Source of the DNA: Candidatus Kerfeldbacteria bacterium
GTDB taxonomy: Bacteria > Patescibacteriota > Patescibacteriia > UBA10025 > JAHIVO01
Assembly (NCBI GenBank): GCA_016214565.1
Contig: JACROE010000002.1
Span: forward strand, 1,048,007 to 1,112,006
Direction of reading: 5' to 3'
DNA: 64,000 nt
Numbering within the stretch: the stretch's first letter is position 1; the number at the start of each line of letters is the position of its first letter. The notes under the pieces are model-generated. The model did not search any database. It was not told the origin of the DNA and saw nothing but the letters and a program-made list of their open reading frames with translations. Positions 1-64,000 of this stretch are shown here, in pieces. Both the position numbers and the translations under genes were made by a program.

Positions 1-751
1 GTTTCAATACTTTCACCCAGGCGCTGTCGCCTCCTTGAACCCCTACCAGCAATTCATCTTCAGGACCACCATCAACATTTGCAGCCCCAACTACGATCCC
101 ACCTCGATAATCAGGATGAAAAGGAAATAAATTATCTTCAGGAATTCCGTATTGGTCAAAGACCCGAACATGAGCCGCGCCCCCGGCTCCAGCACCAGTG
201 ATTATTTCATCTTTGCCATCACCATCGAGATCTCCCACTGCTAAGTTTACTCCACCGCGGAACTGCGTATCATACGCAAAAAAACCTGGAGTAAAAATTG
301 GAGTGCCACTTTTGGAAAAAATTCGAACTTGTGGTGCGCCACCAGATTGCGGCGCAGTAACGATTTCCAATGACCCATCACCATTTAAATCCCCCACTGC
401 CACGTTTACGCCAGCGCGCATGTTTACATCATACGCAAAAAAATCCTCAATCGAGCTTCCATCTTGTCGCATTATTCTTATATGAGGTGCGCCACCAGCT
501 CCTGGTGCCGTAACGATTTCACTGATACCATCCTCATCAAAATCACCTACCGCTACTTGTACACCACCTGAAAATCTAAGGTCATATGCAGAAAAAGTAG
601 TTTGCCAGTCGTTTCCTTTAAAAAGAGACACGTCAGGTGTATGGGCATATCCAGCGTAAGTAGCTCGTGGCATTCCAAGCCAAAAAACGAGTGCCAAAAA
701 AATAAAAGCCCCCGCACGAATTGACAGCCATTGGACATTATTTTTTATCAT
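1..751 (-). CDS. secreted FG-GAP/VCBS-repeat protein (start at 751; 3' end/C-terminus truncated by window edge)
   Basis: My own minus-strand translation. ATG at 751-749, then signal peptide MIKNNVQWLSIRAGAFIFLALVFWLG. At least 4 tandem ~55-aa repeats follow, of the form F-x-A-Y-D-x-x-F-R-G-G-V-x-[VL]-A-V-G-D-[FL]-[DN]-G-D-G-x-x-E-I-[VI]-T-[AG]-[PA]-x-x-G-G-A-[PA]-x-[VI]-R-[IV]-F. This is an integrin-alpha FG-GAP-like Ca-binding motif. The ORF stays open to position 1. It is absent from the ORF track because there is no in-window stop. Confidence 0.7.
   Translation of the reverse strand, partial: MIKNNVQWLSIRAGAFIFLALVFWLGMPRATYAGYAHTPDVSLFKGNDWQTTFSAYDLRFSGGVQVAVGDFDEDGISEIVTAPGAGGAPHIRIMRQDGSSIEDFFAYDVNMRAGVNVAVGDLNGDGSLEIVTAPQSGGAPQVRIFSKSGTPIFTPGFFAYDTQFRGGVNLAVGDLDGDGKDEIITGAGAGGAAHVRVFDQYGIPEDNLFPFHPDYRGGIVVGAANVDGGPEDELLVGVQGGDSAWVKVLK
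150..660 (-). repeat. intragenic tandem repeats (~165 nt period) encoding FG-GAP modules
   Basis: Near-identical DNA segments recur ~170 nt apart, e.g. 258-282 (cgtatcatacgcaaaaaaacctgga) vs 428-452 (catcatacgcaaaaaaatcctcaat). They correspond to protein-level FG-GAP repeats, so they are coding rather than a CRISPR or satellite. Confidence 0.6.
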
Positions 752-782
752 TTTTATTGGTATTTTTTATTTTTATGTAATT

Positions 783-811
783 ATTATATCACAAAAAAAT
801 GCCTTTGTAAA
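783..811 (-). promoter_or_regulatory. sigma70-like promoter for the FG-GAP protein gene
   Basis: Minus-strand read: TTTACA (+806..811), a 17-nt spacer, then TGaTATAAT (extended -10, +783..788). About 30 nt separate the -10 from the ATG at 751. The region is AT-rich. Confidence 0.45.
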
Positions 812-834
812 GACATGTCGCTACTTTTTAAAAC

Positions 835-2544
835 TTAATTTACTTCTGTTTTTGATAATTCAGTCAGTACCCGCTGATCATGTCGACGCCACTCAGACAA
901 CATCTTGTTATCTATCCTTCCATCATGCACCAATGAGGCTAAGTGCTTCCCTCCCAAAAAATGAGGCAGCACCACATAATCAGCGCCTGCTTCGTAAAGA
1001 TGTCGAGCCTCCCACGCATTATACGCGGTTACAATAACTGTCGGTAATCGTTTTGCCATTTTCCTTAATGCGTTAATTTTTTCGACAATAACGATGTTGT
1101 CCTCCAAACTAGGAATAGTTGAAATAAGTATGTACGCGTCCTCCACATGCACAAGCTCAAGTGTTTCGGTATCAGTGATATCACCATAAACCACTTTATA
1201 CTTTTGCTGTTGCAATTGCTTGACAACAATAGGATCAAATTCAACAACGACTAATTTTTGCTTATCAATGGCATGGAGCAAATGTCCACCTAGACGATGA
1301 GCACCGACAAGTATTATTGGGCCACGTAAATTTTGCTGTATCACCACTTTCTCATGTGCATTCTTTTTTTCAAATATATTCAAGTAGTTCTGAATGCGTT
1401 TGTATACAGTATGACCGTGCAGTATTAAATAGGTTGAAAGCATCATTGTAAAAACAGCCACCATAGTAACCAGTGAAACCTCACGATTAGTGACATGCCC
1501 AATCGCCAAACCCATCGCCATTAGTATTAGGCTAAATTCTGAAACTTGGGCGGTCGTTACGCTAATAAAAAAACTTGTCTTCTTGCGGTAACCAAGCATA
1601 CCCATAATGGCCAGCATGATCAATGGATTACCGACTATCACAAATATTGAAAGTACAACCGCTGGTGCAAGCGTTGACTGAATATCCTTTATAACCAAAG
1701 ATGAACCTAAAATTATAAAAAATATCAGTATGAAAAAATCACGTAGCGGTCTCAATTGAGATTCAATCTGAAACTGTTGTAATGACTTTGCCAGGGCAAG
1801 GCCAGCCAGAAAACCGCCAATCTCTACCGAAAGGCCAATAAATTCGCTGGCGACAAAGGCGCTCAACCCAAGCGCCCAGGCGATACTCATAACAAATATT
1901 AACTCTTGGGTTCTCGCCAGCTTCGAAAATAGCCACGGAAAAAAATGATTTGAAAGTCCATAGATAACTGCAAATAACGCTATACTTTTGCCGAGTGTCA
2001 GAGCTACGCTGGAAAATTGAGGCGAGCTGGTTTCAGCATTAAACCCAGCCAGAAAAATAAGTAAAATAATCGCGACAATATCCTGTACGATCAAAAATCC
2101 CACAACAATCCTGCCGTATAAACTTTGAGTGTCACGAAGCTGATTCAGTAATCGTATAACAACGATGGTACTAGAAAATGTAAGCGCAAACGCTATATAG
2201 AGTGACGGCAATATTTCGAAACCAAGTAATCTGACGATAAAAAACCCAACGCCCCCAGTTATAATAATTTGTGCTGCACCACCTAATAACGACGCCTTAC
2301 CAATCGCGCCAAAATTATCGAGGCGCATTTGTAAGCCAACCAAAAATAGTAACAAGGTAACCCCCAGCGTTGCCATGACTTCAAATAATTCACTACTTCG
2401 AGTACTAAAAACACCCGAAGCGGCGAGTACCACTCCAGTTAATAAATACGCCACCATCGTGGGTTGTCGGAAAGCGCGTGCAACTAAACCAAAAAGTGCG
2501 GCGACAACGATGATCAGGGTTAAATCAAGGAAAGCATGGGACAT
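835..2544 (-). CDS. monovalent cation:proton antiporter (CPA2/KefB-type) with C-terminal RCK/TrkA-N domain
   Basis: ORF 835..2643 gives a 602-aa product with ~12 TM helices. The C-terminal Rossmann motif ILVGAHRLGGHLL (GxGxxG) plus DxxD marks an RCK_N domain. The start is most likely the internal Met (MSHAFLDL...) at 2544, because the upstream 33 aa are Cys/His-rich with no TM and overlap the neighbouring gene. Confidence 0.75.
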   Translation of the reverse strand: MSHAFLDLTLIIVVAALFGLVARAFRQPTMVAYLLTGVVLAASGVFSTRSSELFEVMATLGVTLLLFLVGLQMRLDNFGAIGKASLLGGAAQIIITGGVGFFIVRLLGFEILPSLYIAFALTFSSTIVVIRLLNQLRDTQSLYGRIVVGFLIVQDIVAIILLIFLAGFNAETSSPQFSSVALTLGKSIALFAVIYGLSNHFFPWLFSKLARTQELIFVMSIAWALGLSAFVASEFIGLSVEIGGFLAGLALAKSLQQFQIESQLRPLRDFFILIFFIILGSSLVIKDIQSTLAPAVVLSIFVIVGNPLIMLAIMGMLGYRKKTSFFISVTTAQVSEFSLILMAMGLAIGHVTNREVSLVTMVAVFTMMLSTYLILHGHTVYKRIQNYLNIFEKKNAHEKVVIQQNLRGPIILVGAHRLGGHLLHAIDKQKLVVVEFDPIVVKQLQQQKYKVVYGDITDTETLELVHVEDAYILISTIPSLEDNIVIVEKINALRKMAKRLPTVIVTAYNAWEARHLYEAGADYVVLPHFLGGKHLASLVHDGRIDNKMLSEWRRHDQRVLTELSKTEVN

Positions 2545-2555
2545 GCCTGTTTTTG

Positions 2556-2792
2556 TTATTCTTTTTTGGTTAAGGTGAGCAGCTGAACACTGACCGCAAC
2601 GACCAATAGTGTGACAACAATGGCATATACAAATTTCATCCAAAGTGCATTCGTACTCAGTGGAAATAGTGCATCAATAAGGGCCCGGACAGCGTCGTTC
2701 CAGGCCAGTCCCGCTACGAGACCAAGCGCGGCCACAATGTAGCCAGCTGTCTTTTCTCGTATTTCTTTCTTTAGATTTCTGCTCTCTGCCAT
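2556..2792 (-). CDS. small membrane protein, hypothetical
   Basis: ORF 2556..2837, trimmed to the Met at MAESRNLKK to remove a 37-nt overlap with the upstream gene. It has two predicted TM helices (AGYIVAALGLVAGLAW / FVYAIVVTLLVVAVSV). Confidence 0.4.
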   Translation of the reverse strand: MAESRNLKKEIREKTAGYIVAALGLVAGLAWNDAVRALIDALFPLSTNALWMKFVYAIVVTLLVVAVSVQLLTLTKKE

Positions 2793-2800
2793 GTCAAGAG

Positions 2801-3220
2801 TTATAAGCGAATAAAGAAGCTGACAAAGAGAGCCCAATAAACCACAAAGGAGGTTATCACAACCGTATTCATTCTAATATAGCGGTGATAATTGACATTG
2901 CGGTATCGCTTGATCATTAAATCTGAAAAAAATAAAAGTGTCACCCCAACGGTATAGAGCGACATGACGGAAAGAAGGGCAAATGCAATCATTTCAGAAA
3001 GGCGCCCACCAGTGGTGAACAAATTTGATGAGTAAAACGGGTCAGCCCATCGGTCGAGAATTTCTAAGATAAATTGGATCTCAAAATACAGGAGTGACCA
3101 TAAAATTATCATGATAAAAAGGTGCTGCAAAACTTCCCGAACAGTTAAAAAGTTATTCTGAATTTCAGGTTCGTTTACTGGCTTCGAAATAGGTGTGGCC
3201 GACGTTGACTTCATAGTCAT
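2801..3220 (-). CDS. membrane protein, hypothetical
   Basis: 139-aa ORF with 3-4 hydrophobic helices. A TATACT -10-like element lies upstream on the minus strand around +3240. Confidence 0.45.
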   Translation of the reverse strand: MTMKSTSATPISKPVNEPEIQNNFLTVREVLQHLFIMIILWSLLYFEIQFILEILDRWADPFYSSNLFTTGGRLSEMIAFALLSVMSLYTVGVTLLFFSDLMIKRYRNVNYHRYIRMNTVVITSFVVYWALFVSFFIRL

Positions 3221-3309
3221 TTGGTTGAATAGACTTAGTATAGCATTGATTGGTCGTGCCGAAAACTGCTTAATTTGAACCCTGGAATCAAGACATTACC
3301 AGCATTGCA

Positions 3310-3792
3310 CTATGCGTCCTTAATAAAGTGTACGACGGTTTGAGCGATGCGATACCCGAGTGATTGGTGGACGCGCTGACTGAGCGCATTAGTTGCTTCA
3401 GTATCAGAAGCAAACGTATCGCAGTTTTTATCTTTTGCCCAGCACTCGAACATACGATTTAAATCACGTGCCACGCCACGACGACGGTACTTCGGATCCA
3501 CATACAAACCCTCAAGGTAGCCGACTGGGCTACTCTGACTTCCCTCCACATATTCAAATCGAAGTGAACCATGAATAAAACCGACTAACCGATCACGTGC
3601 CAATTGTGCAATAAATAAACAATCATTTTTTGAATGTACATATTCATCAAATTCCTTCCGCAATTCACTAACTGCAGCATGAGGCCACAACTTCTTTCCA
3701 AGCTTAACCAAAGCTGCAACATGAGACTGTTGAGCCAATGAGTAAACAAATGGCTTGATTGGTGGCCTGGTCTTATTTATTTTCCGTGGCAT
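3310..3792 (-). CDS. GNAT N-acetyltransferase, AAC(6')-I-like (aminoglycoside 6'-N-acetyltransferase family)
   Basis: 160 aa. I recall the AAC(6')-Iy/Ic subfamily as carrying: LWP ... SSPVGYLEGLYVDPKYRRRGVA ... CDTFASDTEATNALSQRVHQSLGY. From memory AAC(6')-Iy reads SSPVVFLEGIFVLPSFRQRGVA...MASDTSPENTISQKVHQALGF. The start overlaps the secA stop by 16 nt. Confidence 0.6.
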   Translation of the reverse strand: MPRKINKTRPPIKPFVYSLAQQSHVAALVKLGKKLWPHAAVSELRKEFDEYVHSKNDCLFIAQLARDRLVGFIHGSLRFEYVEGSQSSPVGYLEGLYVDPKYRRRGVARDLNRMFECWAKDKNCDTFASDTEATNALSQRVHQSLGYRIAQTVVHFIKDA

Positions 3793-6566
3793 TGCTTAAA
3801 CTTTTTTCCACTACCACACGGGCAGGGATCATTTCTGCCTACTTTCTTTCCCTCAACCGTTTTTAAATTTCCCCCTGCGGTCGTTTGGGTATTCGTCGGA
3901 GCATCAGACCGGCTCGAAGGTGGTAATGACGTATTTTGATATGAAGGCGCAGACATGTCATCACTCGTTTTGGCAGGGGCGGATAATTGCTGCCGAGCTG
4001 ATAGCATTGGGTTTGAACCAACGGCCGAAGGAGTGCCGACTTTATATATAGTATATGCAATATTCTTCTGAATGTTGTTCATCAGCTCATTAAACAGGTT
4101 GTAAGCTTCTTTTTTATACTCAATGAGCGGGTCTTGCTGGCCATACCCACGTAAACCAATCCCCTGGCGCAAACTTGCCATTATATCCAAATGCTCTACC
4201 CACAGCGTATCGATGGCTCTCAAGTAAACCGCTTTTTCTATAATGCGCATTCGCTCACTATCACCAATCCGCTGCTCCAAATCTACATACGCACTCTGAG
4301 CGAGCGTAACCAAGTATTGAATCAGTCGCGTTCGCGCCTGAGCGTCCTGCTGCCGATCACCGGCTTTTTCTCGAATATCCTCTAGCCGTACACGTTGCGC
4401 AAGTTGAACTGGAAAGATGGTATCAACCACCTCATATATTTCATCTAAATTCCAACTAAATTCATCCTCGGCAGATGTATGAAAGGAAACAACCTGTTCT
4501 AATTCATTTTCAATTAAAGACAGTACGGACTGTTTCAAAGCTGGCACACCTTCGATCCCCTCGACTGTTTTTTCGGATAACTCCAAGATTTCTAATCTTT
4601 TCTTATATATAACCTCACGATGCTTATTAATCACATCGTCATATTCAACTAAATGCTTACGAATATCGAAATTATGACCTTCTACCTTTTTCTGAGCTGC
4701 TTCGATTGAGCGAGAAATCATCCGATTTTCAATTGGCATATCATCGGGAATACCCATGCGATCCATCAAACTCTTTACCCGATCTGATCCAAATATGCGC
4801 ATCAAATCATCATCCATCGAAACAAAAAATTGAGATGAGCCGGGATCGCCTTGACGTCCGGAGCGGCCTCGCAATTGATTATCGATGCGTCGTGACTCAT
4901 GGCGCTCGGTGCCAATAACATGTAAGCCGCCTAATTGTTTCACTCGGGCGCTATCTGCATCAGCGGCACCCTCACCACCTAAAACGATATCTACACCGCG
5001 ACCAGCCATATTTGTTGCGACGGTTACGGCGCCAATTTTACCCGCATCAGCAATAATCATAGCTTCACGTTCATGATTTTTTGCATTAAGAACATTATGC
5101 GGCACGCCTTCCCGCTCAAGTAGTTTACTAATTGCCTCATTTTTTTCCACTGATATCGTGCCGATGAGAATTGGCTGACCGAGGTCATGCCTGATTTTAA
5201 CTTCCCGTACAATAGCTTGATATTTACCGCTCAAATTTTTATAAATGCTATCCGGTCGGTCATCCCGTGCGGTTGGCTTATTAGTGGGGATACTCACGAC
5301 TTCTAACTCATATATTTTGTGAAATTCCTCTGCTTCGGTGGCAGCCGTACCAGTCATGCCGGATAGTTTATGATACATTCTGAAATAATTCTGAAATGTG
5401 ATGGTAGCCAACGTTCGACTCTCGCGCTTCACCTCGACACCCTCTTTCGCTTCAATTGCCTGATGCAAACCTTCAGAAAATCGACGACCAAACATTAACC
5501 GGCCAGTAAATTCGTCTACGATTATTATTTCGCCGTCTTTGACGACGTAATCACGGTCACGTTTAAAAAGAGCATGCGCTCTGAGCGACTGCTCGAGGTG
5601 ATGCACTGTTTCGATGCCCTCTGCTTCATATATATTTTGAATCCCAAGCGCCTTTTCCATTTTGCTGATGCCTGTTTCAGTCAATGTAGCTGCGCGCATC
5701 TTCTCATCAATATTATAGTCTTCACCTTCAGAAAGTTTATTAATCAATTGTGCAAACCGAGCATATTGATCGGTTGATTCTTCTGCTGGAGCGGAAATTA
5801 TCAGAGGCGTCCGTGCTTCATCAATCAAGATACTATCAACCTCGTCTACAATTGCATAATGCAAACCACGCTGCACCATATCCTCCACACGCGCCACCAT
5901 GTTATCCCGTAAATAATCGAATCCATATTCATTATTAGTGCCATAAGTAATATCTGCTCGATATGCCTCAGACCGAGTTACCGTGCGCAGGTGTATCAAC
6001 CGTGGGTCGGTAACCTCTGCTGCCGTAAAGCTCGGATCAAAAACGTATGCCTGTTCATGTGTAATGCACCCAACCGTGATGCCTAAAGCACTCAGGGCTG
6101 GTCCATACCAGCCTGCGTCGCGACGGGCCAAATAATCATTAACGGTAACAACATGCACGCCGCTGCCCGACAAAGCATTTACATATGCAGCAATCACGGC
6201 AGACAGCGTTTTTCCTTCACCTGTTTTTTGCTCAGCAATGTGTCCCTGGTGAAGCGCAAAGGCGGCCATTATCTGAACATCATACGCCCGTTGATTCACC
6301 GTTCGTTTAATTGATTCACGGATTATCGATGCCGCTTCGGCAAAAATGGCATCAGCCATCTCCTTATCACGTACTTGATTTCGAAATTCCTGCGAACGTG
6401 TGGCAAGTTCAGCATCACTTAATTTCTGGATGCTGGCCTCATACTCATTAACTGCTCGAACAATTGGGTCGTAGGACTTGACCACTTTTGTATTCGGATC
6501 GCCAAATATTTTGCTCAAAATAGACATACGCAAATAAGGTGATGGGTAGTGTTGTAGTATAGTCAA
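3777..6566 (-). CDS. secA: preprotein translocase ATPase SecA
   Basis: 929 aa. DEAD-like motor motifs are present (GEGKTL Walker A, VDEVDSILIDEARTPLIIS). The C-terminal Zn-binding tail reads CPCGSGKKFKQCHGK. Confidence 0.95.
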   Translation of the reverse strand: MTILQHYPSPYLRMSILSKIFGDPNTKVVKSYDPIVRAVNEYEASIQKLSDAELATRSQEFRNQVRDKEMADAIFAEAASIIRESIKRTVNQRAYDVQIMAAFALHQGHIAEQKTGEGKTLSAVIAAYVNALSGSGVHVVTVNDYLARRDAGWYGPALSALGITVGCITHEQAYVFDPSFTAAEVTDPRLIHLRTVTRSEAYRADITYGTNNEYGFDYLRDNMVARVEDMVQRGLHYAIVDEVDSILIDEARTPLIISAPAEESTDQYARFAQLINKLSEGEDYNIDEKMRAATLTETGISKMEKALGIQNIYEAEGIETVHHLEQSLRAHALFKRDRDYVVKDGEIIIVDEFTGRLMFGRRFSEGLHQAIEAKEGVEVKRESRTLATITFQNYFRMYHKLSGMTGTAATEAEEFHKIYELEVVSIPTNKPTARDDRPDSIYKNLSGKYQAIVREVKIRHDLGQPILIGTISVEKNEAISKLLEREGVPHNVLNAKNHEREAMIIADAGKIGAVTVATNMAGRGVDIVLGGEGAADADSARVKQLGGLHVIGTERHESRRIDNQLRGRSGRQGDPGSSQFFVSMDDDLMRIFGSDRVKSLMDRMGIPDDMPIENRMISRSIEAAQKKVEGHNFDIRKHLVEYDDVINKHREVIYKKRLEILELSEKTVEGIEGVPALKQSVLSLIENELEQVVSFHTSAEDEFSWNLDEIYEVVDTIFPVQLAQRVRLEDIREKAGDRQQDAQARTRLIQYLVTLAQSAYVDLEQRIGDSERMRIIEKAVYLRAIDTLWVEHLDIMASLRQGIGLRGYGQQDPLIEYKKEAYNLFNELMNNIQKNIAYTIYKVGTPSAVGSNPMLSARQQLSAPAKTSDDMSAPSYQNTSLPPSSRSDAPTNTQTTAGGNLKTVEGKKVGRNDPCPCGSGKKFKQCHGK

Positions 6567-6586
6567 TTACGACTTAACACACAAGT

Positions 6587-7492
6587 TTATTGTTCAAATC
6601 CAACATATTTAATTTCCTCCTGCAATTGTATGCCAAATCGATCCCGGACTTGCTGCTTGATGTAGCTAATAAGGATTGCCACATCCTCCGCAGTAGCCTT
6701 GCCAGTATTAACAATAAAATTAGAGTGCTCATCCGCAACCCGCGCCCCTCCAATTTGCTTTCCACGAAAACCAATTGCATCGACCAATTGCCATGACTTA
6801 TGGCCAGGCGGATTTTTGAAAATGGAACCAGCGCACGGTAAATGAATTGGTTGGTGCGAACGCTTGTCTAGAAACATCTTTACGTTTTGTTGTATCTCTG
6901 CGGCCGGCGCTTGGGACAGCGAAAAAGTCGCTGACAGTATTATTTCAGTTTCAGTGTACTTAAATCTGCTAAATCGATATGAAAAATCGCATTGTGATTT
7001 TGGGATTGTTTGCTGGTGACTTTCTGCATCCAAAATTTCCACTGATACCAAGTGCTCATCAATCCATTCTCCAGCGCGAGGGGTTCCAACGTTTCCAGCG
7101 ACACCTCCACCGATTGTGCCAGGGATGCCCATCAAATATTCCAAGCCAGTTAAGCCATGGCTGATTGTATCACGAATTAATTTTTGCAATTTAACGCCAG
7201 ACTCAGCAATTACCGTCGTACCCTGATAAATGATTTGATGATTATCCTGCTTTATGACTAAACCTGAAAAACCCTTGTCCGCAACTAGAATGTTGCTCCC
7301 ATTTCCCAAAATAAAATAGGGTATCCGTAATTCACGAGCAGTACGTATCGCGTGTACAAAGTCGGAGTTGTTCGTAGCCGAGTAAAAATACCGTGCCGGC
7401 CCACCAATTTTAAAGCTCGTATAGGGCGCCAAAATTTCGCGCTCCTTAACTCCGGGGAGAATAGTCAGTAATTGTGGGTTATTTTTTTCCAC
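6587..7492 (-). CDS. murB: UDP-N-acetylenolpyruvoylglucosamine reductase MurB
   Basis: 301 aa with an FAD-binding N-terminus (FKIGGPARYF) and a MurB C-terminal domain. It sits in dcw-cluster context. Confidence 0.9.
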   Translation of the reverse strand: MEKNNPQLLTILPGVKEREILAPYTSFKIGGPARYFYSATNNSDFVHAIRTARELRIPYFILGNGSNILVADKGFSGLVIKQDNHQIIYQGTTVIAESGVKLQKLIRDTISHGLTGLEYLMGIPGTIGGGVAGNVGTPRAGEWIDEHLVSVEILDAESHQQTIPKSQCDFSYRFSRFKYTETEIILSATFSLSQAPAAEIQQNVKMFLDKRSHQPIHLPCAGSIFKNPPGHKSWQLVDAIGFRGKQIGGARVADEHSNFIVNTGKATAEDVAILISYIKQQVRDRFGIQLQEEIKYVGFEQ

Positions 7493-8873
7493 GCATTTTT
7501 CTATTAATAGCTGAAATTAAGCGCTCGTTAATCTCAGTAATCGTACCGGCGCCCATGGTTATGATAATATCTCCAGTTCGTATCTGTCGCGTAACCGCAC
7601 TAACAATTGCCGAAAATGACTTATAATACTGCACATCAGGGTGAATCTTCGAAATTTCTTTAACCAATGAAGGTGTGGCCAGACGCTCCGCGGTTTCTCG
7701 CCCACTCACTAAATAAATGTCGGACAAAACAAGAGTGTCTGCATCACCAAAAGCTGTTACAAAGTCTTTAAATAAAGATTTAGTGCGATGGGTGCTATGC
7801 GGCTGGAAAATGCACCATATCCGCCGTTTGGGAAAATATTGTTTAGCTGTTTGTAGTGTAGCTCGAATTTCGGTTGGATGATGCGCATAGTCATCAACCA
7901 CTACAACACCGCCTGGTTCACCTGTTATTTCAAATCGACGCCAGCATCCTCGATAGACCAATAAGCCCCGCTGTATTTGATCTATAGAAATACCAAAAGA
8001 GCGAGCCATCAGCGCCGCGCCAAGCGCATTACGAATATTATGATCACCGGGGACGCGGATCGCCAAATCAAATCGCTCAATACCACGAACACTGAAGCGA
8101 GTTATCTCTCCGTGCCGTTCAATCTGACCAACATAATAATCACCATATGCCAGTCCAAATGTTGTCACATTAGCACGCAGTCGTTTTAGTACTTTCTGAA
8201 CATTAGAATCCTCTGCATTTGCTACCACCGTCCCGCCTTTTGGAACGCTCCGTGCTAGCTTGTCAAACGCAGTGACTACATTTTTTTCTGTCCTGTAGAA
8301 ATCAAGGTGATCCGACTCAATATTATTTATGATAAGTCCGTCCGGAGTATAGTGATGAAAAGCAGCTCGATATTCATCACCTTCGACGATGAAGTGTTTT
8401 CCTAAGCCAACATGGGAATTACCAAAAGCCGGAACCTGAGTACCGACGACAACCATTGGATCGAGACCAGCTTCAAGAAAGATCGTCGCCAGCATCGCCG
8501 TGGTGGTGCTCTTTCCATGCGTACCGCTCACCACGATGGGAATATGTTTATTCATAAACCAACCCAAAAACTCAGGATAACTCAGACACGGTATTTTTAA
8601 TTTTTTCGCTCGTACCAGTTCAGGATTTTTTTCTTGAACCGCATTTGAGTAAACCACCAGCGTGGTGCCTGCCTTCAAACTTTCTGCCCGATGTACGCCA
8701 ATTACAATAGTAATCCCCTCTTTTTTTAGTTGTTTTACTAATAATGAATCAAAAACATCGGTACCGAACACCGCTGAACCAAGTTGATGCAATATGCGAG
8801 CGACGGCCGATACGCCAATACCTCCTATACCGACACAGTGAACACGTTGTAATGAATAGTTTTGCATAATCAA
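7479..8873 (-). CDS. murC: UDP-N-acetylmuramate--L-alanine ligase MurC
   Basis: GIGGIGVSAVARIL Rossmann motif and the Mur ligase P-loop GTHGKSTTTAM. 464 aa. Confidence 0.9.
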   Translation of the reverse strand: MIMQNYSLQRVHCVGIGGIGVSAVARILHQLGSAVFGTDVFDSLLVKQLKKEGITIVIGVHRAESLKAGTTLVVYSNAVQEKNPELVRAKKLKIPCLSYPEFLGWFMNKHIPIVVSGTHGKSTTTAMLATIFLEAGLDPMVVVGTQVPAFGNSHVGLGKHFIVEGDEYRAAFHHYTPDGLIINNIESDHLDFYRTEKNVVTAFDKLARSVPKGGTVVANAEDSNVQKVLKRLRANVTTFGLAYGDYYVGQIERHGEITRFSVRGIERFDLAIRVPGDHNIRNALGAALMARSFGISIDQIQRGLLVYRGCWRRFEITGEPGGVVVVDDYAHHPTEIRATLQTAKQYFPKRRIWCIFQPHSTHRTKSLFKDFVTAFGDADTLVLSDIYLVSGRETAERLATPSLVKEISKIHPDVQYYKSFSAIVSAVTRQIRTGDIIITMGAGTITEINERLISAINRKMRGKK

Positions 8874-9925
8874 TTAATAAGCAGTGAGGCAATGGTACTA
8901 TCAGCGTCGGGTTTCATCATCTTCCCCATGGATGAGCTTAATTGCTCGCGACGGACTACATCAGTTGCCAATACGTTCAGTGTATTCATAAATCTTCCTG
9001 GTGACAAATCCTTTTGTAAAATAACCTCAGCGGCGTTCTTTTCAGCAAAATATAAAGCATTTTCTTCCTGATGTGAATCAGGAAGCGGTACGAGCAATGT
9101 TACTGCGGATACAGTCGAAAGTTCGCTCAAAGTAGAAAGGCCGGCTCGAGACACCACTACCTGTGCCGCCGCCATATAGTCAGCAATACCATCTGAAATA
9201 AATTCAAACTGCCGATAGTGCGCGTGATCGATGCCAGCCACACGCTTTCCGACACCAGTACAATGAATTATTTGATACTGTTCGATTAATTTAGGCAGTG
9301 ATTGTTGGACAATTGAATTAAGTCCAGTTGAGCCCGTCCCACCACCTAGGATTAAAATAATTGGAATGTTTTGATCAAAGTTCAATCCAGTGAATGCACG
9401 TTGTGGGTTCGGCTGGGTAAATATGTGACGAACAGGGTTTCCCGTCCATTCTGTTTTATGTGCGGGGAAACGCGCTAATGATTTTTCAAATGAAACGGTA
9501 ATTCGCTTGGCTACATTAAGCATCAAAATATTTGACAACGATGGGCGCACATCTTGCTGATGAATATAAATACGTGCCCCACACACCCAGCCCGCCCACA
9601 TGACCGGCACTTGGACGTATCCGCCCGAACCAATAATAACATCCGGACGCATGCGTAAAAAAATTCCGATTGACTGGAAAAACCCCAGCACAATTAAAAA
9701 TATATCAACTACATTTTTCAATGAAAAGTAACGTCTAAATTTTCCACAAAAAACTCGACGCGAGGATATGGCCTCTCCCTCAAATAGCTCAAATTCAATA
9801 GTTCCGTCGCGAGGTCCAATAAAATAAAGCTCCACATCAGGCCTGATGGCTTTCACCTTTTTTGCAACTGACAACAATGGCATAATCGACCCACCCGTGC
9901 CACCGCCAGTAAAAACGATCTTCAT
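8870..9925 (-). CDS. murG: undecaprenyldiphospho-muramoylpentapeptide beta-N-acetylglucosaminyltransferase MurG
   Basis: N-terminal MKIVFTGGGTGGS G-loop, a GT28 fold and a length of 351 aa. Confidence 0.9.
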   Translation of the reverse strand: MKIVFTGGGTGGSIMPLLSVAKKVKAIRPDVELYFIGPRDGTIEFELFEGEAISSRRVFCGKFRRYFSLKNVVDIFLIVLGFFQSIGIFLRMRPDVIIGSGGYVQVPVMWAGWVCGARIYIHQQDVRPSLSNILMLNVAKRITVSFEKSLARFPAHKTEWTGNPVRHIFTQPNPQRAFTGLNFDQNIPIILILGGGTGSTGLNSIVQQSLPKLIEQYQIIHCTGVGKRVAGIDHAHYRQFEFISDGIADYMAAAQVVVSRAGLSTLSELSTVSAVTLLVPLPDSHQEENALYFAEKNAAEVILQKDLSPGRFMNTLNVLATDVVRREQLSSSMGKMMKPDADSTIASLLIN

Positions 9926-11025
9926 GCTTTTGTCTGTTTAGAAATGTTAATCAAAATACCTATGGCAACTAAAGAGGTAACCAATGCTGAACTCCCATAA
10001 CTGATAAAAGGTAATGGAATACCGGTCAGCGGCACCAGCGTAACCATTGCTGCAATATTGATAAAAGCTTGCATGACGATCCAAATAACAATTCCCGTGG
10101 CTACTAATTTGCCAAATGTGTCGGGCGCTTTTTTCGCAATAAGTAGGCCGCGCTTCATAAACCAAATAAATAGCAAAATGAGTGCAACGGACATAAAAAG
10201 CCCCATTTCTTCAGCAACAATCGCAAAAATTGAATCCCCGGTTACCTCAGGTAAATACAGATATTTCTGGCGGGAATGACCGAGCCCAAGGCCGAACAAG
10301 CCGCCACTTCCGATCGCCAGCAACGCCTGATTGATATGATAGCCTATCCCCTGCGGATCAAGTGCTGGATTTAAAAAAACTGTAAATCGAGCAGCCCGAT
10401 ATGGCGCAAGCTTAATCAATACAAAAAACAACGAAACTGCGCTGGCAACAAGAATTGCCAAATGCTTGAGCGGAGCTCCGGCTACATAAAATATTAAAAA
10501 TCCAATCAATGCAATGGTAACCATTGTTCCCATGTCTGGCTGCAGCATGATCAGAAATACGACGCTGCCCGCAATAATAATAAAGGGAATCAAACCATAA
10601 CCAGCCTCTTTAATCCCCTCTTTATTTTTCTCAAAGAGAGTTGCCAAATACAAGATAAAAGCTAATTTCAGCATTTCGCTCGGCTGAAATATAATGGGCC
10701 CAAGCTGGATCCACCGTCTGGCTCCGCCATACTCAAAACCAATACCGGGAATAAGCACGCCTAGCAATAAAATTACCGTTACCGCCATGAGTGGAAAAGC
10801 GAACTTCCGCCACACGTGATAATCAATTTTTGCCATAACAATCAAACCAACCGTGCCGATCAGCACACCGTACAGTAACTGATGCTTGAGTAAATAATTA
10901 CTATCGCCAAACTTTTCGAATGACAGCACTGAGCTCGCTGAAGCAAGCATAACCAGCCCATACAGGACAATCACTCCTACTATGGCAATAATTCGATAAT
11001 CTGGTTTATGTGTGGATACGGACAT
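9922..11025 (-). CDS. ftsW: peptidoglycan glycosyltransferase FtsW/RodA (SEDS family)
   Basis: 367 aa with ~10 TM helices, SEDS-like, and positioned between murD and murG as in the conserved dcw order. Confidence 0.85.
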   Translation of the reverse strand: MSVSTHKPDYRIIAIVGVIVLYGLVMLASASSVLSFEKFGDSNYLLKHQLLYGVLIGTVGLIVMAKIDYHVWRKFAFPLMAVTVILLLGVLIPGIGFEYGGARRWIQLGPIIFQPSEMLKLAFILYLATLFEKNKEGIKEAGYGLIPFIIIAGSVVFLIMLQPDMGTMVTIALIGFLIFYVAGAPLKHLAILVASAVSLFFVLIKLAPYRAARFTVFLNPALDPQGIGYHINQALLAIGSGGLFGLGLGHSRQKYLYLPEVTGDSIFAIVAEEMGLFMSVALILLFIWFMKRGLLIAKKAPDTFGKLVATGIVIWIVMQAFINIAAMVTLVPLTGIPLPFISYGSSALVTSLVAIGILINISKQTKA

Positions 11026-11028
11026 ACG

Positions 11029-13170
11029 TTAACGAATTGATAAAACAAATTTGCTAAATTGATCGCCGCGATCAAATTCATTTTGAAACATACCGAAACT
11101 TGCCGCGCCTGGTGATAGTACAACTGGGTATCGACCCACGGATTTTTCCTGTGCAACTTGAATAGCTGCTTGCATCGAATGAACGGTCGTACATTGATAA
11201 TATTTTTTCTTTCGTAGTAACTGGTTAATTTTGTCTGAAGCGGAACCAGACAACAATATGCACCAAACTGCGTGCTGGCGTATTGTTTTCACAAACTCAT
11301 TAAAATCCAATCGCTTATCAGCGCCACCGGCGATCAGTACAACTTTCGAGTTGATTGATTTCAGTGTGGCTATAGCAGCGTCTGGAATAGTCGCGGTCGT
11401 ATCATTGATATACGCTACACCCTGTATTTCGCGAATGACCTCCATCCGGCCTGACAAACCGTGAAACGCAATAACCGCTTTTCGAATAATGGTATGTGAC
11501 ACACCAGAAATTCGCGCAGCCGCTATGGCCGCCAGAATATTTGATACATTATGAGCACCACGAAGTCCACAATCAGATAACCGCATAACTTCAGACAAAA
11601 CACCATTAATGCGCACAAATATGGCTCTTTTATGAACAAATACGGCGTGCTGCTCGTTAATTGATTTACGAGAAAACCACATGCGCTTGCCAGGCACTTC
11701 TCTTCCCCACATCCGAGTCGTGGGATCATCATAGTTCAAGATCGTCCAATCGTCCTGGCTTTGAAATCTAAAAATATTCTTTTTCGCATTATGGTAGCCG
11801 ATGACCGTTTTATGACGATTCAGATGATCATGCAGAATATTAGTTACTACGGCAATCGGTGGGCTGTGCCGTGCCTGCGCGCTATCCTCGAGCTGAAAAG
11901 AAGACAGCTCCAGTACCGCGGTACGACTACTAATTGTTTTTGAAAGCAAATCAAACGGTGAAATACGAATATTACCCCCAAGCAACGGTCGTTTCTTCGC
12001 GTGCTTAAGTATTTCATAAATCAATTGCGTCACTGTGGACTTGCCCTTCGTCCCAGTCACCCCAATGATTGGCGACTTACTCAAACGATAGAAAATACTT
12101 AATTCATTTTCGACGGGCACTTGTGCTTGATGAGCCGCTTTAATGTAAGGTGAATAATTTGGCACGCCAGGATTTTGGATTACTAAGTCAGTATGAGTAA
12201 AATCCCTCATTTGATGCTTGCCAAGCACGTACGTAATATTTTTCTTTGGTAACCGTTTGATTGATGCGGCTAGAATTTTGCGCGATCGTAAGTCAGTTAC
12301 GATAACGTGTGCACCACGCTTATGCGCCCAACGCGCCGCTGCTATTCCACCGCCGTGCAATCCTAATCCCATCACTGTTACCCGCTTTCCTTTCAGCCTT
12401 AGATCAGGGCCGATCCATTTATAAATAATGTCTTTTATTAAAGTTAATTGTTTTTTCTCACGAAATGTGTGCGGTGCATCTGGTATGAGGACAAACTTTT
12501 TTTGGCAGGTAAGGCGTTGATAGAGTTTAAAAACATGTTCTGCAGGAGTACTGTCATCTTTTTCTCCGACAATCAATAAAGTCGGCATAATTAAACGCTT
12601 TGCCTGAGGCAACACATCATATCGTAAACGATCTTCCATATGAGACCATTTTAATCGTTTGATTAACCCAGGTTTGCTTTTGCTGTATTTGATAAGCCAG
12701 CCTGTTCTTTCCCATTGAACATATTCCCTCTTCTTTTCAACGCGTGAGATACTCAGCTTGCCTGATACTACAGGAGATATGGGTATCAGTGATGCTACCT
12801 GCTCAGGATATCGTTGAGCATATAAAATTGAACAGATACCGCCAAGCGAGTGCCCGGTCAGCCAGAATGGCTGCTGAAACCAAGGCTGCGTCCGTGCCCA
12901 CTTAATAACATCTTCTAAATCTTGGTAATAATTAGTGACCGTCGCATTTTCATACGCCCCTCCGCTTTCACCCACACTATTTGTTGTATCAAAACGAACG
13001 ACCGTAAAATTTCGTTCATAAAATGTTTTCGCTACCAGCTCAATATGCTTTTGCTCTTTAAAACCACCCAATCCGTGCATAACAAAAACCAACCCACGGG
13101 CTCGAGGGTTGATCTGGATGAGCGTAACTAGGCGCAAACCATGCCGATTACGAATAATTTTCTTTACCAT
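11029..13170 (-). CDS. murD: fusion protein: N-terminal alpha/beta-hydrolase domain + UDP-N-acetylmuramoylalanine--D-glutamate ligase MurD
   Basis: 713 aa in one continuous ORF. Residues 1-250 carry the HGLGGF oxyanion motif and the GHSLGG nucleophile elbow. The rest is MurD: LKGKRVTVMGLGLHGGGIAAARW Rossmann N-terminus and the GVTGTKGKSTVT P-loop. No stop or alternative start lies at the junction. Confidence 0.8.
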   Translation of the reverse strand: MVKKIIRNRHGLRLVTLIQINPRARGLVFVMHGLGGFKEQKHIELVAKTFYERNFTVVRFDTTNSVGESGGAYENATVTNYYQDLEDVIKWARTQPWFQQPFWLTGHSLGGICSILYAQRYPEQVASLIPISPVVSGKLSISRVEKKREYVQWERTGWLIKYSKSKPGLIKRLKWSHMEDRLRYDVLPQAKRLIMPTLLIVGEKDDSTPAEHVFKLYQRLTCQKKFVLIPDAPHTFREKKQLTLIKDIIYKWIGPDLRLKGKRVTVMGLGLHGGGIAAARWAHKRGAHVIVTDLRSRKILAASIKRLPKKNITYVLGKHQMRDFTHTDLVIQNPGVPNYSPYIKAAHQAQVPVENELSIFYRLSKSPIIGVTGTKGKSTVTQLIYEILKHAKKRPLLGGNIRISPFDLLSKTISSRTAVLELSSFQLEDSAQARHSPPIAVVTNILHDHLNRHKTVIGYHNAKKNIFRFQSQDDWTILNYDDPTTRMWGREVPGKRMWFSRKSINEQHAVFVHKRAIFVRINGVLSEVMRLSDCGLRGAHNVSNILAAIAAARISGVSHTIIRKAVIAFHGLSGRMEVIREIQGVAYINDTTATIPDAAIATLKSINSKVVLIAGGADKRLDFNEFVKTIRQHAVWCILLSGSASDKINQLLRKKKYYQCTTVHSMQAAIQVAQEKSVGRYPVVLSPGAASFGMFQNEFDRGDQFSKFVLSIR

Positions 13171-13234
13171 ACGTAGGCACTACTATACCACAAAAGCTCA
13201 CTTTTTTGAAGTGAGATGTGCGAATGCTACCTGA

Positions 13235-13702
13235 CTATTTCCTTAATTTTGATGGTAGCTCAATAAAAACAGATAGCGGTATTACTTGTTTTCGGCGGTA
13301 TCGTTCAATAGCCGCCAAAACATTGTTACTGCGGATTTTACCTTGCTTCGCCAATGCTTTAATTTCATCGTATGAAAACCATTGTATTGCTGGATGTTCA
13401 GATGTAATTCGCAACCTCCCGCCAATAATTTTAGAAACTACCACAGGAGCTATCAGAGTATTGCCCCGCTGAGTAAGCCGCACCTGATAGATGCCAATTA
13501 ACTTGGTTGGTTTAACTCGAAAACCAGTTTCTTCAAACGCCTCCCGGGTGGCACATTCTACGATCGTTTCTCCTAGTTCCATATTACCAGCTGGAAAGTT
13601 ATATTGACCACGAACAAAGTATTTTGATTCCTGAACGAGCAAAAACTTACCGCCACGGCTTATCAGATTACATACTGCAATAAATACTCCGCGTCTTCGC
13701 AT
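13235..13702 (-). CDS. NUDIX hydrolase
   Basis: 155 aa. Nudix box G-x5-E-x7-REAFEETG (GNMELGETIVECATREAFEETGF). Inserted between mraY and murD. Confidence 0.8.
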   Translation of the reverse strand: MRRRGVFIAVCNLISRGGKFLLVQESKYFVRGQYNFPAGNMELGETIVECATREAFEETGFRVKPTKLIGIYQVRLTQRGNTLIAPVVVSKIIGGRLRITSEHPAIQWFSYDEIKALAKQGKIRSNNVLAAIERYRRKQVIPLSVFIELPSKLRK

Positions 13703-14751
13703 TATCGATCAACTAAAAATATTATTACGCCCAATACAGCAGTCACTGCCGCGATTATCCAAAATCGCATAACAATTTTTGGTTCTGGCCAACCCCGAGC
13801 TTCAAGATGATGGTGTAATGGCGACGAAATAAAAACTTTTTTATGAATTGTCTTACGCGCGATAATTTGAATAATAACGGAGCCAGAAACCAAAACAAAC
13901 ATAAACCCAATAATGGGAAGTAACAAAGCGGCATTTGTCAACATGGCAACGATGCCAAGCGTAACCCCAAGGGACATCGCACCCGTGTCACCCATAAAGA
14001 AACGTGCCGGATTGATGTTAAACCATAAAAAAGCAAGCAGTGAACCAATAATCACTCCACAGAAAGCGGCTAAATCCATCCTGCCTTGAGCAAACGCAAT
14101 TGCGCCAAAAGCACCGAACGCAGCTAAGAGCGTCCCGCCCGCCAAACCATCCAGACCATCAATTTCATTCACGGAAAAAGCGGTTGCTACGATAATAAAT
14201 AAAAAAATGGGGACATACCATATACCGATATCATAATTCCCCACAAATGGAACGTGGATGGTCGTCCAGTCGAGCCGATAATAAAACCACCAGGCACCAA
14301 CCACAGCAATAAGGGTGTAAAGTAGTAATTTATGCCTGACGCGAAGCCCTCCACTATGGGCGCCAACTCCTTTAATATTAAATATGTCATCAATAAATCC
14401 AATGATGGCAGAAGCAACGAGGGCGGCAAGCGGTAGCCAAGTTTGCGATCGATTAAGAAAATTGAGCTTATCAATAAATGGATTATCAACCATGTTTGCC
14501 AGGACAAAGAAAAAAATTGCCAGCACCGCCGTGGTTACCCAGATCAGCAACCCCCCCATGGTGGGAGTGCCAGCTTTTCCCTGATGTAATTTACTATAAA
14601 TTGGAGTTTCGCCTGTTTCACGGATCGTTTTCCCCATTTTAAACTTATACAAGTAATGGGTTAAAAGCGGGGTCCACGCAAGCGTCACCACAAAAGCGAT
14701 CGTGGTAAGCAAAAAAACTTTAATAATATCAATATTTTCGGGCAATTCCAT
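13702..14751 (-). CDS. mraY: phospho-N-acetylmuramoyl-pentapeptide transferase MraY
   Basis: 349 aa polytopic membrane protein, MraY/WecA family, in dcw context. Confidence 0.85.
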   Translation of the reverse strand: MELPENIDIIKVFLLTTIAFVVTLAWTPLLTHYLYKFKMGKTIRETGETPIYSKLHQGKAGTPTMGGLLIWVTTAVLAIFFFVLANMVDNPFIDKLNFLNRSQTWLPLAALVASAIIGFIDDIFNIKGVGAHSGGLRVRHKLLLYTLIAVVGAWWFYYRLDWTTIHVPFVGNYDIGIWYVPIFLFIIVATAFSVNEIDGLDGLAGGTLLAAFGAFGAIAFAQGRMDLAAFCGVIIGSLLAFLWFNINPARFFMGDTGAMSLGVTLGIVAMLTNAALLLPIIGFMFVLVSGSVIIQIIARKTIHKKVFISSPLHHHLEARGWPEPKIVMRFWIIAAVTAVLGVIIFLVDR

Positions 14752-14759
14752 AGTTATTA

Positions 14760-15161
14760 CTATAACGTGTTCTGACGCATAATCAAGTAACTGGCAACAA
14801 CTAACAGAACCTGACAGGCAAGAGAAAAACTAAGTTGTAATCGAGACAAAATAAAAGACTTTTTATGAAGCTGCCGGGCAAAAATTATATTAAGTATCAT
14901 GATGCCAGTACCTATTGCCGGCATCAAAAAAATTCTGTACCATTGGCCAACAAGGTCTACCCCAAAGTAAATGTTATAATGTAAGTACATAACCTCTTCA
15001 TACGGGCTGACGACCAATGCCAGGTATATCCACTGACCAACATTAAATGCCAATCCGGCTGCAATAAGCAGAACCGAAACCCGATCGCGAGAAAGAAATG
15101 GGTCGCGCCGTGAAACTAATCGCTTGAGTAGTGAAACAATATGCATTATCGTAAAATTCAA
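14760..15161 (-). CDS. membrane protein, hypothetical
   Basis: 133 aa with 3-4 TM helices. Its start region overlaps the divergent GT39 gene start. The real start may be Met6 at 15146. Confidence 0.4.
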   Translation of the reverse strand: MNFTIMHIVSLLKRLVSRRDPFLSRDRVSVLLIAAGLAFNVGQWIYLALVVSPYEEVMYLHYNIYFGVDLVGQWYRIFLMPAIGTGIMILNIIFARQLHKKSFILSRLQLSFSLACQVLLVVASYLIMRQNTL

Positions 15162-16925
15162 ATACTTGCAGTTATACTATTGCTAGGCGGAATGCTCGCA
15201 CTAGAGATATCATCTATTCGTTTAGAAACACAGACAACAGATGAAGGGGCGCATTTAGCAGCAGGCTACAGTTACTTAGCAACGGGCGATTTCCGTCTCA
15301 ATCGAGAGCACCCGCCGTTGATCAAGGAGTTAGCAGCGCTACCGCTGTATCTGATACATCATTCTCTAAATCAGCCATTTAATTCACAAGCTTGGAGAGC
15401 GTCAGATCAATGGCTATTTGCGAAAAACTTTTTATATTATAATCGAATTTCTGCTGATACGCTATTTTTCCTCGGGCGCCTACCGATCATGTGCCTGAGT
15501 CTACTGCTTGGCTGGTGGATATTCCGTTGGACCAAAGAAATGTTCGGCACGCCAAGCGCTTTTATTGCGCTTATATTTTACGTACTTGACCCTACTATTA
15601 TTGCGCATAGTCGGTATGTTACGACCGATCTGGCCTTGACGCTCTGCTTCTATATCACCATATATTATTTCTATAAATACCTCAAGTTTGGCCAAGTGCG
15701 CTGGTTAATTGGTTTTTGGGTGGTTTTTGGCATTGCCCAAGCGAGCAAGTATTCTGCAATTTTTCTTATTCCAATTATCCTAATCATGTATTTTTTGAGT
15801 TTATGGCGATCGCATGAACTAAGGGTACAGCAAACAGTGAAGAACTTTTTTCTGCTATTCGGCGGCATGGCGGCCGTGACCATAATGATACTCTCGGTAG
15901 TATACGGTTTTCAGGCACCAAAATTGATTGATGACATTTCTGTTCAAAAACTTCTTAATAAGCGCGAAGTTTTGATTGTTACTGATCAAGTAAAAAACCA
16001 GGACGTTTTAATCCAAAAAATTATTTCTCTAGCTGATCCTGCTTCTAAAAGCGGGAAAATAGTTTCTTCATTGATGCAATCAGTACCCATTCCATTTCTC
16101 CCGTATTTTGACGGATTGATCCAGGTGTACTTCCATGATTACTTTGGCCACACTTCCTACCTAATGGGAAACCATGCTGAATTTGGCTGGTGGTATTACT
16201 TTCCAGTTGCAGTCGCAATCAAAACACCAGCTATTACCTTGGTGGGACTAGCTGCGGTCATTTTATTCGGAGTGTATCGAGCTGTCCAAACGCTCAAAAC
16301 AACACGTTCTATAAAAAAAATGTTTGCACGCGTTCCTATTCATTTCTATTTTTTAATTCTACCACCGTCGATATTTTTTCTGATTAGTATGAATGGTAGT
16401 TTAAATCTCGGAATACGGCACGTACTTGTCATTTATCCATTTATTTTTAGTATTTTAGGGTGGGCTATTTACCGATTTTGGACAAACACTGGCTGGTTTC
16501 CGCGATTATTAATTATTATTGGCATGAGTTTGTACATACTTTCTTCAATAACAATTTTCCCCAACTACTTATCATATTTTAACGAATTTATTGGCGGGTC
16601 AAAAAATGGATATCGATATCTTGTCGATTCAAACAACGATTGGGGTCAGGATGTTAAAAAACTAAAAACATATTTACGGAAACATAATATACCATATGTT
16701 TGCATGGCATACTTCGGGCAAACAGAGTTAAATTATTACGGCATTGATTATCGGTATTTGCCGGATAATCAACATTTTACTTCAACAGACAACCTTAACT
16801 GCGTCGTCGCAATTAGCATCACCGCACTGTACTCAAAGGAAGGCGAATACGCTTGGTTGCAAAAATATTCACCAAATACGACGATTGGATACTCAATTCA
16901 TTTGTATGACTTTCGAAAACCCTAG
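15141..16925 (+). CDS. GT-C fold glycosyltransferase, GT39/GT83 (PMT_2/ArnT-like) family
   Basis: 594 aa with >10 TM helices. A DE motif lies in the first extracytoplasmic loop (TDEGAHLAAGYSYL), typical of polyprenyl-phosphate-sugar dependent GT-C enzymes (PMT/ArnT). Confidence 0.7.
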   Translation: MHYRKIQILAVILLLGGMLALEISSIRLETQTTDEGAHLAAGYSYLATGDFRLNREHPPLIKELAALPLYLIHHSLNQPFNSQAWRASDQWLFAKNFLYYNRISADTLFFLGRLPIMCLSLLLGWWIFRWTKEMFGTPSAFIALIFYVLDPTIIAHSRYVTTDLALTLCFYITIYYFYKYLKFGQVRWLIGFWVVFGIAQASKYSAIFLIPIILIMYFLSLWRSHELRVQQTVKNFFLLFGGMAAVTIMILSVVYGFQAPKLIDDISVQKLLNKREVLIVTDQVKNQDVLIQKIISLADPASKSGKIVSSLMQSVPIPFLPYFDGLIQVYFHDYFGHTSYLMGNHAEFGWWYYFPVAVAIKTPAITLVGLAAVILFGVYRAVQTLKTTRSIKKMFARVPIHFYFLILPPSIFFLISMNGSLNLGIRHVLVIYPFIFSILGWAIYRFWTNTGWFPRLLIIIGMSLYILSSITIFPNYLSYFNEFIGGSKNGYRYLVDSNNDWGQDVKKLKTYLRKHNIPYVCMAYFGQTELNYYGIDYRYLPDNQHFTSTDNLNCVVAISITALYSKEGEYAWLQKYSPNTTIGYSIHLYDFRKP

Positions 16926-16939
16926 ATAAATGGGGTACT

Positions 16940-16968
16940 TTGACGAAAGTGAGTTTTTCTGCTATATT
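16940..16968 (+). promoter_or_regulatory. sigma70-like promoter of pilus operon
   Basis: TTGACG (16940-45), a 17-nt spacer, then TGcTATATT as an extended -10 (16963-68). GGAGG sits at 16981-85, 15 nt before the pilB ATG. Confidence 0.5.
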
Positions 16969-17000
16969 ATACGAGCGAACGGAGGTAAAATTCGCTCAAA

Positions 17001-18728
17001 ATGATATCAAACGAAGAAATTAAAAAGATACTCGCAACGTCGAACGTGATCCCCGAGGATCAGTTAAAACAGGCTTTGCAAAAAAATGCTACAGAGGGCG
17101 GCGGGATCATCGAGTATCTGATTAGTAAAAACATCGTTTCGGAAAACGTTTTATACGAAGCGATTGGAAATTATTATAAAATCCCTTTTATTGACCTGCG
17201 GCGGTTATCCATCCGGAAGGATATCTTGACATTGATTCCGGAGACAATTGTTCAAACGTACCAAATAGTCGCTTTTGATCAATCTGAAACAGAACTCAAA
17301 GTTGGTACTACCGACCCAAAAAATTTACAAATAATTGAATTTCTCAAAAAAAAGACAGGTCTTCGCATCAAGGTACACGTCACCACCCCCTCAAGCATCA
17401 AAGAAGTGGCCACTCAATTCCACAAAGGCCTTTCATCAGAGTTCAAAAACATTACCAAAGGGGACGTCGCCCTAAAAGAAGGTGAAGAAAATTTACAACA
17501 ACTTGCACAAGACCTTCCTATTGTCCGAATTGTTGATACGCTGCTTGAGTATGCAATATTTGAAGGCGCGTCAGATATTCATATCGAACCAACCGATAAG
17601 GACATCATGGTTCGATATAGAGTTGATGGTGTGCTTCGTGAAGCGATGCGATTACCAAAAAATTTACAACCCGGTGTTACCGCTCGTATAAAAATATTAT
17701 CAAACCTCAAAATTGATGAACACCGCCTTCCTCAAGACGGTCGATTTAAGATCGCCACGTCCGAATATAAAATATCATTTCGCGTTTCTATTATACCTGT
17801 CTTTGATGGCGAAAAAATCGTCATGCGTTTACTCAATGAATCGTCAAAATCACTTTCACTTGAGCAGATCGGCTTTCAGCTTAAGGCGCTGGAAATTGTT
17901 CAGGCCAATGTGCTAAAACCGCAAGGAATGCTCCTCGTCACCGGGCCAACCGGAAGCGGTAAAACGACAACGCTGTACACATTAATGTCACTGCTCAATC
18001 GACCAGAAGTAAACATTTCGACAATTGAAGATCCCGTCGAATACCGGATGCCTCGGATAAATCAAAGTCAAGTTAACCCAAAAATTGGATTTACCTTTGC
18101 TGCTGGATTGCGTTCACTCTTACGACAAGATCCGAATATTATTATGGTCGGAGAAATTCGCGACAACGAAACTGCGCAAATTGCAACTCATGCGGCGCTA
18201 ACCGGACACTTAGTACTTTCTACTTTGCACACGAACGATGCTGTTACGACACTCCCCCGTCTCGAAGAAATGGACGTTCCACGGTTTTTAATTGCTTCTA
18301 CAACCAACGTTGTTATTGCACAGCGACTTGTGAGAAAAATTTGCTCAGGGTGCATCCAAAGTTACACACTTTCAAAAAAGGCTATCTTGGATTTAGAAAA
18401 AAAGTTCGATTTAAAGGCTATTTTGAAAGTTTTGGAAACTCAGGGAATTATTCAGTCTGCTGAAGTTCCAATAGAATCCCTCCTTTTTTATAAAGGCAAG
18501 GGTTGCAAACAGTGTGGTAATAGCGGATATAAAGGACGCGTTGGAATTTTTGAGGTTTTAGAAATTACCAAAAAAATTGCTAAAATGATCGTTGATCATG
18601 AACCGGTTCCGGTTATTTTAAAAGCGTCGATTGATGATGGCATGTTAACTATGATGCAAGATGGATTTATAAAAGCAAAAAATGGAGTTACCTCGATTGA
18701 AGAAATATTAAGAGCCACCCAAGAATAA
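17001..18728 (+). CDS. pilB: type IV pilus assembly ATPase PilB (GspE family)
   Basis: 575 aa. It has an N-terminal GspE_N (T2SSE_N) domain, a Walker A GPTGSGKTT, Asp/His boxes, and a tetracysteine motif (CSGC...CKQCGNSGYKGR). Confidence 0.9.
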   Translation: MISNEEIKKILATSNVIPEDQLKQALQKNATEGGGIIEYLISKNIVSENVLYEAIGNYYKIPFIDLRRLSIRKDILTLIPETIVQTYQIVAFDQSETELKVGTTDPKNLQIIEFLKKKTGLRIKVHVTTPSSIKEVATQFHKGLSSEFKNITKGDVALKEGEENLQQLAQDLPIVRIVDTLLEYAIFEGASDIHIEPTDKDIMVRYRVDGVLREAMRLPKNLQPGVTARIKILSNLKIDEHRLPQDGRFKIATSEYKISFRVSIIPVFDGEKIVMRLLNESSKSLSLEQIGFQLKALEIVQANVLKPQGMLLVTGPTGSGKTTTLYTLMSLLNRPEVNISTIEDPVEYRMPRINQSQVNPKIGFTFAAGLRSLLRQDPNIIMVGEIRDNETAQIATHAALTGHLVLSTLHTNDAVTTLPRLEEMDVPRFLIASTTNVVIAQRLVRKICSGCIQSYTLSKKAILDLEKKFDLKAILKVLETQGIIQSAEVPIESLLFYKGKGCKQCGNSGYKGRVGIFEVLEITKKIAKMIVDHEPVPVILKASIDDGMLTMMQDGFIKAKNGVTSIEEILRATQE

Positions 18729-18736
18729 AAAATACT

Positions 18737-19957
18737 ATGGCAGAATACCAATATACCGCCAGAACACCTGAAGGAAAACTAGTAAAAGACCGAATGCGAG
18801 CAAAAAGTACAGATGCGCTTGCAGACGATTTGAAAAATAAGGGTCTTATTCTTACTCAAGCCAAGGAAATGAGGCCAGGTGGAGGCACTAATTTTTTTCA
18901 GTCAATGATGAATTCAATGAGCGGTGTGCCAATAGTCGACAAAATATTTTTTACGCAAAACTTGTCGATTATGGTGAAAACTGGCTTTTCATTATCTCAA
19001 GCGCTAAAGACGCTTTCGGCACAAACATCAAATAAGAAATTTAAGGGCATCATTGATGATATTCGAAGCGACGTGGAGAGCGGCGCAGCTTTGTCAAACT
19101 CACTTCAGCGTTTTCCTAAAGTATTTCCCGAAATTTTTGTAAACATGATATCGGCTGGTGAAGCCAGCGGTAAGCTCGATGAAATATTAATTACGCTGAC
19201 GAATCAAATGAAAAAAGATCATCAGATTGTCAGCAAAGTTCGCGCAGCACTGACGTATCCCTCTATAGTCATTTTTGCCATGATTGTGATCGGCGTAGTC
19301 ATGATGGTTACCGTCGTCCCCCAGCTACTTTCAGTATTTGACGAGTCCACCACTGAATTGCCGGTGACTACAAAGATATTGGTTGCTTTTAGCGACCTGC
19401 TGAAAAATTATTTACTGTACGTAGTCGGCTTCGTCGCTGTTCTCGCAGTAGCATTTCTTCGCTTTCGCAAAACGAAGTCAGGGAAAAAATTAATTCATGC
19501 TACCATTTTGAAATTGCCGCTTATTTCTCCAGTGGTAAAAAAAGTTAATTTAGCCCGTTTTACTCGAACACTCAGCTCTTTGCTCAAAACTGATATTCCC
19601 ATTGTTCAAACTATGCAGATTATTTCAAAAGTATTGGGCAATGTGCATTACAGCAATGCAGTACTCATCGCCTCAGAACAAGTGAAAAAAGGTGTTAGTA
19701 TTGTAAAAACGTTAGAAAATGAATCAAAACTTTTTCCGCCAATTGTCACTCAAATGATTAGTGTCGGTGAGGAAAGCGGTACTCTGGATAGTATTACTGA
19801 AGAAATTGCTGATTTTTACGAAGAAGATGTGGATCAAACATTGAATACGCTTTCCAGTGTAATTGAACCTATTCTTATGCTTTTTATCGGAGGCGCTGTT
19901 GCTTTTCTAGCCTTATCAGTATTGCAACCTATGTATGGATTGGTCGAGGCGATTTAA
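18737..19957 (+). CDS. pilC: type IV pilus platform protein PilC (GspF family)
   Basis: 406 aa with two T2SSF repeats and 3 TM helices. Confidence 0.85.
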   Translation: MAEYQYTARTPEGKLVKDRMRAKSTDALADDLKNKGLILTQAKEMRPGGGTNFFQSMMNSMSGVPIVDKIFFTQNLSIMVKTGFSLSQALKTLSAQTSNKKFKGIIDDIRSDVESGAALSNSLQRFPKVFPEIFVNMISAGEASGKLDEILITLTNQMKKDHQIVSKVRAALTYPSIVIFAMIVIGVVMMVTVVPQLLSVFDESTTELPVTTKILVAFSDLLKNYLLYVVGFVAVLAVAFLRFRKTKSGKKLIHATILKLPLISPVVKKVNLARFTRTLSSLLKTDIPIVQTMQIISKVLGNVHYSNAVLIASEQVKKGVSIVKTLENESKLFPPIVTQMISVGEESGTLDSITEEIADFYEEDVDQTLNTLSSVIEPILMLFIGGAVAFLALSVLQPMYGLVEAI

Positions 19958-20909
19958 TACACAGACGTACACCTCATCTGGTTTTAGCATTATTGAATCT
20001 GTTGTTACCATTGGATTAACCAGCATTCTTATCATATTGTTTGGTGCAACGTACACCGCCACTACGACTGACCGCTACCTCCATCACCGCTCACTCGCAT
20101 ATATCGCAGCAGCGGAGGAGCTTGAAATTATTCGCAATACTGATTTTGACACTCTCGATACACGAACAAACGCTCCCTTCATCGGCGTAGCGTACACTCA
20201 GGGTACCTGGACCGTAGAAACACTAGCGTCTCCGCCAAGTGGAACTCATGTACTTACTGTGGTACCCAACGCTTCCTACACCCCGGCGAGTCAAATATTT
20301 ATTCCTGAATTTGGCTATAAAAACTTTGACTTTTCGAGCTCATTTATGGTCAATAATAGTTCAGGAAATGGCTGGTCGGTATACTATTTCTATCGCTACC
20401 AAGACCCACAAAACTATTACTCCCTAAACATCACGAGTACCCAAGCGGTTTTGGAAAAAAAAGTTGCTGGTGTAACCAGTCAACTAGGAACCACGAGTCA
20501 CGTTTTTTCAAAAAATTCTTGGTACACATTAGCCGCAAGCGTTACGGATGGCACTTTTACCATTACGCTTGATGGCTCCCCCCTGGTAACGGGTACTGAT
20601 GCCCAAAATGAACTAACCAAAGGCAAGCTTGGCTTTGGGGGGAATGCCCAAACGCGTATGTATTTTGATTCAGTCTCAATCACTGGACTCAATACCCACA
20701 GTTATAATTTCGACAGCGATACATCAGGAAGCCTTCCTGACCAATGGCAGCGCTACGGCGTACCCCAGCTACCCAGCGCAGCTGGTTTGCTAACGATTAG
20801 CCATCCGGATCCACTTTTTGATGATTTAAAAGCTGTAACCGCGCAGGTTACCTGGTCAGAACGTGGCGCTACAAAAAGTGTTGAACTATCTACTTTAATC
20901 TCACCTTAA
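19935..20909 (+). CDS. modular type IV pilin with C-terminal LamG/ConA-like lectin domain
   Basis: Class III signal: leader MDWSRRFNTQTYTSSG, then mature FSIIESVVTIGLTSILIILFG with Glu at +5. The C-terminal ~170 aa match laminin-G/concanavalin-like patterns (W..L...TDGTFT..LDG.......NELTKGKLGFGGN....YFDSVSI). Overlaps the pilC stop by 23 nt. Confidence 0.75.
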   Translation: MDWSRRFNTQTYTSSGFSIIESVVTIGLTSILIILFGATYTATTTDRYLHHRSLAYIAAAEELEIIRNTDFDTLDTRTNAPFIGVAYTQGTWTVETLASPPSGTHVLTVVPNASYTPASQIFIPEFGYKNFDFSSSFMVNNSSGNGWSVYYFYRYQDPQNYYSLNITSTQAVLEKKVAGVTSQLGTTSHVFSKNSWYTLAASVTDGTFTITLDGSPLVTGTDAQNELTKGKLGFGGNAQTRMYFDSVSITGLNTHSYNFDSDTSGSLPDQWQRYGVPQLPSAAGLLTISHPDPLFDDLKAVTAQVTWSERGATKSVELSTLISP

Positions 20910-20912
20910 GCC

Positions 20913-21461
20913 ATGAATTTGCAGGAATTGCTCGTCACTCTCATTATCGTTGTTATAATCTTTAGCATTGTTTTTGCTTCGTATTTGACGTACATCAATG
21001 TGTACAAAGTGCAACTCGTACGAAATACGCTTTCGACCGAACTCAGCCGCATCTTTGCAGTCAGTACGAAATCAGTTCGCGGCGCTACCGAAGTAGTCGC
21101 GAGCCTCACCATAGGTGGGAATACATATACAACCGGCTCTCATACAGTAATTGTTAAATCACCTGCTATCGATGCGAATGATTTGATAGTCAACAACGCG
21201 TACGACTACTTTATTCTTACTAGCCCAGTTGGTACTCCTAATTCCTTAGTGATGATCACAGAGGCCGACCCAGCCAGTGCACGAAGCTCAACCACGACAA
21301 CCCTTACGACTCATCTCAGTTCATTACAAATTAACTACGATTCAGAAACAACGGTGGACATCTCCCGCGTAGAATTAATTCTTTCCCTGAGCCAATTTGC
21401 CGCAAATCGGACAATAACAAACACTGGCCAATCGACTATCTTTTTAAGAAACTCACCGTAG
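20913..21461 (+). CDS. pilin-like protein with non-canonical N-terminus (ComGG-like minor pilin?)
   Basis: 182 aa. Hydrophobic N-terminal helix MNLQELLVTLIIVVIIFSIVFASYL without the G-F-x-x-x-E signature. Thr/Ser-rich C-terminus. Embedded among pilin genes. Confidence 0.5.
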   Translation: MNLQELLVTLIIVVIIFSIVFASYLTYINVYKVQLVRNTLSTELSRIFAVSTKSVRGATEVVASLTIGGNTYTTGSHTVIVKSPAIDANDLIVNNAYDYFILTSPVGTPNSLVMITEADPASARSSTTTTLTTHLSSLQINYDSETTVDISRVELILSLSQFAANRTITNTGQSTIFLRNSP

Positions 21462-21463
21462 CT

Positions 21464-23245
21464 ATGCCGGCACAACGCGGACAAACAATTATTATAGTCA
21501 TTATATTTATCTCGGTATTTTTAACTATTGGAGCGACGTTGTTTGCTCAATCAAATAACACCCGTCAAATAGTACAGCGCCAAGCCGTACTAGAAAAAGC
21601 TCGTAACATCGCTGAAGCAGGCATTGCAAAAGCTACCTGGTGCTTAAATAACCCCACCGAATGCAGTAGTCCCTATACCGGCGAAACGACAACTTTTGAC
21701 AATGGCCAATTTAGCACTACATTAACGTCTGTTGGATTAAGTTATCGTATCGTCTCAACTGGTACCTATCTTTCTGTTACAAAAGTTGTGACTGAAGAAA
21801 TTACTCAGCAATCAGTTTCTTCCGGTGCATCCTTTTTTTATGGCGTTCAAGTCGGAGCCGGTGGATTAGACATGGCTAACAATAGTTATGTCAATGGTAA
21901 CGTATATTCCAATGGTTCAATTACAGCGGGTAATGGGGCATACGTCACTGGCGATGTCTATGTAGCAGGCGGAACTGCCCTTGCAACAAACCAAGAACAA
22001 ACAACAACTACATCTGATTTCCCCTTCGGGCAGGCGAGCCCCAATCCATCAGACATCGCCCAGAGTTTCAAAACAAATATTTCAGAGGTGGTTAATAAAG
22101 TAAGTCTATATTTAAAAAAGGTTGGGTCTCCTGGAAATGCTACTGTTCACATATACTCCGACAATTCCGGAAACCCAGGCACTTCTTTAACCAGCGGCAC
22201 ACTTAGTGCAAGCCTAGTCACCACAAGTTACGGTTGGGTTGATGTAACCTTTAACACCAATCCACAACTTACTGCCGGAACAACTTACTGGGTTATTGTT
22301 GACGGTGGCAGTCGGAATGACCGCTATTACATTTCTGGCAAAACCACAGATACTGCATATACAAATGGTACGGGTAAATCGAGTACTAACCTCAGCAGTT
22401 GGACGAGTGCCAGTGGCGACTTTACGTTTAAAATTTGGCTCGGCGGCATAGTCACTTCTATCAACGGATTACAAATTGGTGATAAAGGGCACACGTGCGA
22501 TAACGGCCACTATGCCACACACCATGGCAATGCCTACGCTCATCGCATCCTGAATAGCTGGGTTGAATGTGACGCTTTTTTTACTGCTGACCCCGGTGAT
22601 ATTACCGGAACCACGGTGGGTAGAACAAAGCATGCAAATAGCACGGATCCTGCTCCTGAAAATATGCCCGTATCTGATGGTCAGATCACTGAATGGAAAT
22701 CGATTGCAGAAGCAGGAGGAACTATTACGGGCGACTATACTCTTACTAATTTTGCGACTGCTACCCTTGGCCCAACAAAGATTACAGGAAATATGTTAAT
22801 CGATAACGGGGCTCAATTAACTATCCGTGGGACGATTTGGGTGTCAGGTACGATTACGTTAAGCAATGGGGCGGTTATCTCGCTTGACCCAGGCTATGGA
22901 GCAACCAGCGGCATCGTCGTAGCTGATGGTAAGATTAATGTTAATAACAACTGTGTTTTTAATGGTTCTGGTACTTCAGGCAGCTATATTATGTTTTTGA
23001 CTACCAGTAGCACGCTCGACAATGATATTATAATAAGCAATAACGCTGAAACTGTTATTTTTTACGCCGGTAATGGTATGATAAATGTGTCCAACAATGC
23101 CGCCTTAAAAGAAGCAACTGCGTATAAATTATACTTATCCAACGGCTCCACCGTGTCATATGAATCTGGATTGGCCAATGCGTCTTTCGCAAACGGCCCC
23201 GGCGGCATATGGACTACCAGTAAAACTAATTGGCTCGAATTGTAG
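21464..23245 (+). CDS. PilX_N-domain minor pilin with large C-terminal beta-helix-like repeat region (putative tip adhesin)
   Basis: 593 aa. The N-terminus MPAQRGQTIIIVIIFISVFLTIGATLFA matches the PilX N-terminal pattern (RGQ + TM). Further on there are Gly/Asn-rich repeats (NGNVYSNGSITAGNGAYVTGDVYVAGG; NNNCVFNGSGTSGSY) and a Cys/His-rich segment (GHTCDNGHYATHHGNAYAH). Confidence 0.65.
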   Translation: MPAQRGQTIIIVIIFISVFLTIGATLFAQSNNTRQIVQRQAVLEKARNIAEAGIAKATWCLNNPTECSSPYTGETTTFDNGQFSTTLTSVGLSYRIVSTGTYLSVTKVVTEEITQQSVSSGASFFYGVQVGAGGLDMANNSYVNGNVYSNGSITAGNGAYVTGDVYVAGGTALATNQEQTTTTSDFPFGQASPNPSDIAQSFKTNISEVVNKVSLYLKKVGSPGNATVHIYSDNSGNPGTSLTSGTLSASLVTTSYGWVDVTFNTNPQLTAGTTYWVIVDGGSRNDRYYISGKTTDTAYTNGTGKSSTNLSSWTSASGDFTFKIWLGGIVTSINGLQIGDKGHTCDNGHYATHHGNAYAHRILNSWVECDAFFTADPGDITGTTVGRTKHANSTDPAPENMPVSDGQITEWKSIAEAGGTITGDYTLTNFATATLGPTKITGNMLIDNGAQLTIRGTIWVSGTITLSNGAVISLDPGYGATSGIVVADGKINVNNNCVFNGSGTSGSYIMFLTTSSTLDNDIIISNNAETVIFYAGNGMINVSNNAALKEATAYKLYLSNGSTVSYESGLANASFANGPGGIWTTSKTNWLEL

Positions 23246-23247
23246 CA

Positions 23248-24324
23248 ATGTCAATATTTAACTACAATCATTTCAATAACCTAATCGGATTAGATATTAG
23301 TGATTCTAAAATTCGCTTTATTCAATTTCGCCAAAGCGGGAAAAATAAATATCGAATTATAAGCTTCAGCGAAAAATCAATTCCTCAAGATTTAATTCGA
23401 TCAGGTACGGTCAGTAACCCCGATGCAGTTACAAAACTTTTGGTTTCAATGGTAAAAGAGCCTGATTATGGAAAACTGCAGTCAAAATTTGTAAACTTCT
23501 CAGTTCCTGAAAAAAGATCATTTGTGAAGGTTGTTACCGTCCCGTTAGTACCATCTGATGAACTAGCGGGAACTGTTCGCTGGGGAATTGAACAAAACAT
23601 TCCAGTTAATATCAACGAAGTCCAATACGATTGGCACGTCGTCAAAAGCTCACCGTCCCTCGCCAAAGATAAAATGCAGTGCATGGTTGCAGTCAGCCCA
23701 AAAAATATTATCGATGGCTACGCAGATATTGTTACCCGAGCTGGTTTGGTGCCCATTTGTGCAGAAAATGAATCTGTTGCAATTTCACGGTCTCTTATTA
23801 ACACCAAAACAAATCCCGATGCGTCGATTATGATTATTGACCTTGGCAGAAGCCGAACTAATATTATTATATTTCACAATGACGCAGTTCAATTTTCATC
23901 ATCGATTGAGGTAAGTGGAAATGAAATGACTCGAGCGGTTGCCCATAAATTATCTTTATCATTTGAAGATGCTGAAAAAATTAAAATACTATACGGCCTT
24001 GATTACCACAAAGGTCGCGGACAGATAAAATCTGTACTTGAACCACTCATGGCACAATTAGTCAACAAACTGAAGGAGTACGTCCAATATTACAGCGAGT
24101 ACATGCTCGGGAAAAAATCGATAACGCAGGTTTTGCTTACTGGCAATGTAGGCAAATTATCAGGAATTCAGCAATATTTGGCTGCTCAATTAAACATTCC
24201 GATATCGATTGGCGACAGCTACACAAATATTCGCGTACTCAAGTCACACGATGAACACATTGCTAAACTTAACACGGCCTCTTATTCAACAGCGATTGGT
24301 CTGGCTTTGAAAAAAATACTATGA
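23248..24324 (+). CDS. pilM: type IV pilus assembly protein PilM (actin-like ATPase)
   Basis: Actin/FtsA-like fold, with LIGLDISDSKIRFIQF as the phosphate-1 motif. The ATG at 23248 sits 2 nt after the upstream TAG. The track's 23230 start is a TTG inside the previous gene. PilN follows via an ATGA overlap. Confidence 0.8.
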   Translation: MSIFNYNHFNNLIGLDISDSKIRFIQFRQSGKNKYRIISFSEKSIPQDLIRSGTVSNPDAVTKLLVSMVKEPDYGKLQSKFVNFSVPEKRSFVKVVTVPLVPSDELAGTVRWGIEQNIPVNINEVQYDWHVVKSSPSLAKDKMQCMVAVSPKNIIDGYADIVTRAGLVPICAENESVAISRSLINTKTNPDASIMIIDLGRSRTNIIIFHNDAVQFSSSIEVSGNEMTRAVAHKLSLSFEDAEKIKILYGLDYHKGRGQIKSVLEPLMAQLVNKLKEYVQYYSEYMLGKKSITQVLLTGNVGKLSGIQQYLAAQLNIPISIGDSYTNIRVLKSHDEHIAKLNTASYSTAIGLALKKIL

Positions 24325-24884
24325 GCCTATACCCTGGGGTGAACCTATTATCTCGCATGCAGAAAAAGCAAATTCAGCTGGAATGGTATGGTTTTGTATC
24401 AAAAAACATACTATTTATTACGGTTAGCGTATTGGCGATCACCAGTATTGTCATAATATTTTCGATTACTTTATTAGATAATCAAGCAAATAATTTAGAT
24501 GCCCAAATAGAAGATGAGCGTATCATTAAAGAAGATGGAAAGCTGTCAACCATCAACGATGCCACTGCAACGCTTAATACCACTATTGAACGTGTTCGCT
24601 CAATTCAGAAAAACTATATAAGTTGGACCGATTTTCTTACTACATTTTCAACACTTATTCCAAAGGATATTACTATCAATTCTATTTCGATTGTGGGGAA
24701 AAATCAGGAAATAAACATTTCAGGAAGCGCCCCTACTCGCGAGTCGTACCAAAATTTGTTAAAAGCATTGGAGTCAACCCCCCTGCTTTCAAATGTCCAA
24801 TCTCCTATATCAAATCTTGTACAACGAGAAAATATAACTTTTGCCATCACCGCTCAAATAACGCCTGAGGAATTGTATGAATAA
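24321..24884 (+). CDS. pilN: type IV pilus assembly protein PilN
   Basis: 187 aa, single N-terminal TM helix (ILFITVSVLAITSIVIIF), coiled coil, in PilM-N-O order. Confidence 0.7.
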   Translation: MSLYPGVNLLSRMQKKQIQLEWYGFVSKNILFITVSVLAITSIVIIFSITLLDNQANNLDAQIEDERIIKEDGKLSTINDATATLNTTIERVRSIQKNYISWTDFLTTFSTLIPKDITINSISIVGKNQEINISGSAPTRESYQNLLKALESTPLLSNVQSPISNLVQRENITFAITAQITPEELYE

Positions 24885-25389
24885 GTTTTTGAAGTACAAA
24901 CAACTATTGATTTTTGGTGGCAGCGCATCAATTGTGTTGATAGTGACTTTAGTATTATTTGTTATTCCTCAGCTACACGAAATATCCGAAGCAAAAACGA
25001 GTATACATGACAAGCGCGTTCAGCTCGAAATTTTGAAACGAGAACGATCCAATATCGAACAAACGCAGCGAGAACTTTCGAGTATTGAAGAAAATATTAA
25101 AGACTTAGAAAAAATATTTATTGATGGGGAGGAAGTGCTTAATCTTATTTCCGCATTGGAAACAGTCGCTGAAGATAATGGCGTTGAACAAGAATTGGCA
25201 TTACTCGGAGAACCAACACAAAATACATTTAGCATGAAATTAACTATTTCCTGCACGTGGGCTGAGTGTTTGAATTATTTATCAATCCTCGAGCAACTTG
25301 ATCAGTATGTCAGCTTAAGCGATCCTCTCATAACGAGGGTTAATAGTCGCTTGACCATGAGTTTTAACGCGTATGCATATACCAAATAG
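24877..25389 (+). CDS. pilO: type IV pilus assembly protein PilO
   Basis: 170 aa with a single TM helix, a coiled coil (KRVQLEILKRERSNIEQTQRELSSIEENIKDLEK), and its position after pilN. Confidence 0.65.
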   Translation: MNKFLKYKQLLIFGGSASIVLIVTLVLFVIPQLHEISEAKTSIHDKRVQLEILKRERSNIEQTQRELSSIEENIKDLEKIFIDGEEVLNLISALETVAEDNGVEQELALLGEPTQNTFSMKLTISCTWAECLNYLSILEQLDQYVSLSDPLITRVNSRLTMSFNAYAYTK

Positions 25390-25681
25390 TAAACAACTTT
25401 TTCAGCAATACTCTGTTTCAATAGTTTTTTGGCTGAAGCGTCATATTGCCCTGGCAGTAAACAGTGTAGTATTAATACTTTTGATTATTTTGGCTCAATT
25501 TATTTATACAAACGTTTATCTGAGCGTTATTAATCCAGAGCCAATCGATCAAACCGAAATAATTGCTCGCCGCAAAAAAGTCAACACTACGGAGTTCGAA
25601 ACTGCTCTCAATCAAATACAGCAAAAACAGACGCCGACAGATGGACGCGTCTTTAAGGAAATTGCCAATCCTTTTGACTAG
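25373..25681 (+). CDS. small membrane protein (possible PilP-like accessory), hypothetical
   Basis: 102 aa, one TM helix (AVNSVVLILLIILAQFIY). Last gene of the pilus operon. Overlaps the pilO end. Confidence 0.45.
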   Translation: MHIPNSKQLFQQYSVSIVFWLKRHIALAVNSVVLILLIILAQFIYTNVYLSVINPEPIDQTEIIARRKKVNTTEFETALNQIQQKQTPTDGRVFKEIANPFD

Positions 25682-25687
25682 CTCATC

Positions 25688-25716
25688 TTGACAAGCTTGA
25701 ACATACCCGATATATT
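25688..25716 (+). promoter_or_regulatory. sigma70-like promoter upstream of rpmA
   Basis: TTGACA (25688-93), a 17-nt spacer, then TATATT (25711-16). A ~60 nt leader precedes the rpmA start. Confidence 0.5.
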
Positions 25717-25777
25717 TGAAATCACAATTTTAAGCTACCCTTAACTAATAACAAAATCTTCTAACTAAATTAATGGT

Positions 25778-26056
25778 ATGGCACACGTAAAAGGAGCAGG
25801 CACTACATCACTTGGTCGCGATAGTCACGGTCAACGCTTAGGGGTCAAATTATTTGCTGGCCAAAAAGCACAAGCCGGTAATATTATTATCCGACAACGC
25901 GGTACGAAATTTCGAGCTGGCACAAACGTACGACGCGGTCTCGATGACACGTTATATGCAGAAAAAACAGGCGTTATTGCATTTTCACGACGCAAAATTC
26001 GCCGATACAACGGTAAGTTAGTATCAGCGCAATTTGTGAGTGTGAAAACTGCTTAG
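25778..26056 (+). CDS. rpmA: 50S ribosomal protein L27
   Basis: 92 aa: [29 protein letters not shown]..., a canonical L27 N-terminus. No rplU (L21) lies upstream. Confidence 0.9.
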
Positions 26057-26085
26057 CGGCAAAAATAACTCCTTAGTTAACCTGC

Positions 26086-26113
26086 AAAACCCGAGCGATA
26101 AGCGAGGGTTTTT
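26086..26113. terminator. putative bidirectional intrinsic terminator between rpmA and pyrG
   Basis: aaaaccc-gagcgataagcga-gggttttt. A 7-bp stem flanked by an A-run and a T-run, sitting between two convergent genes. The stem is short, so confidence is modest. Confidence 0.35.
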
Positions 26114-27743
26114 AGGTACGTTCGCGCTTTACGCAGGCTCTGACAAAATCTCGGAAAAGCGGGTGCGGACGTAACGGACGCGACTTAAATTCAGGGTGGA
26201 ATTGCACACCCACAAACCAAGGATGGTCAGTTAACTCAACTATTTCGACTAACAGGCCATCTACACTAGTCCCTCCAATCCGTAATCCGGCTTGCTCAAA
26301 TTGCTCTCGGAATGCGTTATTAAATTCGTAGCGATGACGATGGCGCTCAGCAATACGCTCCTCTCCGTACGCGTGATAGCTATGCGATCCTTTTACCAGC
26401 TTGCAATCCCAGCTGCCGAGACGCATGCTGGCACCATACTCAAATTTAAGCATCTTTTTTTCCTGTTCCGGCATAATGTGAATGACTGGAAACGGGGTTT
26501 TCGCATCAAATTCAGTGCTGTTGGCGCCCTTCAATTTCACGACATTTCGAGCAAATTCTATAGTTGCGATTTGCATGCCAAGACACAAGCCAAGGTATGG
26601 AATCTTTTGTTCACGGGCATATTTAGCGGCAGCGATTTTCCCCTCTGATCCACGACTGCCAAAACCACCAGGAATAATAATACCATCAGCCGTTTTAAGC
26701 TTACTCCACTCTTTCCGATCGCGTTGTTCCAGTTTTTCCGCATCGGCCCAGTCAACCTTCAAACGAGCATTTTGGACTGCGGCAGAGGCCTTCAGGGCCT
26801 CCATAATGCTAATATAAGCGTCACCGTGCTCCACATACTTGCCCACCATGGTCAGTTGTAGTTTATGCTTACCATCCTTAATTTTTTTTACCAACGTTTT
26901 CCACGGCTGAAGATCGGGTCGGCGCGGACGCATGCTAAAATTTTTGAAAATAATTCCAGAAATGTTAAATTTTTCAAGATTTACTGGTACTTCGTAAATG
27001 GACTTAATCGTCGGGGCTGGAATGACAGCCTCAAGCGGTACATCGCAGAATTGAGCAATCTTGTCAGTCAGCTCTTTTGATACCGGATAATCAGATCGTG
27101 CCAAAATAATATCGGGCATGATGCCAGCACTTCGCAGTTCTCTTACCGACATTTGAATTGTTTTTGTTTTCAATTCATGCGAAGTCTTGAGATACGGCAT
27201 TAATGCTACGTGAACGAATAATACCCGTTCGCTGCCCAATTCTCGCCGCATTTGGCGAGCCGCTTCAAGATAGGGCTGCCCCTCAATGTCACCCACGGTT
27301 CCGCCAATTTCCATTATCAAAAAATCAGCTTTTGACTTTTCAGCAGCAATAAAGGCGCGTTCTTTTATCTTATTCGTAATATGAGGCACAATCTGAATCG
27401 TCTTACCCAGATACTTCCCTTTGCGCTCCTCAGCTAATAATTCTTGATATATTTGACCCGTCGTGACATTGCTCAGCTGACTTAAGTTTTCGTCAAAAAA
27501 ACGCTCATAGTGCCCAAGGTCAAGGTCGGTTTCCGTACCATCATCGAGCACAAAGACCTCACCATGTTGATACGGACTCATCGTACCTGGGTCAACATTT
27601 AGGTACGGGTCGAACTTAATGCTAAAGACCCGATAGTGACAAGCCTTCAGGATAGCGCCAATAGATGCCGCGGCAATACCCTTGCCTAAGCCTGAGACAA
27701 CGCCTCCAGTAACGAAAATGTAGCGGGTTTTAGTTGACGTCAT
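26112..27743 (-). CDS. pyrG: CTP synthase
   Basis: 543 aa. N-terminal synthetase P-loop YIFVTGGVVSGLGKGIAAASIG. C-terminal class I glutamine amidotransferase (GLCLGMQ). Confidence 0.95.
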   Translation of the reverse strand: MTSTKTRYIFVTGGVVSGLGKGIAAASIGAILKACHYRVFSIKFDPYLNVDPGTMSPYQHGEVFVLDDGTETDLDLGHYERFFDENLSQLSNVTTGQIYQELLAEERKGKYLGKTIQIVPHITNKIKERAFIAAEKSKADFLIMEIGGTVGDIEGQPYLEAARQMRRELGSERVLFVHVALMPYLKTSHELKTKTIQMSVRELRSAGIMPDIILARSDYPVSKELTDKIAQFCDVPLEAVIPAPTIKSIYEVPVNLEKFNISGIIFKNFSMRPRRPDLQPWKTLVKKIKDGKHKLQLTMVGKYVEHGDAYISIMEALKASAAVQNARLKVDWADAEKLEQRDRKEWSKLKTADGIIIPGGFGSRGSEGKIAAAKYAREQKIPYLGLCLGMQIATIEFARNVVKLKGANSTEFDAKTPFPVIHIMPEQEKKMLKFEYGASMRLGSWDCKLVKGSHSYHAYGEERIAERHRHRYEFNNAFREQFEQAGLRIGGTSVDGLLVEIVELTDHPWFVGVQFHPEFKSRPLRPHPLFRDFVRACVKRERT

Positions 27744-28180
27744 GTTTGTATAACTACCGAAAGATTAGCCTGGTGCGAGCCAATGAAAATAGGAATACTA
27801 TAGGTACCTACCTCTTTAATCGGTTTTTGTAGCCCTATGTGATCTGGTTTCAGTCTGTATTTCAGCTGCTGATAAATAGCTTCGGCTAATGAGTGGCGAT
27901 CAATTCCTTGGAAAAGCCTTCCCTGATCATTCGCCTTTACCCGGATTTGAACAGTAGAACCAGAAATATTTGAAACAAAGGTACGTTCATCTTCTGCCGC
28001 CCGCTCTATCTGATGCTGGCGTTTTTGTAGATCAAGCTGATACTGTCGACGGGACTGGTCCGTGACCCTGGTGGCAAGCCGCCTTGGCAGTAAAAAGTTA
28101 CGTGCATAACCCTCGGTTACATCCTTAATTTCACCCCGATGGCCACTCCCGGGTACGTCTGATAAAAATAGCACTTCCAT
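27740..28180 (-). CDS. rplI: 50S ribosomal protein L9
   Basis: 146 aa: MEVLFLSDVPGSGHRGEIKDVTEGYARNFLLPRRLA, a canonical L9 N-domain. Confidence 0.9.
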   Translation of the reverse strand: MEVLFLSDVPGSGHRGEIKDVTEGYARNFLLPRRLATRVTDQSRRQYQLDLQKRQHQIERAAEDERTFVSNISGSTVQIRVKANDQGRLFQGIDRHSLAEAIYQQLKYRLKPDHIGLQKPIKEVGTYSIPIFIGSHQANLSVVIQT

Positions 28181-28204
28181 AAGCTTTTCTTTGTTTCTAG
28201 TGTA

Positions 28205-28474
28205 CTACAGAATTTTAAAACCATCAAACGTCTGGGGAGCGACCGTCTCCGAGACCTGAACACTGATATCCCGACCAACGGGAATTTCATATCTCAACCA
28301 CTCAATAAATTGAGTTATTTCTGCCGCTGATGCCTGTGCCATGATAGCGACCGTACCATTGCGCATATTCTTGACCCAGCCAACAATACCATGCTGACGG
28401 GCATAGATCTGGACAGTCAGCCGCATCGTAACCCCCTGAACGAGACCTGAAAGGGTTAACTGCACAGTACGCAT
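28205..28474 (-). CDS. acylphosphatase
   Basis: 89 aa. Signatures VQGVTMR and GWVKNMRNGTV. Confidence 0.8.
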   Translation of the reverse strand: MRTVQLTLSGLVQGVTMRLTVQIYARQHGIVGWVKNMRNGTVAIMAQASAAEITQFIEWLRYEIPVGRDISVQVSETVAPQTFDGFKIL

Positions 28475-28480
28475 ACAACG

Positions 28481-29752
28481 CTATTTTTTAAGCTCTTCCT
28501 GCGCTCGGTCAAGCTGGGGATCCCGATCGTTATTATAATCCTCAGCAGACTGCTCAACGACAATATCAGGCGTAATCCCCTCCTCATCAATTGATGATCC
28601 AAGCGGGGTCAACCATTTCGACACGGTTAATTTTAGTGAAGAGCCATCGCTAAACTGCTCATAATCCTGCACAGAACCCTTGCCAAACGTTTGTGTTCCG
28701 ATAATGGTTGCCCGTTCATTATCCTGCAGCGCGCCAGCTAAAATTTCTGAAGCAGAAGCGCTTCCTTCATTTACCAAAACCACAATCGGAATGTCCGTGA
28801 GTAAACCCTGGCCTTCCGCATGATACTCCTTTCGCTCCGAACCAGAATTTTCGATCACAATAATTTCCTGCCCCGCGAAAAATTGTCCTGCTAAGTCAAC
28901 CACGGTATCCAGATACCCTCCTGGATTATTCCGAACATCAATAATAAGACCCGATGGATTCTTCAGCAGCATCTCCTGAGCGATTTGGCGAAATTCTTGA
29001 TCCGTTTCCGTATCAAAATGGGTTATCTCGACATACGCATTACCGTCATCGAGCATCTCCCAATCAATACTTTTTACGGTAATTATATCGCGGGTAATTG
29101 AAACATCACGGGGTTCATCTGAGTCCGCTGAAGCGATAGTTAAAACAACGGTGGTGCCCTGAGGGCCACGAATTAAATTAACCGCTGTATCAATACTCAT
29201 ATTAAGCGTGTCAGTACCATCAATAGCTAAAATTAAATCACGAGCCTTCAAGCCTGCATGAGCAGCAGGTGAATCTGGTAACGGTGCAATAATGGTTAAT
29301 TGGTCATTTTTTATGCCAATTTCCGTACCGATACCTTCAAAACTTCCAGACAATTCCTGATTAAACTTAGTGGTCTCATCGGGATCTAAGAAACGTGAGT
29401 ACGGATCGTCGAGTCCAGCCACCAGTCCGTGTAACGCTCCATAAAACAATTTTGTTTCATCAACCGGAGTGCCAACATATTTTGTGGTAATGGTATTCCA
29501 AACATCTTCAAATAGCTGAGGGTTAACGGATCCGCCATTAATGCTTCGATCAACTGACAATAATACTTCATCAAGCGTGATTGACCCATCGCTATTAATA
29601 TCGCGTGCCTGCTGTGCTACCCCGACCACATACCCGCCGACAGCGCAACCGGCCATGGCACCAATAACTAATAAAAAAATAACCCCTCGCAGAAACCAAT
29701 TTGGCTGATTGCCTTTATTTGTTTGATCTGACATGGAATAGTAATTAATCAA
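28481..29752 (-). CDS. C-terminal processing peptidase (S41 family, PDZ domain)
   Basis: N-terminal TM anchor, a PDZ domain, the catalytic Ser in GSASASEILAGALQ and the Lys in TFGKGSVQ. The start may be Met7 (29734). Confidence 0.85.
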   Translation of the reverse strand: MINYYSMSDQTNKGNQPNWFLRGVIFLLVIGAMAGCAVGGYVVGVAQQARDINSDGSITLDEVLLSVDRSINGGSVNPQLFEDVWNTITTKYVGTPVDETKLFYGALHGLVAGLDDPYSRFLDPDETTKFNQELSGSFEGIGTEIGIKNDQLTIIAPLPDSPAAHAGLKARDLILAIDGTDTLNMSIDTAVNLIRGPQGTTVVLTIASADSDEPRDVSITRDIITVKSIDWEMLDDGNAYVEITHFDTETDQEFRQIAQEMLLKNPSGLIIDVRNNPGGYLDTVVDLAGQFFAGQEIIVIENSGSERKEYHAEGQGLLTDIPIVVLVNEGSASASEILAGALQDNERATIIGTQTFGKGSVQDYEQFSDGSSLKLTVSKWLTPLGSSIDEEGITPDIVVEQSAEDYNNDRDPQLDRAQEELKK

Positions 29753-31001
29753 TTTTCTTAATATGCGCTCCTAATGCACAAAGACGATCAGCTAATCGTT
29801 CATACCCTCGATCAATTAATTCAGCTCGTTCAATAACACTTTTCCCTTGAGCAATAATAGCAGCAATGACCAGCGTCGCACCTGCTCGTAAATCAAGACT
29901 GGTGATTTCCTTGCCATACAACGGACTCGGGCCCTGGATCACTGCCGTATGCGGATCGCGAATGGTCATTGAGGCCCCCATTTTGCACAGTTCACGAATA
30001 TAGCCCAATCGCCCCTCAAACAATGTCTCGAAAATCGTACTCGTGCCTGTTGCCTGAGTCAACAAGACTGAAAAAGGCGCTTGTAAATCGGTAGGAAAAC
30101 CGGGATAGGGACGAGTATCTATATTTACTGCCCGAAACATAGTCGTGGGTTTAATATGAAGAGTGTCGGTTCCCTTGATTTCAAATGAGACATTTGCAGC
30201 GGCTAGCTTCTGCAACACAAGGTCAAGATGAGTGGTATTGCAATGAGTAATAGTAACATCACCTCGGCTTACTGCAGCCGCGACCGCCAGTGTGCCTGCC
30301 TCAATGCGATCAGGCAAGACGGTATGATCGACGCCCAGAAGTGAACTCACGCCATGCACCGTAATAACTGAGGTGCCAGCACCTTCGATCCGTGCACCCA
30401 TCGCATTTAACATAACTGCTAGATCTTCAATTTCAGGCTCAGACGCTGCCAATCGGATTTCAGTAGTCCCTTCGGCGCAGACCGCCGCCATGAGAACGTT
30501 TTCAGTTGCGGTAACGCTCATCTCGGGCAATACGACCCGTGTCCCACGTAATTGTTTCACTGAAAAAGTGTATAGCTCGTCTTTTTGCTCCACCGAAACT
30601 CCCAACTGCTCCAATCCACGAATATGAGTATCAATCGGCCGAGAACCAATGAGACACCCGCCCGGCTGAGGAATTCGAACATTCTTAAAGCGGGCCAACA
30701 GCGGACCAATAATCACCACCGACCCACGCAGGTGCTTTACGAGCTGTATGTCAGGTTCGGCACCGCGAACCTCCCGTGCAGAAATTGTCATCACATGATC
30801 AGTAAAATCAATCGTTGCGCCCAGCGACTCAAGAATTGATTGCATGGTATGAATATCTGAAATATCTGGCACATTACGTAATACAACGGTTTTATCGGTC
30901 AACAAAGCGGCGGCCATCATTTTCAGAGCAGCATTTTTCGCTCCGGACACTGAAATTGTCCCGTTTAATGAGGTGCTTCCTTCAATCAATAATCGCGCCA
31001 T
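29745..31001 (-). CDS. murA: UDP-N-acetylglucosamine 1-carboxyvinyltransferase MurA
   Basis: 418 aa. Active-site Cys loop PGGCLIGSRPIDTH. Not clustered with the other mur genes. Confidence 0.9.
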   Translation of the reverse strand: MARLLIEGSTSLNGTISVSGAKNAALKMMAAALLTDKTVVLRNVPDISDIHTMQSILESLGATIDFTDHVMTISAREVRGAEPDIQLVKHLRGSVVIIGPLLARFKNVRIPQPGGCLIGSRPIDTHIRGLEQLGVSVEQKDELYTFSVKQLRGTRVVLPEMSVTATENVLMAAVCAEGTTEIRLAASEPEIEDLAVMLNAMGARIEGAGTSVITVHGVSSLLGVDHTVLPDRIEAGTLAVAAAVSRGDVTITHCNTTHLDLVLQKLAAANVSFEIKGTDTLHIKPTTMFRAVNIDTRPYPGFPTDLQAPFSVLLTQATGTSTIFETLFEGRLGYIRELCKMGASMTIRDPHTAVIQGPSPLYGKEITSLDLRAGATLVIAAIIAQGKSVIERAELIDRGYERLADRLCALGAHIKKID

Positions 31002-31100
31002 GCAAATAATCTTAGCTATTAATCAATCAGAAGTATAGCCAAGGCTGAGGAATTAATCAATCTATAGACGAAAAAGTGAAAATTCCGGTATACTAGCTGC

Positions 31101-32387
31101 ATGCGACTTCGCCACCGTAGAATATATTTTATCATTATGACGCTTGCCTTTTTTTTAGCGGCGCCAATTTTAATAGGTTATGGAATAGGTTGGCGATATA
31201 ATTCTACATCTCGGCATTTAGAAAAAGTTTCAGCGTTAAGCATTACTTCAACTCCACGCGGCGCGTCGGTCTATGTTAATAATGAACTTCAACAAAAACA
31301 AACGCCATTTTCAATTAATCATCTGTATGCCAGTAACTACCAGGTAAAACTCGAGAAAAGCGGATATTACGCTTGGGAAAAAAATGTGCGTACATACGCA
31401 GATCGCGTTACCCGTTTGCCCAATGCGTACCTTGTCAAAAAACAAAATTTTGAAGCGAGCATTCTTACCACCCCCATTGAATCAATGTATGTATCTCCCT
31501 CGGGCTCACGAATAATGATAGCTCATCAACTGGAGTTAACAGCTTATTTGCAAACAGGCATTCGTCAGTGGGAATACAGATTACCTGCTGAAGTCGCAGA
31601 CATTCAATGGTCGGCAGACGAATCACTGCTGTTGGTTACCACGGCTTCATCTTCCACTCCCCTGGTGATTAATTCATACGATGGCAGCCGCAGCAATTTT
31701 GCATTACCTGACACAGGTACCATATATGAATATTTCTGGTCTCAGGATGTCGGCACTATCCTCTACTGCCGAACCAATCAGGCTGTGTACGAAATAAACT
31801 TAGCCAGACAAATAACACAGCAACTCCCTGAGCCACCAATCCAAAAATATGGAGATACTTCGCTTCGAATAATGAGAGATTTGGAATTAGCGACCTGGGA
31901 AACAAGTGATGGAGAACTCATAGCGAGCTTACCAGTTCCCATTTTGCATACTTTAAAAATTGTTGCATCGGGTCATTTCTTGTTTGTTCAGGATGCAACC
32001 AATCGCTCATTATTTACGATTGATGTGCAAACACGCCAATCAAAACCACTTGGGAAAAACATTATTGCCACAATGTGGGGAGCAGAACGAAAGCAACTAT
32101 TGTATGCATCATCAAATGAACTGTGGCTCTACGACCCTCAAACCGTTACCCAAGAACTAATATTGCGTACCTCGCAGGAAATCACGAACGCTCAACTTAT
32201 GATCAATGATCAATACATTGGCTATGTGCCCGGCGGACAAAATCTTACTCTTTTTGAAATAAGCGATTTGCCTCGTAACACCTATGTTCTGCCAACAGAT
32301 AAAACAACCGGTTTGGTTACCTTGCCAAACCGAATGACGGCATATCTCAGTACTGAGACTGAAGTTTTCCCACTTGTTTTTGAGTGA
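31101..32387 (+). CDS. membrane-anchored PEGA-domain / beta-propeller-like protein, hypothetical
   Basis: N-terminal TM helix (IYFIIMTLAFFLAAPILIGYGIGW), a PEGA motif (TPRGASVYVNNELQQKQTPF), and TolB-like repeat segments (WSADESLLLV, WSQDVGTILYC). Divergent from murA. Confidence 0.55.
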   Translation: MRLRHRRIYFIIMTLAFFLAAPILIGYGIGWRYNSTSRHLEKVSALSITSTPRGASVYVNNELQQKQTPFSINHLYASNYQVKLEKSGYYAWEKNVRTYADRVTRLPNAYLVKKQNFEASILTTPIESMYVSPSGSRIMIAHQLELTAYLQTGIRQWEYRLPAEVADIQWSADESLLLVTTASSSTPLVINSYDGSRSNFALPDTGTIYEYFWSQDVGTILYCRTNQAVYEINLARQITQQLPEPPIQKYGDTSLRIMRDLELATWETSDGELIASLPVPILHTLKIVASGHFLFVQDATNRSLFTIDVQTRQSKPLGKNIIATMWGAERKQLLYASSNELWLYDPQTVTQELILRTSQEITNAQLMINDQYIGYVPGGQNLTLFEISDLPRNTYVLPTDKTTGLVTLPNRMTAYLSTETEVFPLVFE

Positions 32388-32390
32388 TAT

Positions 32391-33116
32391 CTAGGAATCA
32401 GCTTTCTGCTGTTCACGCGCGGCGATATAATTCCCCGCCTCGAGCAGTGAATCAAAAGTACCGGCGTCAAACCATTTTCCCTCAATAACACGCACGTCAA
32501 GTTCGCCAAGCTCTAAATACCGTTTATGCAATTCCGTTATTTCAATCTCTCCGCGAGCCGAGGGGACGACTTCCTTTGCAAATTGTGAAACACGATTATC
32601 AAAAATGTAGAGCCCAGGAATAGCATAGTCGCTGATCCACTGCTGTGGCTTTTCTACAATTTGTATAACTTTTTTATGTTCATCAAACTGTACAACGCCT
32701 AAACGCTCAGGATCTGGAACTTTTTTTGCAAAAATACGGCCACCCTTCTTAAATGACTGTAGTGCCTCGGTAAAATTATCCTCAAAAATGTTGTCCCCCA
32801 ATATCATTGCCACTGAATCATTATTCAAAAAATCTTCGCCAACGATAAATGCATCAGCAAGACCTCGTGGAGTTTCTTGTATCTCATAGGTAAATTTCGC
32901 GCCAAATTCCTTGCCCGATCCGAGCAAATGCAAAAAATGACCAGCATACTCAGGCGCTACAATAATCAATATTTCTTTAATGCCTGCCTGTAGTAACGTT
33001 TCGAGCGGATAGTAAATCATCGGTTTATTATAAACCGGAAGTAGCTGTTTACTAGTTATTTTGGTGAGTGGTCGAAGCCGAGTCGCCCGGCCACCAGCTA
33101 GGATAATGCCTTTCAT
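32391..33116 (-). CDS. rfbA: glucose-1-phosphate thymidylyltransferase
   Basis: MKGIILAGGRATRLRPLT... is the G-G-x-G-T-R-L motif. 241 aa, short RmlA-type. Confidence 0.85.
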   Translation of the reverse strand: MKGIILAGGRATRLRPLTKITSKQLLPVYNKPMIYYPLETLLQAGIKEILIIVAPEYAGHFLHLLGSGKEFGAKFTYEIQETPRGLADAFIVGEDFLNNDSVAMILGDNIFEDNFTEALQSFKKGGRIFAKKVPDPERLGVVQFDEHKKVIQIVEKPQQWISDYAIPGLYIFDNRVSQFAKEVVPSARGEIEITELHKRYLELGELDVRVIEGKWFDAGTFDSLLEAGNYIAAREQQKADS

Positions 33117-33120
33117 ACAA

Positions 33121-33681
33121 CTAAGAATTACTCATGGTAAAAGGAAATTCACGGCCGGAAAGCGGCTCTAGTGCCGCATCTTTATCTGACAAAATTGCAT
33201 CAGACATTGGCCAATCAATGTGCAACGTAGGGTCATTCCATATGATACCACTATCGTATTCTGGTGCATATGGATTGTCCACTTTGTAGAGGAATTCAGT
33301 ATGTGGCTCGAGCGTCAGAAAACCATGAGCAAAACCGCGTGGAATGTACAGCATGTTAAAATTCTCGGCTGATAATTCAAATGATTCCCATTGGCAAAAG
33401 GTTTCCGAATCTTTCCGAAGATCAACAATAACATCAAAAACTTTTCCCGCTGTTACCCGGACGAGCTTTGCTTGAGTAAACGGTGGAAGCTGAAAATGTA
33501 AACCACGGAGTATCCCGGCGGATTTTGAAAATGAATGGTTGTCTTGAACGAACGCTCGGGTGATTCCATGCCGGACAAACGTACTCTGAAAAAAAGTCTC
33601 CAAAAAAAATCCGCGTTCATCTTGAAATACTTTTGGAATGATAAGCCAGGCGTCTTTAAATTTTGTAGGTTTAAATTCCAT
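33121..33681 (-). CDS. rfbC: dTDP-4-dehydrorhamnose 3,5-epimerase
   Basis: 186 aa cupin. RGLHFQ and HGF motifs. Confidence 0.85.
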   Translation of the reverse strand: MEFKPTKFKDAWLIIPKVFQDERGFFLETFFQSTFVRHGITRAFVQDNHSFSKSAGILRGLHFQLPPFTQAKLVRVTAGKVFDVIVDLRKDSETFCQWESFELSAENFNMLYIPRGFAHGFLTLEPHTEFLYKVDNPYAPEYDSGIIWNDPTLHIDWPMSDAILSDKDAALEPLSGREFPFTMSNS

Positions 33682-34519
33682 GTGAAATGAATTCTGCTAA
33701 TGCTGTTTGCCACGATCTCATGGCCGGTAACTTGGTGTTGATTAAAATACCATAGGCGGGTCGTACCGCTGGACGGGGAAATACGCTCCCGGGCACTGCT
33801 GCCAGTTTAGCACTAACACCAGCTAATTTAAATATTTCCTGTGCAAAACCAAACCAGGTACAGGACCCGATATTTGTAACATGGTAGGTGCCAAATGGCA
33901 ACTGAGAATCTACAATATACTTACTCTGAACGGCGAGGTCTGGGGCATACGTCGGACAAGATACTTCTTCGTCAATTGCTTGAACGACCGAGTTCGTTTG
34001 GGCTCGCTCAAGTATTTTGTGCACAAAACTCTTCTTGCCAGATTCCCCAATCCCCGGCTTACCAAACAATCGGGATAATCGAATAATGTAATAGCGTTGT
34101 GTCCGCTCTCGTACTCGCTGCTCCCCTCGGTATTTTGATCGTCCATATGCTGACTGAGGGTCGGGCTGATCAGCCTCGGTATAGCCCTTTTCCTGATTGC
34201 CCCTAAAAACGTATTCCGTGCTGTAATGCACCAGAATGCCCCCCACAGCGTCTACTGCCTGGGCGAGGTATCCTGGAGCCTCCCCATTAACAAAATTAGC
34301 TATAGAGGCGCTTTTTTCAGCTCCATCAACGTCGTTATAAGCAGCGGCATTCAAAACAATGTTTGGCCTTAATTCCCGGATCTTCTGAGTAACCATAGCT
34401 TGATCCGTAATATCCAACTGTTCACGATCCCAACACTGAGGTTGCTCATTATTAAAAGCTTGAGCAAGTTCTTGCCCGAGCATGCCTTGTGCTCCAATAA
34501 TCAAAATAGTTCGTTTCAT
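33671..34519 (-). CDS. rfbD: dTDP-4-dehydrorhamnose reductase
   Basis: 282 aa SDR-like fold with an N-terminal ILIIGAQGMLG Rossmann motif. Located between rfbC and rfbB. Confidence 0.85.
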   Translation of the reverse strand: MKRTILIIGAQGMLGQELAQAFNNEQPQCWDREQLDITDQAMVTQKIRELRPNIVLNAAAYNDVDGAEKSASIANFVNGEAPGYLAQAVDAVGGILVHYSTEYVFRGNQEKGYTEADQPDPQSAYGRSKYRGEQRVRERTQRYYIIRLSRLFGKPGIGESGKKSFVHKILERAQTNSVVQAIDEEVSCPTYAPDLAVQSKYIVDSQLPFGTYHVTNIGSCTWFGFAQEIFKLAGVSAKLAAVPGSVFPRPAVRPAYGILINTKLPAMRSWQTALAEFISHGI

Positions 34520-35124
34520 GGTACCAATTTTTCAATCGAATGGTTAGTCAGAAGCTGCAACTCTTCATGGATTGCCGCCAACCGCTCAACGCTTTTGCCA
34601 TACTGAGCAAACCGATGATAAGCCCGACGAAATGATCCAATGTGCCTACCTTGTTTTGCAGAATAGGTATTTCGCGCGTCAGCATAGGCCAGAATTTTCT
34701 CCTCAATGCTCGTCGGAAAAAAATCTCTACCAATAAATTTGTATTGCTTGCACACACGTGCATCAAGACCGGTTCCACCCATGTGCACAATACATACTCG
34801 TGCGAGTTTTTCTCCATACCCTTTACGCTTCACCAATCGGTATCCGATAAACGCATGATATGTGGCGTCCATCAATTCCACAGACGCTTTGCTTCCGGTT
34901 ACCATACGGCCGATGTCGTGCACCATGCACGCCACTTTCAAAAAGTGACGGTCAACGGGGATGCCCCGTTTCGTCAAAATTTTCGCTATTCGATCAGCAA
35001 ATTTCCAATTCAATAATGAATGGCTCCAGGTATCGCGAGCTTGTTGAGGAATATGGTGTTCGCGAGCCAATCGTGTCATCCATTTTCGAATCTCTGAAAG
35101 AGATGGTACTTTAGCGCTCTTCAT
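34516..35124 (-). CDS. HD-domain phosphohydrolase
   Basis: H...HD motif (ACMVHDIGR). The start is trimmed to the Met at 35124 (MKSAKVPS...) to avoid a 92-nt overlap with rfbB. Embedded within rfbB-rfbDCA. Confidence 0.65.
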   Translation of the reverse strand: MKSAKVPSLSEIRKWMTRLAREHHIPQQARDTWSHSLLNWKFADRIAKILTKRGIPVDRHFLKVACMVHDIGRMVTGSKASVELMDATYHAFIGYRLVKRKGYGEKLARVCIVHMGGTGLDARVCKQYKFIGRDFFPTSIEEKILAYADARNTYSAKQGRHIGSFRRAYHRFAQYGKSVERLAAIHEELQLLTNHSIEKLVP

Positions 35125-36265
35125 ACTGGCGCCGAAAATATTCCTTAAATGCCCCTGATTTAATAGGACGCCACCAGGCTTCATGCTGCTGATACCATTC
35201 AATCATTTTTTCTAAATACACATCGAGCGAATACTCTGGCTGGTATCCTAGTTCTCGCTTTGCTTTTGTCCAATCAACGGCATAGCGACGATCATGCCCC
35301 GGACGATCCTTAACATAATAAATCCGATCTTCCCCGAGCTTCATGATCTTCAAAACGCGACGAATAAGTTCTAGATTATTAACGTCATCCTCCATGCCAC
35401 CAATACAATACGTTTCACCCACCGTGCCATTATGCAATATCATATCGATTGCCCGACAATGGTCATCGACATACAACCAATCGCGCACATACTTACCATC
35501 ACCGTAGATAGGAACCTTCTTTCCTTCAAGCAATTCTGTTATTGCCAGCGGCAGCAATTTCTCAGGAAACATATACGGTCCGTAATTATTAGAAGTATTG
35601 GAAATAGTCACCGGCAAGCCAAAACTGACGCCATAGGAGCTAGCCAGATGATCCGCCGCGGCTTTTGACGCAGAATAGGGACTTCGCGGATTATAGCGTG
35701 TCTGTTCATTAAACTTATTCGGGTCATCAAGCGTCAATGCCCCAAATACTTCATCGGTTGAAATCAAATGAAACCTTTTCCCTTGGTTGTAACTACCGTC
35801 CTGCTTTCGCCAAGCCTTAACTGCGGCTTCTAACATGATATGCGTTCCCCAGGTATTTGATAAAATGAAGTCATACGCATCAGGTCGCTCTGGACCGGCA
35901 TTTAAAACCGATCGGTCGACGTGGGATTCGGCAGCAAAATGAACAACCATATCCGCTGACGCAATCCACTGCTTGAGCATTTGAAATGCTTCACGATCAA
36001 ATCGACCGTATTCATCCTCAAACTTTGCTTTTGAATAAAGAATAGGACAAGTAATATCAAATTTATGAAATTCCAATCGAGAATCTCCCTCCAAATCTAC
36101 AAGATTTGCCGGCTTTTGTATTCCAGTCTTTTCATCAGTGTATGGGTTGCCAGCGTATGACAATTTATCCAGGTTAATGATCGAATCACCAGGATATTTC
36201 GCTAACCAATATCGAATAAAATTTGATCCAATGAATCCGGCGCCACCGGTTACTAATAATTTCAT
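35111..36265 (-). CDS. rfbB: dTDP-glucose 4,6-dehydratase
   Basis: N-terminal LVTGGAGFIGSNF and catalytic YSASKAAADH (YxxxK). At 384 aa it is slightly long because of insertions. Confidence 0.85.
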   Translation of the reverse strand: MKLLVTGGAGFIGSNFIRYWLAKYPGDSIINLDKLSYAGNPYTDEKTGIQKPANLVDLEGDSRLEFHKFDITCPILYSKAKFEDEYGRFDREAFQMLKQWIASADMVVHFAAESHVDRSVLNAGPERPDAYDFILSNTWGTHIMLEAAVKAWRKQDGSYNQGKRFHLISTDEVFGALTLDDPNKFNEQTRYNPRSPYSASKAAADHLASSYGVSFGLPVTISNTSNNYGPYMFPEKLLPLAITELLEGKKVPIYGDGKYVRDWLYVDDHCRAIDMILHNGTVGETYCIGGMEDDVNNLELIRRVLKIMKLGEDRIYYVKDRPGHDRRYAVDWTKAKRELGYQPEYSLDVYLEKMIEWYQQHEAWWRPIKSGAFKEYFRRQYEER

Positions 36266-36813
36266 AAATGGAGAAAAATTTTAGCGCGGGTTAATGCAGC
36301 AATGCTTACAGCATCATTAATTTTTCCTGTTTGAACCCACCTGAATGCTTTTGAAAATGGAATGGTTGCTACTGACTGATCACTCTCCTCGGATATGGTT
36401 ACTGTGCCAACCTTTTTTAATTCTCGTGCTAAGAAAATACTGACAAGTTCATTCACGATCCCTGGACAGTCAGCCACGCGTCCTAATGATTTCCATGATT
36501 GTGCCACTAAACCAGCTTCTTCGCGCAATTCACGCTTGGCAGCCTGCAAGTAGGTTTCGCGTGGCTTCCGGCCACCCCAGGGCAATTCAAGTGTATACGA
36601 TGATAACGGATAGCGCCACTGCTTGACAAGATACAATTCTCCCGCCTTATTCAGGGCAACGATAATGCTCGATCCGGTCATATCGACCACCCCATAAATT
36701 CCCGATTTCCCATCCGGACGCACGACCTGATCCTCCCTAACCGAAATCCACGGATTGTGATAAACAACTCGCGAGGATTTGGTCTGCCAATGTCCTAACC
36801 GTTTAGGTGCCAA
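36262..36813 (-). CDS. NUDIX hydrolase (ADP-ribose/nucleotide-sugar pyrophosphatase-like)
   Basis: Nudix box GGRKPRETYLQAAKRELREEAGL. 183 aa. Sits between ahcY and rfbB. Confidence 0.8.
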   Translation of the reverse strand: MAPKRLGHWQTKSSRVVYHNPWISVREDQVVRPDGKSGIYGVVDMTGSSIIVALNKAGELYLVKQWRYPLSSYTLELPWGGRKPRETYLQAAKRELREEAGLVAQSWKSLGRVADCPGIVNELVSIFLARELKKVGTVTISEESDQSVATIPFSKAFRWVQTGKINDAVSIAALTRAKIFLHL

Positions 36814-38050
36814 GTTCCCAACTGGATAAATATTTCTTTTGCTCAGGAGTCAATTGATCTAAAGTAATGCCCATGCTCTTCAATTTCATAGCGGCAATTT
36901 TTTCATCCAAATGTTTTGGAACCGGGTACACGCTGACTGGAATATTTTTGTAAAATCGAACCAGATATTCCACTGACAATGCTTGATTGGCAAAACTCAT
37001 GTCCATCACCGATGCCGGGTGGCCGTCACCAGCCGCCAAATTAATCAGACGACCATCGGCCAAAATATGAATGCGGCGTTTATTGGGCAAGGTATACTCC
37101 ATGACCTGATGCCGCACTTCAGTTTGCTTTTTACTTATCTTCTTCAAACCAGGCAAATCAATTTCGACATTGAAGTGTCCAGAATTACATACAATAGAAT
37201 TGTCTTTCATCTTACGAAAATGTTCTGGTCGAATCACATTAATATCGCCCGTCAACGTGATAAAAATATCACCAAGCGATGCGGCTCGACTCATGGGCAT
37301 TACCTGAAAACCATCCATCACCGCCTCAATTCCTTTGACTGGATCGATCTCAGTCACGATCACATGTGCGCCCATGCCTTTTGCGCGCATTGCCGCACCC
37401 CGACCACACCAACCATAGCCAGCGATCACGACCGTTCGTCCGGCAAAGAGAACATTGGTGGCACGGATTATCCCGTCAATCGTTGACTGGCCAGTGCCAT
37501 AGCGATTGTCGAAAAGGTGTTTTGTTTTGGCGTCGTTAACCGCAATAATCGGATAGCGTAAAACTTTATGCGCAGCCATACTTTTCAGACGAATAACCCC
37601 GGTGGTTGTCTCTTCAGTACCTGCCCAGATCTGTGGTAATTGATTTTTTCGTTTTTTATGGAGCTCAGACACCAAATCAGCTCCATCATCCATGGTGATC
37701 TGTGGCTTAAAATCAAGTGCTTGATTGATATGTCGAAAATATTCTGCGTGTGATGCGCCATAACGTGCGTACACCGGAATATCGTATTCTTTCTGAAGTG
37801 CTGCCACTACATCATCTTGGGTTGATAAAGGATTTGAAGCCGCCAAGACAACGCGCGCACCTCCGGCTTTCAGGGTAATCATAAGATTTGCCGTTTCTGT
37901 CGTGACGTGCAAACAGGCGGCGATTCGAATATTGCGCAAGGGTTTCCGCTTGCTGAAGTCCTGACGGATAGTGCGAAGCACATTCATGTCTCGTTCTGCC
38001 CAGGTGATACGATTAATTCCTAATTTAAGCTGCTTCCTCGGTGTCGTCAT
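36803..38050 (-). CDS. ahcY: adenosylhomocysteinase (S-adenosyl-L-homocysteine hydrolase)
   Basis: 415 aa. NAD Rossmann IAGYGWCGRGAAMRAKGMGA, and the N-terminus matches the AhcY pattern. Confidence 0.9.
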   Translation of the reverse strand: MTTPRKQLKLGINRITWAERDMNVLRTIRQDFSKRKPLRNIRIAACLHVTTETANLMITLKAGGARVVLAASNPLSTQDDVVAALQKEYDIPVYARYGASHAEYFRHINQALDFKPQITMDDGADLVSELHKKRKNQLPQIWAGTEETTTGVIRLKSMAAHKVLRYPIIAVNDAKTKHLFDNRYGTGQSTIDGIIRATNVLFAGRTVVIAGYGWCGRGAAMRAKGMGAHVIVTEIDPVKGIEAVMDGFQVMPMSRAASLGDIFITLTGDINVIRPEHFRKMKDNSIVCNSGHFNVEIDLPGLKKISKKQTEVRHQVMEYTLPNKRRIHILADGRLINLAAGDGHPASVMDMSFANQALSVEYLVRFYKNIPVSVYPVPKHLDEKIAAMKLKSMGITLDQLTPEQKKYLSSWELGT

Positions 38051-38450
38051 ACGAATATAAATATAGCGTTAATTGATAAATAATAAAGCCTGCAACCAAA
38101 GAAATAATGACTGCAACTATACCATGATCGTGAATCCTCGTATATACCAATCCTGCACCAGCCAATGCCCAGGCGCCATTCCAGAGATGGCCGCTCTTCT
38201 TTCGCGCTGCAGCAGCTTCATCCAGGGCAATAAATGTGTAATTATTTTGCAAAATTATAACCAAAAATCCACACCCAATTGTTCCCCAAAGGAAATAATT
38301 AAATTCCAAAAAATTTCCTACAAATCCCGGCTGTATATCTTCCAATACATACAACATAAGAAAGGTAACTAGCATCACCTTAAATACTTCTCGGGCTATA
38401 AATACCGCCCACTGGAGTACCCGCTCCCCTTTTGTATTTGGGATAAACAT
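38025..38450 (-). CDS. membrane protein, hypothetical
   Basis: 141 aa with 4 TM helices. In an operon between the 570-aa protein and ahcY. Confidence 0.45.
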   Translation of the reverse strand: MFIPNTKGERVLQWAVFIAREVFKVMLVTFLMLYVLEDIQPGFVGNFLEFNYFLWGTIGCGFLVIILQNNYTFIALDEAAAARKKSGHLWNGAWALAGAGLVYTRIHDHGIVAVIISLVAGFIIYQLTLYLYSYDDTEEAA

Positions 38451-38454
38451 ATCG

Positions 38455-40167
38455 TTACTGAGATGAGCTGCCCAAATTATTTCTTATTTTTTGCATAACA
38501 TTATCAAGTGTTAATGGATCCTTATGAAATTCAAAGGTGAGACCGTGCACGAGTAATTTTTTCCGTGCCTCGGGCAAACCAGGCATAACAATAATAAATT
38601 CGGTTTTTTTGGTTTCTGCATTTGTGTACAGCATAGGGATTTCAATCGTAGCTGTTGCGTACATCCATTTCCCGCGACGTTCTACCTGCGCATATCGAGC
38701 GATAATATAATCGTACGTATCAATATTTTCCACCTCAGGCAAATCAACCACGCCAGAATACTGTGGATCAAAGAATTGATCCTGACTTACTGCAAAATAT
38801 CCATTTCCGTCAATGGTCATATCATTTTTGGGAATATAGGCATATGGTGTACCTGATAATCTACTCATAACGTACGGGGTGTTAAGATCGACCAGCGGCT
38901 GTGGCACGCCATTGAGCGTAAATGTCTGAAGCCCTTCTTCATGCTCTGTCATAAACTCTACCTTTTCTGATTTAAAATAAACGCCACTTGGACGTGTGGG
39001 GTGCGTACCAATAATGGAAGCATATACAGGATTATCAGCTAAGTATATATGATTACGGAATACGATAAGGTGTTGTTTACTCAAAATCTGCTTGATAAAG
39101 ACGTCGTTCTCCCCTGGATCAAACTTCACATGATAGAGCCCGAAGGGCAAATCATCCTGACTAATTCGAAAACGATACTCCGGCTGTCCACCATCGTTAG
39201 ATTCAGTCGTGGCGATATTGGTATCTAATTCAACCTCATCAATAAAAGTTTCAGCTGAGGAATACAATTGCAAAGTAATCGGGCTTGGATCGGTTGAGCG
39301 GGAAGCAATCCGAACCGCAAATTCGAAGTACAATGGCTCACCCTGACCAATATACGTATATAAATCATGCTGCCCGCGTAGTACTGTATTAATGACCGTA
39401 TATGACTGTTTCGGCTCATACCCAGGTAATTCATGATACAGTGACAAATCAAAATTATACTTAATAATTGTCTGCAAGTCGGGTAGATTACGCAAAAAAG
39501 AATCAATAGTAAATCTAGGGGTCACCGATTCCTCCAACGGCGTTAACTGTGCGTCACGATTCTTCGTCAACTGCTGAATTTGCGCATCATATTCGGCTCG
39601 CGTAGATTCATCAAGAGCGTCGACGGGACCAAATGACTTTTCGATAGACTGCTTTTGCAGCTCAAAATCTCTCAGAATAGATGCATACTGAGATTGATAT
39701 TCTCGATCGCGATACCAAAGAACATTGTTCCCTTCTCGCACCGGAATCCAGTACGGAGGTAGGGATTCCAAACGCGGTTCATAATATGCTAAATCGGTAT
39801 AGGCATAAGCGCCATTCGGCTGAAAAACCCCAAGTTTAATAACCTCTTGTGCGTCAGGATTTTGATATTGCAGGCCGACCTTAACCGAATTGAACAATCG
39901 AGGCGTTGTCACATTAAAATACAAAGGTGAGGCGGTGATTGCTTGAAACGATTCATCACTGCCTCCAAACGTCCCCGTCATTGTTACCGGCTCTTTTGAA
40001 GCAAAACTTGAAACAAAAGGAGACGGGTCATCAACGGTATGAGAAAACCTCATAGTGCCTGAGGGGGTAAAATTTGCAATGCCAAGATACGCCAACACAG
40101 CAACGGGAATCAACCATTTAGTGATCCGAATTATTGAAAACAATGAATTATTTTGTGGTTCTTGCAT
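38455..40167 (-). CDS. secreted/anchored hypothetical protein (570 aa), partner of adjacent GT-C enzyme
   Basis: N-terminal TM/signal (WLIPVAVLAYLGIANF). The large extracytoplasmic domain has no motif I recognise. Immediately downstream of the GT-C gene on the same strand. Confidence 0.5.
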   Translation of the reverse strand: MQEPQNNSLFSIIRITKWLIPVAVLAYLGIANFTPSGTMRFSHTVDDPSPFVSSFASKEPVTMTGTFGGSDESFQAITASPLYFNVTTPRLFNSVKVGLQYQNPDAQEVIKLGVFQPNGAYAYTDLAYYEPRLESLPPYWIPVREGNNVLWYRDREYQSQYASILRDFELQKQSIEKSFGPVDALDESTRAEYDAQIQQLTKNRDAQLTPLEESVTPRFTIDSFLRNLPDLQTIIKYNFDLSLYHELPGYEPKQSYTVINTVLRGQHDLYTYIGQGEPLYFEFAVRIASRSTDPSPITLQLYSSAETFIDEVELDTNIATTESNDGGQPEYRFRISQDDLPFGLYHVKFDPGENDVFIKQILSKQHLIVFRNHIYLADNPVYASIIGTHPTRPSGVYFKSEKVEFMTEHEEGLQTFTLNGVPQPLVDLNTPYVMSRLSGTPYAYIPKNDMTIDGNGYFAVSQDQFFDPQYSGVVDLPEVENIDTYDYIIARYAQVERRGKWMYATATIEIPMLYTNAETKKTEFIIVMPGLPEARKKLLVHGLTFEFHKDPLTLDNVMQKIRNNLGSSSQ

Positions 40168-40205
40168 TGGTACTATTTGTACTATACTAATTTATCATCG
40201 TATCA

Positions 40206-41876
40206 TCAATTTCCAATCGGCACTACCCGTGTCAGATTCATCTGATCGGGCAGTATAGCGCGTTGTTCAGTCGTGAGATGACTTCGAGATAATAGTTCAC
40301 GTACTCTGACCATGTCTACATTTAAGCTATTTTCGTACACGTACAATGAGGTTTGACTGGCTACCTGGGCAAGCGCTTCAGCCGCAACTGAGCTTGAGGC
40401 GGGCAATGTTGCAATCACGCGTCGATCAGGAAAAAAGAACCGATCGGCCCCACCGGCGATAATAACGGCCTCAGACGGTGTATTTGCCAAAACTTCAGAA
40501 CGTACCTGCTCATACGTTTCTATATGCCGTTGTAACTGCATAAGTCCTTGAAGCGGATCGGCTACCGTTAAGCTTACTGACAATCCGACAATCACAAAAA
40601 CTAAAAAAATAGTTACCGCCGCCTGGTATCGCGTGGCCCATAAGCTAACGACCCATAGCATACCGCGAACAGCGATCGGAATACCCATGATAAGAATTGG
40701 CAACCAATAACGGAGATATGAAGACCCGAGCAATACTTTGGTTGGGTCAATATATTCTTTAAACGTGAAAGCTCCATAATACAATATCATCCAAACAGAA
40801 ATAATGACGAACAAACACGTATAAACTATCTCCGGGATCGTAACCGTATTTATGGTTTCAAGAGAATATAGCGTACGCCGAACCCAGCTACGAATCGAGT
40901 TAAAAAATATTAAACTCATACCCGCTATGACAAAAAGGCTGTACCACGGCATATACGCAATAAGATACGTGTAGGCCATTTGTAGGGATTGAGATAAATT
41001 AATGCCAAAAGGAAAGAAATATTGCAACCAACTCGCACCGGGATCCTGCGTACGAGAAACGGTATCGAGAGTATCACTCAGTGATGGCATGGAGTAGGAA
41101 AAAGTAAATGCTGAGCCGTACAATTCATTGTTAACAAACAAAACTGGTGTAAATACCAAAACGGCTGGAATGATAAATGATACAATTCGAGAAATAGTCA
41201 ATTGACGGCGATGCACCATTGCTATCGATCCTAAAAGTATCAGAACCCAAATAACCTCTGAAATGCGTACTGAAAATGCCATACCCAAAGCAAGTCCGGC
41301 GATAATGAAAAAAGTGTTTCTTCCACGTTCTGATTTATCAAATGCCCGCATCAAGGCAGAAAGACAGATTAACAAAAGAGAAACAAAAAGAACATTATGA
41401 AACATCCCTCGACTTGCGTAGAGCCAAAACGGTGGAAGGATCAATAAAAGCAACAGTGAAGTAATAGCAGTTACAAAGCCAAATAATCGTTTACAAATAA
41501 AGTAAAAAGACAACGCACCAATAATTGCAGCCATCGGGGTCAACCAAAGCAATGCCCAATTACCAAGTGCTGACGCTGCCATTCCATAATACAGTGGCAA
41601 TCCAATAAAACTATTTGGCACTAAATCTCCGTCGGCATTTATTTTTATACTGCGAGGATGGACGATCCCCGGGCTACCGACATTAATCGAATCATGAGCA
41701 AGCGGCATACCGCTCTCAGCCACCTTTGTCGCAAAAAAGTAATTCGCTGTTTCATCAGGAGAGGTAAATACGCTATCCCCCTGGTAGTAGCTGCCGTAGA
41801 TGCATAAAAAAAATAACAATAAAACAGCAATCGATAACGAAGCAAAAGGAATGCGGGCTTTGGCAAATGTAGTCAT
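40206..41876 (-). CDS. GT-C fold membrane glycosyltransferase (ArnT/PMT_2-like)
   Basis: 556 aa with >10 TM helices. A DE motif lies in the first loop (FTSPDETANYFFATKVAESG). The C-terminal soluble domain is ~120 aa. Confidence 0.65.
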   Translation of the reverse strand: MTTFAKARIPFASLSIAVLLLFFLCIYGSYYQGDSVFTSPDETANYFFATKVAESGMPLAHDSINVGSPGIVHPRSIKINADGDLVPNSFIGLPLYYGMAASALGNWALLWLTPMAAIIGALSFYFICKRLFGFVTAITSLLLLLILPPFWLYASRGMFHNVLFVSLLLICLSALMRAFDKSERGRNTFFIIAGLALGMAFSVRISEVIWVLILLGSIAMVHRRQLTISRIVSFIIPAVLVFTPVLFVNNELYGSAFTFSYSMPSLSDTLDTVSRTQDPGASWLQYFFPFGINLSQSLQMAYTYLIAYMPWYSLFVIAGMSLIFFNSIRSWVRRTLYSLETINTVTIPEIVYTCLFVIISVWMILYYGAFTFKEYIDPTKVLLGSSYLRYWLPILIMGIPIAVRGMLWVVSLWATRYQAAVTIFLVFVIVGLSVSLTVADPLQGLMQLQRHIETYEQVRSEVLANTPSEAVIIAGGADRFFFPDRRVIATLPASSSVAAEALAQVASQTSLYVYENSLNVDMVRVRELLSRSHLTTEQRAILPDQMNLTRVVPIGN

Positions 41877-41969
41877 AGTACATCGGTCACTATACCATTA
41901 AATATGCCCTTTTCAAAGTAAATGCTATCTGATACGATAGTAATCAATATTAAGCAAATTCAGTGATTT

Positions 41970-42272
41970 TTGGATAATTTTGCTATGCAATTCCTGGATT
42001 ATATGCGCATCGCGGTCGGTGTCACTGTTGCCCTTGGACTGCCTGGTTTTTGCATTAGTTTAGCGCTATGGCCTCAGCAGCGGCGATGGTCATTTGAACG
42101 GATCATTATAAGTATCATCATATCAATTATTACGACCTCTGGTCTCACCTATGCCGCCAATCAGCTCGGCGCCCCATTCAGCCTGCTCACCATTGGCATT
42201 GTCATCAGTGTAACAAGTCTTATCAGTCTCATTATTTACTATTTTATTAAGTCAAAAAGTAATCCTGTATGA
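41970..42272 (+). CDS. small membrane protein, hypothetical
   Basis: 100 aa with 3 TM helices. Overlaps the start of the WbpB-like gene. Confidence 0.35.
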   Translation: MDNFAMQFLDYMRIAVGVTVALGLPGFCISLALWPQQRRWSFERIIISIIISIITTSGLTYAANQLGAPFSLLTIGIVISVTSLISLIIYYFIKSKSNPV

Positions 42273-43213
42273 AAAATTTTGCCATTACCGGCGTTGCTGG
42301 ATATATTGCGCCGCGCCATCTCAAAGCAATTAAGGAAACCGGTAATACTGTCGTAGCCGCTCTTGACCCGCACGACTCGGTTGGAATTCTCGATAGTTAC
42401 TTTCCTGAAGCGCGTTTTTTTACTGAATTCGAGCGATTTGATCGCCACGTTGATAAACTTCGCCGTCACAATAAGGAAAAAGAGGTGCACTATGTCAGTA
42501 TTTGCACGCCAAACTATTTACACGACGCTCACATGCGATTTGCGCTTCGCATCGGTGCTGATGCAATTTGTGAAAAACCCCTAGTGCTCAATCCATGGAA
42601 TATCGATGCCCTCCAGGAACTTGAAAAAGAATACGGGAAAAAAATATATACGGTTCTCCAACTACGGTTACACCCAAAACTTGTCGAGCTAAAGAAAAAA
42701 TTAGCCGACGATACAAAGCGGCGCCACCAGGTTAGTTTGACTTATATTACCTCCCGCGGCTCCTGGTACCTTTCATCATGGAAAGGATCGTTGGAAAAAT
42801 CAGGCGGACTAGCCACAAACATTGGCATACACTTTTTCGACTTACTCCTATGGCTCTTTGGTCCCGCCATCCGGAATGATGTTCACGTCAATGATGAAAA
42901 AAGGGTTAGTGGATTTCTCGAACTTAAAAATGCAGATGTCCAATGGTATCTCTCAATTGAGAGTGAAGACTTGCCAAAAGAAGCCGGGGACAAAAAGACG
43001 TTTCGTTCCATGACGCTGGATGGTAATGAAATAGAATTTTCTGATGGCTTTACTGACCTTCACACGCTTGTTTACAAAGATATTTTAGAAGGTGGCGGTT
43101 TTGGAACCGCTGATGCGCGCGATTCGATCCAGTTGGCTCATGATATCCGCCATGCCACTCCAAAAGCCTCTGCAGAGCTGATTCACCCTCTTGCCAGCCA
43201 CTTCGCTAAATAG
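42269..43213 (+). CDS. UDP-N-acetyl-2-amino-2-deoxy-glucuronate 3-dehydrogenase-like oxidoreductase (WbpB/WlbA family, Gfo/Idh/MocA)
   Basis: 314 aa. I recall WbpB/WlbA as carrying these motifs: MKNFAITGVAGYIAPRH...SICTPNYLH...ICEKPLV...LTYITSRGSWYLSSWKG...ATNIGIHFFD...EFSDGFTDLHT. Confidence 0.7.
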   Translation: MKNFAITGVAGYIAPRHLKAIKETGNTVVAALDPHDSVGILDSYFPEARFFTEFERFDRHVDKLRRHNKEKEVHYVSICTPNYLHDAHMRFALRIGADAICEKPLVLNPWNIDALQELEKEYGKKIYTVLQLRLHPKLVELKKKLADDTKRRHQVSLTYITSRGSWYLSSWKGSLEKSGGLATNIGIHFFDLLLWLFGPAIRNDVHVNDEKRVSGFLELKNADVQWYLSIESEDLPKEAGDKKTFRSMTLDGNEIEFSDGFTDLHTLVYKDILEGGGFGTADARDSIQLAHDIRHATPKASAELIHPLASHFAK

Positions 43214-43349
43214 CATTTTCTAACTTACCCAGCTACGTCGCTAACGGCTCAAAGTTTAGATTTTGAAATATTGGAGAAATTTGTTATAATATTGCAGCAT
43301 TCGGCAACTTGTTAAGTAATTTTTGATACGTAAAATTACAGATAAAACT

Positions 43350-43925
43350 ATGCCCACTGACTACTTTGCCCACGAATCGAGCTATATCGACGAAGGTGCC
43401 AAAATCGGAACCGAAACTAAGATTTGGCATTTTTGCCACATTATGTCTGGCGCCATAATCGGGGCTCACTGTTCACTGGGGCAGAACGTAAATGTCGCCG
43501 GCGGAGCAGTGGTAGGTAATCACGTGAAGATCCAGAACAATGTTTCAATATATGACGGAGTTACTGTTGAAGACTATGTCTTTTGTGGGCCTTCAATGGT
43601 TTTTACGAATGACCCAACCCCGCGCGCAAAATTTCCGCTTGGTCGAACTAATTATAAAAAAACGATTTTAAAAGAAGGCTCAAGTATTGGTGCGAATGCA
43701 ACCATTGTGTGTGGCAACACCATTGGCAAATCTGCTTTTATTGGATCGGGTTCAGTAGTCACAAAAGACATCCCTGACTATGCTATTGCTTATGGCAACC
43801 CTGCTCGCGTTCATGGCTGGATATGTGAGTGCGGTAGTAAACTTGTTTTTGCGGATGAAAAAGCTATCTGTGCAAGATGTAGCAGTAATTACCTAAAAAA
43901 AGATGACCACGTAACTAAACAATAA
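43350..43925 (+). CDS. UDP-2-acetamido-3-amino-2,3-dideoxy-glucuronate N-acetyltransferase-like (WbpD/WlbB family, left-handed beta-helix)
   Basis: Hexapeptide-repeat acyltransferase. From memory WlbB/WbpD carries: IWHFCHIMSGAIIG...SLGQNV...KIQNNVSIYDGV...VFCGPSMVFTND...ANATIVCG. Start taken at ATG 43350, because the track's 43323 start is a TTG codon. Confidence 0.7.
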   Translation: MPTDYFAHESSYIDEGAKIGTETKIWHFCHIMSGAIIGAHCSLGQNVNVAGGAVVGNHVKIQNNVSIYDGVTVEDYVFCGPSMVFTNDPTPRAKFPLGRTNYKKTILKEGSSIGANATIVCGNTIGKSAFIGSGSVVTKDIPDYAIAYGNPARVHGWICECGSKLVFADEKAICARCSSNYLKKDDHVTKQ

Positions 43926-43933
43926 AAAATGTT

Positions 43934-45034
43934 ATGAAACTCGTCGACCTTCACCGCCAGTATACGTCAATTAAAAAACCGATTGATGCTGCAATTAAAC
44001 GAATCATCAATTCGACTGATTTTATTCTAGGGAAAGATGTTGATGAACTAGAACACGCTATCGCTAAATTCTGCAAGGTACCTTATGCAGTAGGACTTAA
44101 TTCTGGAACTGACGCACTCTTATTTGCTCTCCGAGCTCTCGGTATCAAACGAGGCGATGAAGTAATTACCACTCCCTTCACCTTTATCGCTACTGCGGAA
44201 ATGATTGCGCTTGAGGGAGCTCGACCAGTTTTTGCCGATATTGACCCTGCCACCTTTAATATTGACCCCAAAGAGATTGAAAAACATATTACTAAGCGCA
44301 CTAAGGCCATAATTCCAGTTCACCTTTACGGCCAGCCAGCTGCGATGCAGGCGATTATGAAAATAGCCCACAAACATAAGCTACCCGTTATCGAAGACGC
44401 CGCGCAGGCAATCGGCGCGAAGATAGCAAATCAGCCGGTATGCACCTTTGGTGAAGTGGGTTGTTTGTCTTTCTTTCCAGCAAAAAATTTAGGATGCTAC
44501 GGTGATGGTGGGATGCTTTTAACGCGCGACAAAAAAGTTGCTGATCGAGTCCGGATGATGCTCAATCACGGATCTCGCATCCGCTACCACCATGAATTTA
44601 TCGGCGATTCTTCGCGATTAGACAATCTTCAAGCGGCAATTCTGAATGCTAAACTCCCCTACTTAAATGGCTGGAACAAAAAAAGAGCTGCGGTTGCTCG
44701 TTTATATAATACCCTATTAAAATCACCAGTCATCACCCCGTATGTACCAAAAGGGTTCACTTCGGTCTTTCAGCAGTACACGATTCGCATCCCGAATCGG
44801 ACGGCGGTTCGTAAACGATTGGAGAAATTAGGGATACCCACTGCTATTCACTATCCCATCCCACTGCATCTCCAGCCGGCCATCAAAAAATTAAAACTTG
44901 GATACCGCCAAGGTGATTTTCCTCATTCGGAAAAAGCCAGCCGCGAAGTATTATCGCTTCCGATGTACCCAGAAATAACTAAATCTGAAATTATCACGGT
45001 AGCTCGCGCTATCAACCAAGCAGTACACGTATGA
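43934..45034 (+). CDS. DegT/DnrJ/EryC1-family PLP aminotransferase (WbpE/WlbC-like, UDP-3-keto-sugar aminotransferase)
   Basis: 366 aa with an AAT-fold sugar aminotransferase pattern (TTPFTFIATAE...IPVHLYGQPA...SFFPAKNLGCYGDGG). Confidence 0.8.
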   Translation: MKLVDLHRQYTSIKKPIDAAIKRIINSTDFILGKDVDELEHAIAKFCKVPYAVGLNSGTDALLFALRALGIKRGDEVITTPFTFIATAEMIALEGARPVFADIDPATFNIDPKEIEKHITKRTKAIIPVHLYGQPAAMQAIMKIAHKHKLPVIEDAAQAIGAKIANQPVCTFGEVGCLSFFPAKNLGCYGDGGMLLTRDKKVADRVRMMLNHGSRIRYHHEFIGDSSRLDNLQAAILNAKLPYLNGWNKKRAAVARLYNTLLKSPVITPYVPKGFTSVFQQYTIRIPNRTAVRKRLEKLGIPTAIHYPIPLHLQPAIKKLKLGYRQGDFPHSEKASREVLSLPMYPEITKSEIITVARAINQAVHV

Positions 45035-46014
45035 GCAAAGGCAAACTCAAGGTCGCCGTCATCGGCGTGGGAAACATGGGTCGCCACCACGCACGAAATT
45101 ATTATGAAATGAAAGAATGTAATCTGGTGGCGATCTGCGACATTGATCCAACAAAAGCAGAATTAGCCAAACAGTATAGCTGTGCTTTTTATACTGACTT
45201 TCGGCGTATGCTGAAAAATGAAAAAATTGACGCGATTTCCATTGCCGTTCCCACCAAACATCACTTTGCAATAGCAATGCACTGCATTAAAGACAGAAAG
45301 CATGTTCTCGTCGAAAAGCCAATTGCTGCTTCCGTTTCTGATGCGAGACGGATGATAGCTTTAGCTGCCAAAATGAAAGTAACGTTTACCGTTGGTCATA
45401 TTGAACGATTCAATCCTGGTGTACAAAAAATGCACGAGCTGATAAACCAAGGTAAGCTCGGCTCAATCATTTCCATAATTTCTAAGCGGGTCGGTCCATT
45501 CGCGCCGCGCATCAAAGATTCGGGTGTGTTGATTGATCTAGCAGTGCATGATATTGACATCATTGGCCACCTGCTTCATAAACTGCCGACCCATGTCACG
45601 GTAAATGGGGGCAAAGCCATTAATAAGAAAATTGATGACTTTGCGGAAATATTTCTTCGTTATGGAAACCAATCCGGATATATCCAAGTAAACTGGATCA
45701 CTCCGGTGATCATCCGAGAATTGCATGTTACGGGCACCAAGGGATACGCTCATCTAAACTACATTACCCAAGAATTAGGATTCTATAAATCACGTTACAA
45801 AGAACAGTTTAATAATTACGGAGATTTTGTTATTCAGTTCGGCAAATCACACCGTCTCAATGTACCAATCCAATCCCATGAGCCATTGCGCAGAGAATTG
45901 CAATCATTTTTAGCAAATATAACCCGCCACACACGACCCGTAGTCTCGGGACAAGATGGGCTCGAAGCTCTCCGCATTGCTCTTCGTGCATTACATACCA
46001 TCAAATATGCTTAA
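45031..46014 (+). CDS. Gfo/Idh/MocA-family NAD-dependent sugar oxidoreductase (second copy)
   Basis: KVAVIGVGNMGRHH Rossmann motif and EKP motif (VLVEKPIA). 327 aa. Confidence 0.75.
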   Translation: MSKGKLKVAVIGVGNMGRHHARNYYEMKECNLVAICDIDPTKAELAKQYSCAFYTDFRRMLKNEKIDAISIAVPTKHHFAIAMHCIKDRKHVLVEKPIAASVSDARRMIALAAKMKVTFTVGHIERFNPGVQKMHELINQGKLGSIISIISKRVGPFAPRIKDSGVLIDLAVHDIDIIGHLLHKLPTHVTVNGGKAINKKIDDFAEIFLRYGNQSGYIQVNWITPVIIRELHVTGTKGYAHLNYITQELGFYKSRYKEQFNNYGDFVIQFGKSHRLNVPIQSHEPLRRELQSFLANITRHTRPVVSGQDGLEALRIALRALHTIKYA

Positions 46015-46969
46015 CTTTCGAGGAAAAAATATTTTGATAACCGGTGGCGCTGGATTTATCGGTAGTCACTTAATTGATCAGTTAATAACCGAGCAGCCAC
46101 GAAACATCATCGTCGTAGACAATCTTTTTCTTGGCAAGCTGGCTAATTTGAAGGATGCTCAAAAGAATTTTCCTCGGCTTATCTTTTACCGTCATGACGC
46201 TTCAGATTACTCATTTATGAAGCGGCTGGTTGCCAAGCATCGGATTCATGTCATTTACAATCTCGCTACCAAGGCTCTCCCCTATTCTTTCACCGATCCC
46301 GAGGATGCATATCTGATAAACGTAAAACTTTCAACCACCTTATTGCGTCTTTTGCTCGATAAACAATACCAGACACTGATTCACTTTTCTTCGTCTGAAG
46401 CATACGGTTCCTCACTGACTTCATCAATGTCAGAACTGCATCCATTGGTCCCCCACACACCCTATGCCGCAGGCAAGGCCTCGGCTGACCTCCAAGTCAT
46501 GGCTTGGCGCCATTTCTTTAAGCTTGATATTGCCATTATTCGCCCTTTTAATAATTATGGCCCGCGGCAAAATGAAGGAATGTATGCCGGCGTCATCCCC
46601 ATTACCATTAAACGAATTATGAAAGGTCAGCCACCCATTCTCCAGGGTGACGGAAAGCAAACTAGAGATTTTATTTATGTGACGGATACGGCACGTGCGG
46701 CGATCGCAATCTACAAAAATCCACGTACCCGTGGCACTATTCTCAATATTGCAAGTGGTAAAGAATTATCAATCAAAAAAATTATTGCATCAATCTCAAA
46801 GTTAATGAATTACCACGGTCCAGTTATTAAAAAACCCAGTCGTACTGCTGATGTCCGCCGACATCTCGCCAATGTGTCAATGGCAAAAAAAATTCTTCAT
46901 TTTAAACAGTCGATTTCATTTACCACCGGAATTGCTAAAACGATCGAATGGTATAAGCATAGCGTATAA
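46007..46969 (+). CDS. NAD-dependent nucleotide-sugar epimerase/dehydratase (extended SDR)
   Basis: ILITGGAGFIGSHL and catalytic YAAGKASAD. The ATG at 46007 lies in an ATGCTTAA overlap with the upstream stop. The track start 45956 runs through the upstream gene. Confidence 0.75.
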   Translation: MLNFRGKNILITGGAGFIGSHLIDQLITEQPRNIIVVDNLFLGKLANLKDAQKNFPRLIFYRHDASDYSFMKRLVAKHRIHVIYNLATKALPYSFTDPEDAYLINVKLSTTLLRLLLDKQYQTLIHFSSSEAYGSSLTSSMSELHPLVPHTPYAAGKASADLQVMAWRHFFKLDIAIIRPFNNYGPRQNEGMYAGVIPITIKRIMKGQPPILQGDGKQTRDFIYVTDTARAAIAIYKNPRTRGTILNIASGKELSIKKIIASISKLMNYHGPVIKKPSRTADVRRHLANVSMAKKILHFKQSISFTTGIAKTIEWYKHSV

Positions 46970-46972
46970 TGT

Positions 46973-48091
46973 ATGATTAAACTCATTATCCCCGAAGTTT
47001 CACTGAAAGCCGTAGCGCGAGATTACGAAAAAATATTTAAGTCCGGCATGCTAACGCAGGGTCCGTACGTGAAACTATTTGAAAAAAAAGTTGCGCGCAT
47101 GATTGGTGTACGCTACGCGTTTGCCACTACCTCGGCTACAACCGCGCTACATCTTTCCTTAGCGGCGCTTGGCATCGGCCCAGGTGATGAGGTCTTGGTG
47201 GCTGATTTTACCTTTCCCGCAACAGCAAACGTTGTGGTTCAATTAGGGGCAAAACCGGTTCTCGTTGATGTCCGAACCGATGACTTCACCATCGACATAC
47301 ATGACCTCAAAAGTAAAATAACACGCCGCACAAAAGCAATTATGCCAGTGGATACGTTCGGCTATCCAGCAAATATGCCAGCAATTATCAACGTTGCCAA
47401 ACGCCATAAACTGCATGTCATCGAAGATGCGGCGTGCTCGATCGGCGCTCGCATCGCCGGCCGGTATTGCGGGAGCTTCCCTACCATGGGTTGCTTTAGC
47501 TTTCACCCCCGCAAATCAATCACCACAGGCGAGGGTGGCATGCTGACGACTAATGACAGCACCTTAGCAAAAACGATTTCAGTGTTACGAAACCACGGAG
47601 GCGTTTTCAATGAATCTCGAGGTTACTATGACTACGTCGAAGCTGGCTTTAATTACCGCATGTCCGAAATTCAGGCAGCCCTTGGTCTCAGCCAATTTGC
47701 GCAAATTAAAACAATTATTAAAAACCGTCGGCATGTAGCGGCCATTTACAATAAAGCATTTGCTCATCACCCTTACATTACTCCTCCGACTGAGCAAAAG
47801 GGACGTCTGCACACATACCAATCATACGTCGTGAAATTACATCCAGACATACCCCGCGATGCACTCATGAAGAAAATGCGCAACCGTGGCATTGAAGTTA
47901 CGCTCGGCACTTACTCACTTCACATGCAGCCATTCTTTAGAAAAAAATACGGCTACCGACCTGGCGCATTACCAAATTCACAAGCGGCATTCGAACACGC
48001 CATGACCCTACCTCTTCACGCACGCATGACCCAAGCACAGCTCAGCAGTGTCATCAAAACGCTGAATAAAACTATTGAAGAATACGTATGA
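46973..48091 (+). CDS. DegT-family PLP-dependent sugar aminotransferase (second copy)
   Basis: 372 aa with the DegT/ArnB/PseC-like pattern ([13 protein letters not shown]...DTFGYPANM...[14 protein letters not shown]). Confidence 0.8.
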
Positions 48092-48618
48092 ACCAACGCC
48101 CGACCCGAACCAGTCACGGGACTGGTGAATTTAGTCAAGACCAGTTTGCTCATTACGGGTCCAATGTTGTCATTGAGCCAGGAGTATTAGTATTCCATCC
48201 TGAAAATATTTTTTTGGATAATGGAGTGTACATTGGACATAACACAATTCTCAAAGGGTACCACCGCAACACTATGCGTATCGGTGCCGGCACCTGGATT
48301 GGGCAGCAGTGCTTTTTTCATAGCGCGGGTGGTATTTCCATCGGTGAAGACGTCGGCATCGGACCAGGAGTAAAAATACTTACCTCAACCCATGATATTG
48401 CAGAGTTAGATCGACCTATCATCCAGGCCACCCAGCTGATTACAAAACCAGTCACGATCAAGGAGTGGAGCGATATTGGCGTAAACGCCATAATTATGCC
48501 TGGCGTTACTATTGGGCGAGGCGCCCAAATTGGTGCAGGCGCGGTCGTTACCAAAGATGTACCTGATTTTGAAGTCTGGGGAGGGGTGCCCGCAAAATTA
48601 ATTAGAAAAAGAAAATAA
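48088..48618 (+). CDS. hexapeptide-repeat sugar N/O-acetyltransferase (LbH)
   Basis: 176 aa with left-handed beta-helix repeats (IGHNTILKG...[10 protein letters not shown]...[11 protein letters not shown]). Confidence 0.7.
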
Positions 48619-48626
48619 CAATCCTT

Positions 48627-49748
48627 ATGCAAACCTGTACTCGTTGTATCTACGATGATCATATACCGAATATTTCCTTTGACCACGAAGGTATTTGTAA
48701 TTACTGTCGTCAAATTGAGGTCCTAGAGCACGATTATCCAAATGGGAGGGTCGGTGAGGAAAAATTTTCTCAGATGGTAGAGGAAATCAAACGCGCGGGA
48801 AAAGGAAAAAAATATGATTGCATTATCGGTGTCAGCGGCGGATGCGATTCATCCTACCTCGTATATATTGCGAAGAAATATGGTCTGCGACCTTTAGCGG
48901 CTCATTTTGATAATACTTGGAATTCATCAATCGCAACTGATAACATCAAAAAGGTTCTAAAGAAACTCGATGTCGACTTATTTACCTATGTAATTGATAA
49001 TGATGAATTCAATGATCTAGCACATTCATTTTTAGACGCTTCAGTCCCCGAAATTGACTCGCTGTCCGATGTGGCACTGACGACCGTTCACTATATGGCG
49101 GCAGCAAAGTACAATATTAAATATATCCTTGATGGTCATAATTTTCGTACCGAGGGCATGACGCCGCTTGGGTGGTTTTACTTTGATGGCAAATACGTCT
49201 CCGATATTCATAAAAAATTTGGAAAGTTGCCAATGAAAACCTATCCTAACCTTTGGTTCCATAAATGGATGAAGTGGTTACTTATTAATCGACCTAAGCG
49301 GATCCGTCCGCTGTATTACCTCGACTATGATAAGGAAAAAGTGAAAGAATTCCTGACCAAAGAATTTGACTGGGAATGGTACCATGGACACCATATGGAA
49401 AATAAATACACACTTTTTTGTGATAATTACATAATGCCTCGAAAATTCAAAATCGACCTACGCTACGTCGAATTTTCAGCATTGATTCGTTCAGGACAAA
49501 TGACACGCGAACAGGCATTACTAGACATTCAAACCCCTCCGCCGGTGAGCGAAGAATTAATTACCGAGGTAAAAAAACGACTAAAGATTTCTGACAGTGA
49601 ATTTGACGCTATTATGTCAAAACCACTGAAAACAGCAAAAGACTACAAAACATACCATCAGCTATTTCGTTGGCTGAGACCATTTTTTTGGCTAATGCTC
49701 CAGGCCGACTTAATCCCCAAAAGCTTCTACATTAAATACACCAAATAA
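48627..49748 (+). CDS. N-acetyl-sugar amidotransferase (WbpG/WbuX/PseA family, PP-loop ATP pyrophosphatase) - acetamidino group formation
   Basis: N-terminal Cys cluster (CTRCIY...CNYC) and PP-loop SGGCDSS. 373 aa. Immediately followed by HisH- and HisF-like genes, as in characterised wbuXYZ and wbpG-hisH2-hisF2 loci. Confidence 0.75.
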   Translation: MQTCTRCIYDDHIPNISFDHEGICNYCRQIEVLEHDYPNGRVGEEKFSQMVEEIKRAGKGKKYDCIIGVSGGCDSSYLVYIAKKYGLRPLAAHFDNTWNSSIATDNIKKVLKKLDVDLFTYVIDNDEFNDLAHSFLDASVPEIDSLSDVALTTVHYMAAAKYNIKYILDGHNFRTEGMTPLGWFYFDGKYVSDIHKKFGKLPMKTYPNLWFHKWMKWLLINRPKRIRPLYYLDYDKEKVKEFLTKEFDWEWYHGHHMENKYTLFCDNYIMPRKFKIDLRYVEFSALIRSGQMTREQALLDIQTPPPVSEELITEVKKRLKISDSEFDAIMSKPLKTAKDYKTYHQLFRWLRPFFWLMLQADLIPKSFYIKYTK

Positions 49749-49752
49749 TCGC

Positions 49753-50388
49753 ATGCCGGGTATTGTCATCATTGATTATGACATGGGTAATGTCGGATCA
49801 ATCCGAAACATGTTCAAGAAAATTGGACACGACGTTACAATTTCCGCAAAATCAGAAGATATTCTCAATGCTACCGGCCTCATATTACCAGGCGTCGGCG
49901 CTTTTGATACTGGTATGGCTAGCCTTGCTGCTCGAAATATAATACCGCTGCTCAAAAAGCGAGCCCTTGACGATCATATTCCGGTCTTGGGCATTTGTCT
50001 TGGCATGCAACTATTAACTGACAGTAGTGAAGAAGGCTCTCTCCCCGGGCTCGGTTTAGTACCTGGCAAAACAATTAAATTCAATTTTACGAGTACTGAA
50101 AATAAATCACTCCGCATCCCCCACATGGGATGGAATACGACTACAGTGCAAAAAAAGAACCGGCTATTTACCGGGCTCGAAGCAGAATCCCGTTTTTACT
50201 TTGTCCACTCATACCACGTGGTCTGTGCCAACCAGGAAGATATATTGACCACGACACCGTACGGTTTTGAATTTTGTTCCTCATTACAAAAAAATAATAT
50301 ATATGGGGTACAATTTCACCCAGAAAAAAGTCACAAATTTGGGATGCAACTTCTTTCTAACTTTTTTAGTATTACTCAATCATTGTAA
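49753..50388 (+). CDS. HisH-like class I glutamine amidotransferase subunit (WbuY-type)
   Basis: 211 aa. IVIIDYDMGNVGSI, catalytic Cys in GICLGMQLL, and a His/Glu tail. Confidence 0.8.
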   Translation: MPGIVIIDYDMGNVGSIRNMFKKIGHDVTISAKSEDILNATGLILPGVGAFDTGMASLAARNIIPLLKKRALDDHIPVLGICLGMQLLTDSSEEGSLPGLGLVPGKTIKFNFTSTENKSLRIPHMGWNTTTVQKKNRLFTGLEAESRFYFVHSYHVVCANQEDILTTTPYGFEFCSSLQKNNIYGVQFHPEKSHKFGMQLLSNFFSITQSL

Positions 50389-50424
50389 AGACATTTCATA
50401 TCTTACCAGAAATAATTAGTTAAT

Positions 50425-51189
50425 ATGCTGCAAACCCGCGCCATCCCCTGCCTACTCAAAAAGGGTTCTTCGCTTGTAAAAACAAAACAATTTGGCGAAC
50501 TGCAATATATTGGAGATCCAGTCAATACCATCCAAATTTTCAATAATCTTGCTGCCGATGAAATTATTGTTCTGGATATAACTGCATCGGTAGAACGGAG
50601 ATCGCCTGACTTAGAATTTATCAGCCAATTGACAGATGAATGCTTTATGCCATTTGCATATGGTGGCGGTGTTCGTACCATTGATGACATGAAGCGAATT
50701 TTTAGCTTAGGGGTGGAAAAAATTATTATCTGCAGTTACGCGGTCGAATCGCCGCAGTTTATTAAAGACGCCGCCTTACAGTTTGGTAACCAAAGTATAA
50801 TTGTATCAATCGATGTCAAAAAAAATTTTCTTGGTAGATATCACGTATATACCCATTCTGCTACGATAGATACGAAACGTAATCCGGTTGATTTTGCGCA
50901 AGAGATGGAACGTTCAGGAGCTGGAGAAATTTTCTTGAATTCAATCAATAATGATGGCATGATGCATGGTTTTGACCTTGAGCTTATCAATGACATTTCA
51001 AAAGTAATAACGATACCACTGATTGCCTGTGGCGGAGCGGGCACGCTCGCTCACATCAAACAAGCTATTGACGCTGGCGCAACGGCAGTTGCTGCCGGTA
51101 GTTTATTTGTATATCAAAATGGTAACCGTGCCGTGCTTATTAATTACCCAGAACGTCAGGAATTAGATGCATTATTTCAGAATCAATGA
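50425..51189 (+). CDS. HisF-like cyclase subunit (WbuZ-type, TIM barrel)
   Basis: 254 aa with HisA/HisF (beta/alpha)8 signatures (AIPCLLLK..., DGMMHGFDLELI, GGAGT). Confidence 0.8.
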   Translation: MLQTRAIPCLLKKGSSLVKTKQFGELQYIGDPVNTIQIFNNLAADEIIVLDITASVERRSPDLEFISQLTDECFMPFAYGGGVRTIDDMKRIFSLGVEKIIICSYAVESPQFIKDAALQFGNQSIIVSIDVKKNFLGRYHVYTHSATIDTKRNPVDFAQEMERSGAGEIFLNSINNDGMMHGFDLELINDISKVITIPLIACGGAGTLAHIKQAIDAGATAVAAGSLFVYQNGNRAVLINYPERQELDALFQNQ

Positions 51190-52193
51190 AAATTTTACAT
51201 GCACCATTTAATGTAGCCGGACAGCCAGCAATAATAGCCGAGGCTCAACGTGCGCTGGGGCATACGAGTGATGTTTTGGTTTTTAATGATAATTATTTAC
51301 ACTATCATTATGACAAAAACCTTGCTGTTGCAGGTCGATCTACAATCCATAAAACCATTATTTATTTGACAAATCTCTTTGCTGCGCTTGCGCATTACGA
51401 TGTATTTCACTTTCATTTTGGTGGGAGTTTGCTCCCCTGGAACCTTGACCTTCAACTTGAACGTTTGCTTAGAAAGAAAGTGTTAATGCACTATTGGGGA
51501 TCAGATGTTATTCAAACAGACATTGCTCGCCACTACACTCTCTGGGGCCCAGAGTTACTAACAAAAATTTATCCTAATCGTAACGACGATTTACAAAGAA
51601 AAAAACTTAATAAAGTAAAACAAATTGTTAATAAAACTATTGTTGGCGACTTCTCATTATTAGCGTACTCACCTGACAGCATGGTCATTCGTCAGGCATT
51701 TAACTTATCCAACGTTCCTTTTGTCGGGGTGCTGTCAAAAAAGAACCGAATTAACATTGTTCATGCCCCAACTCATCGAGGAATCAAGGGTACCTCACAA
51801 ATAAATGCAGCGATGAAAATAATCTGCCAACGGTACCCCGTCGACTATCAGCTTATTGAACATAGGCCTCATAGCGAAGCCATGGCTTTATATGCCAAGG
51901 CGGATATTATAGTTGATGACCTGCTGCACGGACCGTATGGCATACTTGCGATTGAGTGCATGGCATTGGGCAAACCAGTTTTGGCGCGTATTGATAAAAA
52001 GCTAGTCCATTACTATCCGAATCTTCCTATTGTAAATTCAAACCCGGACACAATAGTCGACGACATAATACGCCTTATCACCAATTGGGATCTAAGAAAA
52101 AGTCTTGGAATAGCCGGACGAGAGTACGTCAAAAGACACCATAATGCGCACGCTATCGCCCAGCAACTAGTAGACTTGTATAAATCAATCTGA
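51186..52193 (+). CDS. putative GT-B (GT4-like) glycosyltransferase
   Basis: 335 aa. C-terminal GT4-type motif HGPYGILAIECMALGKPVLA (E-x7-E-like). Confidence 0.5.
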   Translation: MKILHAPFNVAGQPAIIAEAQRALGHTSDVLVFNDNYLHYHYDKNLAVAGRSTIHKTIIYLTNLFAALAHYDVFHFHFGGSLLPWNLDLQLERLLRKKVLMHYWGSDVIQTDIARHYTLWGPELLTKIYPNRNDDLQRKKLNKVKQIVNKTIVGDFSLLAYSPDSMVIRQAFNLSNVPFVGVLSKKNRINIVHAPTHRGIKGTSQINAAMKIICQRYPVDYQLIEHRPHSEAMALYAKADIIVDDLLHGPYGILAIECMALGKPVLARIDKKLVHYYPNLPIVNSNPDTIVDDIIRLITNWDLRKSLGIAGREYVKRHHNAHAIAQQLVDLYKSI

Positions 52194-53660
52194 GGGACCA
52201 ATAACAGAATTCTTACTCTTGCCTAATAAGCTTTTAAAAAAAGTGATTTCAGTTTTTGTGATTGCTTGCGTCATATAAATACCAGCACCATAGAATATGG
52301 TACTTAATACAACCGCAAGCACCAAGCTAAGTAATGAGTATGGTTGGAAAATAAGCAACATCAAGCCGAATAACCCACTAAGTGCCACGCTTTTTCCAAT
52401 AATGACCCAGTCAAAAGTGAAAGAAAGAAGTCGCTTTCCCTGAAAGTACAAAATAAAAAATACGATAGCGAAGGCAACTAATGTAGTCACCGCAGCTGCC
52501 CGAATCCCGTAGCGTGGCACCAACAGAAGATTTAACCCAATATTTATAACACCGGCAATAACCCATGCTTGGGCGATCTGACGTGTTTTTTTAAATAATG
52601 AGTATATTTCACTTATGATTGAGGTAAGACCGTAAAACAAAATTGCGATGGCGACATAGGGAGTAATCATATAGGCCTTTTCAGCGATTTCTGGTGTTGA
52701 TAGGACCAAAAGCAAAGGTTTTGCTAGCACTGAAAGACCAACAACTAATGGAATCCCAATAACCAAAAAATACTTAAATGAATAATGTATAAATGTACGA
52801 ACTTGATCTTCTCGCTTATTATCAAATGCGTCAGCCAAAAAAGGACTTAAAATAAACGCAAAAGGCTCTACCAACATAGATATCATGGTTCCAAGTGTAT
52901 AAGCTGGTGTATAAATACCGACCGCGCCAAGACCGAGGTAATAAGCAATAACATAACGATCACTTAATTGTACTGCCTTACCTGAAATATTTGACGGTAC
53001 TGAGGGTGTACTAAAATGCATATATTCGCGAATATGCCCAAACCGTGGGATTCCAATGCCAATATCTCTTACAATAAAATACGCGATAACAAAAAACTTT
53101 AAAAGTTTTAGTAAAAATAATCCAAATAGAATATCATAAATGTGATAACCACCGGTAACCATAAAGTAAATCAATATTAGTCCTCCATAACTTTCCGATA
53201 GAAAAAGAACTGAATATTTGACTGTTTGTTTAAAAGTACGAAAATACGCAAGCCCAAGTTGAATAATGGTAAATAAGATTAATGTTGCGCATAACAAATA
53301 TAAAAGTGATAGGCTCCCATCAAAAAAACGATCAGCCAAAAAGCTACCAAAGGTGACAATTAGCAAAACGGCGAGAACGGCTAATCCGAGCATAATTGCT
53401 AAAATGGAATAAAAACCTTCCCTGATTTTTTGTCTATCTCGTTCAGCGGCTAAAAAACGTGTCAATGCGCCGGTCAATCCAAGCGATATAATAGGAAATA
53501 AAAACTCCATACTTACTGTAAATTGAGACCACATACCATATTCAACAACACCAAGTATTTTTGTAATTAGGGGTAAAATAAAAATCGCCCGCAATCGAAT
53601 AAGTACTTGCAGTATGCCAACCAGGCTTAATTGTTTCGTAAATGATGAATACGTCGACAT
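52185..53660 (-). CDS. wzx: polysaccharide flippase (Wzx, MOP superfamily)
   Basis: 491 aa with ~14 TM helices in a Polysacc_synt-like topology. It sits in a GT-rich cluster. Confidence 0.65.
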   Translation of the reverse strand: MSTYSSFTKQLSLVGILQVLIRLRAIFILPLITKILGVVEYGMWSQFTVSMEFLFPIISLGLTGALTRFLAAERDRQKIREGFYSILAIMLGLAVLAVLLIVTFGSFLADRFFDGSLSLLYLLCATLILFTIIQLGLAYFRTFKQTVKYSVLFLSESYGGLILIYFMVTGGYHIYDILFGLFLLKLLKFFVIAYFIVRDIGIGIPRFGHIREYMHFSTPSVPSNISGKAVQLSDRYVIAYYLGLGAVGIYTPAYTLGTMISMLVEPFAFILSPFLADAFDNKREDQVRTFIHYSFKYFLVIGIPLVVGLSVLAKPLLLVLSTPEIAEKAYMITPYVAIAILFYGLTSIISEIYSLFKKTRQIAQAWVIAGVINIGLNLLLVPRYGIRAAAVTTLVAFAIVFFILYFQGKRLLSFTFDWVIIGKSVALSGLFGLMLLIFQPYSLLSLVLAVVLSTIFYGAGIYMTQAITKTEITFFKSLLGKSKNSVIGPSD

Positions 53661-53705
53661 ACGGGCATATCCTCTTAGACCATTCTATATTAGTATAGTC
53701 CATTT

Positions 53706-53720
53706 TTGAATGTTATTCAA
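53706..53720. repeat. perfect 6-bp inverted repeat TTGAAT-gtt-ATTCAA in divergent promoter region (possible operator)
   Basis: Seen directly in the wzx / GT4 intergenic region (53661-53809). Confidence 0.25.
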
Positions 53721-53809
53721 TTTGCTCGCCCTATGAAAAATGTCTAAGAAAATGCTATACTTAGTACGGCAATCCGAATAAAGAAGGGTATTTTATCATG
53801 TATTAAACT

Positions 53810-55039
53810 TTGCCTATGCCATCGGTCATGACATCAAAGTGTATATGCATCTTCGTGACAAACGACGTCACCCATGATTCCCGTGTACTTCGAACGGCAA
53901 GTTATTTCGCGTCCAAGGGACATACGGTAGAAATCATTGGCCTTACTTCAAAGCGAGAGGCTTTGACCGACGAATCGATTGATAGAAATACCCATATTCA
54001 TAGAGTCCCACGATATGACCAGCCAACGACTGAATCTAAAAACATTTTCAAAATTGCTAAATACTATTTGCCATTACTGTATACTGGAACAGAAAATACG
54101 CGTCGGATGCTCCAATATGCACGAACTCTTCAACCGAAGATCGTATACGCTAATGATCTCGACACTCTCCTTCTAGCTTATCGTTTTGCTCGTGCTTCGC
54201 GTGTACCGCTCATTCTTGATGCTCATGAAATACTTACGGAAACGATTTCTCAATCTAAACTTCCTTCTTATATCTCATGGGCTTTTAAAAAATATTATAC
54301 TTATATTGAAAAAAGATATTTGCCCAAAACACAATTACTTGTTACCGTTTGCAACTCTATCGCTGATTATTACCATAATAAATACCCAGGTCTTGCCATA
54401 CAGGTAATTAAAAATGTTCCTTCAAAATCATTAGTCCCCAAAAAAACAGAAAATTTACACGCCTTGTTTAAAATTCCTAATAATACAAAAATTGTATTAT
54501 ATCAAGGAAAATTTCTTCCTGGACGAGGAATTTTACAACTTATTGATGCAATAAGATTACTTCCTCAACAATACGTTCTTTGCTTAATTGGAGAAGGTTC
54601 GATGGAAAATGAGATGAAGAAACGAATTGATTTACTACAAATTACTTCGCGCGTTTTTTTTACAGGCCAATTGCCGATCGAAAAATTATTATCATACACT
54701 GCCGGTGCGTCTCTCGGTACAGTATTAATTGAAGATATTAATCTTAGTAAGCGCTTTGCACTCCCAAACAAGCTATTTGAGTACATGGCAGCGGGAATAC
54801 CTATACTTGGTTCTTCACTACCAGAAATAAAGCGCGTCATTTTAGATAATGCCTGCGGTCAGGTCATTGATAAACTTGACCCACAAACAATCGGAAATGC
54901 AATTGAAAATATATTGAACTCAACTAATCTATTTCGTTTAGGTAAAAATGGCCAAATCGCATTTCAAACCACCTATAATTGGGACTTAGAGTCAGTCAAA
55001 TTGCAATCAGTTATTGATACTTATACAAAATTTGAATAG
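53810..55039 (+). CDS. glycosyltransferase family 4
   Basis: 409 aa. GT4 motif RFALPNKLFEYMAAGIPILGS. Confidence 0.8.
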   Translation: MPMPSVMTSKCICIFVTNDVTHDSRVLRTASYFASKGHTVEIIGLTSKREALTDESIDRNTHIHRVPRYDQPTTESKNIFKIAKYYLPLLYTGTENTRRMLQYARTLQPKIVYANDLDTLLLAYRFARASRVPLILDAHEILTETISQSKLPSYISWAFKKYYTYIEKRYLPKTQLLVTVCNSIADYYHNKYPGLAIQVIKNVPSKSLVPKKTENLHALFKIPNNTKIVLYQGKFLPGRGILQLIDAIRLLPQQYVLCLIGEGSMENEMKKRIDLLQITSRVFFTGQLPIEKLLSYTAGASLGTVLIEDINLSKRFALPNKLFEYMAAGIPILGSSLPEIKRVILDNACGQVIDKLDPQTIGNAIENILNSTNLFRLGKNGQIAFQTTYNWDLESVKLQSVIDTYTKFE

Positions 55040-56195
55040 TTTTTTCAGCCGCCTTTTTCCAGCTATACTGTCTTTCAACAAGGTGTCTACCACGTTGACC
55101 CATCGCATTCCATTCATTGCGTCGGTTAATCATTTGAAGTAATGCATTTTTCAAAGCATTAACCGAATCATCCCCTGCAACAACCCCAGTATCGTATTTT
55201 TTTACTAGTTCACCTACGCCGGAAATACAAGTTGTTAATACGGGCTTTCCAGACGCTAGATACTCAAACAGCTTCAATGGTGATAGCCCAATTGACTCAT
55301 TACGCATCAAAGTAAACGGCGCCAAACAAACGTCAAAAGAAGCTACATACCGCGGGACATCATCATACGAGACCATACCGACAAAATTGTAAGAGCCCTT
55401 TGGTAAATACTGAGATGCAATTTCCTCCCATTGTGCTCGTGCAGGGCCGTCTCCCACAACGGCTAAAGACATATTACTACTCCAAGATTGTGCCAATGCA
55501 CGTATCATCTCCCCCATTCCCTGCCAAGGAGCACAATGTCCTACAAAACCAAACTTTATTTTTTCGCTCGATACCTTAAACTGGCTTGAAGTAATTGGCT
55601 TAAAGTGGTCTGTATTCACTCCATTTGGGACAACATAATAATTGTCGAGTATGTTGTATTCACGCTTAATCACTTCAGTTAATTTGGCGGTAACACATAT
55701 AAGAGCACAAGCTTTCTTAAAAAAATACCGTTCAATAAAAATATGTAGTCGAAGGGTAGCTGTAACAAAACGATTTTTACTAAAACGAGTCGCACCATGC
55801 TGAGCAAGTCCATTGACTTCGATAATAAACTTTTTTCGAAGGATGATATAAAAAATGGGGGCAAAACTCAGATAGCGCGATCGAATATAAATAATATCAG
55901 GCTTAAAAATGACGGCGTGCCAAACGCAAAATAAGTCATAAATGATTGACGAAAAAATGAACTTAAATTTACGTAACACGGAGAATGCCGTAATGCGACG
56001 TGTGCCGGGGACAAATACTACATGGGTATAATCGAGCGTCTTTTTAAATTGTTCATAAGCATTTCTGTCAGGCTGAGGAAATAATAACCGTACTGAATCG
56101 GTTAATGTATGTAAGTGATGCCGCCATACTTCAATCGTATGGGTTGAACCGGCATCTTCACCGAGATACACAAATGCATTAACTAAAATTCTCAT
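55011..56195 (-). CDS. glycosyltransferase family 4
   Basis: 394 aa. GT4 motif IGLSPLKLFEYLASGKPVLTT. Confidence 0.8.
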   Translation of the reverse strand: MRILVNAFVYLGEDAGSTHTIEVWRHHLHTLTDSVRLLFPQPDRNAYEQFKKTLDYTHVVFVPGTRRITAFSVLRKFKFIFSSIIYDLFCVWHAVIFKPDIIYIRSRYLSFAPIFYIILRKKFIIEVNGLAQHGATRFSKNRFVTATLRLHIFIERYFFKKACALICVTAKLTEVIKREYNILDNYYVVPNGVNTDHFKPITSSQFKVSSEKIKFGFVGHCAPWQGMGEMIRALAQSWSSNMSLAVVGDGPARAQWEEIASQYLPKGSYNFVGMVSYDDVPRYVASFDVCLAPFTLMRNESIGLSPLKLFEYLASGKPVLTTCISGVGELVKKYDTGVVAGDDSVNALKNALLQMINRRNEWNAMGQRGRHLVERQYSWKKAAEKTIQILYKYQ

Positions 56196-57811
56196 AATTG
56201 TGAAGCGACAAATAAGGAATAATCACCTTCTGAAAAAACTGGGGTAAGTTCCTTTGATCTGACAAGCTGGGAGTAGCGACCATACGCTCCATCAATTAAA
56301 TAAATTACGCCAGCTGTATCTATTATTTCTCGATTTTCCGAGTCTTCAAAATCAGTACTTTGAATTGGCGTATACATTAATGAGTTTAAGTCGTTTTCAC
56401 TAGCTACATAAATGCTATAAAAACTGATCGGATGAGAAATGAGAATGTCTTCAGGTTGTACATGAGTTGAAAGGTAGTTCACCAGCCCGACCGGTGGTTT
56501 TGTTATGACATTGCCACTAAAACCGATTATATTTGGGATTGAGGTTATAAATATTGCGCAGACCAATAGCGGAATAACTGATCTAAAAAGACGATAGTGC
56601 TGCATTTGATAAATCCCAAATACGGCAATAACTGGCCCAAGCACGGAAATATACAACATCGCCCGTGGCGAATTGCTTGATGGCTCAATCCCAAAATACG
56701 GACCAATCATGACAATAAACACGGAGAGAGAAATGGTCAAAGTAAACGGCAAAAAACGCGCATCAAGCAATTTCTTGGTAAATATCATCCCTAATATTGA
56801 GATTACACCAAGTAGCGCGATAATCGGGTTTACGCCAAGTCGCGATGCACCATTATCGAGAAAATATCGTGATAGATTTTGGTCAACTTTTTGGGTAAAC
56901 TGATCATACCGCCAATATTGTTCTGTAGTAACGACATGAAATATGTATGAATGAAAAAGAAACAATAAAACCGATATTCCAATAATAAAAGCAATAAGTG
57001 TTTGAAGCCGATGAATACCGAAGCGTTTATTAAGGATGTCACAGATTAGAACAAAAATTGAAAGACAAAAAGATAGTGCAAAAGGTATTTTAACGTAATT
57101 AAGCCAAAATAAATCACCATTAATTATAACTGTATTGTAATAACTTATAATTGAGGCAATGATCAGAGCCCCAGCGATTGTAATAAGATGTGAATATTTC
57201 TTTTGCCATATAAGAACGGGGATAATAAGCACAATCACTGAAAGTGCCATCGAACTGGTCAAGACATTAGTCAGTAATACGCAGCCTAAAATAATACCGC
57301 CCAAAACAATGCGTAGCCACGTGCGAAAATCAGAAATAAACTCAACGTAGACATATGAAGTAAATAATACAATAGAAAGATTCTCAGGTAAAAAAAGTGA
57401 AAAACGGCGTCCAACATAATAAGTTAAAACAGAAAATAGCACAACAATAAACCCCAAAATATTTGAAGTAAAGAGTTGTTTCCCAATCAAAAAAGAAACG
57501 GAACACAAAAGTAATAAAATAATGAAGCTGACAATATTTGCCAGCACCACATAATCAGTTACGCCGGTCATTTTTTGAATAACCGCTGAAAATGAGTACA
57601 ATAATGGTGGATACACAGAACGAATATTTCCCCAAAAATATGTATCGTGTATGAAAGTTTCTTCCGTACTGATCTTTTTAACTATGGTAAGGTGATATAA
57701 TGAGTCAAAACTTCCAGCCACATCGTTGTTTACAAAAAATAAACTAACAACCAGTATCGTAAGACTCGCCGCGATGGTGACAATAATAATTTTTTTTAAG
57801 TTAGCTCTCAT
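56192..57811 (-). CDS. large polytopic membrane protein (candidate Wzy-type polymerase or GT-C glycosyltransferase)
   Basis: 539 aa with ~14 TM helices and a C-terminal ~100-aa soluble domain. Very AT-rich. No unambiguous motif. Confidence 0.45.
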   Translation of the reverse strand: MRANLKKIIIVTIAASLTILVVSLFFVNNDVAGSFDSLYHLTIVKKISTEETFIHDTYFWGNIRSVYPPLLYSFSAVIQKMTGVTDYVVLANIVSFIILLLLCSVSFLIGKQLFTSNILGFIVVLFSVLTYYVGRRFSLFLPENLSIVLFTSYVYVEFISDFRTWLRIVLGGIILGCVLLTNVLTSSMALSVIVLIIPVLIWQKKYSHLITIAGALIIASIISYYNTVIINGDLFWLNYVKIPFALSFCLSIFVLICDILNKRFGIHRLQTLIAFIIGISVLLFLFHSYIFHVVTTEQYWRYDQFTQKVDQNLSRYFLDNGASRLGVNPIIALLGVISILGMIFTKKLLDARFLPFTLTISLSVFIVMIGPYFGIEPSSNSPRAMLYISVLGPVIAVFGIYQMQHYRLFRSVIPLLVCAIFITSIPNIIGFSGNVITKPPVGLVNYLSTHVQPEDILISHPISFYSIYVASENDLNSLMYTPIQSTDFEDSENREIIDTAGVIYLIDGAYGRYSQLVRSKELTPVFSEGDYSLFVASQL

Positions 57812-58598
57812 TCTTTTGGATCAGTACAAAATATTGGGAAGCGAAATGGTGCCCAAAAAATGTACGGTATACCCGTTCTATAATGCCATAGGCCTGCTTG
57901 TACAGACGGGGCAACCCCCCGGTTGAGGGAATGTGGTAACTGGGAATGCGGCGCACGATCGTCGCCGGAGCAACTAATTTCTGAAACTTACTGGCGGTAA
58001 AAATTTTTGGATTAATCGTGCCCTGGTCATGCCGATGGGTCGAAAATTTTGTTGCTTTTCGAACAAGTGGTCCAAACGCGGACAGACTGTGGTAATTGGT
58101 CATCTCGAGAATGACATATTTTTTTGAAACTCGCAGCATTTCAGCAACCGCTTTTCGGGGATCTTCTAAATGCATAATCACGTGTACCGAATAAACCACG
58201 TCAAACGTATTGTCAGCAAATGGCATGGCATACACATCTCCCTGAACCGGGGCTACACTCGCTTTCGCCTGAGCAATACTGAGCATTTCAGATGATTGAT
58301 CAAGTCCCGTTAAATTGGTGAAACCTGCCTGGTGTAACGTTTCCAAAAAACGACCAGTGCCACAACCAGCTTCAAGAATCTTCAATTGCCTGCCGCCAGC
58401 TGAGGCAAGTAGTTCCATCAACGCATCCGCTTGCTTCTGATGGATCATTCTGCCAAAATTGTCACGAAACCGGTGCTGGTCATATTGAACAGCCTCCTGG
58501 TCGTAGAATGAATTTATATATTGGTCATTCAGTTGCTTGCTCATATAGGGAGATATACCGCTTACCAATTTGGTCAAGATCAAATTGGGCCGATTCAA
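57801..58598 (-). CDS. class I SAM-dependent methyltransferase
   Basis: Motif I ILEAGCGTGRF and motif II FDVVYSVHVIMHL. The start may be an internal Met (58514), which would reduce the 74-nt overlap with the upstream GT4. Confidence 0.75.
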   Translation of the reverse strand: MNRPNLILTKLVSGISPYMSKQLNDQYINSFYDQEAVQYDQHRFRDNFGRMIHQKQADALMELLASAGGRQLKILEAGCGTGRFLETLHQAGFTNLTGLDQSSEMLSIAQAKASVAPVQGDVYAMPFADNTFDVVYSVHVIMHLEDPRKAVAEMLRVSKKYVILEMTNYHSLSAFGPLVRKATKFSTHRHDQGTINPKIFTASKFQKLVAPATIVRRIPSYHIPSTGGLPRLYKQAYGIIERVYRTFFGHHFASQYFVLIQKNES

Positions 58599-59691
58599 TG
58601 TACGCTTGATTAATAATAGGCTTGATGTCTACCGCTTCCTCAATCACGTCTGCCAAGGTAACACTCAGAGCGACTGAGTCACGCGGTGATACCTTCAATA
58701 AATTATGACCTGCTTTCAGAAACAATGGTAATTCTTGTAAATCGGAGGTAATCACCAATGTTTTACTTGCCATGCTTTCGAGGATACACGATGGATTTGC
58801 CTCGGTTGCTAATAGGTGTGGGTACGGCAAGACAACCACATCAGCCATGCTCACATACTCTTCGATTGGGTCGGCGTGCTTCAGTACTGTAATAATACCA
58901 TGTGTTTGCGTCTCCGCAAGTAACCGGTCATAGGTTCTGAAATCACCCAACCCACTCCAAGCTAATAAAACACGAAATGATTTTTTCGTCCGCTTCATAA
59001 GCGCAGGAATTGCCCGAATCAAATATTCCACACCTTTAACTTCAAGAAAATGACCATAATAGAGTATGACAAACCGATCGGCGAATCCATGTAATTGTTT
59101 AAGTGATTTTTTATCCCGGGGCTTAAATTTTTTTGTGTTAATGTGTGAGGGAATAATTTGGATCCGCTTCGGAGCCACCCCTTTTCGCTCAAGATAATCC
59201 CGCTGAAACTCGGTCTGGACTGTTATTGCGTCAAAAAATCGAGCAACACGACGAGGGAAATATGCCCCTAATCGATATTGTGAAATTGACTTGAACGAAT
59301 GAATAAGCGAAATTCGCCGTCGTAATAACATTTTTGCCAAGACTGCCCGATACATAAGTAAAGGGGCTGCACTAAAGCTATGAAGTACGTCGAAACGAAT
59401 ATTTTGATGCCGCTCAGCCCAACGTACTCCCAGTGCATGCGCAATGACCAGATCAAAAAAATGCAATGGATTATACCCACTACCAATAGCAAATTTAAAA
59501 AACGAGTACGGACGAATAATCTGAATACCAGCCTGAGTCATTTCTGTGTGAGTTAATCCGCGTTCTCGATTTTGTATAATAATCACGGTGTGACCCTGAT
59601 CACGCAAATACTCGGCCAATGAAGTCAGCGTGATCACACTAGCTTCGAGTTGCCTTGGGTCAAATGCTGGAGTTAAAAAAGCAATGTTCAT
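58525..59691 (-). CDS. glycosyltransferase family 4
   Basis: 388 aa GT-B fold. The C-terminal domain carries conserved acidic residues (CILESMASKTLVITSD). Confidence 0.7.
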   Translation of the reverse strand: MNIAFLTPAFDPRQLEASVITLTSLAEYLRDQGHTVIIIQNRERGLTHTEMTQAGIQIIRPYSFFKFAIGSGYNPLHFFDLVIAHALGVRWAERHQNIRFDVLHSFSAAPLLMYRAVLAKMLLRRRISLIHSFKSISQYRLGAYFPRRVARFFDAITVQTEFQRDYLERKGVAPKRIQIIPSHINTKKFKPRDKKSLKQLHGFADRFVILYYGHFLEVKGVEYLIRAIPALMKRTKKSFRVLLAWSGLGDFRTYDRLLAETQTHGIITVLKHADPIEEYVSMADVVVLPYPHLLATEANPSCILESMASKTLVITSDLQELPLFLKAGHNLLKVSPRDSVALSVTLADVIEEAVDIKPIINQAYIESAQFDLDQIGKRYISLYEQATE

Positions 59692-59719
59692 GAGGGTTTA
59701 ATAGAATAGATAATCTGGC

Positions 59720-60838
59720 TCATTGCACATATGTTTGTAAAAGCGCCCAGGTCGATGCTGCTGTACGTTCCCAGGATAATTGACGCTTGACTAACTGATA
59801 CCCCTGTTCTCCAAGTTTTGCGCGCTGTGAATCATGAAGCAGATTTGCCAACGCGCTAGAAAGACCTGGCGCGTCACCAGATGGTACTAATCGGCCGTTT
59901 TCCCCATCAATGAGATACTGGCCAACGTCACCTACATCTGTCGCTACTACCGGTAATCGAGCCGCCCAGGCCTCTAGGAGTGTTAAAGGATGGCCCTCTG
60001 ACAAAGATGGTAGCGCGAACATCCAGGATGACTGATACAGGGCAATTAAGGCCCTTCCAGTAATTTTGCCGAGGAAATCCACTCGCTGACTCATACCCAG
60101 TTCCTGCGCCAATTGCTTGAGCCGCGCTGCTTCGTAGCCATAGCCGACAATGCGCAACCGACTGTCCCTATCTCCAGAAGTAATTAGCGCCTGGTACGCG
60201 TGTAATAATATGTCAACACCCTTCACTGCGTCGAGACGACCAACAAAAAGGATACTTGGATAATCGGTTTTTTCTGCTATCACGCTATCAAATACCGTAA
60301 CGTCCACACCGTTTGGAATAACGGTAATATGTTTATTAACATTCGGCACATTGATGAATGATTGACTCACACTAATAATAGAAGTATAGCGTATCTTAGT
60401 TAAGATAAATCGCTCAATGAAATACTGAATCCCCTCTTTGGCTTTTTGGTTTGTCAATTGCGAGCCGTGGACCACCATAATGACCGGCCGTCGCTTGCAC
60501 CAGCCGACAATTTTTCCAACAATTCCTGGCGTTATGGATTGAGGTACATACACATCCGCGGCTGAATGAAATAATAAATATGCAGTGCTCGCACATAAAA
60601 ACCACGCGCGTACAAAAACATTGCTAAACGAACTCGATGGCCCCAGGGAAACCAGCCGCACTGACGGATCAAGATCATATGCTATTGGCTCACCGCTGAT
60701 ACGCCGAGTAATGATCTCAACGCTGCACCCATATAACCGTACCAGCCGATTGGCCATTTGACGAACATACTCCTGCCCCCCACCGATCAGCGGATACCAA
60801 GCATCGATGATAAATGTTATATGTCGGCTTTGTTTCAT
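59720..60838 (-). CDS. glycosyltransferase family 4
   Basis: GT4 motif LSEGHPLTLLEAWAARLPVVATDVG. Confidence 0.8.
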   Translation of the reverse strand: MKQSRHITFIIDAWYPLIGGGQEYVRQMANRLVRLYGCSVEIITRRISGEPIAYDLDPSVRLVSLGPSSSFSNVFVRAWFLCASTAYLLFHSAADVYVPQSITPGIVGKIVGWCKRRPVIMVVHGSQLTNQKAKEGIQYFIERFILTKIRYTSIISVSQSFINVPNVNKHITVIPNGVDVTVFDSVIAEKTDYPSILFVGRLDAVKGVDILLHAYQALITSGDRDSRLRIVGYGYEAARLKQLAQELGMSQRVDFLGKITGRALIALYQSSWMFALPSLSEGHPLTLLEAWAARLPVVATDVGDVGQYLIDGENGRLVPSGDAPGLSSALANLLHDSQRAKLGEQGYQLVKRQLSWERTAASTWALLQTYVQ

Positions 60839-61962
60839 ACAAGAGTTTGATAATATGAATCCACGGCAGCCGCCTGCTCATGCCACTGATATCGTGCTAA
60901 TAGTGTTGGTAATTCTTTTTGTTTCTGCTGATAGAATGTTTCATTATACAACAGTTGCTCTAATGCTTTTGCCAACACTTCAATGTCACCAACTGGATAC
61001 AAAATTCCACCAACCCCATCTCGAGTCACCTCGCGAATAGCTGGAATATCTGTAGCCACATATGGTCGACCGACAAGTGCTGCCTCAAGCGTCACGATGC
61101 CAAATCCCTCCACCGATGACGGATGGCACAATATGTTACACGACTGCAGCTGACGCAGTACATCTCCATGCTTGGGCAGAAAACCGTGGAATGTGACCAA
61201 AGAAGCAACGCCGAGGTCAACGGCTAATTTCTCCAGAGAATCCGCGGATGGACCTGAACCGATTATATGGCTGTGGACTTCTTTCCCGCGACTGTGTAAT
61301 AACGCCTGAGCATGCAATACGTCGGCCACCCGCTTATAGGGAACCAGCCGACTTACAACACAAAGGCTATGCGCTATTGGCTGGTTGGCGGTAACCGGAG
61401 CGTGCTCATGATCAATACCGTTATACACTACCTGAATACGACATTTAATACGATTCTTTATTTTATCAAAGGTATATTGTGAATTAGCAATGACCCCGTT
61501 CCAGCCAAGGCGTAAATAAATCCGCTCAACGATCTCGCCGATCAAACCAAGCCAGCCAAAAAGTTTGACCCATTGCCCTAACCACAAATCATGCAGAGTT
61601 ATTACTGCGCGTGCTTGATACCGCCGCGCCAAAAAATACCCTGGTATATATGCAACAATCGCCTGAGTATCAATGAGATCGGGTCGCTGGGGTAAACGTA
61701 CGCAGCATATCGACAGTGCAAAGAGAAATCGGCTCCACAAGCCTTGGTGGTGTGTATAATTTCGCGCTGGACCAACACGTAATACAGTAACATCTCCAAT
61801 TTGGCCATACCGCACAGCACCTGGCTCATGGCTCGCAATAACCGTAACCTGATTTTTACGCGCTAATTCCTTGGCAATATAAAAACAACGCGCTTCCACG
61901 CCCCCCCGCATTTCGCGCTCCTCTGTGTGCGGGAAATATTCACTAATGAGTACGATGTTCAT
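60835..61962 (-). CDS. glycosyltransferase family 4
   Basis: GT4 motif SSVEGFGIVTLEAALVGRPYVATD. Confidence 0.8.
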   Translation of the reverse strand: MNIVLISEYFPHTEEREMRGGVEARCFYIAKELARKNQVTVIASHEPGAVRYGQIGDVTVLRVGPARNYTHHQGLWSRFLFALSICCVRLPQRPDLIDTQAIVAYIPGYFLARRYQARAVITLHDLWLGQWVKLFGWLGLIGEIVERIYLRLGWNGVIANSQYTFDKIKNRIKCRIQVVYNGIDHEHAPVTANQPIAHSLCVVSRLVPYKRVADVLHAQALLHSRGKEVHSHIIGSGPSADSLEKLAVDLGVASLVTFHGFLPKHGDVLRQLQSCNILCHPSSVEGFGIVTLEAALVGRPYVATDIPAIREVTRDGVGGILYPVGDIEVLAKALEQLLYNETFYQQKQKELPTLLARYQWHEQAAAVDSYYQTLV

Positions 61963-62290
61963 CCTGCTTCTTCGCGGCTGCTAATGCTTTTTTTCTAACC
62001 AGCTGGGTAATTTCCCGCTCCATAAACTCAAGTTTGACGTACAAGCGAAACACTCCATAAAATAATGCAACAACTGACATGTATACGAGCGCGTCAGCTC
62101 CACGTCCGACACCAACTGACCGAGCTATAATTCCGCTCGCATGCGGCCACCATACAAAAAAGGCAACGGCGCCCCAAAGAAACAGCCAAATAAATAAGGC
62201 GAGATACGTGATTGAACCGCTGCGAAAACGCAAGTACGCCCGTGAGGCAGCAAATAAAACAAATAGTGTAATAAGTATCTTAATAATCAT
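61943..62290 (-). CDS. small membrane protein, DUF2304-like (partner of GT2; possible lipid-linked sugar flippase role)
   Basis: 115 aa with 3 TM helices. In the conserved pairing directly downstream of a Dpm1/GtrB-like GT2. I recall similarity to the DUF2304 family but cannot verify it here. Confidence 0.5.
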   Translation of the reverse strand: MIIKILITLFVLFAASRAYLRFRSGSITYLALFIWLFLWGAVAFFVWWPHASGIIARSVGVGRGADALVYMSVVALFYGVFRLYVKLEFMEREITQLVRKKALAAAKKQDEHRTH

Positions 62291-62961
62291 CGCATGAGTC
62301 GGCCAATAATATATTTGAAAAGTACTTTACCGAACGCCATCGTGCTTTGTCCTTTTTCTGTCGAATACGCGCTGTAATGAATGGTAACAGGCACCTCCAC
62401 AAATCGAAGCTGATTTCGATTAATCTCATCCAAAATTTCCGAGGCGTGGGCCATACGGTCTTGATGAATTTTTATGCGATGTGCAGCGTCTCGAGTAAGC
62501 GCCCGCAACCCATTATGGGTATCGGTTACATTAAGCCCTGAGGCGAAACGCGTAAAAATGACAGCTGCGCGTAGCATTACTTTCCGCAATAACGGCATAT
62601 TTTCTGCAGTATTTTCTAAAAATCTCGAACCAAGCACAATATCAGCTCGACCATCCTGGATCGGCTGCAGCAGCCGATCGATATCGTCGGCATTGTGTTG
62701 GCCATCAGCATCAAATGTCACAATTGCTTCAGCGTCATGCTCAAGTGCATATACAATACCGGTTTTCAATGATGCTCCCTGGCCTCGATTAATTTCGTGT
62801 GTCAGAACAATTGCACCAGCCTGGGCTGCGGTCATTCCTGTACCATCATCTGAGCCGTCATCAATGACAACTACCTGGGGATATCGCTGTCGTACCTGCT
62901 CAACTACGGTAGCAATTCTTTGTCCCTCATTTAATGCTGGAATAATTACAAATGTGTTCAT
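62287..62961 (-). CDS. GT2 polyprenyl-phosphate glycosyltransferase (Dpm1/GtrB/CsbB-like)
   Basis: 224 aa. IIPALNEGQRI..., DDGSDDGT (DxD) and FDADGQH motifs, typical of dolichol/undecaprenyl-phosphate sugar synthases. Confidence 0.8.
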   Translation of the reverse strand: MNTFVIIPALNEGQRIATVVEQVRQRYPQVVVIDDGSDDGTGMTAAQAGAIVLTHEINRGQGASLKTGIVYALEHDAEAIVTFDADGQHNADDIDRLLQPIQDGRADIVLGSRFLENTAENMPLLRKVMLRAAVIFTRFASGLNVTDTHNGLRALTRDAAHRIKIHQDRMAHASEILDEINRNQLRFVEVPVTIHYSAYSTEKGQSTMAFGKVLFKYIIGRLMR

Positions 62962-64000
62962 CGTCCAATCCCTCGATAAATTAATCCGGCGGCGATTATT
63001 TTCTCTTTATCCAAACAATTTTTTCCATCAATTACTACTTTCACATTATTCTTTCTTAGCATTGCGGGCGAAATATTCAAAAACTCACGATGATTAGTGG
63101 CAACGACGATTGCTTCCACGCGTTTAAGTAAAGTAGCTAAATCAGGTGTAGTAGATTCTTTTGGGAAAAAGGGATCAAATACTTCTACGGTTGCACCTTC
63201 TGACTTTAATAGTTTGAGAATATCTAACGCTGGACTTTCGCGTAAGTCGTCAACATCAGCTTTGTAGGAAAGGCCCAATAATCCAATTTTAGTACCCTTG
63301 AGCGGTTTACGCACTTGATTAAGACCCTTCATCAGCAGTTCAACGGTATAAGCCGGCATGCTGTTATTAATGTCGCGAGCCAGCTTAAGAAAACGATGAT
63401 CAAATCCTGCCACCCGTGCCCGCTCAATCAAATAATATGGATCAACAGGAATGCAATGGCCACCAACACCACACGAGGGATAGTGCGCCATAAAAGCAAA
63501 AGGTTTTGTTTTCGAGCCCTCAATCACATCGACTAAATCAATGCCGAGCACCTCAAATGATTTAGCAAGCTCATTAACAAAAGCGATATTAATATCCCGG
63601 AATGAATTTTCAATAATTTTGGTCGCTTCTGCTGCCTTAATTGATTTCATCGGACGAACCTCTCCTTCTAAAATTGATCGATAAAACTTTACCGAGAGCT
63701 GTAGTCCTTTCGCTGACGTAGCGCCAACACACCGGGGAATGTTTCGCACTGTCCAATGCGGATCCCCCGGATTAATCCGTTCCGGGGAATGTGCTAAATA
63801 AAAATCTTTGCCACACACCAAACCCGACCCCTTTTCCAATATCGGTTGAATTATTTCCTCACAAACGCCCGGATTGACGGTTGATTCCATAATGACTAAT
63901 TGACCGCGCTTCAAAAAACGAGCAATACTCTTACTCGCGCTGCGAACCGGTTCCAGGTCGGGGTTGTGGCGCTCATCAATTGGCGTTGGCACGCAAATCA
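62958..64000 (-). CDS. nucleotide-sugar dehydrogenase (UDP-glucose/GDP-mannose dehydrogenase family; WbpA/WecC-like), 5' end beyond window
   Basis: Central and C-terminal UDPG_MGDP_dh domains, with the catalytic Cys in YPSCGVGGHCIPVDP. The N-terminal Rossmann part (~80 aa) is missing because the window ends. The track's Met at 63992 is internal. Confidence 0.8.
   Translation of the reverse strand, partial: ICVPTPIDERHNPDLEPVRSASKSIARFLKRGQLVIMESTVNPGVCEEIIQPILEKGSGLVCGKDFYLAHSPERINPGDPHWTVRNIPRCVGATSAKGLQLSVKFYRSILEGEVRPMKSIKAAEATKIIENSFRDINIAFVNELAKSFEVLGIDLVDVIEGSKTKPFAFMAHYPSCGVGGHCIPVDPYYLIERARVAGFDHRFLKLARDINNSMPAYTVELLMKGLNQVRKPLKGTKIGLLGLSYKADVDDLRESPALDILKLLKSEGATVEVFDPFFPKESTTPDLATLLKRVEAIVVATNHREFLNISPAMLRKNNVKVVIDGKNCLDKEKIIAAGLIYRGIGR

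Follow-up and report, generated by a model that had tools for sequence, protein, structure and literature searches.

A Candidatus Kerfeldbacteria MAG, from a bacterium of the candidate phyla radiation (CPR) with a tiny genome, contains a tightly packed operon for heavily N-acetylated amino sugars, one of them with an acetamidino group. The window analyzed is a 64,000-nt stretch of a 1.1 Mb contig, and positions 41985-52193 within it are best explained (at a probability of roughly 0.55 for the scheme as a whole) as an 11-gene operon that makes, starting with UDP-GlcNAc, the UDP-linked poly-N-acetylated amino sugars of a Wzx-dependent cell-surface glycan. In this scheme proteins P1-P3 would make GlcNAc3NAcA, P5-P7 would make a 4-amino sugar, and P8-P10 would amidinate the N-acetyl group installed by P7. 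The pathway is of an already known kind, and the gene families of the P1-P10 region carry existing NCBI annotation.

P1-P10 are encoded by ten co-directional plus-strand ORFs (42269-51189), all present where the initial annotation had placed them, with the spacing of adjacent genes ranging from a 4-8 nt overlap to a 36 nt gap; the sole looser junction is a gap of 109-136 nt between genes 1 and 2. Gene-caller starts for P2 and P5 are 43350 and 46007, in place of 43323 and 45956 as first annotated. A small membrane protein of 95 aa, with three predicted TM segments and no Pfam match, precedes them (41985..42272, plus strand), and its stop overlaps the P1 start by 4 nt. The base composition of the operon is native, 42-51 kb having the same GC and GC3 as the housekeeping genes, and the wzx/glycosyltransferase segment at 51-58 kb is AT-richer (GC 0.375 versus 0.43-0.45 elsewhere), as had been anticipated. 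The accompanying proposal of close likeness to proteobacterial enzymes and horizontal acquisition did not hold, given this composition, a Patescibacteria relative (L002) with the same 12-gene order, and archaeal proteins as the nearest named relatives of the WbuX homologue P8 (61-65% identity). The nearest relatives are Patescibacteria and Archaea, not Proteobacteria; the CPR plus Archaea clade has a bootstrap of only 93/200. Because the host is a CPR bacterium, monoderm-like and without LPS, the "O-antigen" frame first applied to the locus is also not the right one.

The family assignments of P1-P10 are all far beyond chance as sequence matches, and PDB matches and curated models showed the initial calls of WbpB/D/E-like enzymes, a WbuX, HisH and HisF2 module and a WbpA/WecC-like dehydrogenase to be right. 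P1, P2 and P3 align over their full length to WbpB, WlbB and WbpE. P1 (42269..43213, plus strand), a WbpB/WlbA-type UDP-GlcNAcA 3-dehydrogenase of the Gfo/Idh/MocA family, matches PDB 3oa2 (WbpB) with 346 bits (E 2e-102, residues 1-310), the next unrelated Gfo match having at most 37 bits. P2 (43350..43925, plus strand), a WlbB/WbpD-type 3-N-acetyltransferase of the LbH class, matches 3mqg (WlbB) with 193 bits. P3 (43934..45034, plus strand), a PLP-dependent DegT protein and WbpE-type C3 aminotransferase, matches 3nyu/3nu7 (WbpE) with 331-332 bits and groups in the tree with DegTs adjoining Gfo and LbH genes. Strong homology suggests that a UDP-HexNAc 6-dehydrogenase, then P1, P3 and P2, would produce UDP-GlcNAc3NAcA (for the five-enzyme WbpA/B/E/D/I pathway, see PMC10622841).

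The 6-dehydrogenase at 62958..64000 was correctly recognized as WbpA/WecC-like (it is also TviB-like), but its gene is a minus-strand one that the end of the window truncates, with about 100 N-terminal residues of the full-length 444 aa lying beyond. Its best models are UDP-HexNAc dehydrogenases (UDP-ManNAc DH, TviB, WecC), not Ugd, the top curated one being archaeal. It sits 12 kb off, belongs to a divergent operon that also holds two further SDRs, and may serve a different sugar. Neither the window nor the adjoining 3.8 kb contains a WbpI-type 2-epimerase, so that GlcNAc3NAcA, the first predicted output, would stay gluco-configured.

P8 (48627..49748, plus strand) is a WbuX-type PP-loop amidotransferase, with 256 bits against TIGR03573 (WbuX; cutoff 203) and the motifs of the family (PMC10607449), a PP-loop SGGCDS at residues 70-75 and a Zn tetracysteine at residues 4-27. 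P9 (49753..50388, plus strand) is a HisH-type class-I glutaminase, with 231 bits against TIGR01855 (HisH; cutoff 105) and an intact triad (Cys nucleophile within GICLG, His and Glu within HPE). P10 (50425..51189, plus strand), an AglZ/HisF2-type (beta/alpha)8 barrel, exceeds the cutoff of NF038364 (AglZ/HisF2; 348 bits versus 310), falls under that of TIGR00735 (HisF; 217 versus 295), and lies just under that of the WbuZ model (288.5 versus 299.7). Alignment to 1thf revealed that the cyclase Asp11 is replaced by Leu, as in 57 of 58 relatives; the ammonia-gate residues R5, E46, K99 and E167, as well as D130, are kept and are invariant in the 58 relatives. A histidine-pathway HisF was rejected on the failed HisF cutoff and the loss of Asp11, which bears out the earlier view of HisH and HisF as non-histidine paralogues; likewise, Pfam or NCBIfam scans of window ORFs no shorter than 100 aa revealed no other his gene, the ORFs outside these scans being nested overlaps of larger genes. 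By strong homology, P9 would hydrolyze glutamine, ammonia would travel through the P10 barrel, and P8, as a PP-loop ATP pyrophosphatase, would activate an acetamido carbonyl for conversion by ammonia to the acetamidino group. A physical interaction of HisF2 with WbpG was demonstrated by pull-down in P. aeruginosa (PMC11445079).

WbuX homologues target the 3-N-acetyl group in P. aeruginosa O5 (with WbpA-E alone) and the 2-N-acetyl group in E. coli O145 (PMC10607449), and thus the family is not tied to C4. The initial proposal amounts to P8-P10 acting on the WbpB/E/D product, with UDP-GlcNAc3NAmA or its manno counterpart as the outcome (P. aeruginosa O5 and the Methanococcus N-glycan being precedents), and to an unrelated second N-acetylated amino-deoxy sugar made by P4-P7. 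The strong P1-P3 homologues, the presence of a WbpA-like dehydrogenase, the location of all genes in one operon, and the precedent of WbpG with HisH2/HisF2 performing exactly this reaction in O5 (PMC10607449; PMC11445079) favor this proposal, but P8 is parted from P1-P3 by the four second-set genes and directly abuts P7, WbpI is absent, and a scan of GTDB species genomes with P8 peptide patterns returned no Pseudomonas aeruginosa locus. Also against it are 49 loci of the closest P8 relatives, chosen for having 6 kb or more of upstream sequence before the WbuX gene: an SDR plus P6-type (C4-class) aminotransferase core adjoins WbuX relatives in 37, without the 3-dehydrogenase trio in 26, whereas the trio occurs in 11, all of which hold the core as well, and never without it (0/49). 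From these counts, that is, from gene context, it is more likely that the amidino group is placed on the second-set (P7) N-acetyl group, at C4, and not at C3 of the uronic acid, and the O5-like proposal is considered unlikely. A P7-type acetyltransferase directly adjoins the amidotransferase genes, just before hisH, in 15 of the 49 loci. The second set itself (45031-48618) is present as annotated, comprising Gfo/Idh/MocA, extended SDR, DegT and LbH proteins; a second sugar from it is possible, but a single pathway in which it continues that of P1-P3 would fit the comparative data equally well, or better.

P5 (46007..46969, plus strand) is an extended SDR whose catalytic motif reads S-S-E; it is predicted to oxidize C4, a 4,6-dehydratase being the most likely activity. 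In a signature comparison (table from PMC12820599), S-[ST]-S-E marks all WbuX-linked SDRs, S-S-A the epimerase-like SDRs of the same loci, and T-D-E one RmlB-like SDR. P5 is under every curated model cutoff and in the PDB matches 4-epimerases best (166-146 bits), then dehydratases (142-125) and UXS (92), so that a single Glu carries the dehydratase assignment; a plain 4-epimerase was rejected because this Glu is present where epimerases have Ala. P6 (46973..48091, plus strand) is a DegT aminotransferase, with perosamine synthase and ArnB among its nearest solved relatives that have a named function. It falls with the SDR-coupled (C4-class) aminotransferases, apart from the WbpE-type and all Gfo-coupled DegTs in 100/100 bootstraps, and clusters with DegTs from loci without Gfo, where the SDR is the only possible keto donor. 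P7 (48088..48618, plus strand) is an LbH acetyltransferase 57-60% identical to LbH genes directly upstream of hisH-hisF-wbuX in many phyla, and its likeness to O-acetyltransferases (maltose/galactoside type) is as great as that to N-acetyltransferases. Gene context suggests that P5 would form a 4-keto intermediate, P6 would aminate C4, and P7 would acetylate that amine, the probable target of amidination. The second output would be a 4-acetamidino-4-deoxy (probably 4,6-dideoxy) HexNAc, possibly with a 3-acetamido group too.

P4 (45031..46014, plus strand) is a second Gfo/Idh/MocA dehydrogenase, of the archaeal or GnnA-like UDP-GlcNAc 3-dehydrogenase type; its identity to P1 is only 23% across 103 aa, and it matches PDB 7bvj with 101 bits. 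The glmU and nagB genes inserted in the L002 operon indicate UDP-GlcNAc as the precursor. From gene context P4 may admit non-uronic UDP-GlcNAc to C3 amination via P3 and P2; this role of P4 is a guess, and P6 and P7 could be its partners instead. In such an archaeal-type C3 route, P4, P6 and P7 would make UDP-GlcNAc3NAc in parallel to the WbpB route, P5 would epimerize or dehydrate, and P8-P10 would amidinate the 3-N-acetyl group. Consistent with it are the best model of P4, the archaeal UDP-GlcNAc 3-dehydrogenase NF040723 (338 bits, under the 450-bit cutoff), the archaeal gene order and closest relatives of P8-P10, an archaeal UDP-GlcNAc 4-epimerase as the top PDB match of P5, and 12 betaproteobacterial loci in which a P4-like Gfo gene immediately precedes a P5-type SDR. 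The separation of P6 from Gfo-coupled DegTs and the Glu of P5 nevertheless make the route quite improbable, as do the archaeal loci L003 and L004, in which a P5-type SDR (and in L004 a P6-type DegT) lies beside wbuX-hisH-hisF with no Gfo gene.

An oxidative decarboxylation of UDP-GlcNAc3NAcA by P5, ArnA-like, would join the two sets into a single pathway, P6, P7 and P8-P10 then giving a 2,3-diacetamido-4-acetamidino-2,3,4-trideoxy-pentose, the amidino counterpart of the triacetamido-arabinose found in Psychrobacter cryohalolentis. Triacetamido-L-arabinose occurs in nature (PMC8040287), the window holds the 6-dehydrogenase and WbpB/E/D enzymes to supply the precursor, and the commonest related module has SDRs with the complete ArnA/UXS signature (STSE, RWxY, QIRAW), then ArnB-like DegTs. 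P5, however, has neither the Arg signature nor the five-residue decarboxylase insertion, has QTRDF like RmlB/GalE, and scores 92 bits with UXS against 142 with RmlB, and this outcome appears very improbable. A nonulosonic acid route was ruled out by the absence of NeuB and CMP-transferase from the 25 commonest families in 124 neighboring ORFs.

For the preferred scheme, assembly and export would involve P11, the downstream GT4 glycosyltransferases, Wzx and an 11-TM protein. P11 (51186..52193, plus strand) is a GT1-like glycosyltransferase with a 4 nt overlap with P10; since its homologues come after the WbuX gene in related loci (12 of 68), it is a candidate for transferring the modified sugar. 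Beyond it are a Wzx-type flippase with about 13 predicted hydrophobic segments (52185..53660, minus strand), two GT4 glycosyltransferases (53810-55039, plus; 55011-56195, minus), and a candidate Wzy-like polymerase of 539 aa for which 11 TM segments are predicted and no family matched (56192..57811, minus strand). A methyltransferase, three GT4 proteins and a DUF2304 plus GT2 pair, polyprenyl-phosphate-sugar-synthase-like, follow (57801..62961, minus strand).

Among known systems, the B-band wbp pathway of P. aeruginosa O5 has in common with the Kerfeldbacteria operon the 6-dehydrogenase, WbpB-type 3-dehydrogenase, WbpE aminotransferase and WbpD/WlbB acetyltransferase (PMC10622841), and an amidotransferase of the PP-loop type that has its own HisH and HisF paralogues (PMC11445079). 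The Kerfeldbacteria operon differs in lacking WbpI, in four extra sugar-modifying genes that separate the WbpE homologue from the amidotransferase, in an X-H-F rather than H-F-X gene order, and in a gene context that does not indicate the C3 N-acetyl group as amidation target. The WbuX/WbuY/WbuZ proteins of E. coli O145 (L-FucNAm; TIGR03573/TIGR03572) are similar in that P8 passes the WbuX cutoff, the order is X-Y-Z, and the PP-loop and tetracysteine motif are common to both (PMC10607449); but FnlABC-type L-FucNAc genes are lacking in Kerfeldbacteria, P10 is under the WbuZ cutoff yet over that of AglZ/HisF2, and at the DNA level no E. coli genome showed detectable similarity.

The 4-keto/C4-aminotransferase routes PglF-E-D, LegB-C-H and ArnA-ArnB follow the same logic as P5 (SDR with catalytic Glu), P6 (DegT) and P7 (LbH), although all scores are under the curated cutoffs for LegB, LegC, PseC and ArnB, P7 is without the NeuD/PglD architecture, and the Kerfeldbacteria set is coupled to an amidotransferase with no downstream NeuB or CMP-transferase. 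Archaeal AglX/AglY/AglZ, the acetamidino module of the Methanococcus maripaludis N-glycan (named in NCBIfam NF038364), resemble the operon in the AglZ/HisF2 score of P10, the nearest named relatives of P8, and the top curated models of P4 and the 6-dehydrogenase; the X-H-F order is common only to archaeal L003 and L004 and to L002. The host here is, however, bacterial, and also holds a bacterial WbpB-type 3-dehydrogenase. Finally, although its host is proteobacterial and only one aminotransferase is listed for it, the Sphingomonas "cluster B" locus for a cell-associated polysaccharide likewise brings together a nucleotide-sugar dehydrogenase, MviM/Gfo dehydrogenase, PLP aminotransferase, WxcM-type acetyltransferase, SDR, WbuX, AglZ/HisF2 and HisH (PMC11340318).

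All ten open reading frames that the initial annotation had described at 42269-51189 (P1-P10 in gene order) were found, all on the plus strand. Both these ORFs and the gene-family calls made for the region (WbpB/WbpD/WbpE-like enzymes, a WbuX-HisH-HisF module and a 6-dehydrogenase-like gene) were borne out by matches to solved structures and curated models and by motifs. Counting the 95-aa membrane ORF that precedes them and the GT1-like gene that follows (51186-52193), they form a block of 11-12 genes in which neighbors overlap by 4-8 nt or stand 3-36 nt apart, the P1-P2 gap being the sole exception. P1-P3 are WbpB-, WlbB/WbpD- and WbpE-like; P4 is a second Gfo/Idh/MocA protein, P5 an extended SDR, P6 a DegT aminotransferase 37% identical to P3, P7 an LbH acetyltransferase, P8 a WbuX amidotransferase, P9 HisH, and P10 AglZ/HisF2. 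NCBI proteins MBI5038093-MBI5038119 correspond to this region of the Kerfeldbacteria MAG, and six window proteins also have exact-sequence matches on Logan contigs. A scan of 41.7-54 kb gave 35 promoter-like sites, which is not above the 30.8 expected from shuffles, with the best site at 43263-43290 in the P1-P2 gap; terminator-like sites in the same scan numbered 21 versus 11.4 in shuffles (sd 3.8).

The window's content is bacterial (secA, a mur/ftsW/mraY cluster, a type IV pilus cluster, rmlACDB, CTP synthase and SAH hydrolase), and no tRNA or Rfam family was detected in the 64 kb. Within the mur/ftsW cluster, a 713-aa fusion (11029-13170, minus strand) joins an N-terminal alpha/beta-hydrolase (Hydrolase_4/Abhydrolase) to a complete MurD-type Mur ligase. 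The minus-strand operon at 32391-36813 reads rmlA-rmlC-rmlD, an HD-domain gene (TIGR00295), rmlB and NUDIX, and its RmlB, at 384 aa, has about 45 residues more than the 321-position model.

P9 scores 231.4 bits against TIGR01855 (cutoff 105.4) and carries the Cys-His-Glu catalytic triad motifs GICLG and HPE, as do 58 of 58 relatives. P10 exceeds the cutoff of the AglZ/HisF2 model NF038364 (348 bits, cutoff 310) and falls below that of the HisF model TIGR00735 (217.4 bits, cutoff 294.55). The catalytic residues of the HisF cyclase are Asp11 and Asp130 in Thermotoga maritima numbering. Alignment of P10 to T. maritima HisF (PDB 1thf) revealed Leu in place of the catalytic Asp at position 11, with Asp130 kept and the ammonia-tunnel gate residues R5, E46, K99 and E167 conserved. 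Leu11 is present in 57 of 58 P10 homologues that adjoin WbuX genes in many phyla, and the four gate residues and Asp130 are invariant in all 58. The hisH and wbuX genes are adjacent in the window, and in 56-58 of 68 related loci they are no more than 8 kb apart. True histidine biosynthesis was rejected on the HisF score, Leu11 and the lack of other his genes in the window; together with the retained gate residues, these findings give good support to the earlier proposal that the pair channels ammonia. Direct interaction of HisF2 with WbpG was shown experimentally in P. aeruginosa (PMC11445079).

The NCBI name for 50425-51189 in this MAG is "imidazole glycerol phosphate synthase subunit HisF". 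Standard pipelines call P9 and P10 HisH and HisF, so that a metabolic reconstruction of a CPR MAG would wrongly count them toward histidine biosynthesis; Leu in place of Asp11 readily tells the HisF2 paralogue apart. In Devosia algicola, a cultured strain, the Gfo homologue and the HisF2 homologue are both broken into two ORFs (L063:1720-2678 and 9277-9988, L063 being the related locus), which suggests frameshifts or pseudogenization of the module.

P8 scores 255.9 bits against TIGR03573 (cutoff 203.2), with model positions 1-343 of 344 covered. The PP-loop SGGxDS and the tetracysteine CxxC...[GN]xCxxC are motifs of N-acetyl sugar amidotransferases, the latter described as a zinc motif for the Legionella enzyme (PMC10607449). 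They appear in P8 as SGGCDS (residues 70-75; kept in 68/68 relatives) and CTRC...GICNYC (residues 4-27; kept in 65/68). P8 is a predicted enzyme for ATP-dependent conversion of an acetamido to an acetamidino group on a sugar, and characterized family members act at N3 (WbpG) or N2 (WbuX) (PMC10607449). A blastn search of all complete E. coli genomes, for comparison with wbuXYZ of E. coli O145, gave no match. In at least a dozen related loci the WbuX gene is directly followed by a conserved ORF, about 430 aa long, that is missing from the window (e.g., L023:11130-12443, L024:11130-12407, L018:11119-12405, L006:11124-12392 and L048:11149-12435); its copies are 28-53% identical to that of L023, which has no Pfam match.

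The initial annotation had taken the product to be a 3-acetamidino uronic acid as in P. aeruginosa O5, with P8-P10 amidinating the C3 N-acetyl. The WbpB, WbpE and WbpD homologues of that pathway are present and full length, P1 matching PDB 3oa2 at 346 bits (other Gfo/Idh/MocA structures reach at most 37 bits), P3 matching 3nyu at 332 bits and P2 matching 3mqg at 193 bits. A minus-strand gene at the window end encodes a UDP-HexNAc-type dehydrogenase, 444 aa at full length as read from the sister contig L075, which is identical across the window end. It scores 414 bits against TIGR03026, and its best specific models are UDP-ManNAc dehydrogenase (302 bits) and TviB (231 bits), all below their cutoffs. 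This gene sits 12 kb from P1-P10, in another operon with two SDRs. Beyond position 64000, the minus-strand operon (L075:195-4696) contains the N-terminal part of the dehydrogenase, then a GalE-like SDR (303 aa), a UXS-like SDR (344 aa), a GT2 and a GtrA-like gene; the UXS-like SDR keeps PRANYDEGKR and has SSAVMYG, without the catalytic Glu, in its catalytic motif. Since the operon continues with GalE-like and Glu-less UXS-like SDRs, the dehydrogenase may serve a further sugar. A WbpI-type UDP-sugar 2-epimerase belongs to the O5 UDP-ManNAc3N(Ac/Am)A pathway (PMC10622841), and no Epimerase_2/WbpI match was found among scanned window ORFs of at least 100 aa or in the 3.8 kb past the window end.

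Gene context was evaluated in 73 loci with P8 relatives, taken from species-representative genomes, on which homologues of every window protein were mapped; counts refer to the 49 loci in which 6 kb or more of sequence precedes the WbuX gene. An SDR and a P6-like DegT lie beside the amidotransferase genes in 37 of these, and a P7-like LbH (57-60% identity across phyla) stands directly before hisH in 15. The trio of 3-dehydrogenase, LbH and DegT occurs in only 11 loci, in each case alongside the SDR/DegT core and never by itself. Context thus argues against amidination of a uronic acid at C3 and, with no WbpI found in the scanned ORFs either, the O5-type product is not supported and appears improbable. 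In the archaeal loci L003 and L004 a P5-type SDR adjoins wbuX-hisH-hisF, with a P6-type DegT in L004 and no Gfo gene in either.

A neighbor-joining tree of all DegTs from the related loci placed P3 with DegTs adjoining Gfo and LbH genes, and P6 with those for which only an SDR could supply the keto group; the split between the two groups was recovered in 100 of 100 bootstraps. Extended SDRs acting on NDP-sugars oxidize C4, and the SDR-coupled P6 is therefore most likely a C4 aminotransferase, whose amine P7 would acetylate. Since the P5-P7-type set is so closely and repeatedly coupled with the amidotransferase, the N-acetyl that this set installs is the probable target of amidination. The best solved matches of P6 are PDB 9bgp and 8vr3/8vr5; the papers searched contain no mention of 8VR3, 8VR5, 8VR6, 9BGP or 9BGR. 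A nonulosonic acid pathway (Leg5Am7Ac or Pse5Ac7Am) was rejected, as NeuB, the CMP-transferase and the hydrolyzing 2-epimerase were not found in the window; in 124 ORFs neighboring WbuX relatives, the 25 most frequent families include none of them either.

The reaction of P5 was considered from its catalytic motif and nearest structures. Matches in the PDB are to an archaeal 4-epimerase (166 bits), other epimerases and Pal (145-148), RmlB enzymes (125-142) and UXS (92). All SDRs linked to WbuX relatives have S-[ST]-S-E at the catalytic Ser/Thr; in the same loci, epimerase-like SDRs have S-S-A (SSSASVYG) and one RmlB-like SDR has T-D-E. The motif in P5 is SSSEAYG, versus SSSAVYG in its best PDB match, 6dnt, and this Glu, where S/T-x-A would be expected, disfavors a plain GalE/WbpP-type 4-epimerase. 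The ArnA/UXS decarboxylase signature combines T/S-S-E with an Arg three residues before the catalytic Tyr (PMC12820599). P5 has the Glu (SSSE), but His in place of that Arg and no 5-residue insertion, so that an ArnA-like decarboxylase is also disfavored. Glu without the Arg signature is common to P5 and the SDRs of L002 (a Patescibacteria locus), the archaeal loci and twelve betaproteobacterial loci. P5 scores 195 bits against the RmlB-type model TIGR01181 (cutoff 365) and 179 bits against LegB (cutoff 475), and its S-S-E, compared with T-D-E of RmlB, contains the Glu base and lacks the Asp. GMD-type dehydratases likewise have the Glu base without the Asp. A 4,6-dehydratase of T/S-S-E type is the favored, though loosely held, prediction for P5.

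The commonest WbuX-linked SDRs ("type A"; L012:5832-6785 and about 25 other related loci, e.g., L036, L040, L047 and L069) have the full decarboxylase signature, with STSE, the 5-residue insertion GEARWxYAVSK, and QIRAW, and are followed by an ArnB-like DegT, LbH, HisH, HisF2 and WbuX. Type-A modules probably make a 4-amino-4-deoxy pentose, and the decarboxylase signature, taken with the ArnB-like DegT and the amidotransferase genes, predicts a 4-acetamidino-4-deoxy pentose as their product. To our knowledge, such a sugar has not been described.

Entry into the pathway would involve P4, which is essentially unrelated to P1 (23% identity over 103 aa). Its best-scoring model by far is the archaeal UDP-GlcNAc 3-dehydrogenase model NF040723 (338 bits, E 6e-101, a full-length alignment that does not reach the cutoff of 450), and a function related to that of archaeal/GnnA-type UDP-GlcNAc 3-dehydrogenases is therefore likely. 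In betaproteobacterial loci a P4-like Gfo gene, with its own LbH and DegT, lies directly upstream of the P5-type SDR; several have a second trio further upstream, led by a WbpB-like or other Gfo gene, and in L024 and L025 that upstream stretch includes a 6-dehydrogenase gene as well. This pattern suggests two C3-amination entries, one on the uronic acid and the other on UDP-GlcNAc, feeding the C4 branch. P4 would then be the remnant of the UDP-GlcNAc entry, sharing P3 and P2, which is the weakest step of the model. L002 has an alternative-type glmU and nagB (L002:2758-4721) between its WbpB and WlbB homologues, at the position of the window's only sizeable intergenic gap, the one holding the best promoter-like site. 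Insertion of these two genes in the L002 operon supports UDP-GlcNAc as the starting point.

Horizontal acquisition, also proposed initially on the resemblance to proteobacterial O-antigen enzymes, is not supported by base composition. The three sugar sub-modules at 42-51 kb have GC of 0.40-0.45 and GC3 of 0.39-0.44, against 0.43-0.45 and 0.39-0.42 in housekeeping genes, and codon-usage distances are not above those of the rml or pilus genes. Only 51186-58000 is AT-rich (GC 0.375, GC3 0.32); it encodes Wzx, the GT1-like protein, two GT4 enzymes and a candidate Wzy, an 11-TM protein with no family match. The variable portion of polysaccharide loci typically shows this kind of composition. L002 has the same gene order from the WbpB homologue to Wzx at 47-75% protein identity, and the nearest named relatives of P8 are archaeal (61-65%), followed by diverse bacteria (at most 58-60%). 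Native composition, synteny with L002 and archaeal nearest relatives together give no sign of recent transfer from Proteobacteria. The order wbuX-hisH-hisF is found only in the window, L002 and two archaeal loci, and hisH-hisF-wbuX in 52 others. In a neighbor-joining tree of WbuX, CPR sequences are nested among archaeal ones; as the CPR plus Archaea split has only 93 of 200 bootstraps, an older link between CPR and Archaea can be offered only as a lead.

In the furthest-reaching interpretation, the window would hold one version of a widespread, uncharacterized module for a chemically undescribed class of sugars, a reading given a probability of roughly one in four. The module would comprise a Glu-bearing SDR, a C4-class DegT, a P7-type LbH, HisH, HisF2 and WbuX, often preceded by the trio. 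Its commonest, ArnA-like version would yield the 4-acetamidino-4-deoxy pentose, and the CPR/archaeal version 2,3-diacetamido-4-acetamidino-2,3,4,6-tetradeoxyhexose, with the CPR version sharing ancestry with archaeal N-glycan modification genes. WbuX relatives that track a C4-amination set offer a concrete place to seek the amidino group in many uncultured phyla.

More than 30 kb of this 1.1-Mb CPR genome is given to a surface glycan (rml genes, sugar operon, at least 10 glycosyltransferases, Wzx and GT-C enzymes), and an elaborate glycan with a predicted positively charged amidino group is a plausible host-contact determinant for an episymbiotic lineage. Two GT-C/PMT_2 membrane glycosyltransferases lie by the type IV pilus genes (15141-16925, plus strand) and by the sugar operon (40206-41876, minus strand), the latter near a 570-aa single-TM protein without family match (38455-40167, minus strand); these proteins could serve extracytoplasmic glycosylation of pilins or wall polymers. 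At 61943-62961 (minus strand) a 224-aa GT2 is paired with a DUF2304 small membrane protein, a pairing typical of polyprenyl-phosphate-sugar synthases, and could be the source of lipid-linked donors for the GT-C enzymes.

The locus is a genuine, well-organized nucleotide-sugar operon of known kind in an under-studied lineage. Its families are already curated and it is otherwise a normal polysaccharide gene cluster; what is new is only the prediction, from sequence and gene context, that a widespread module makes a chemically undescribed 4-acetamidino sugar.
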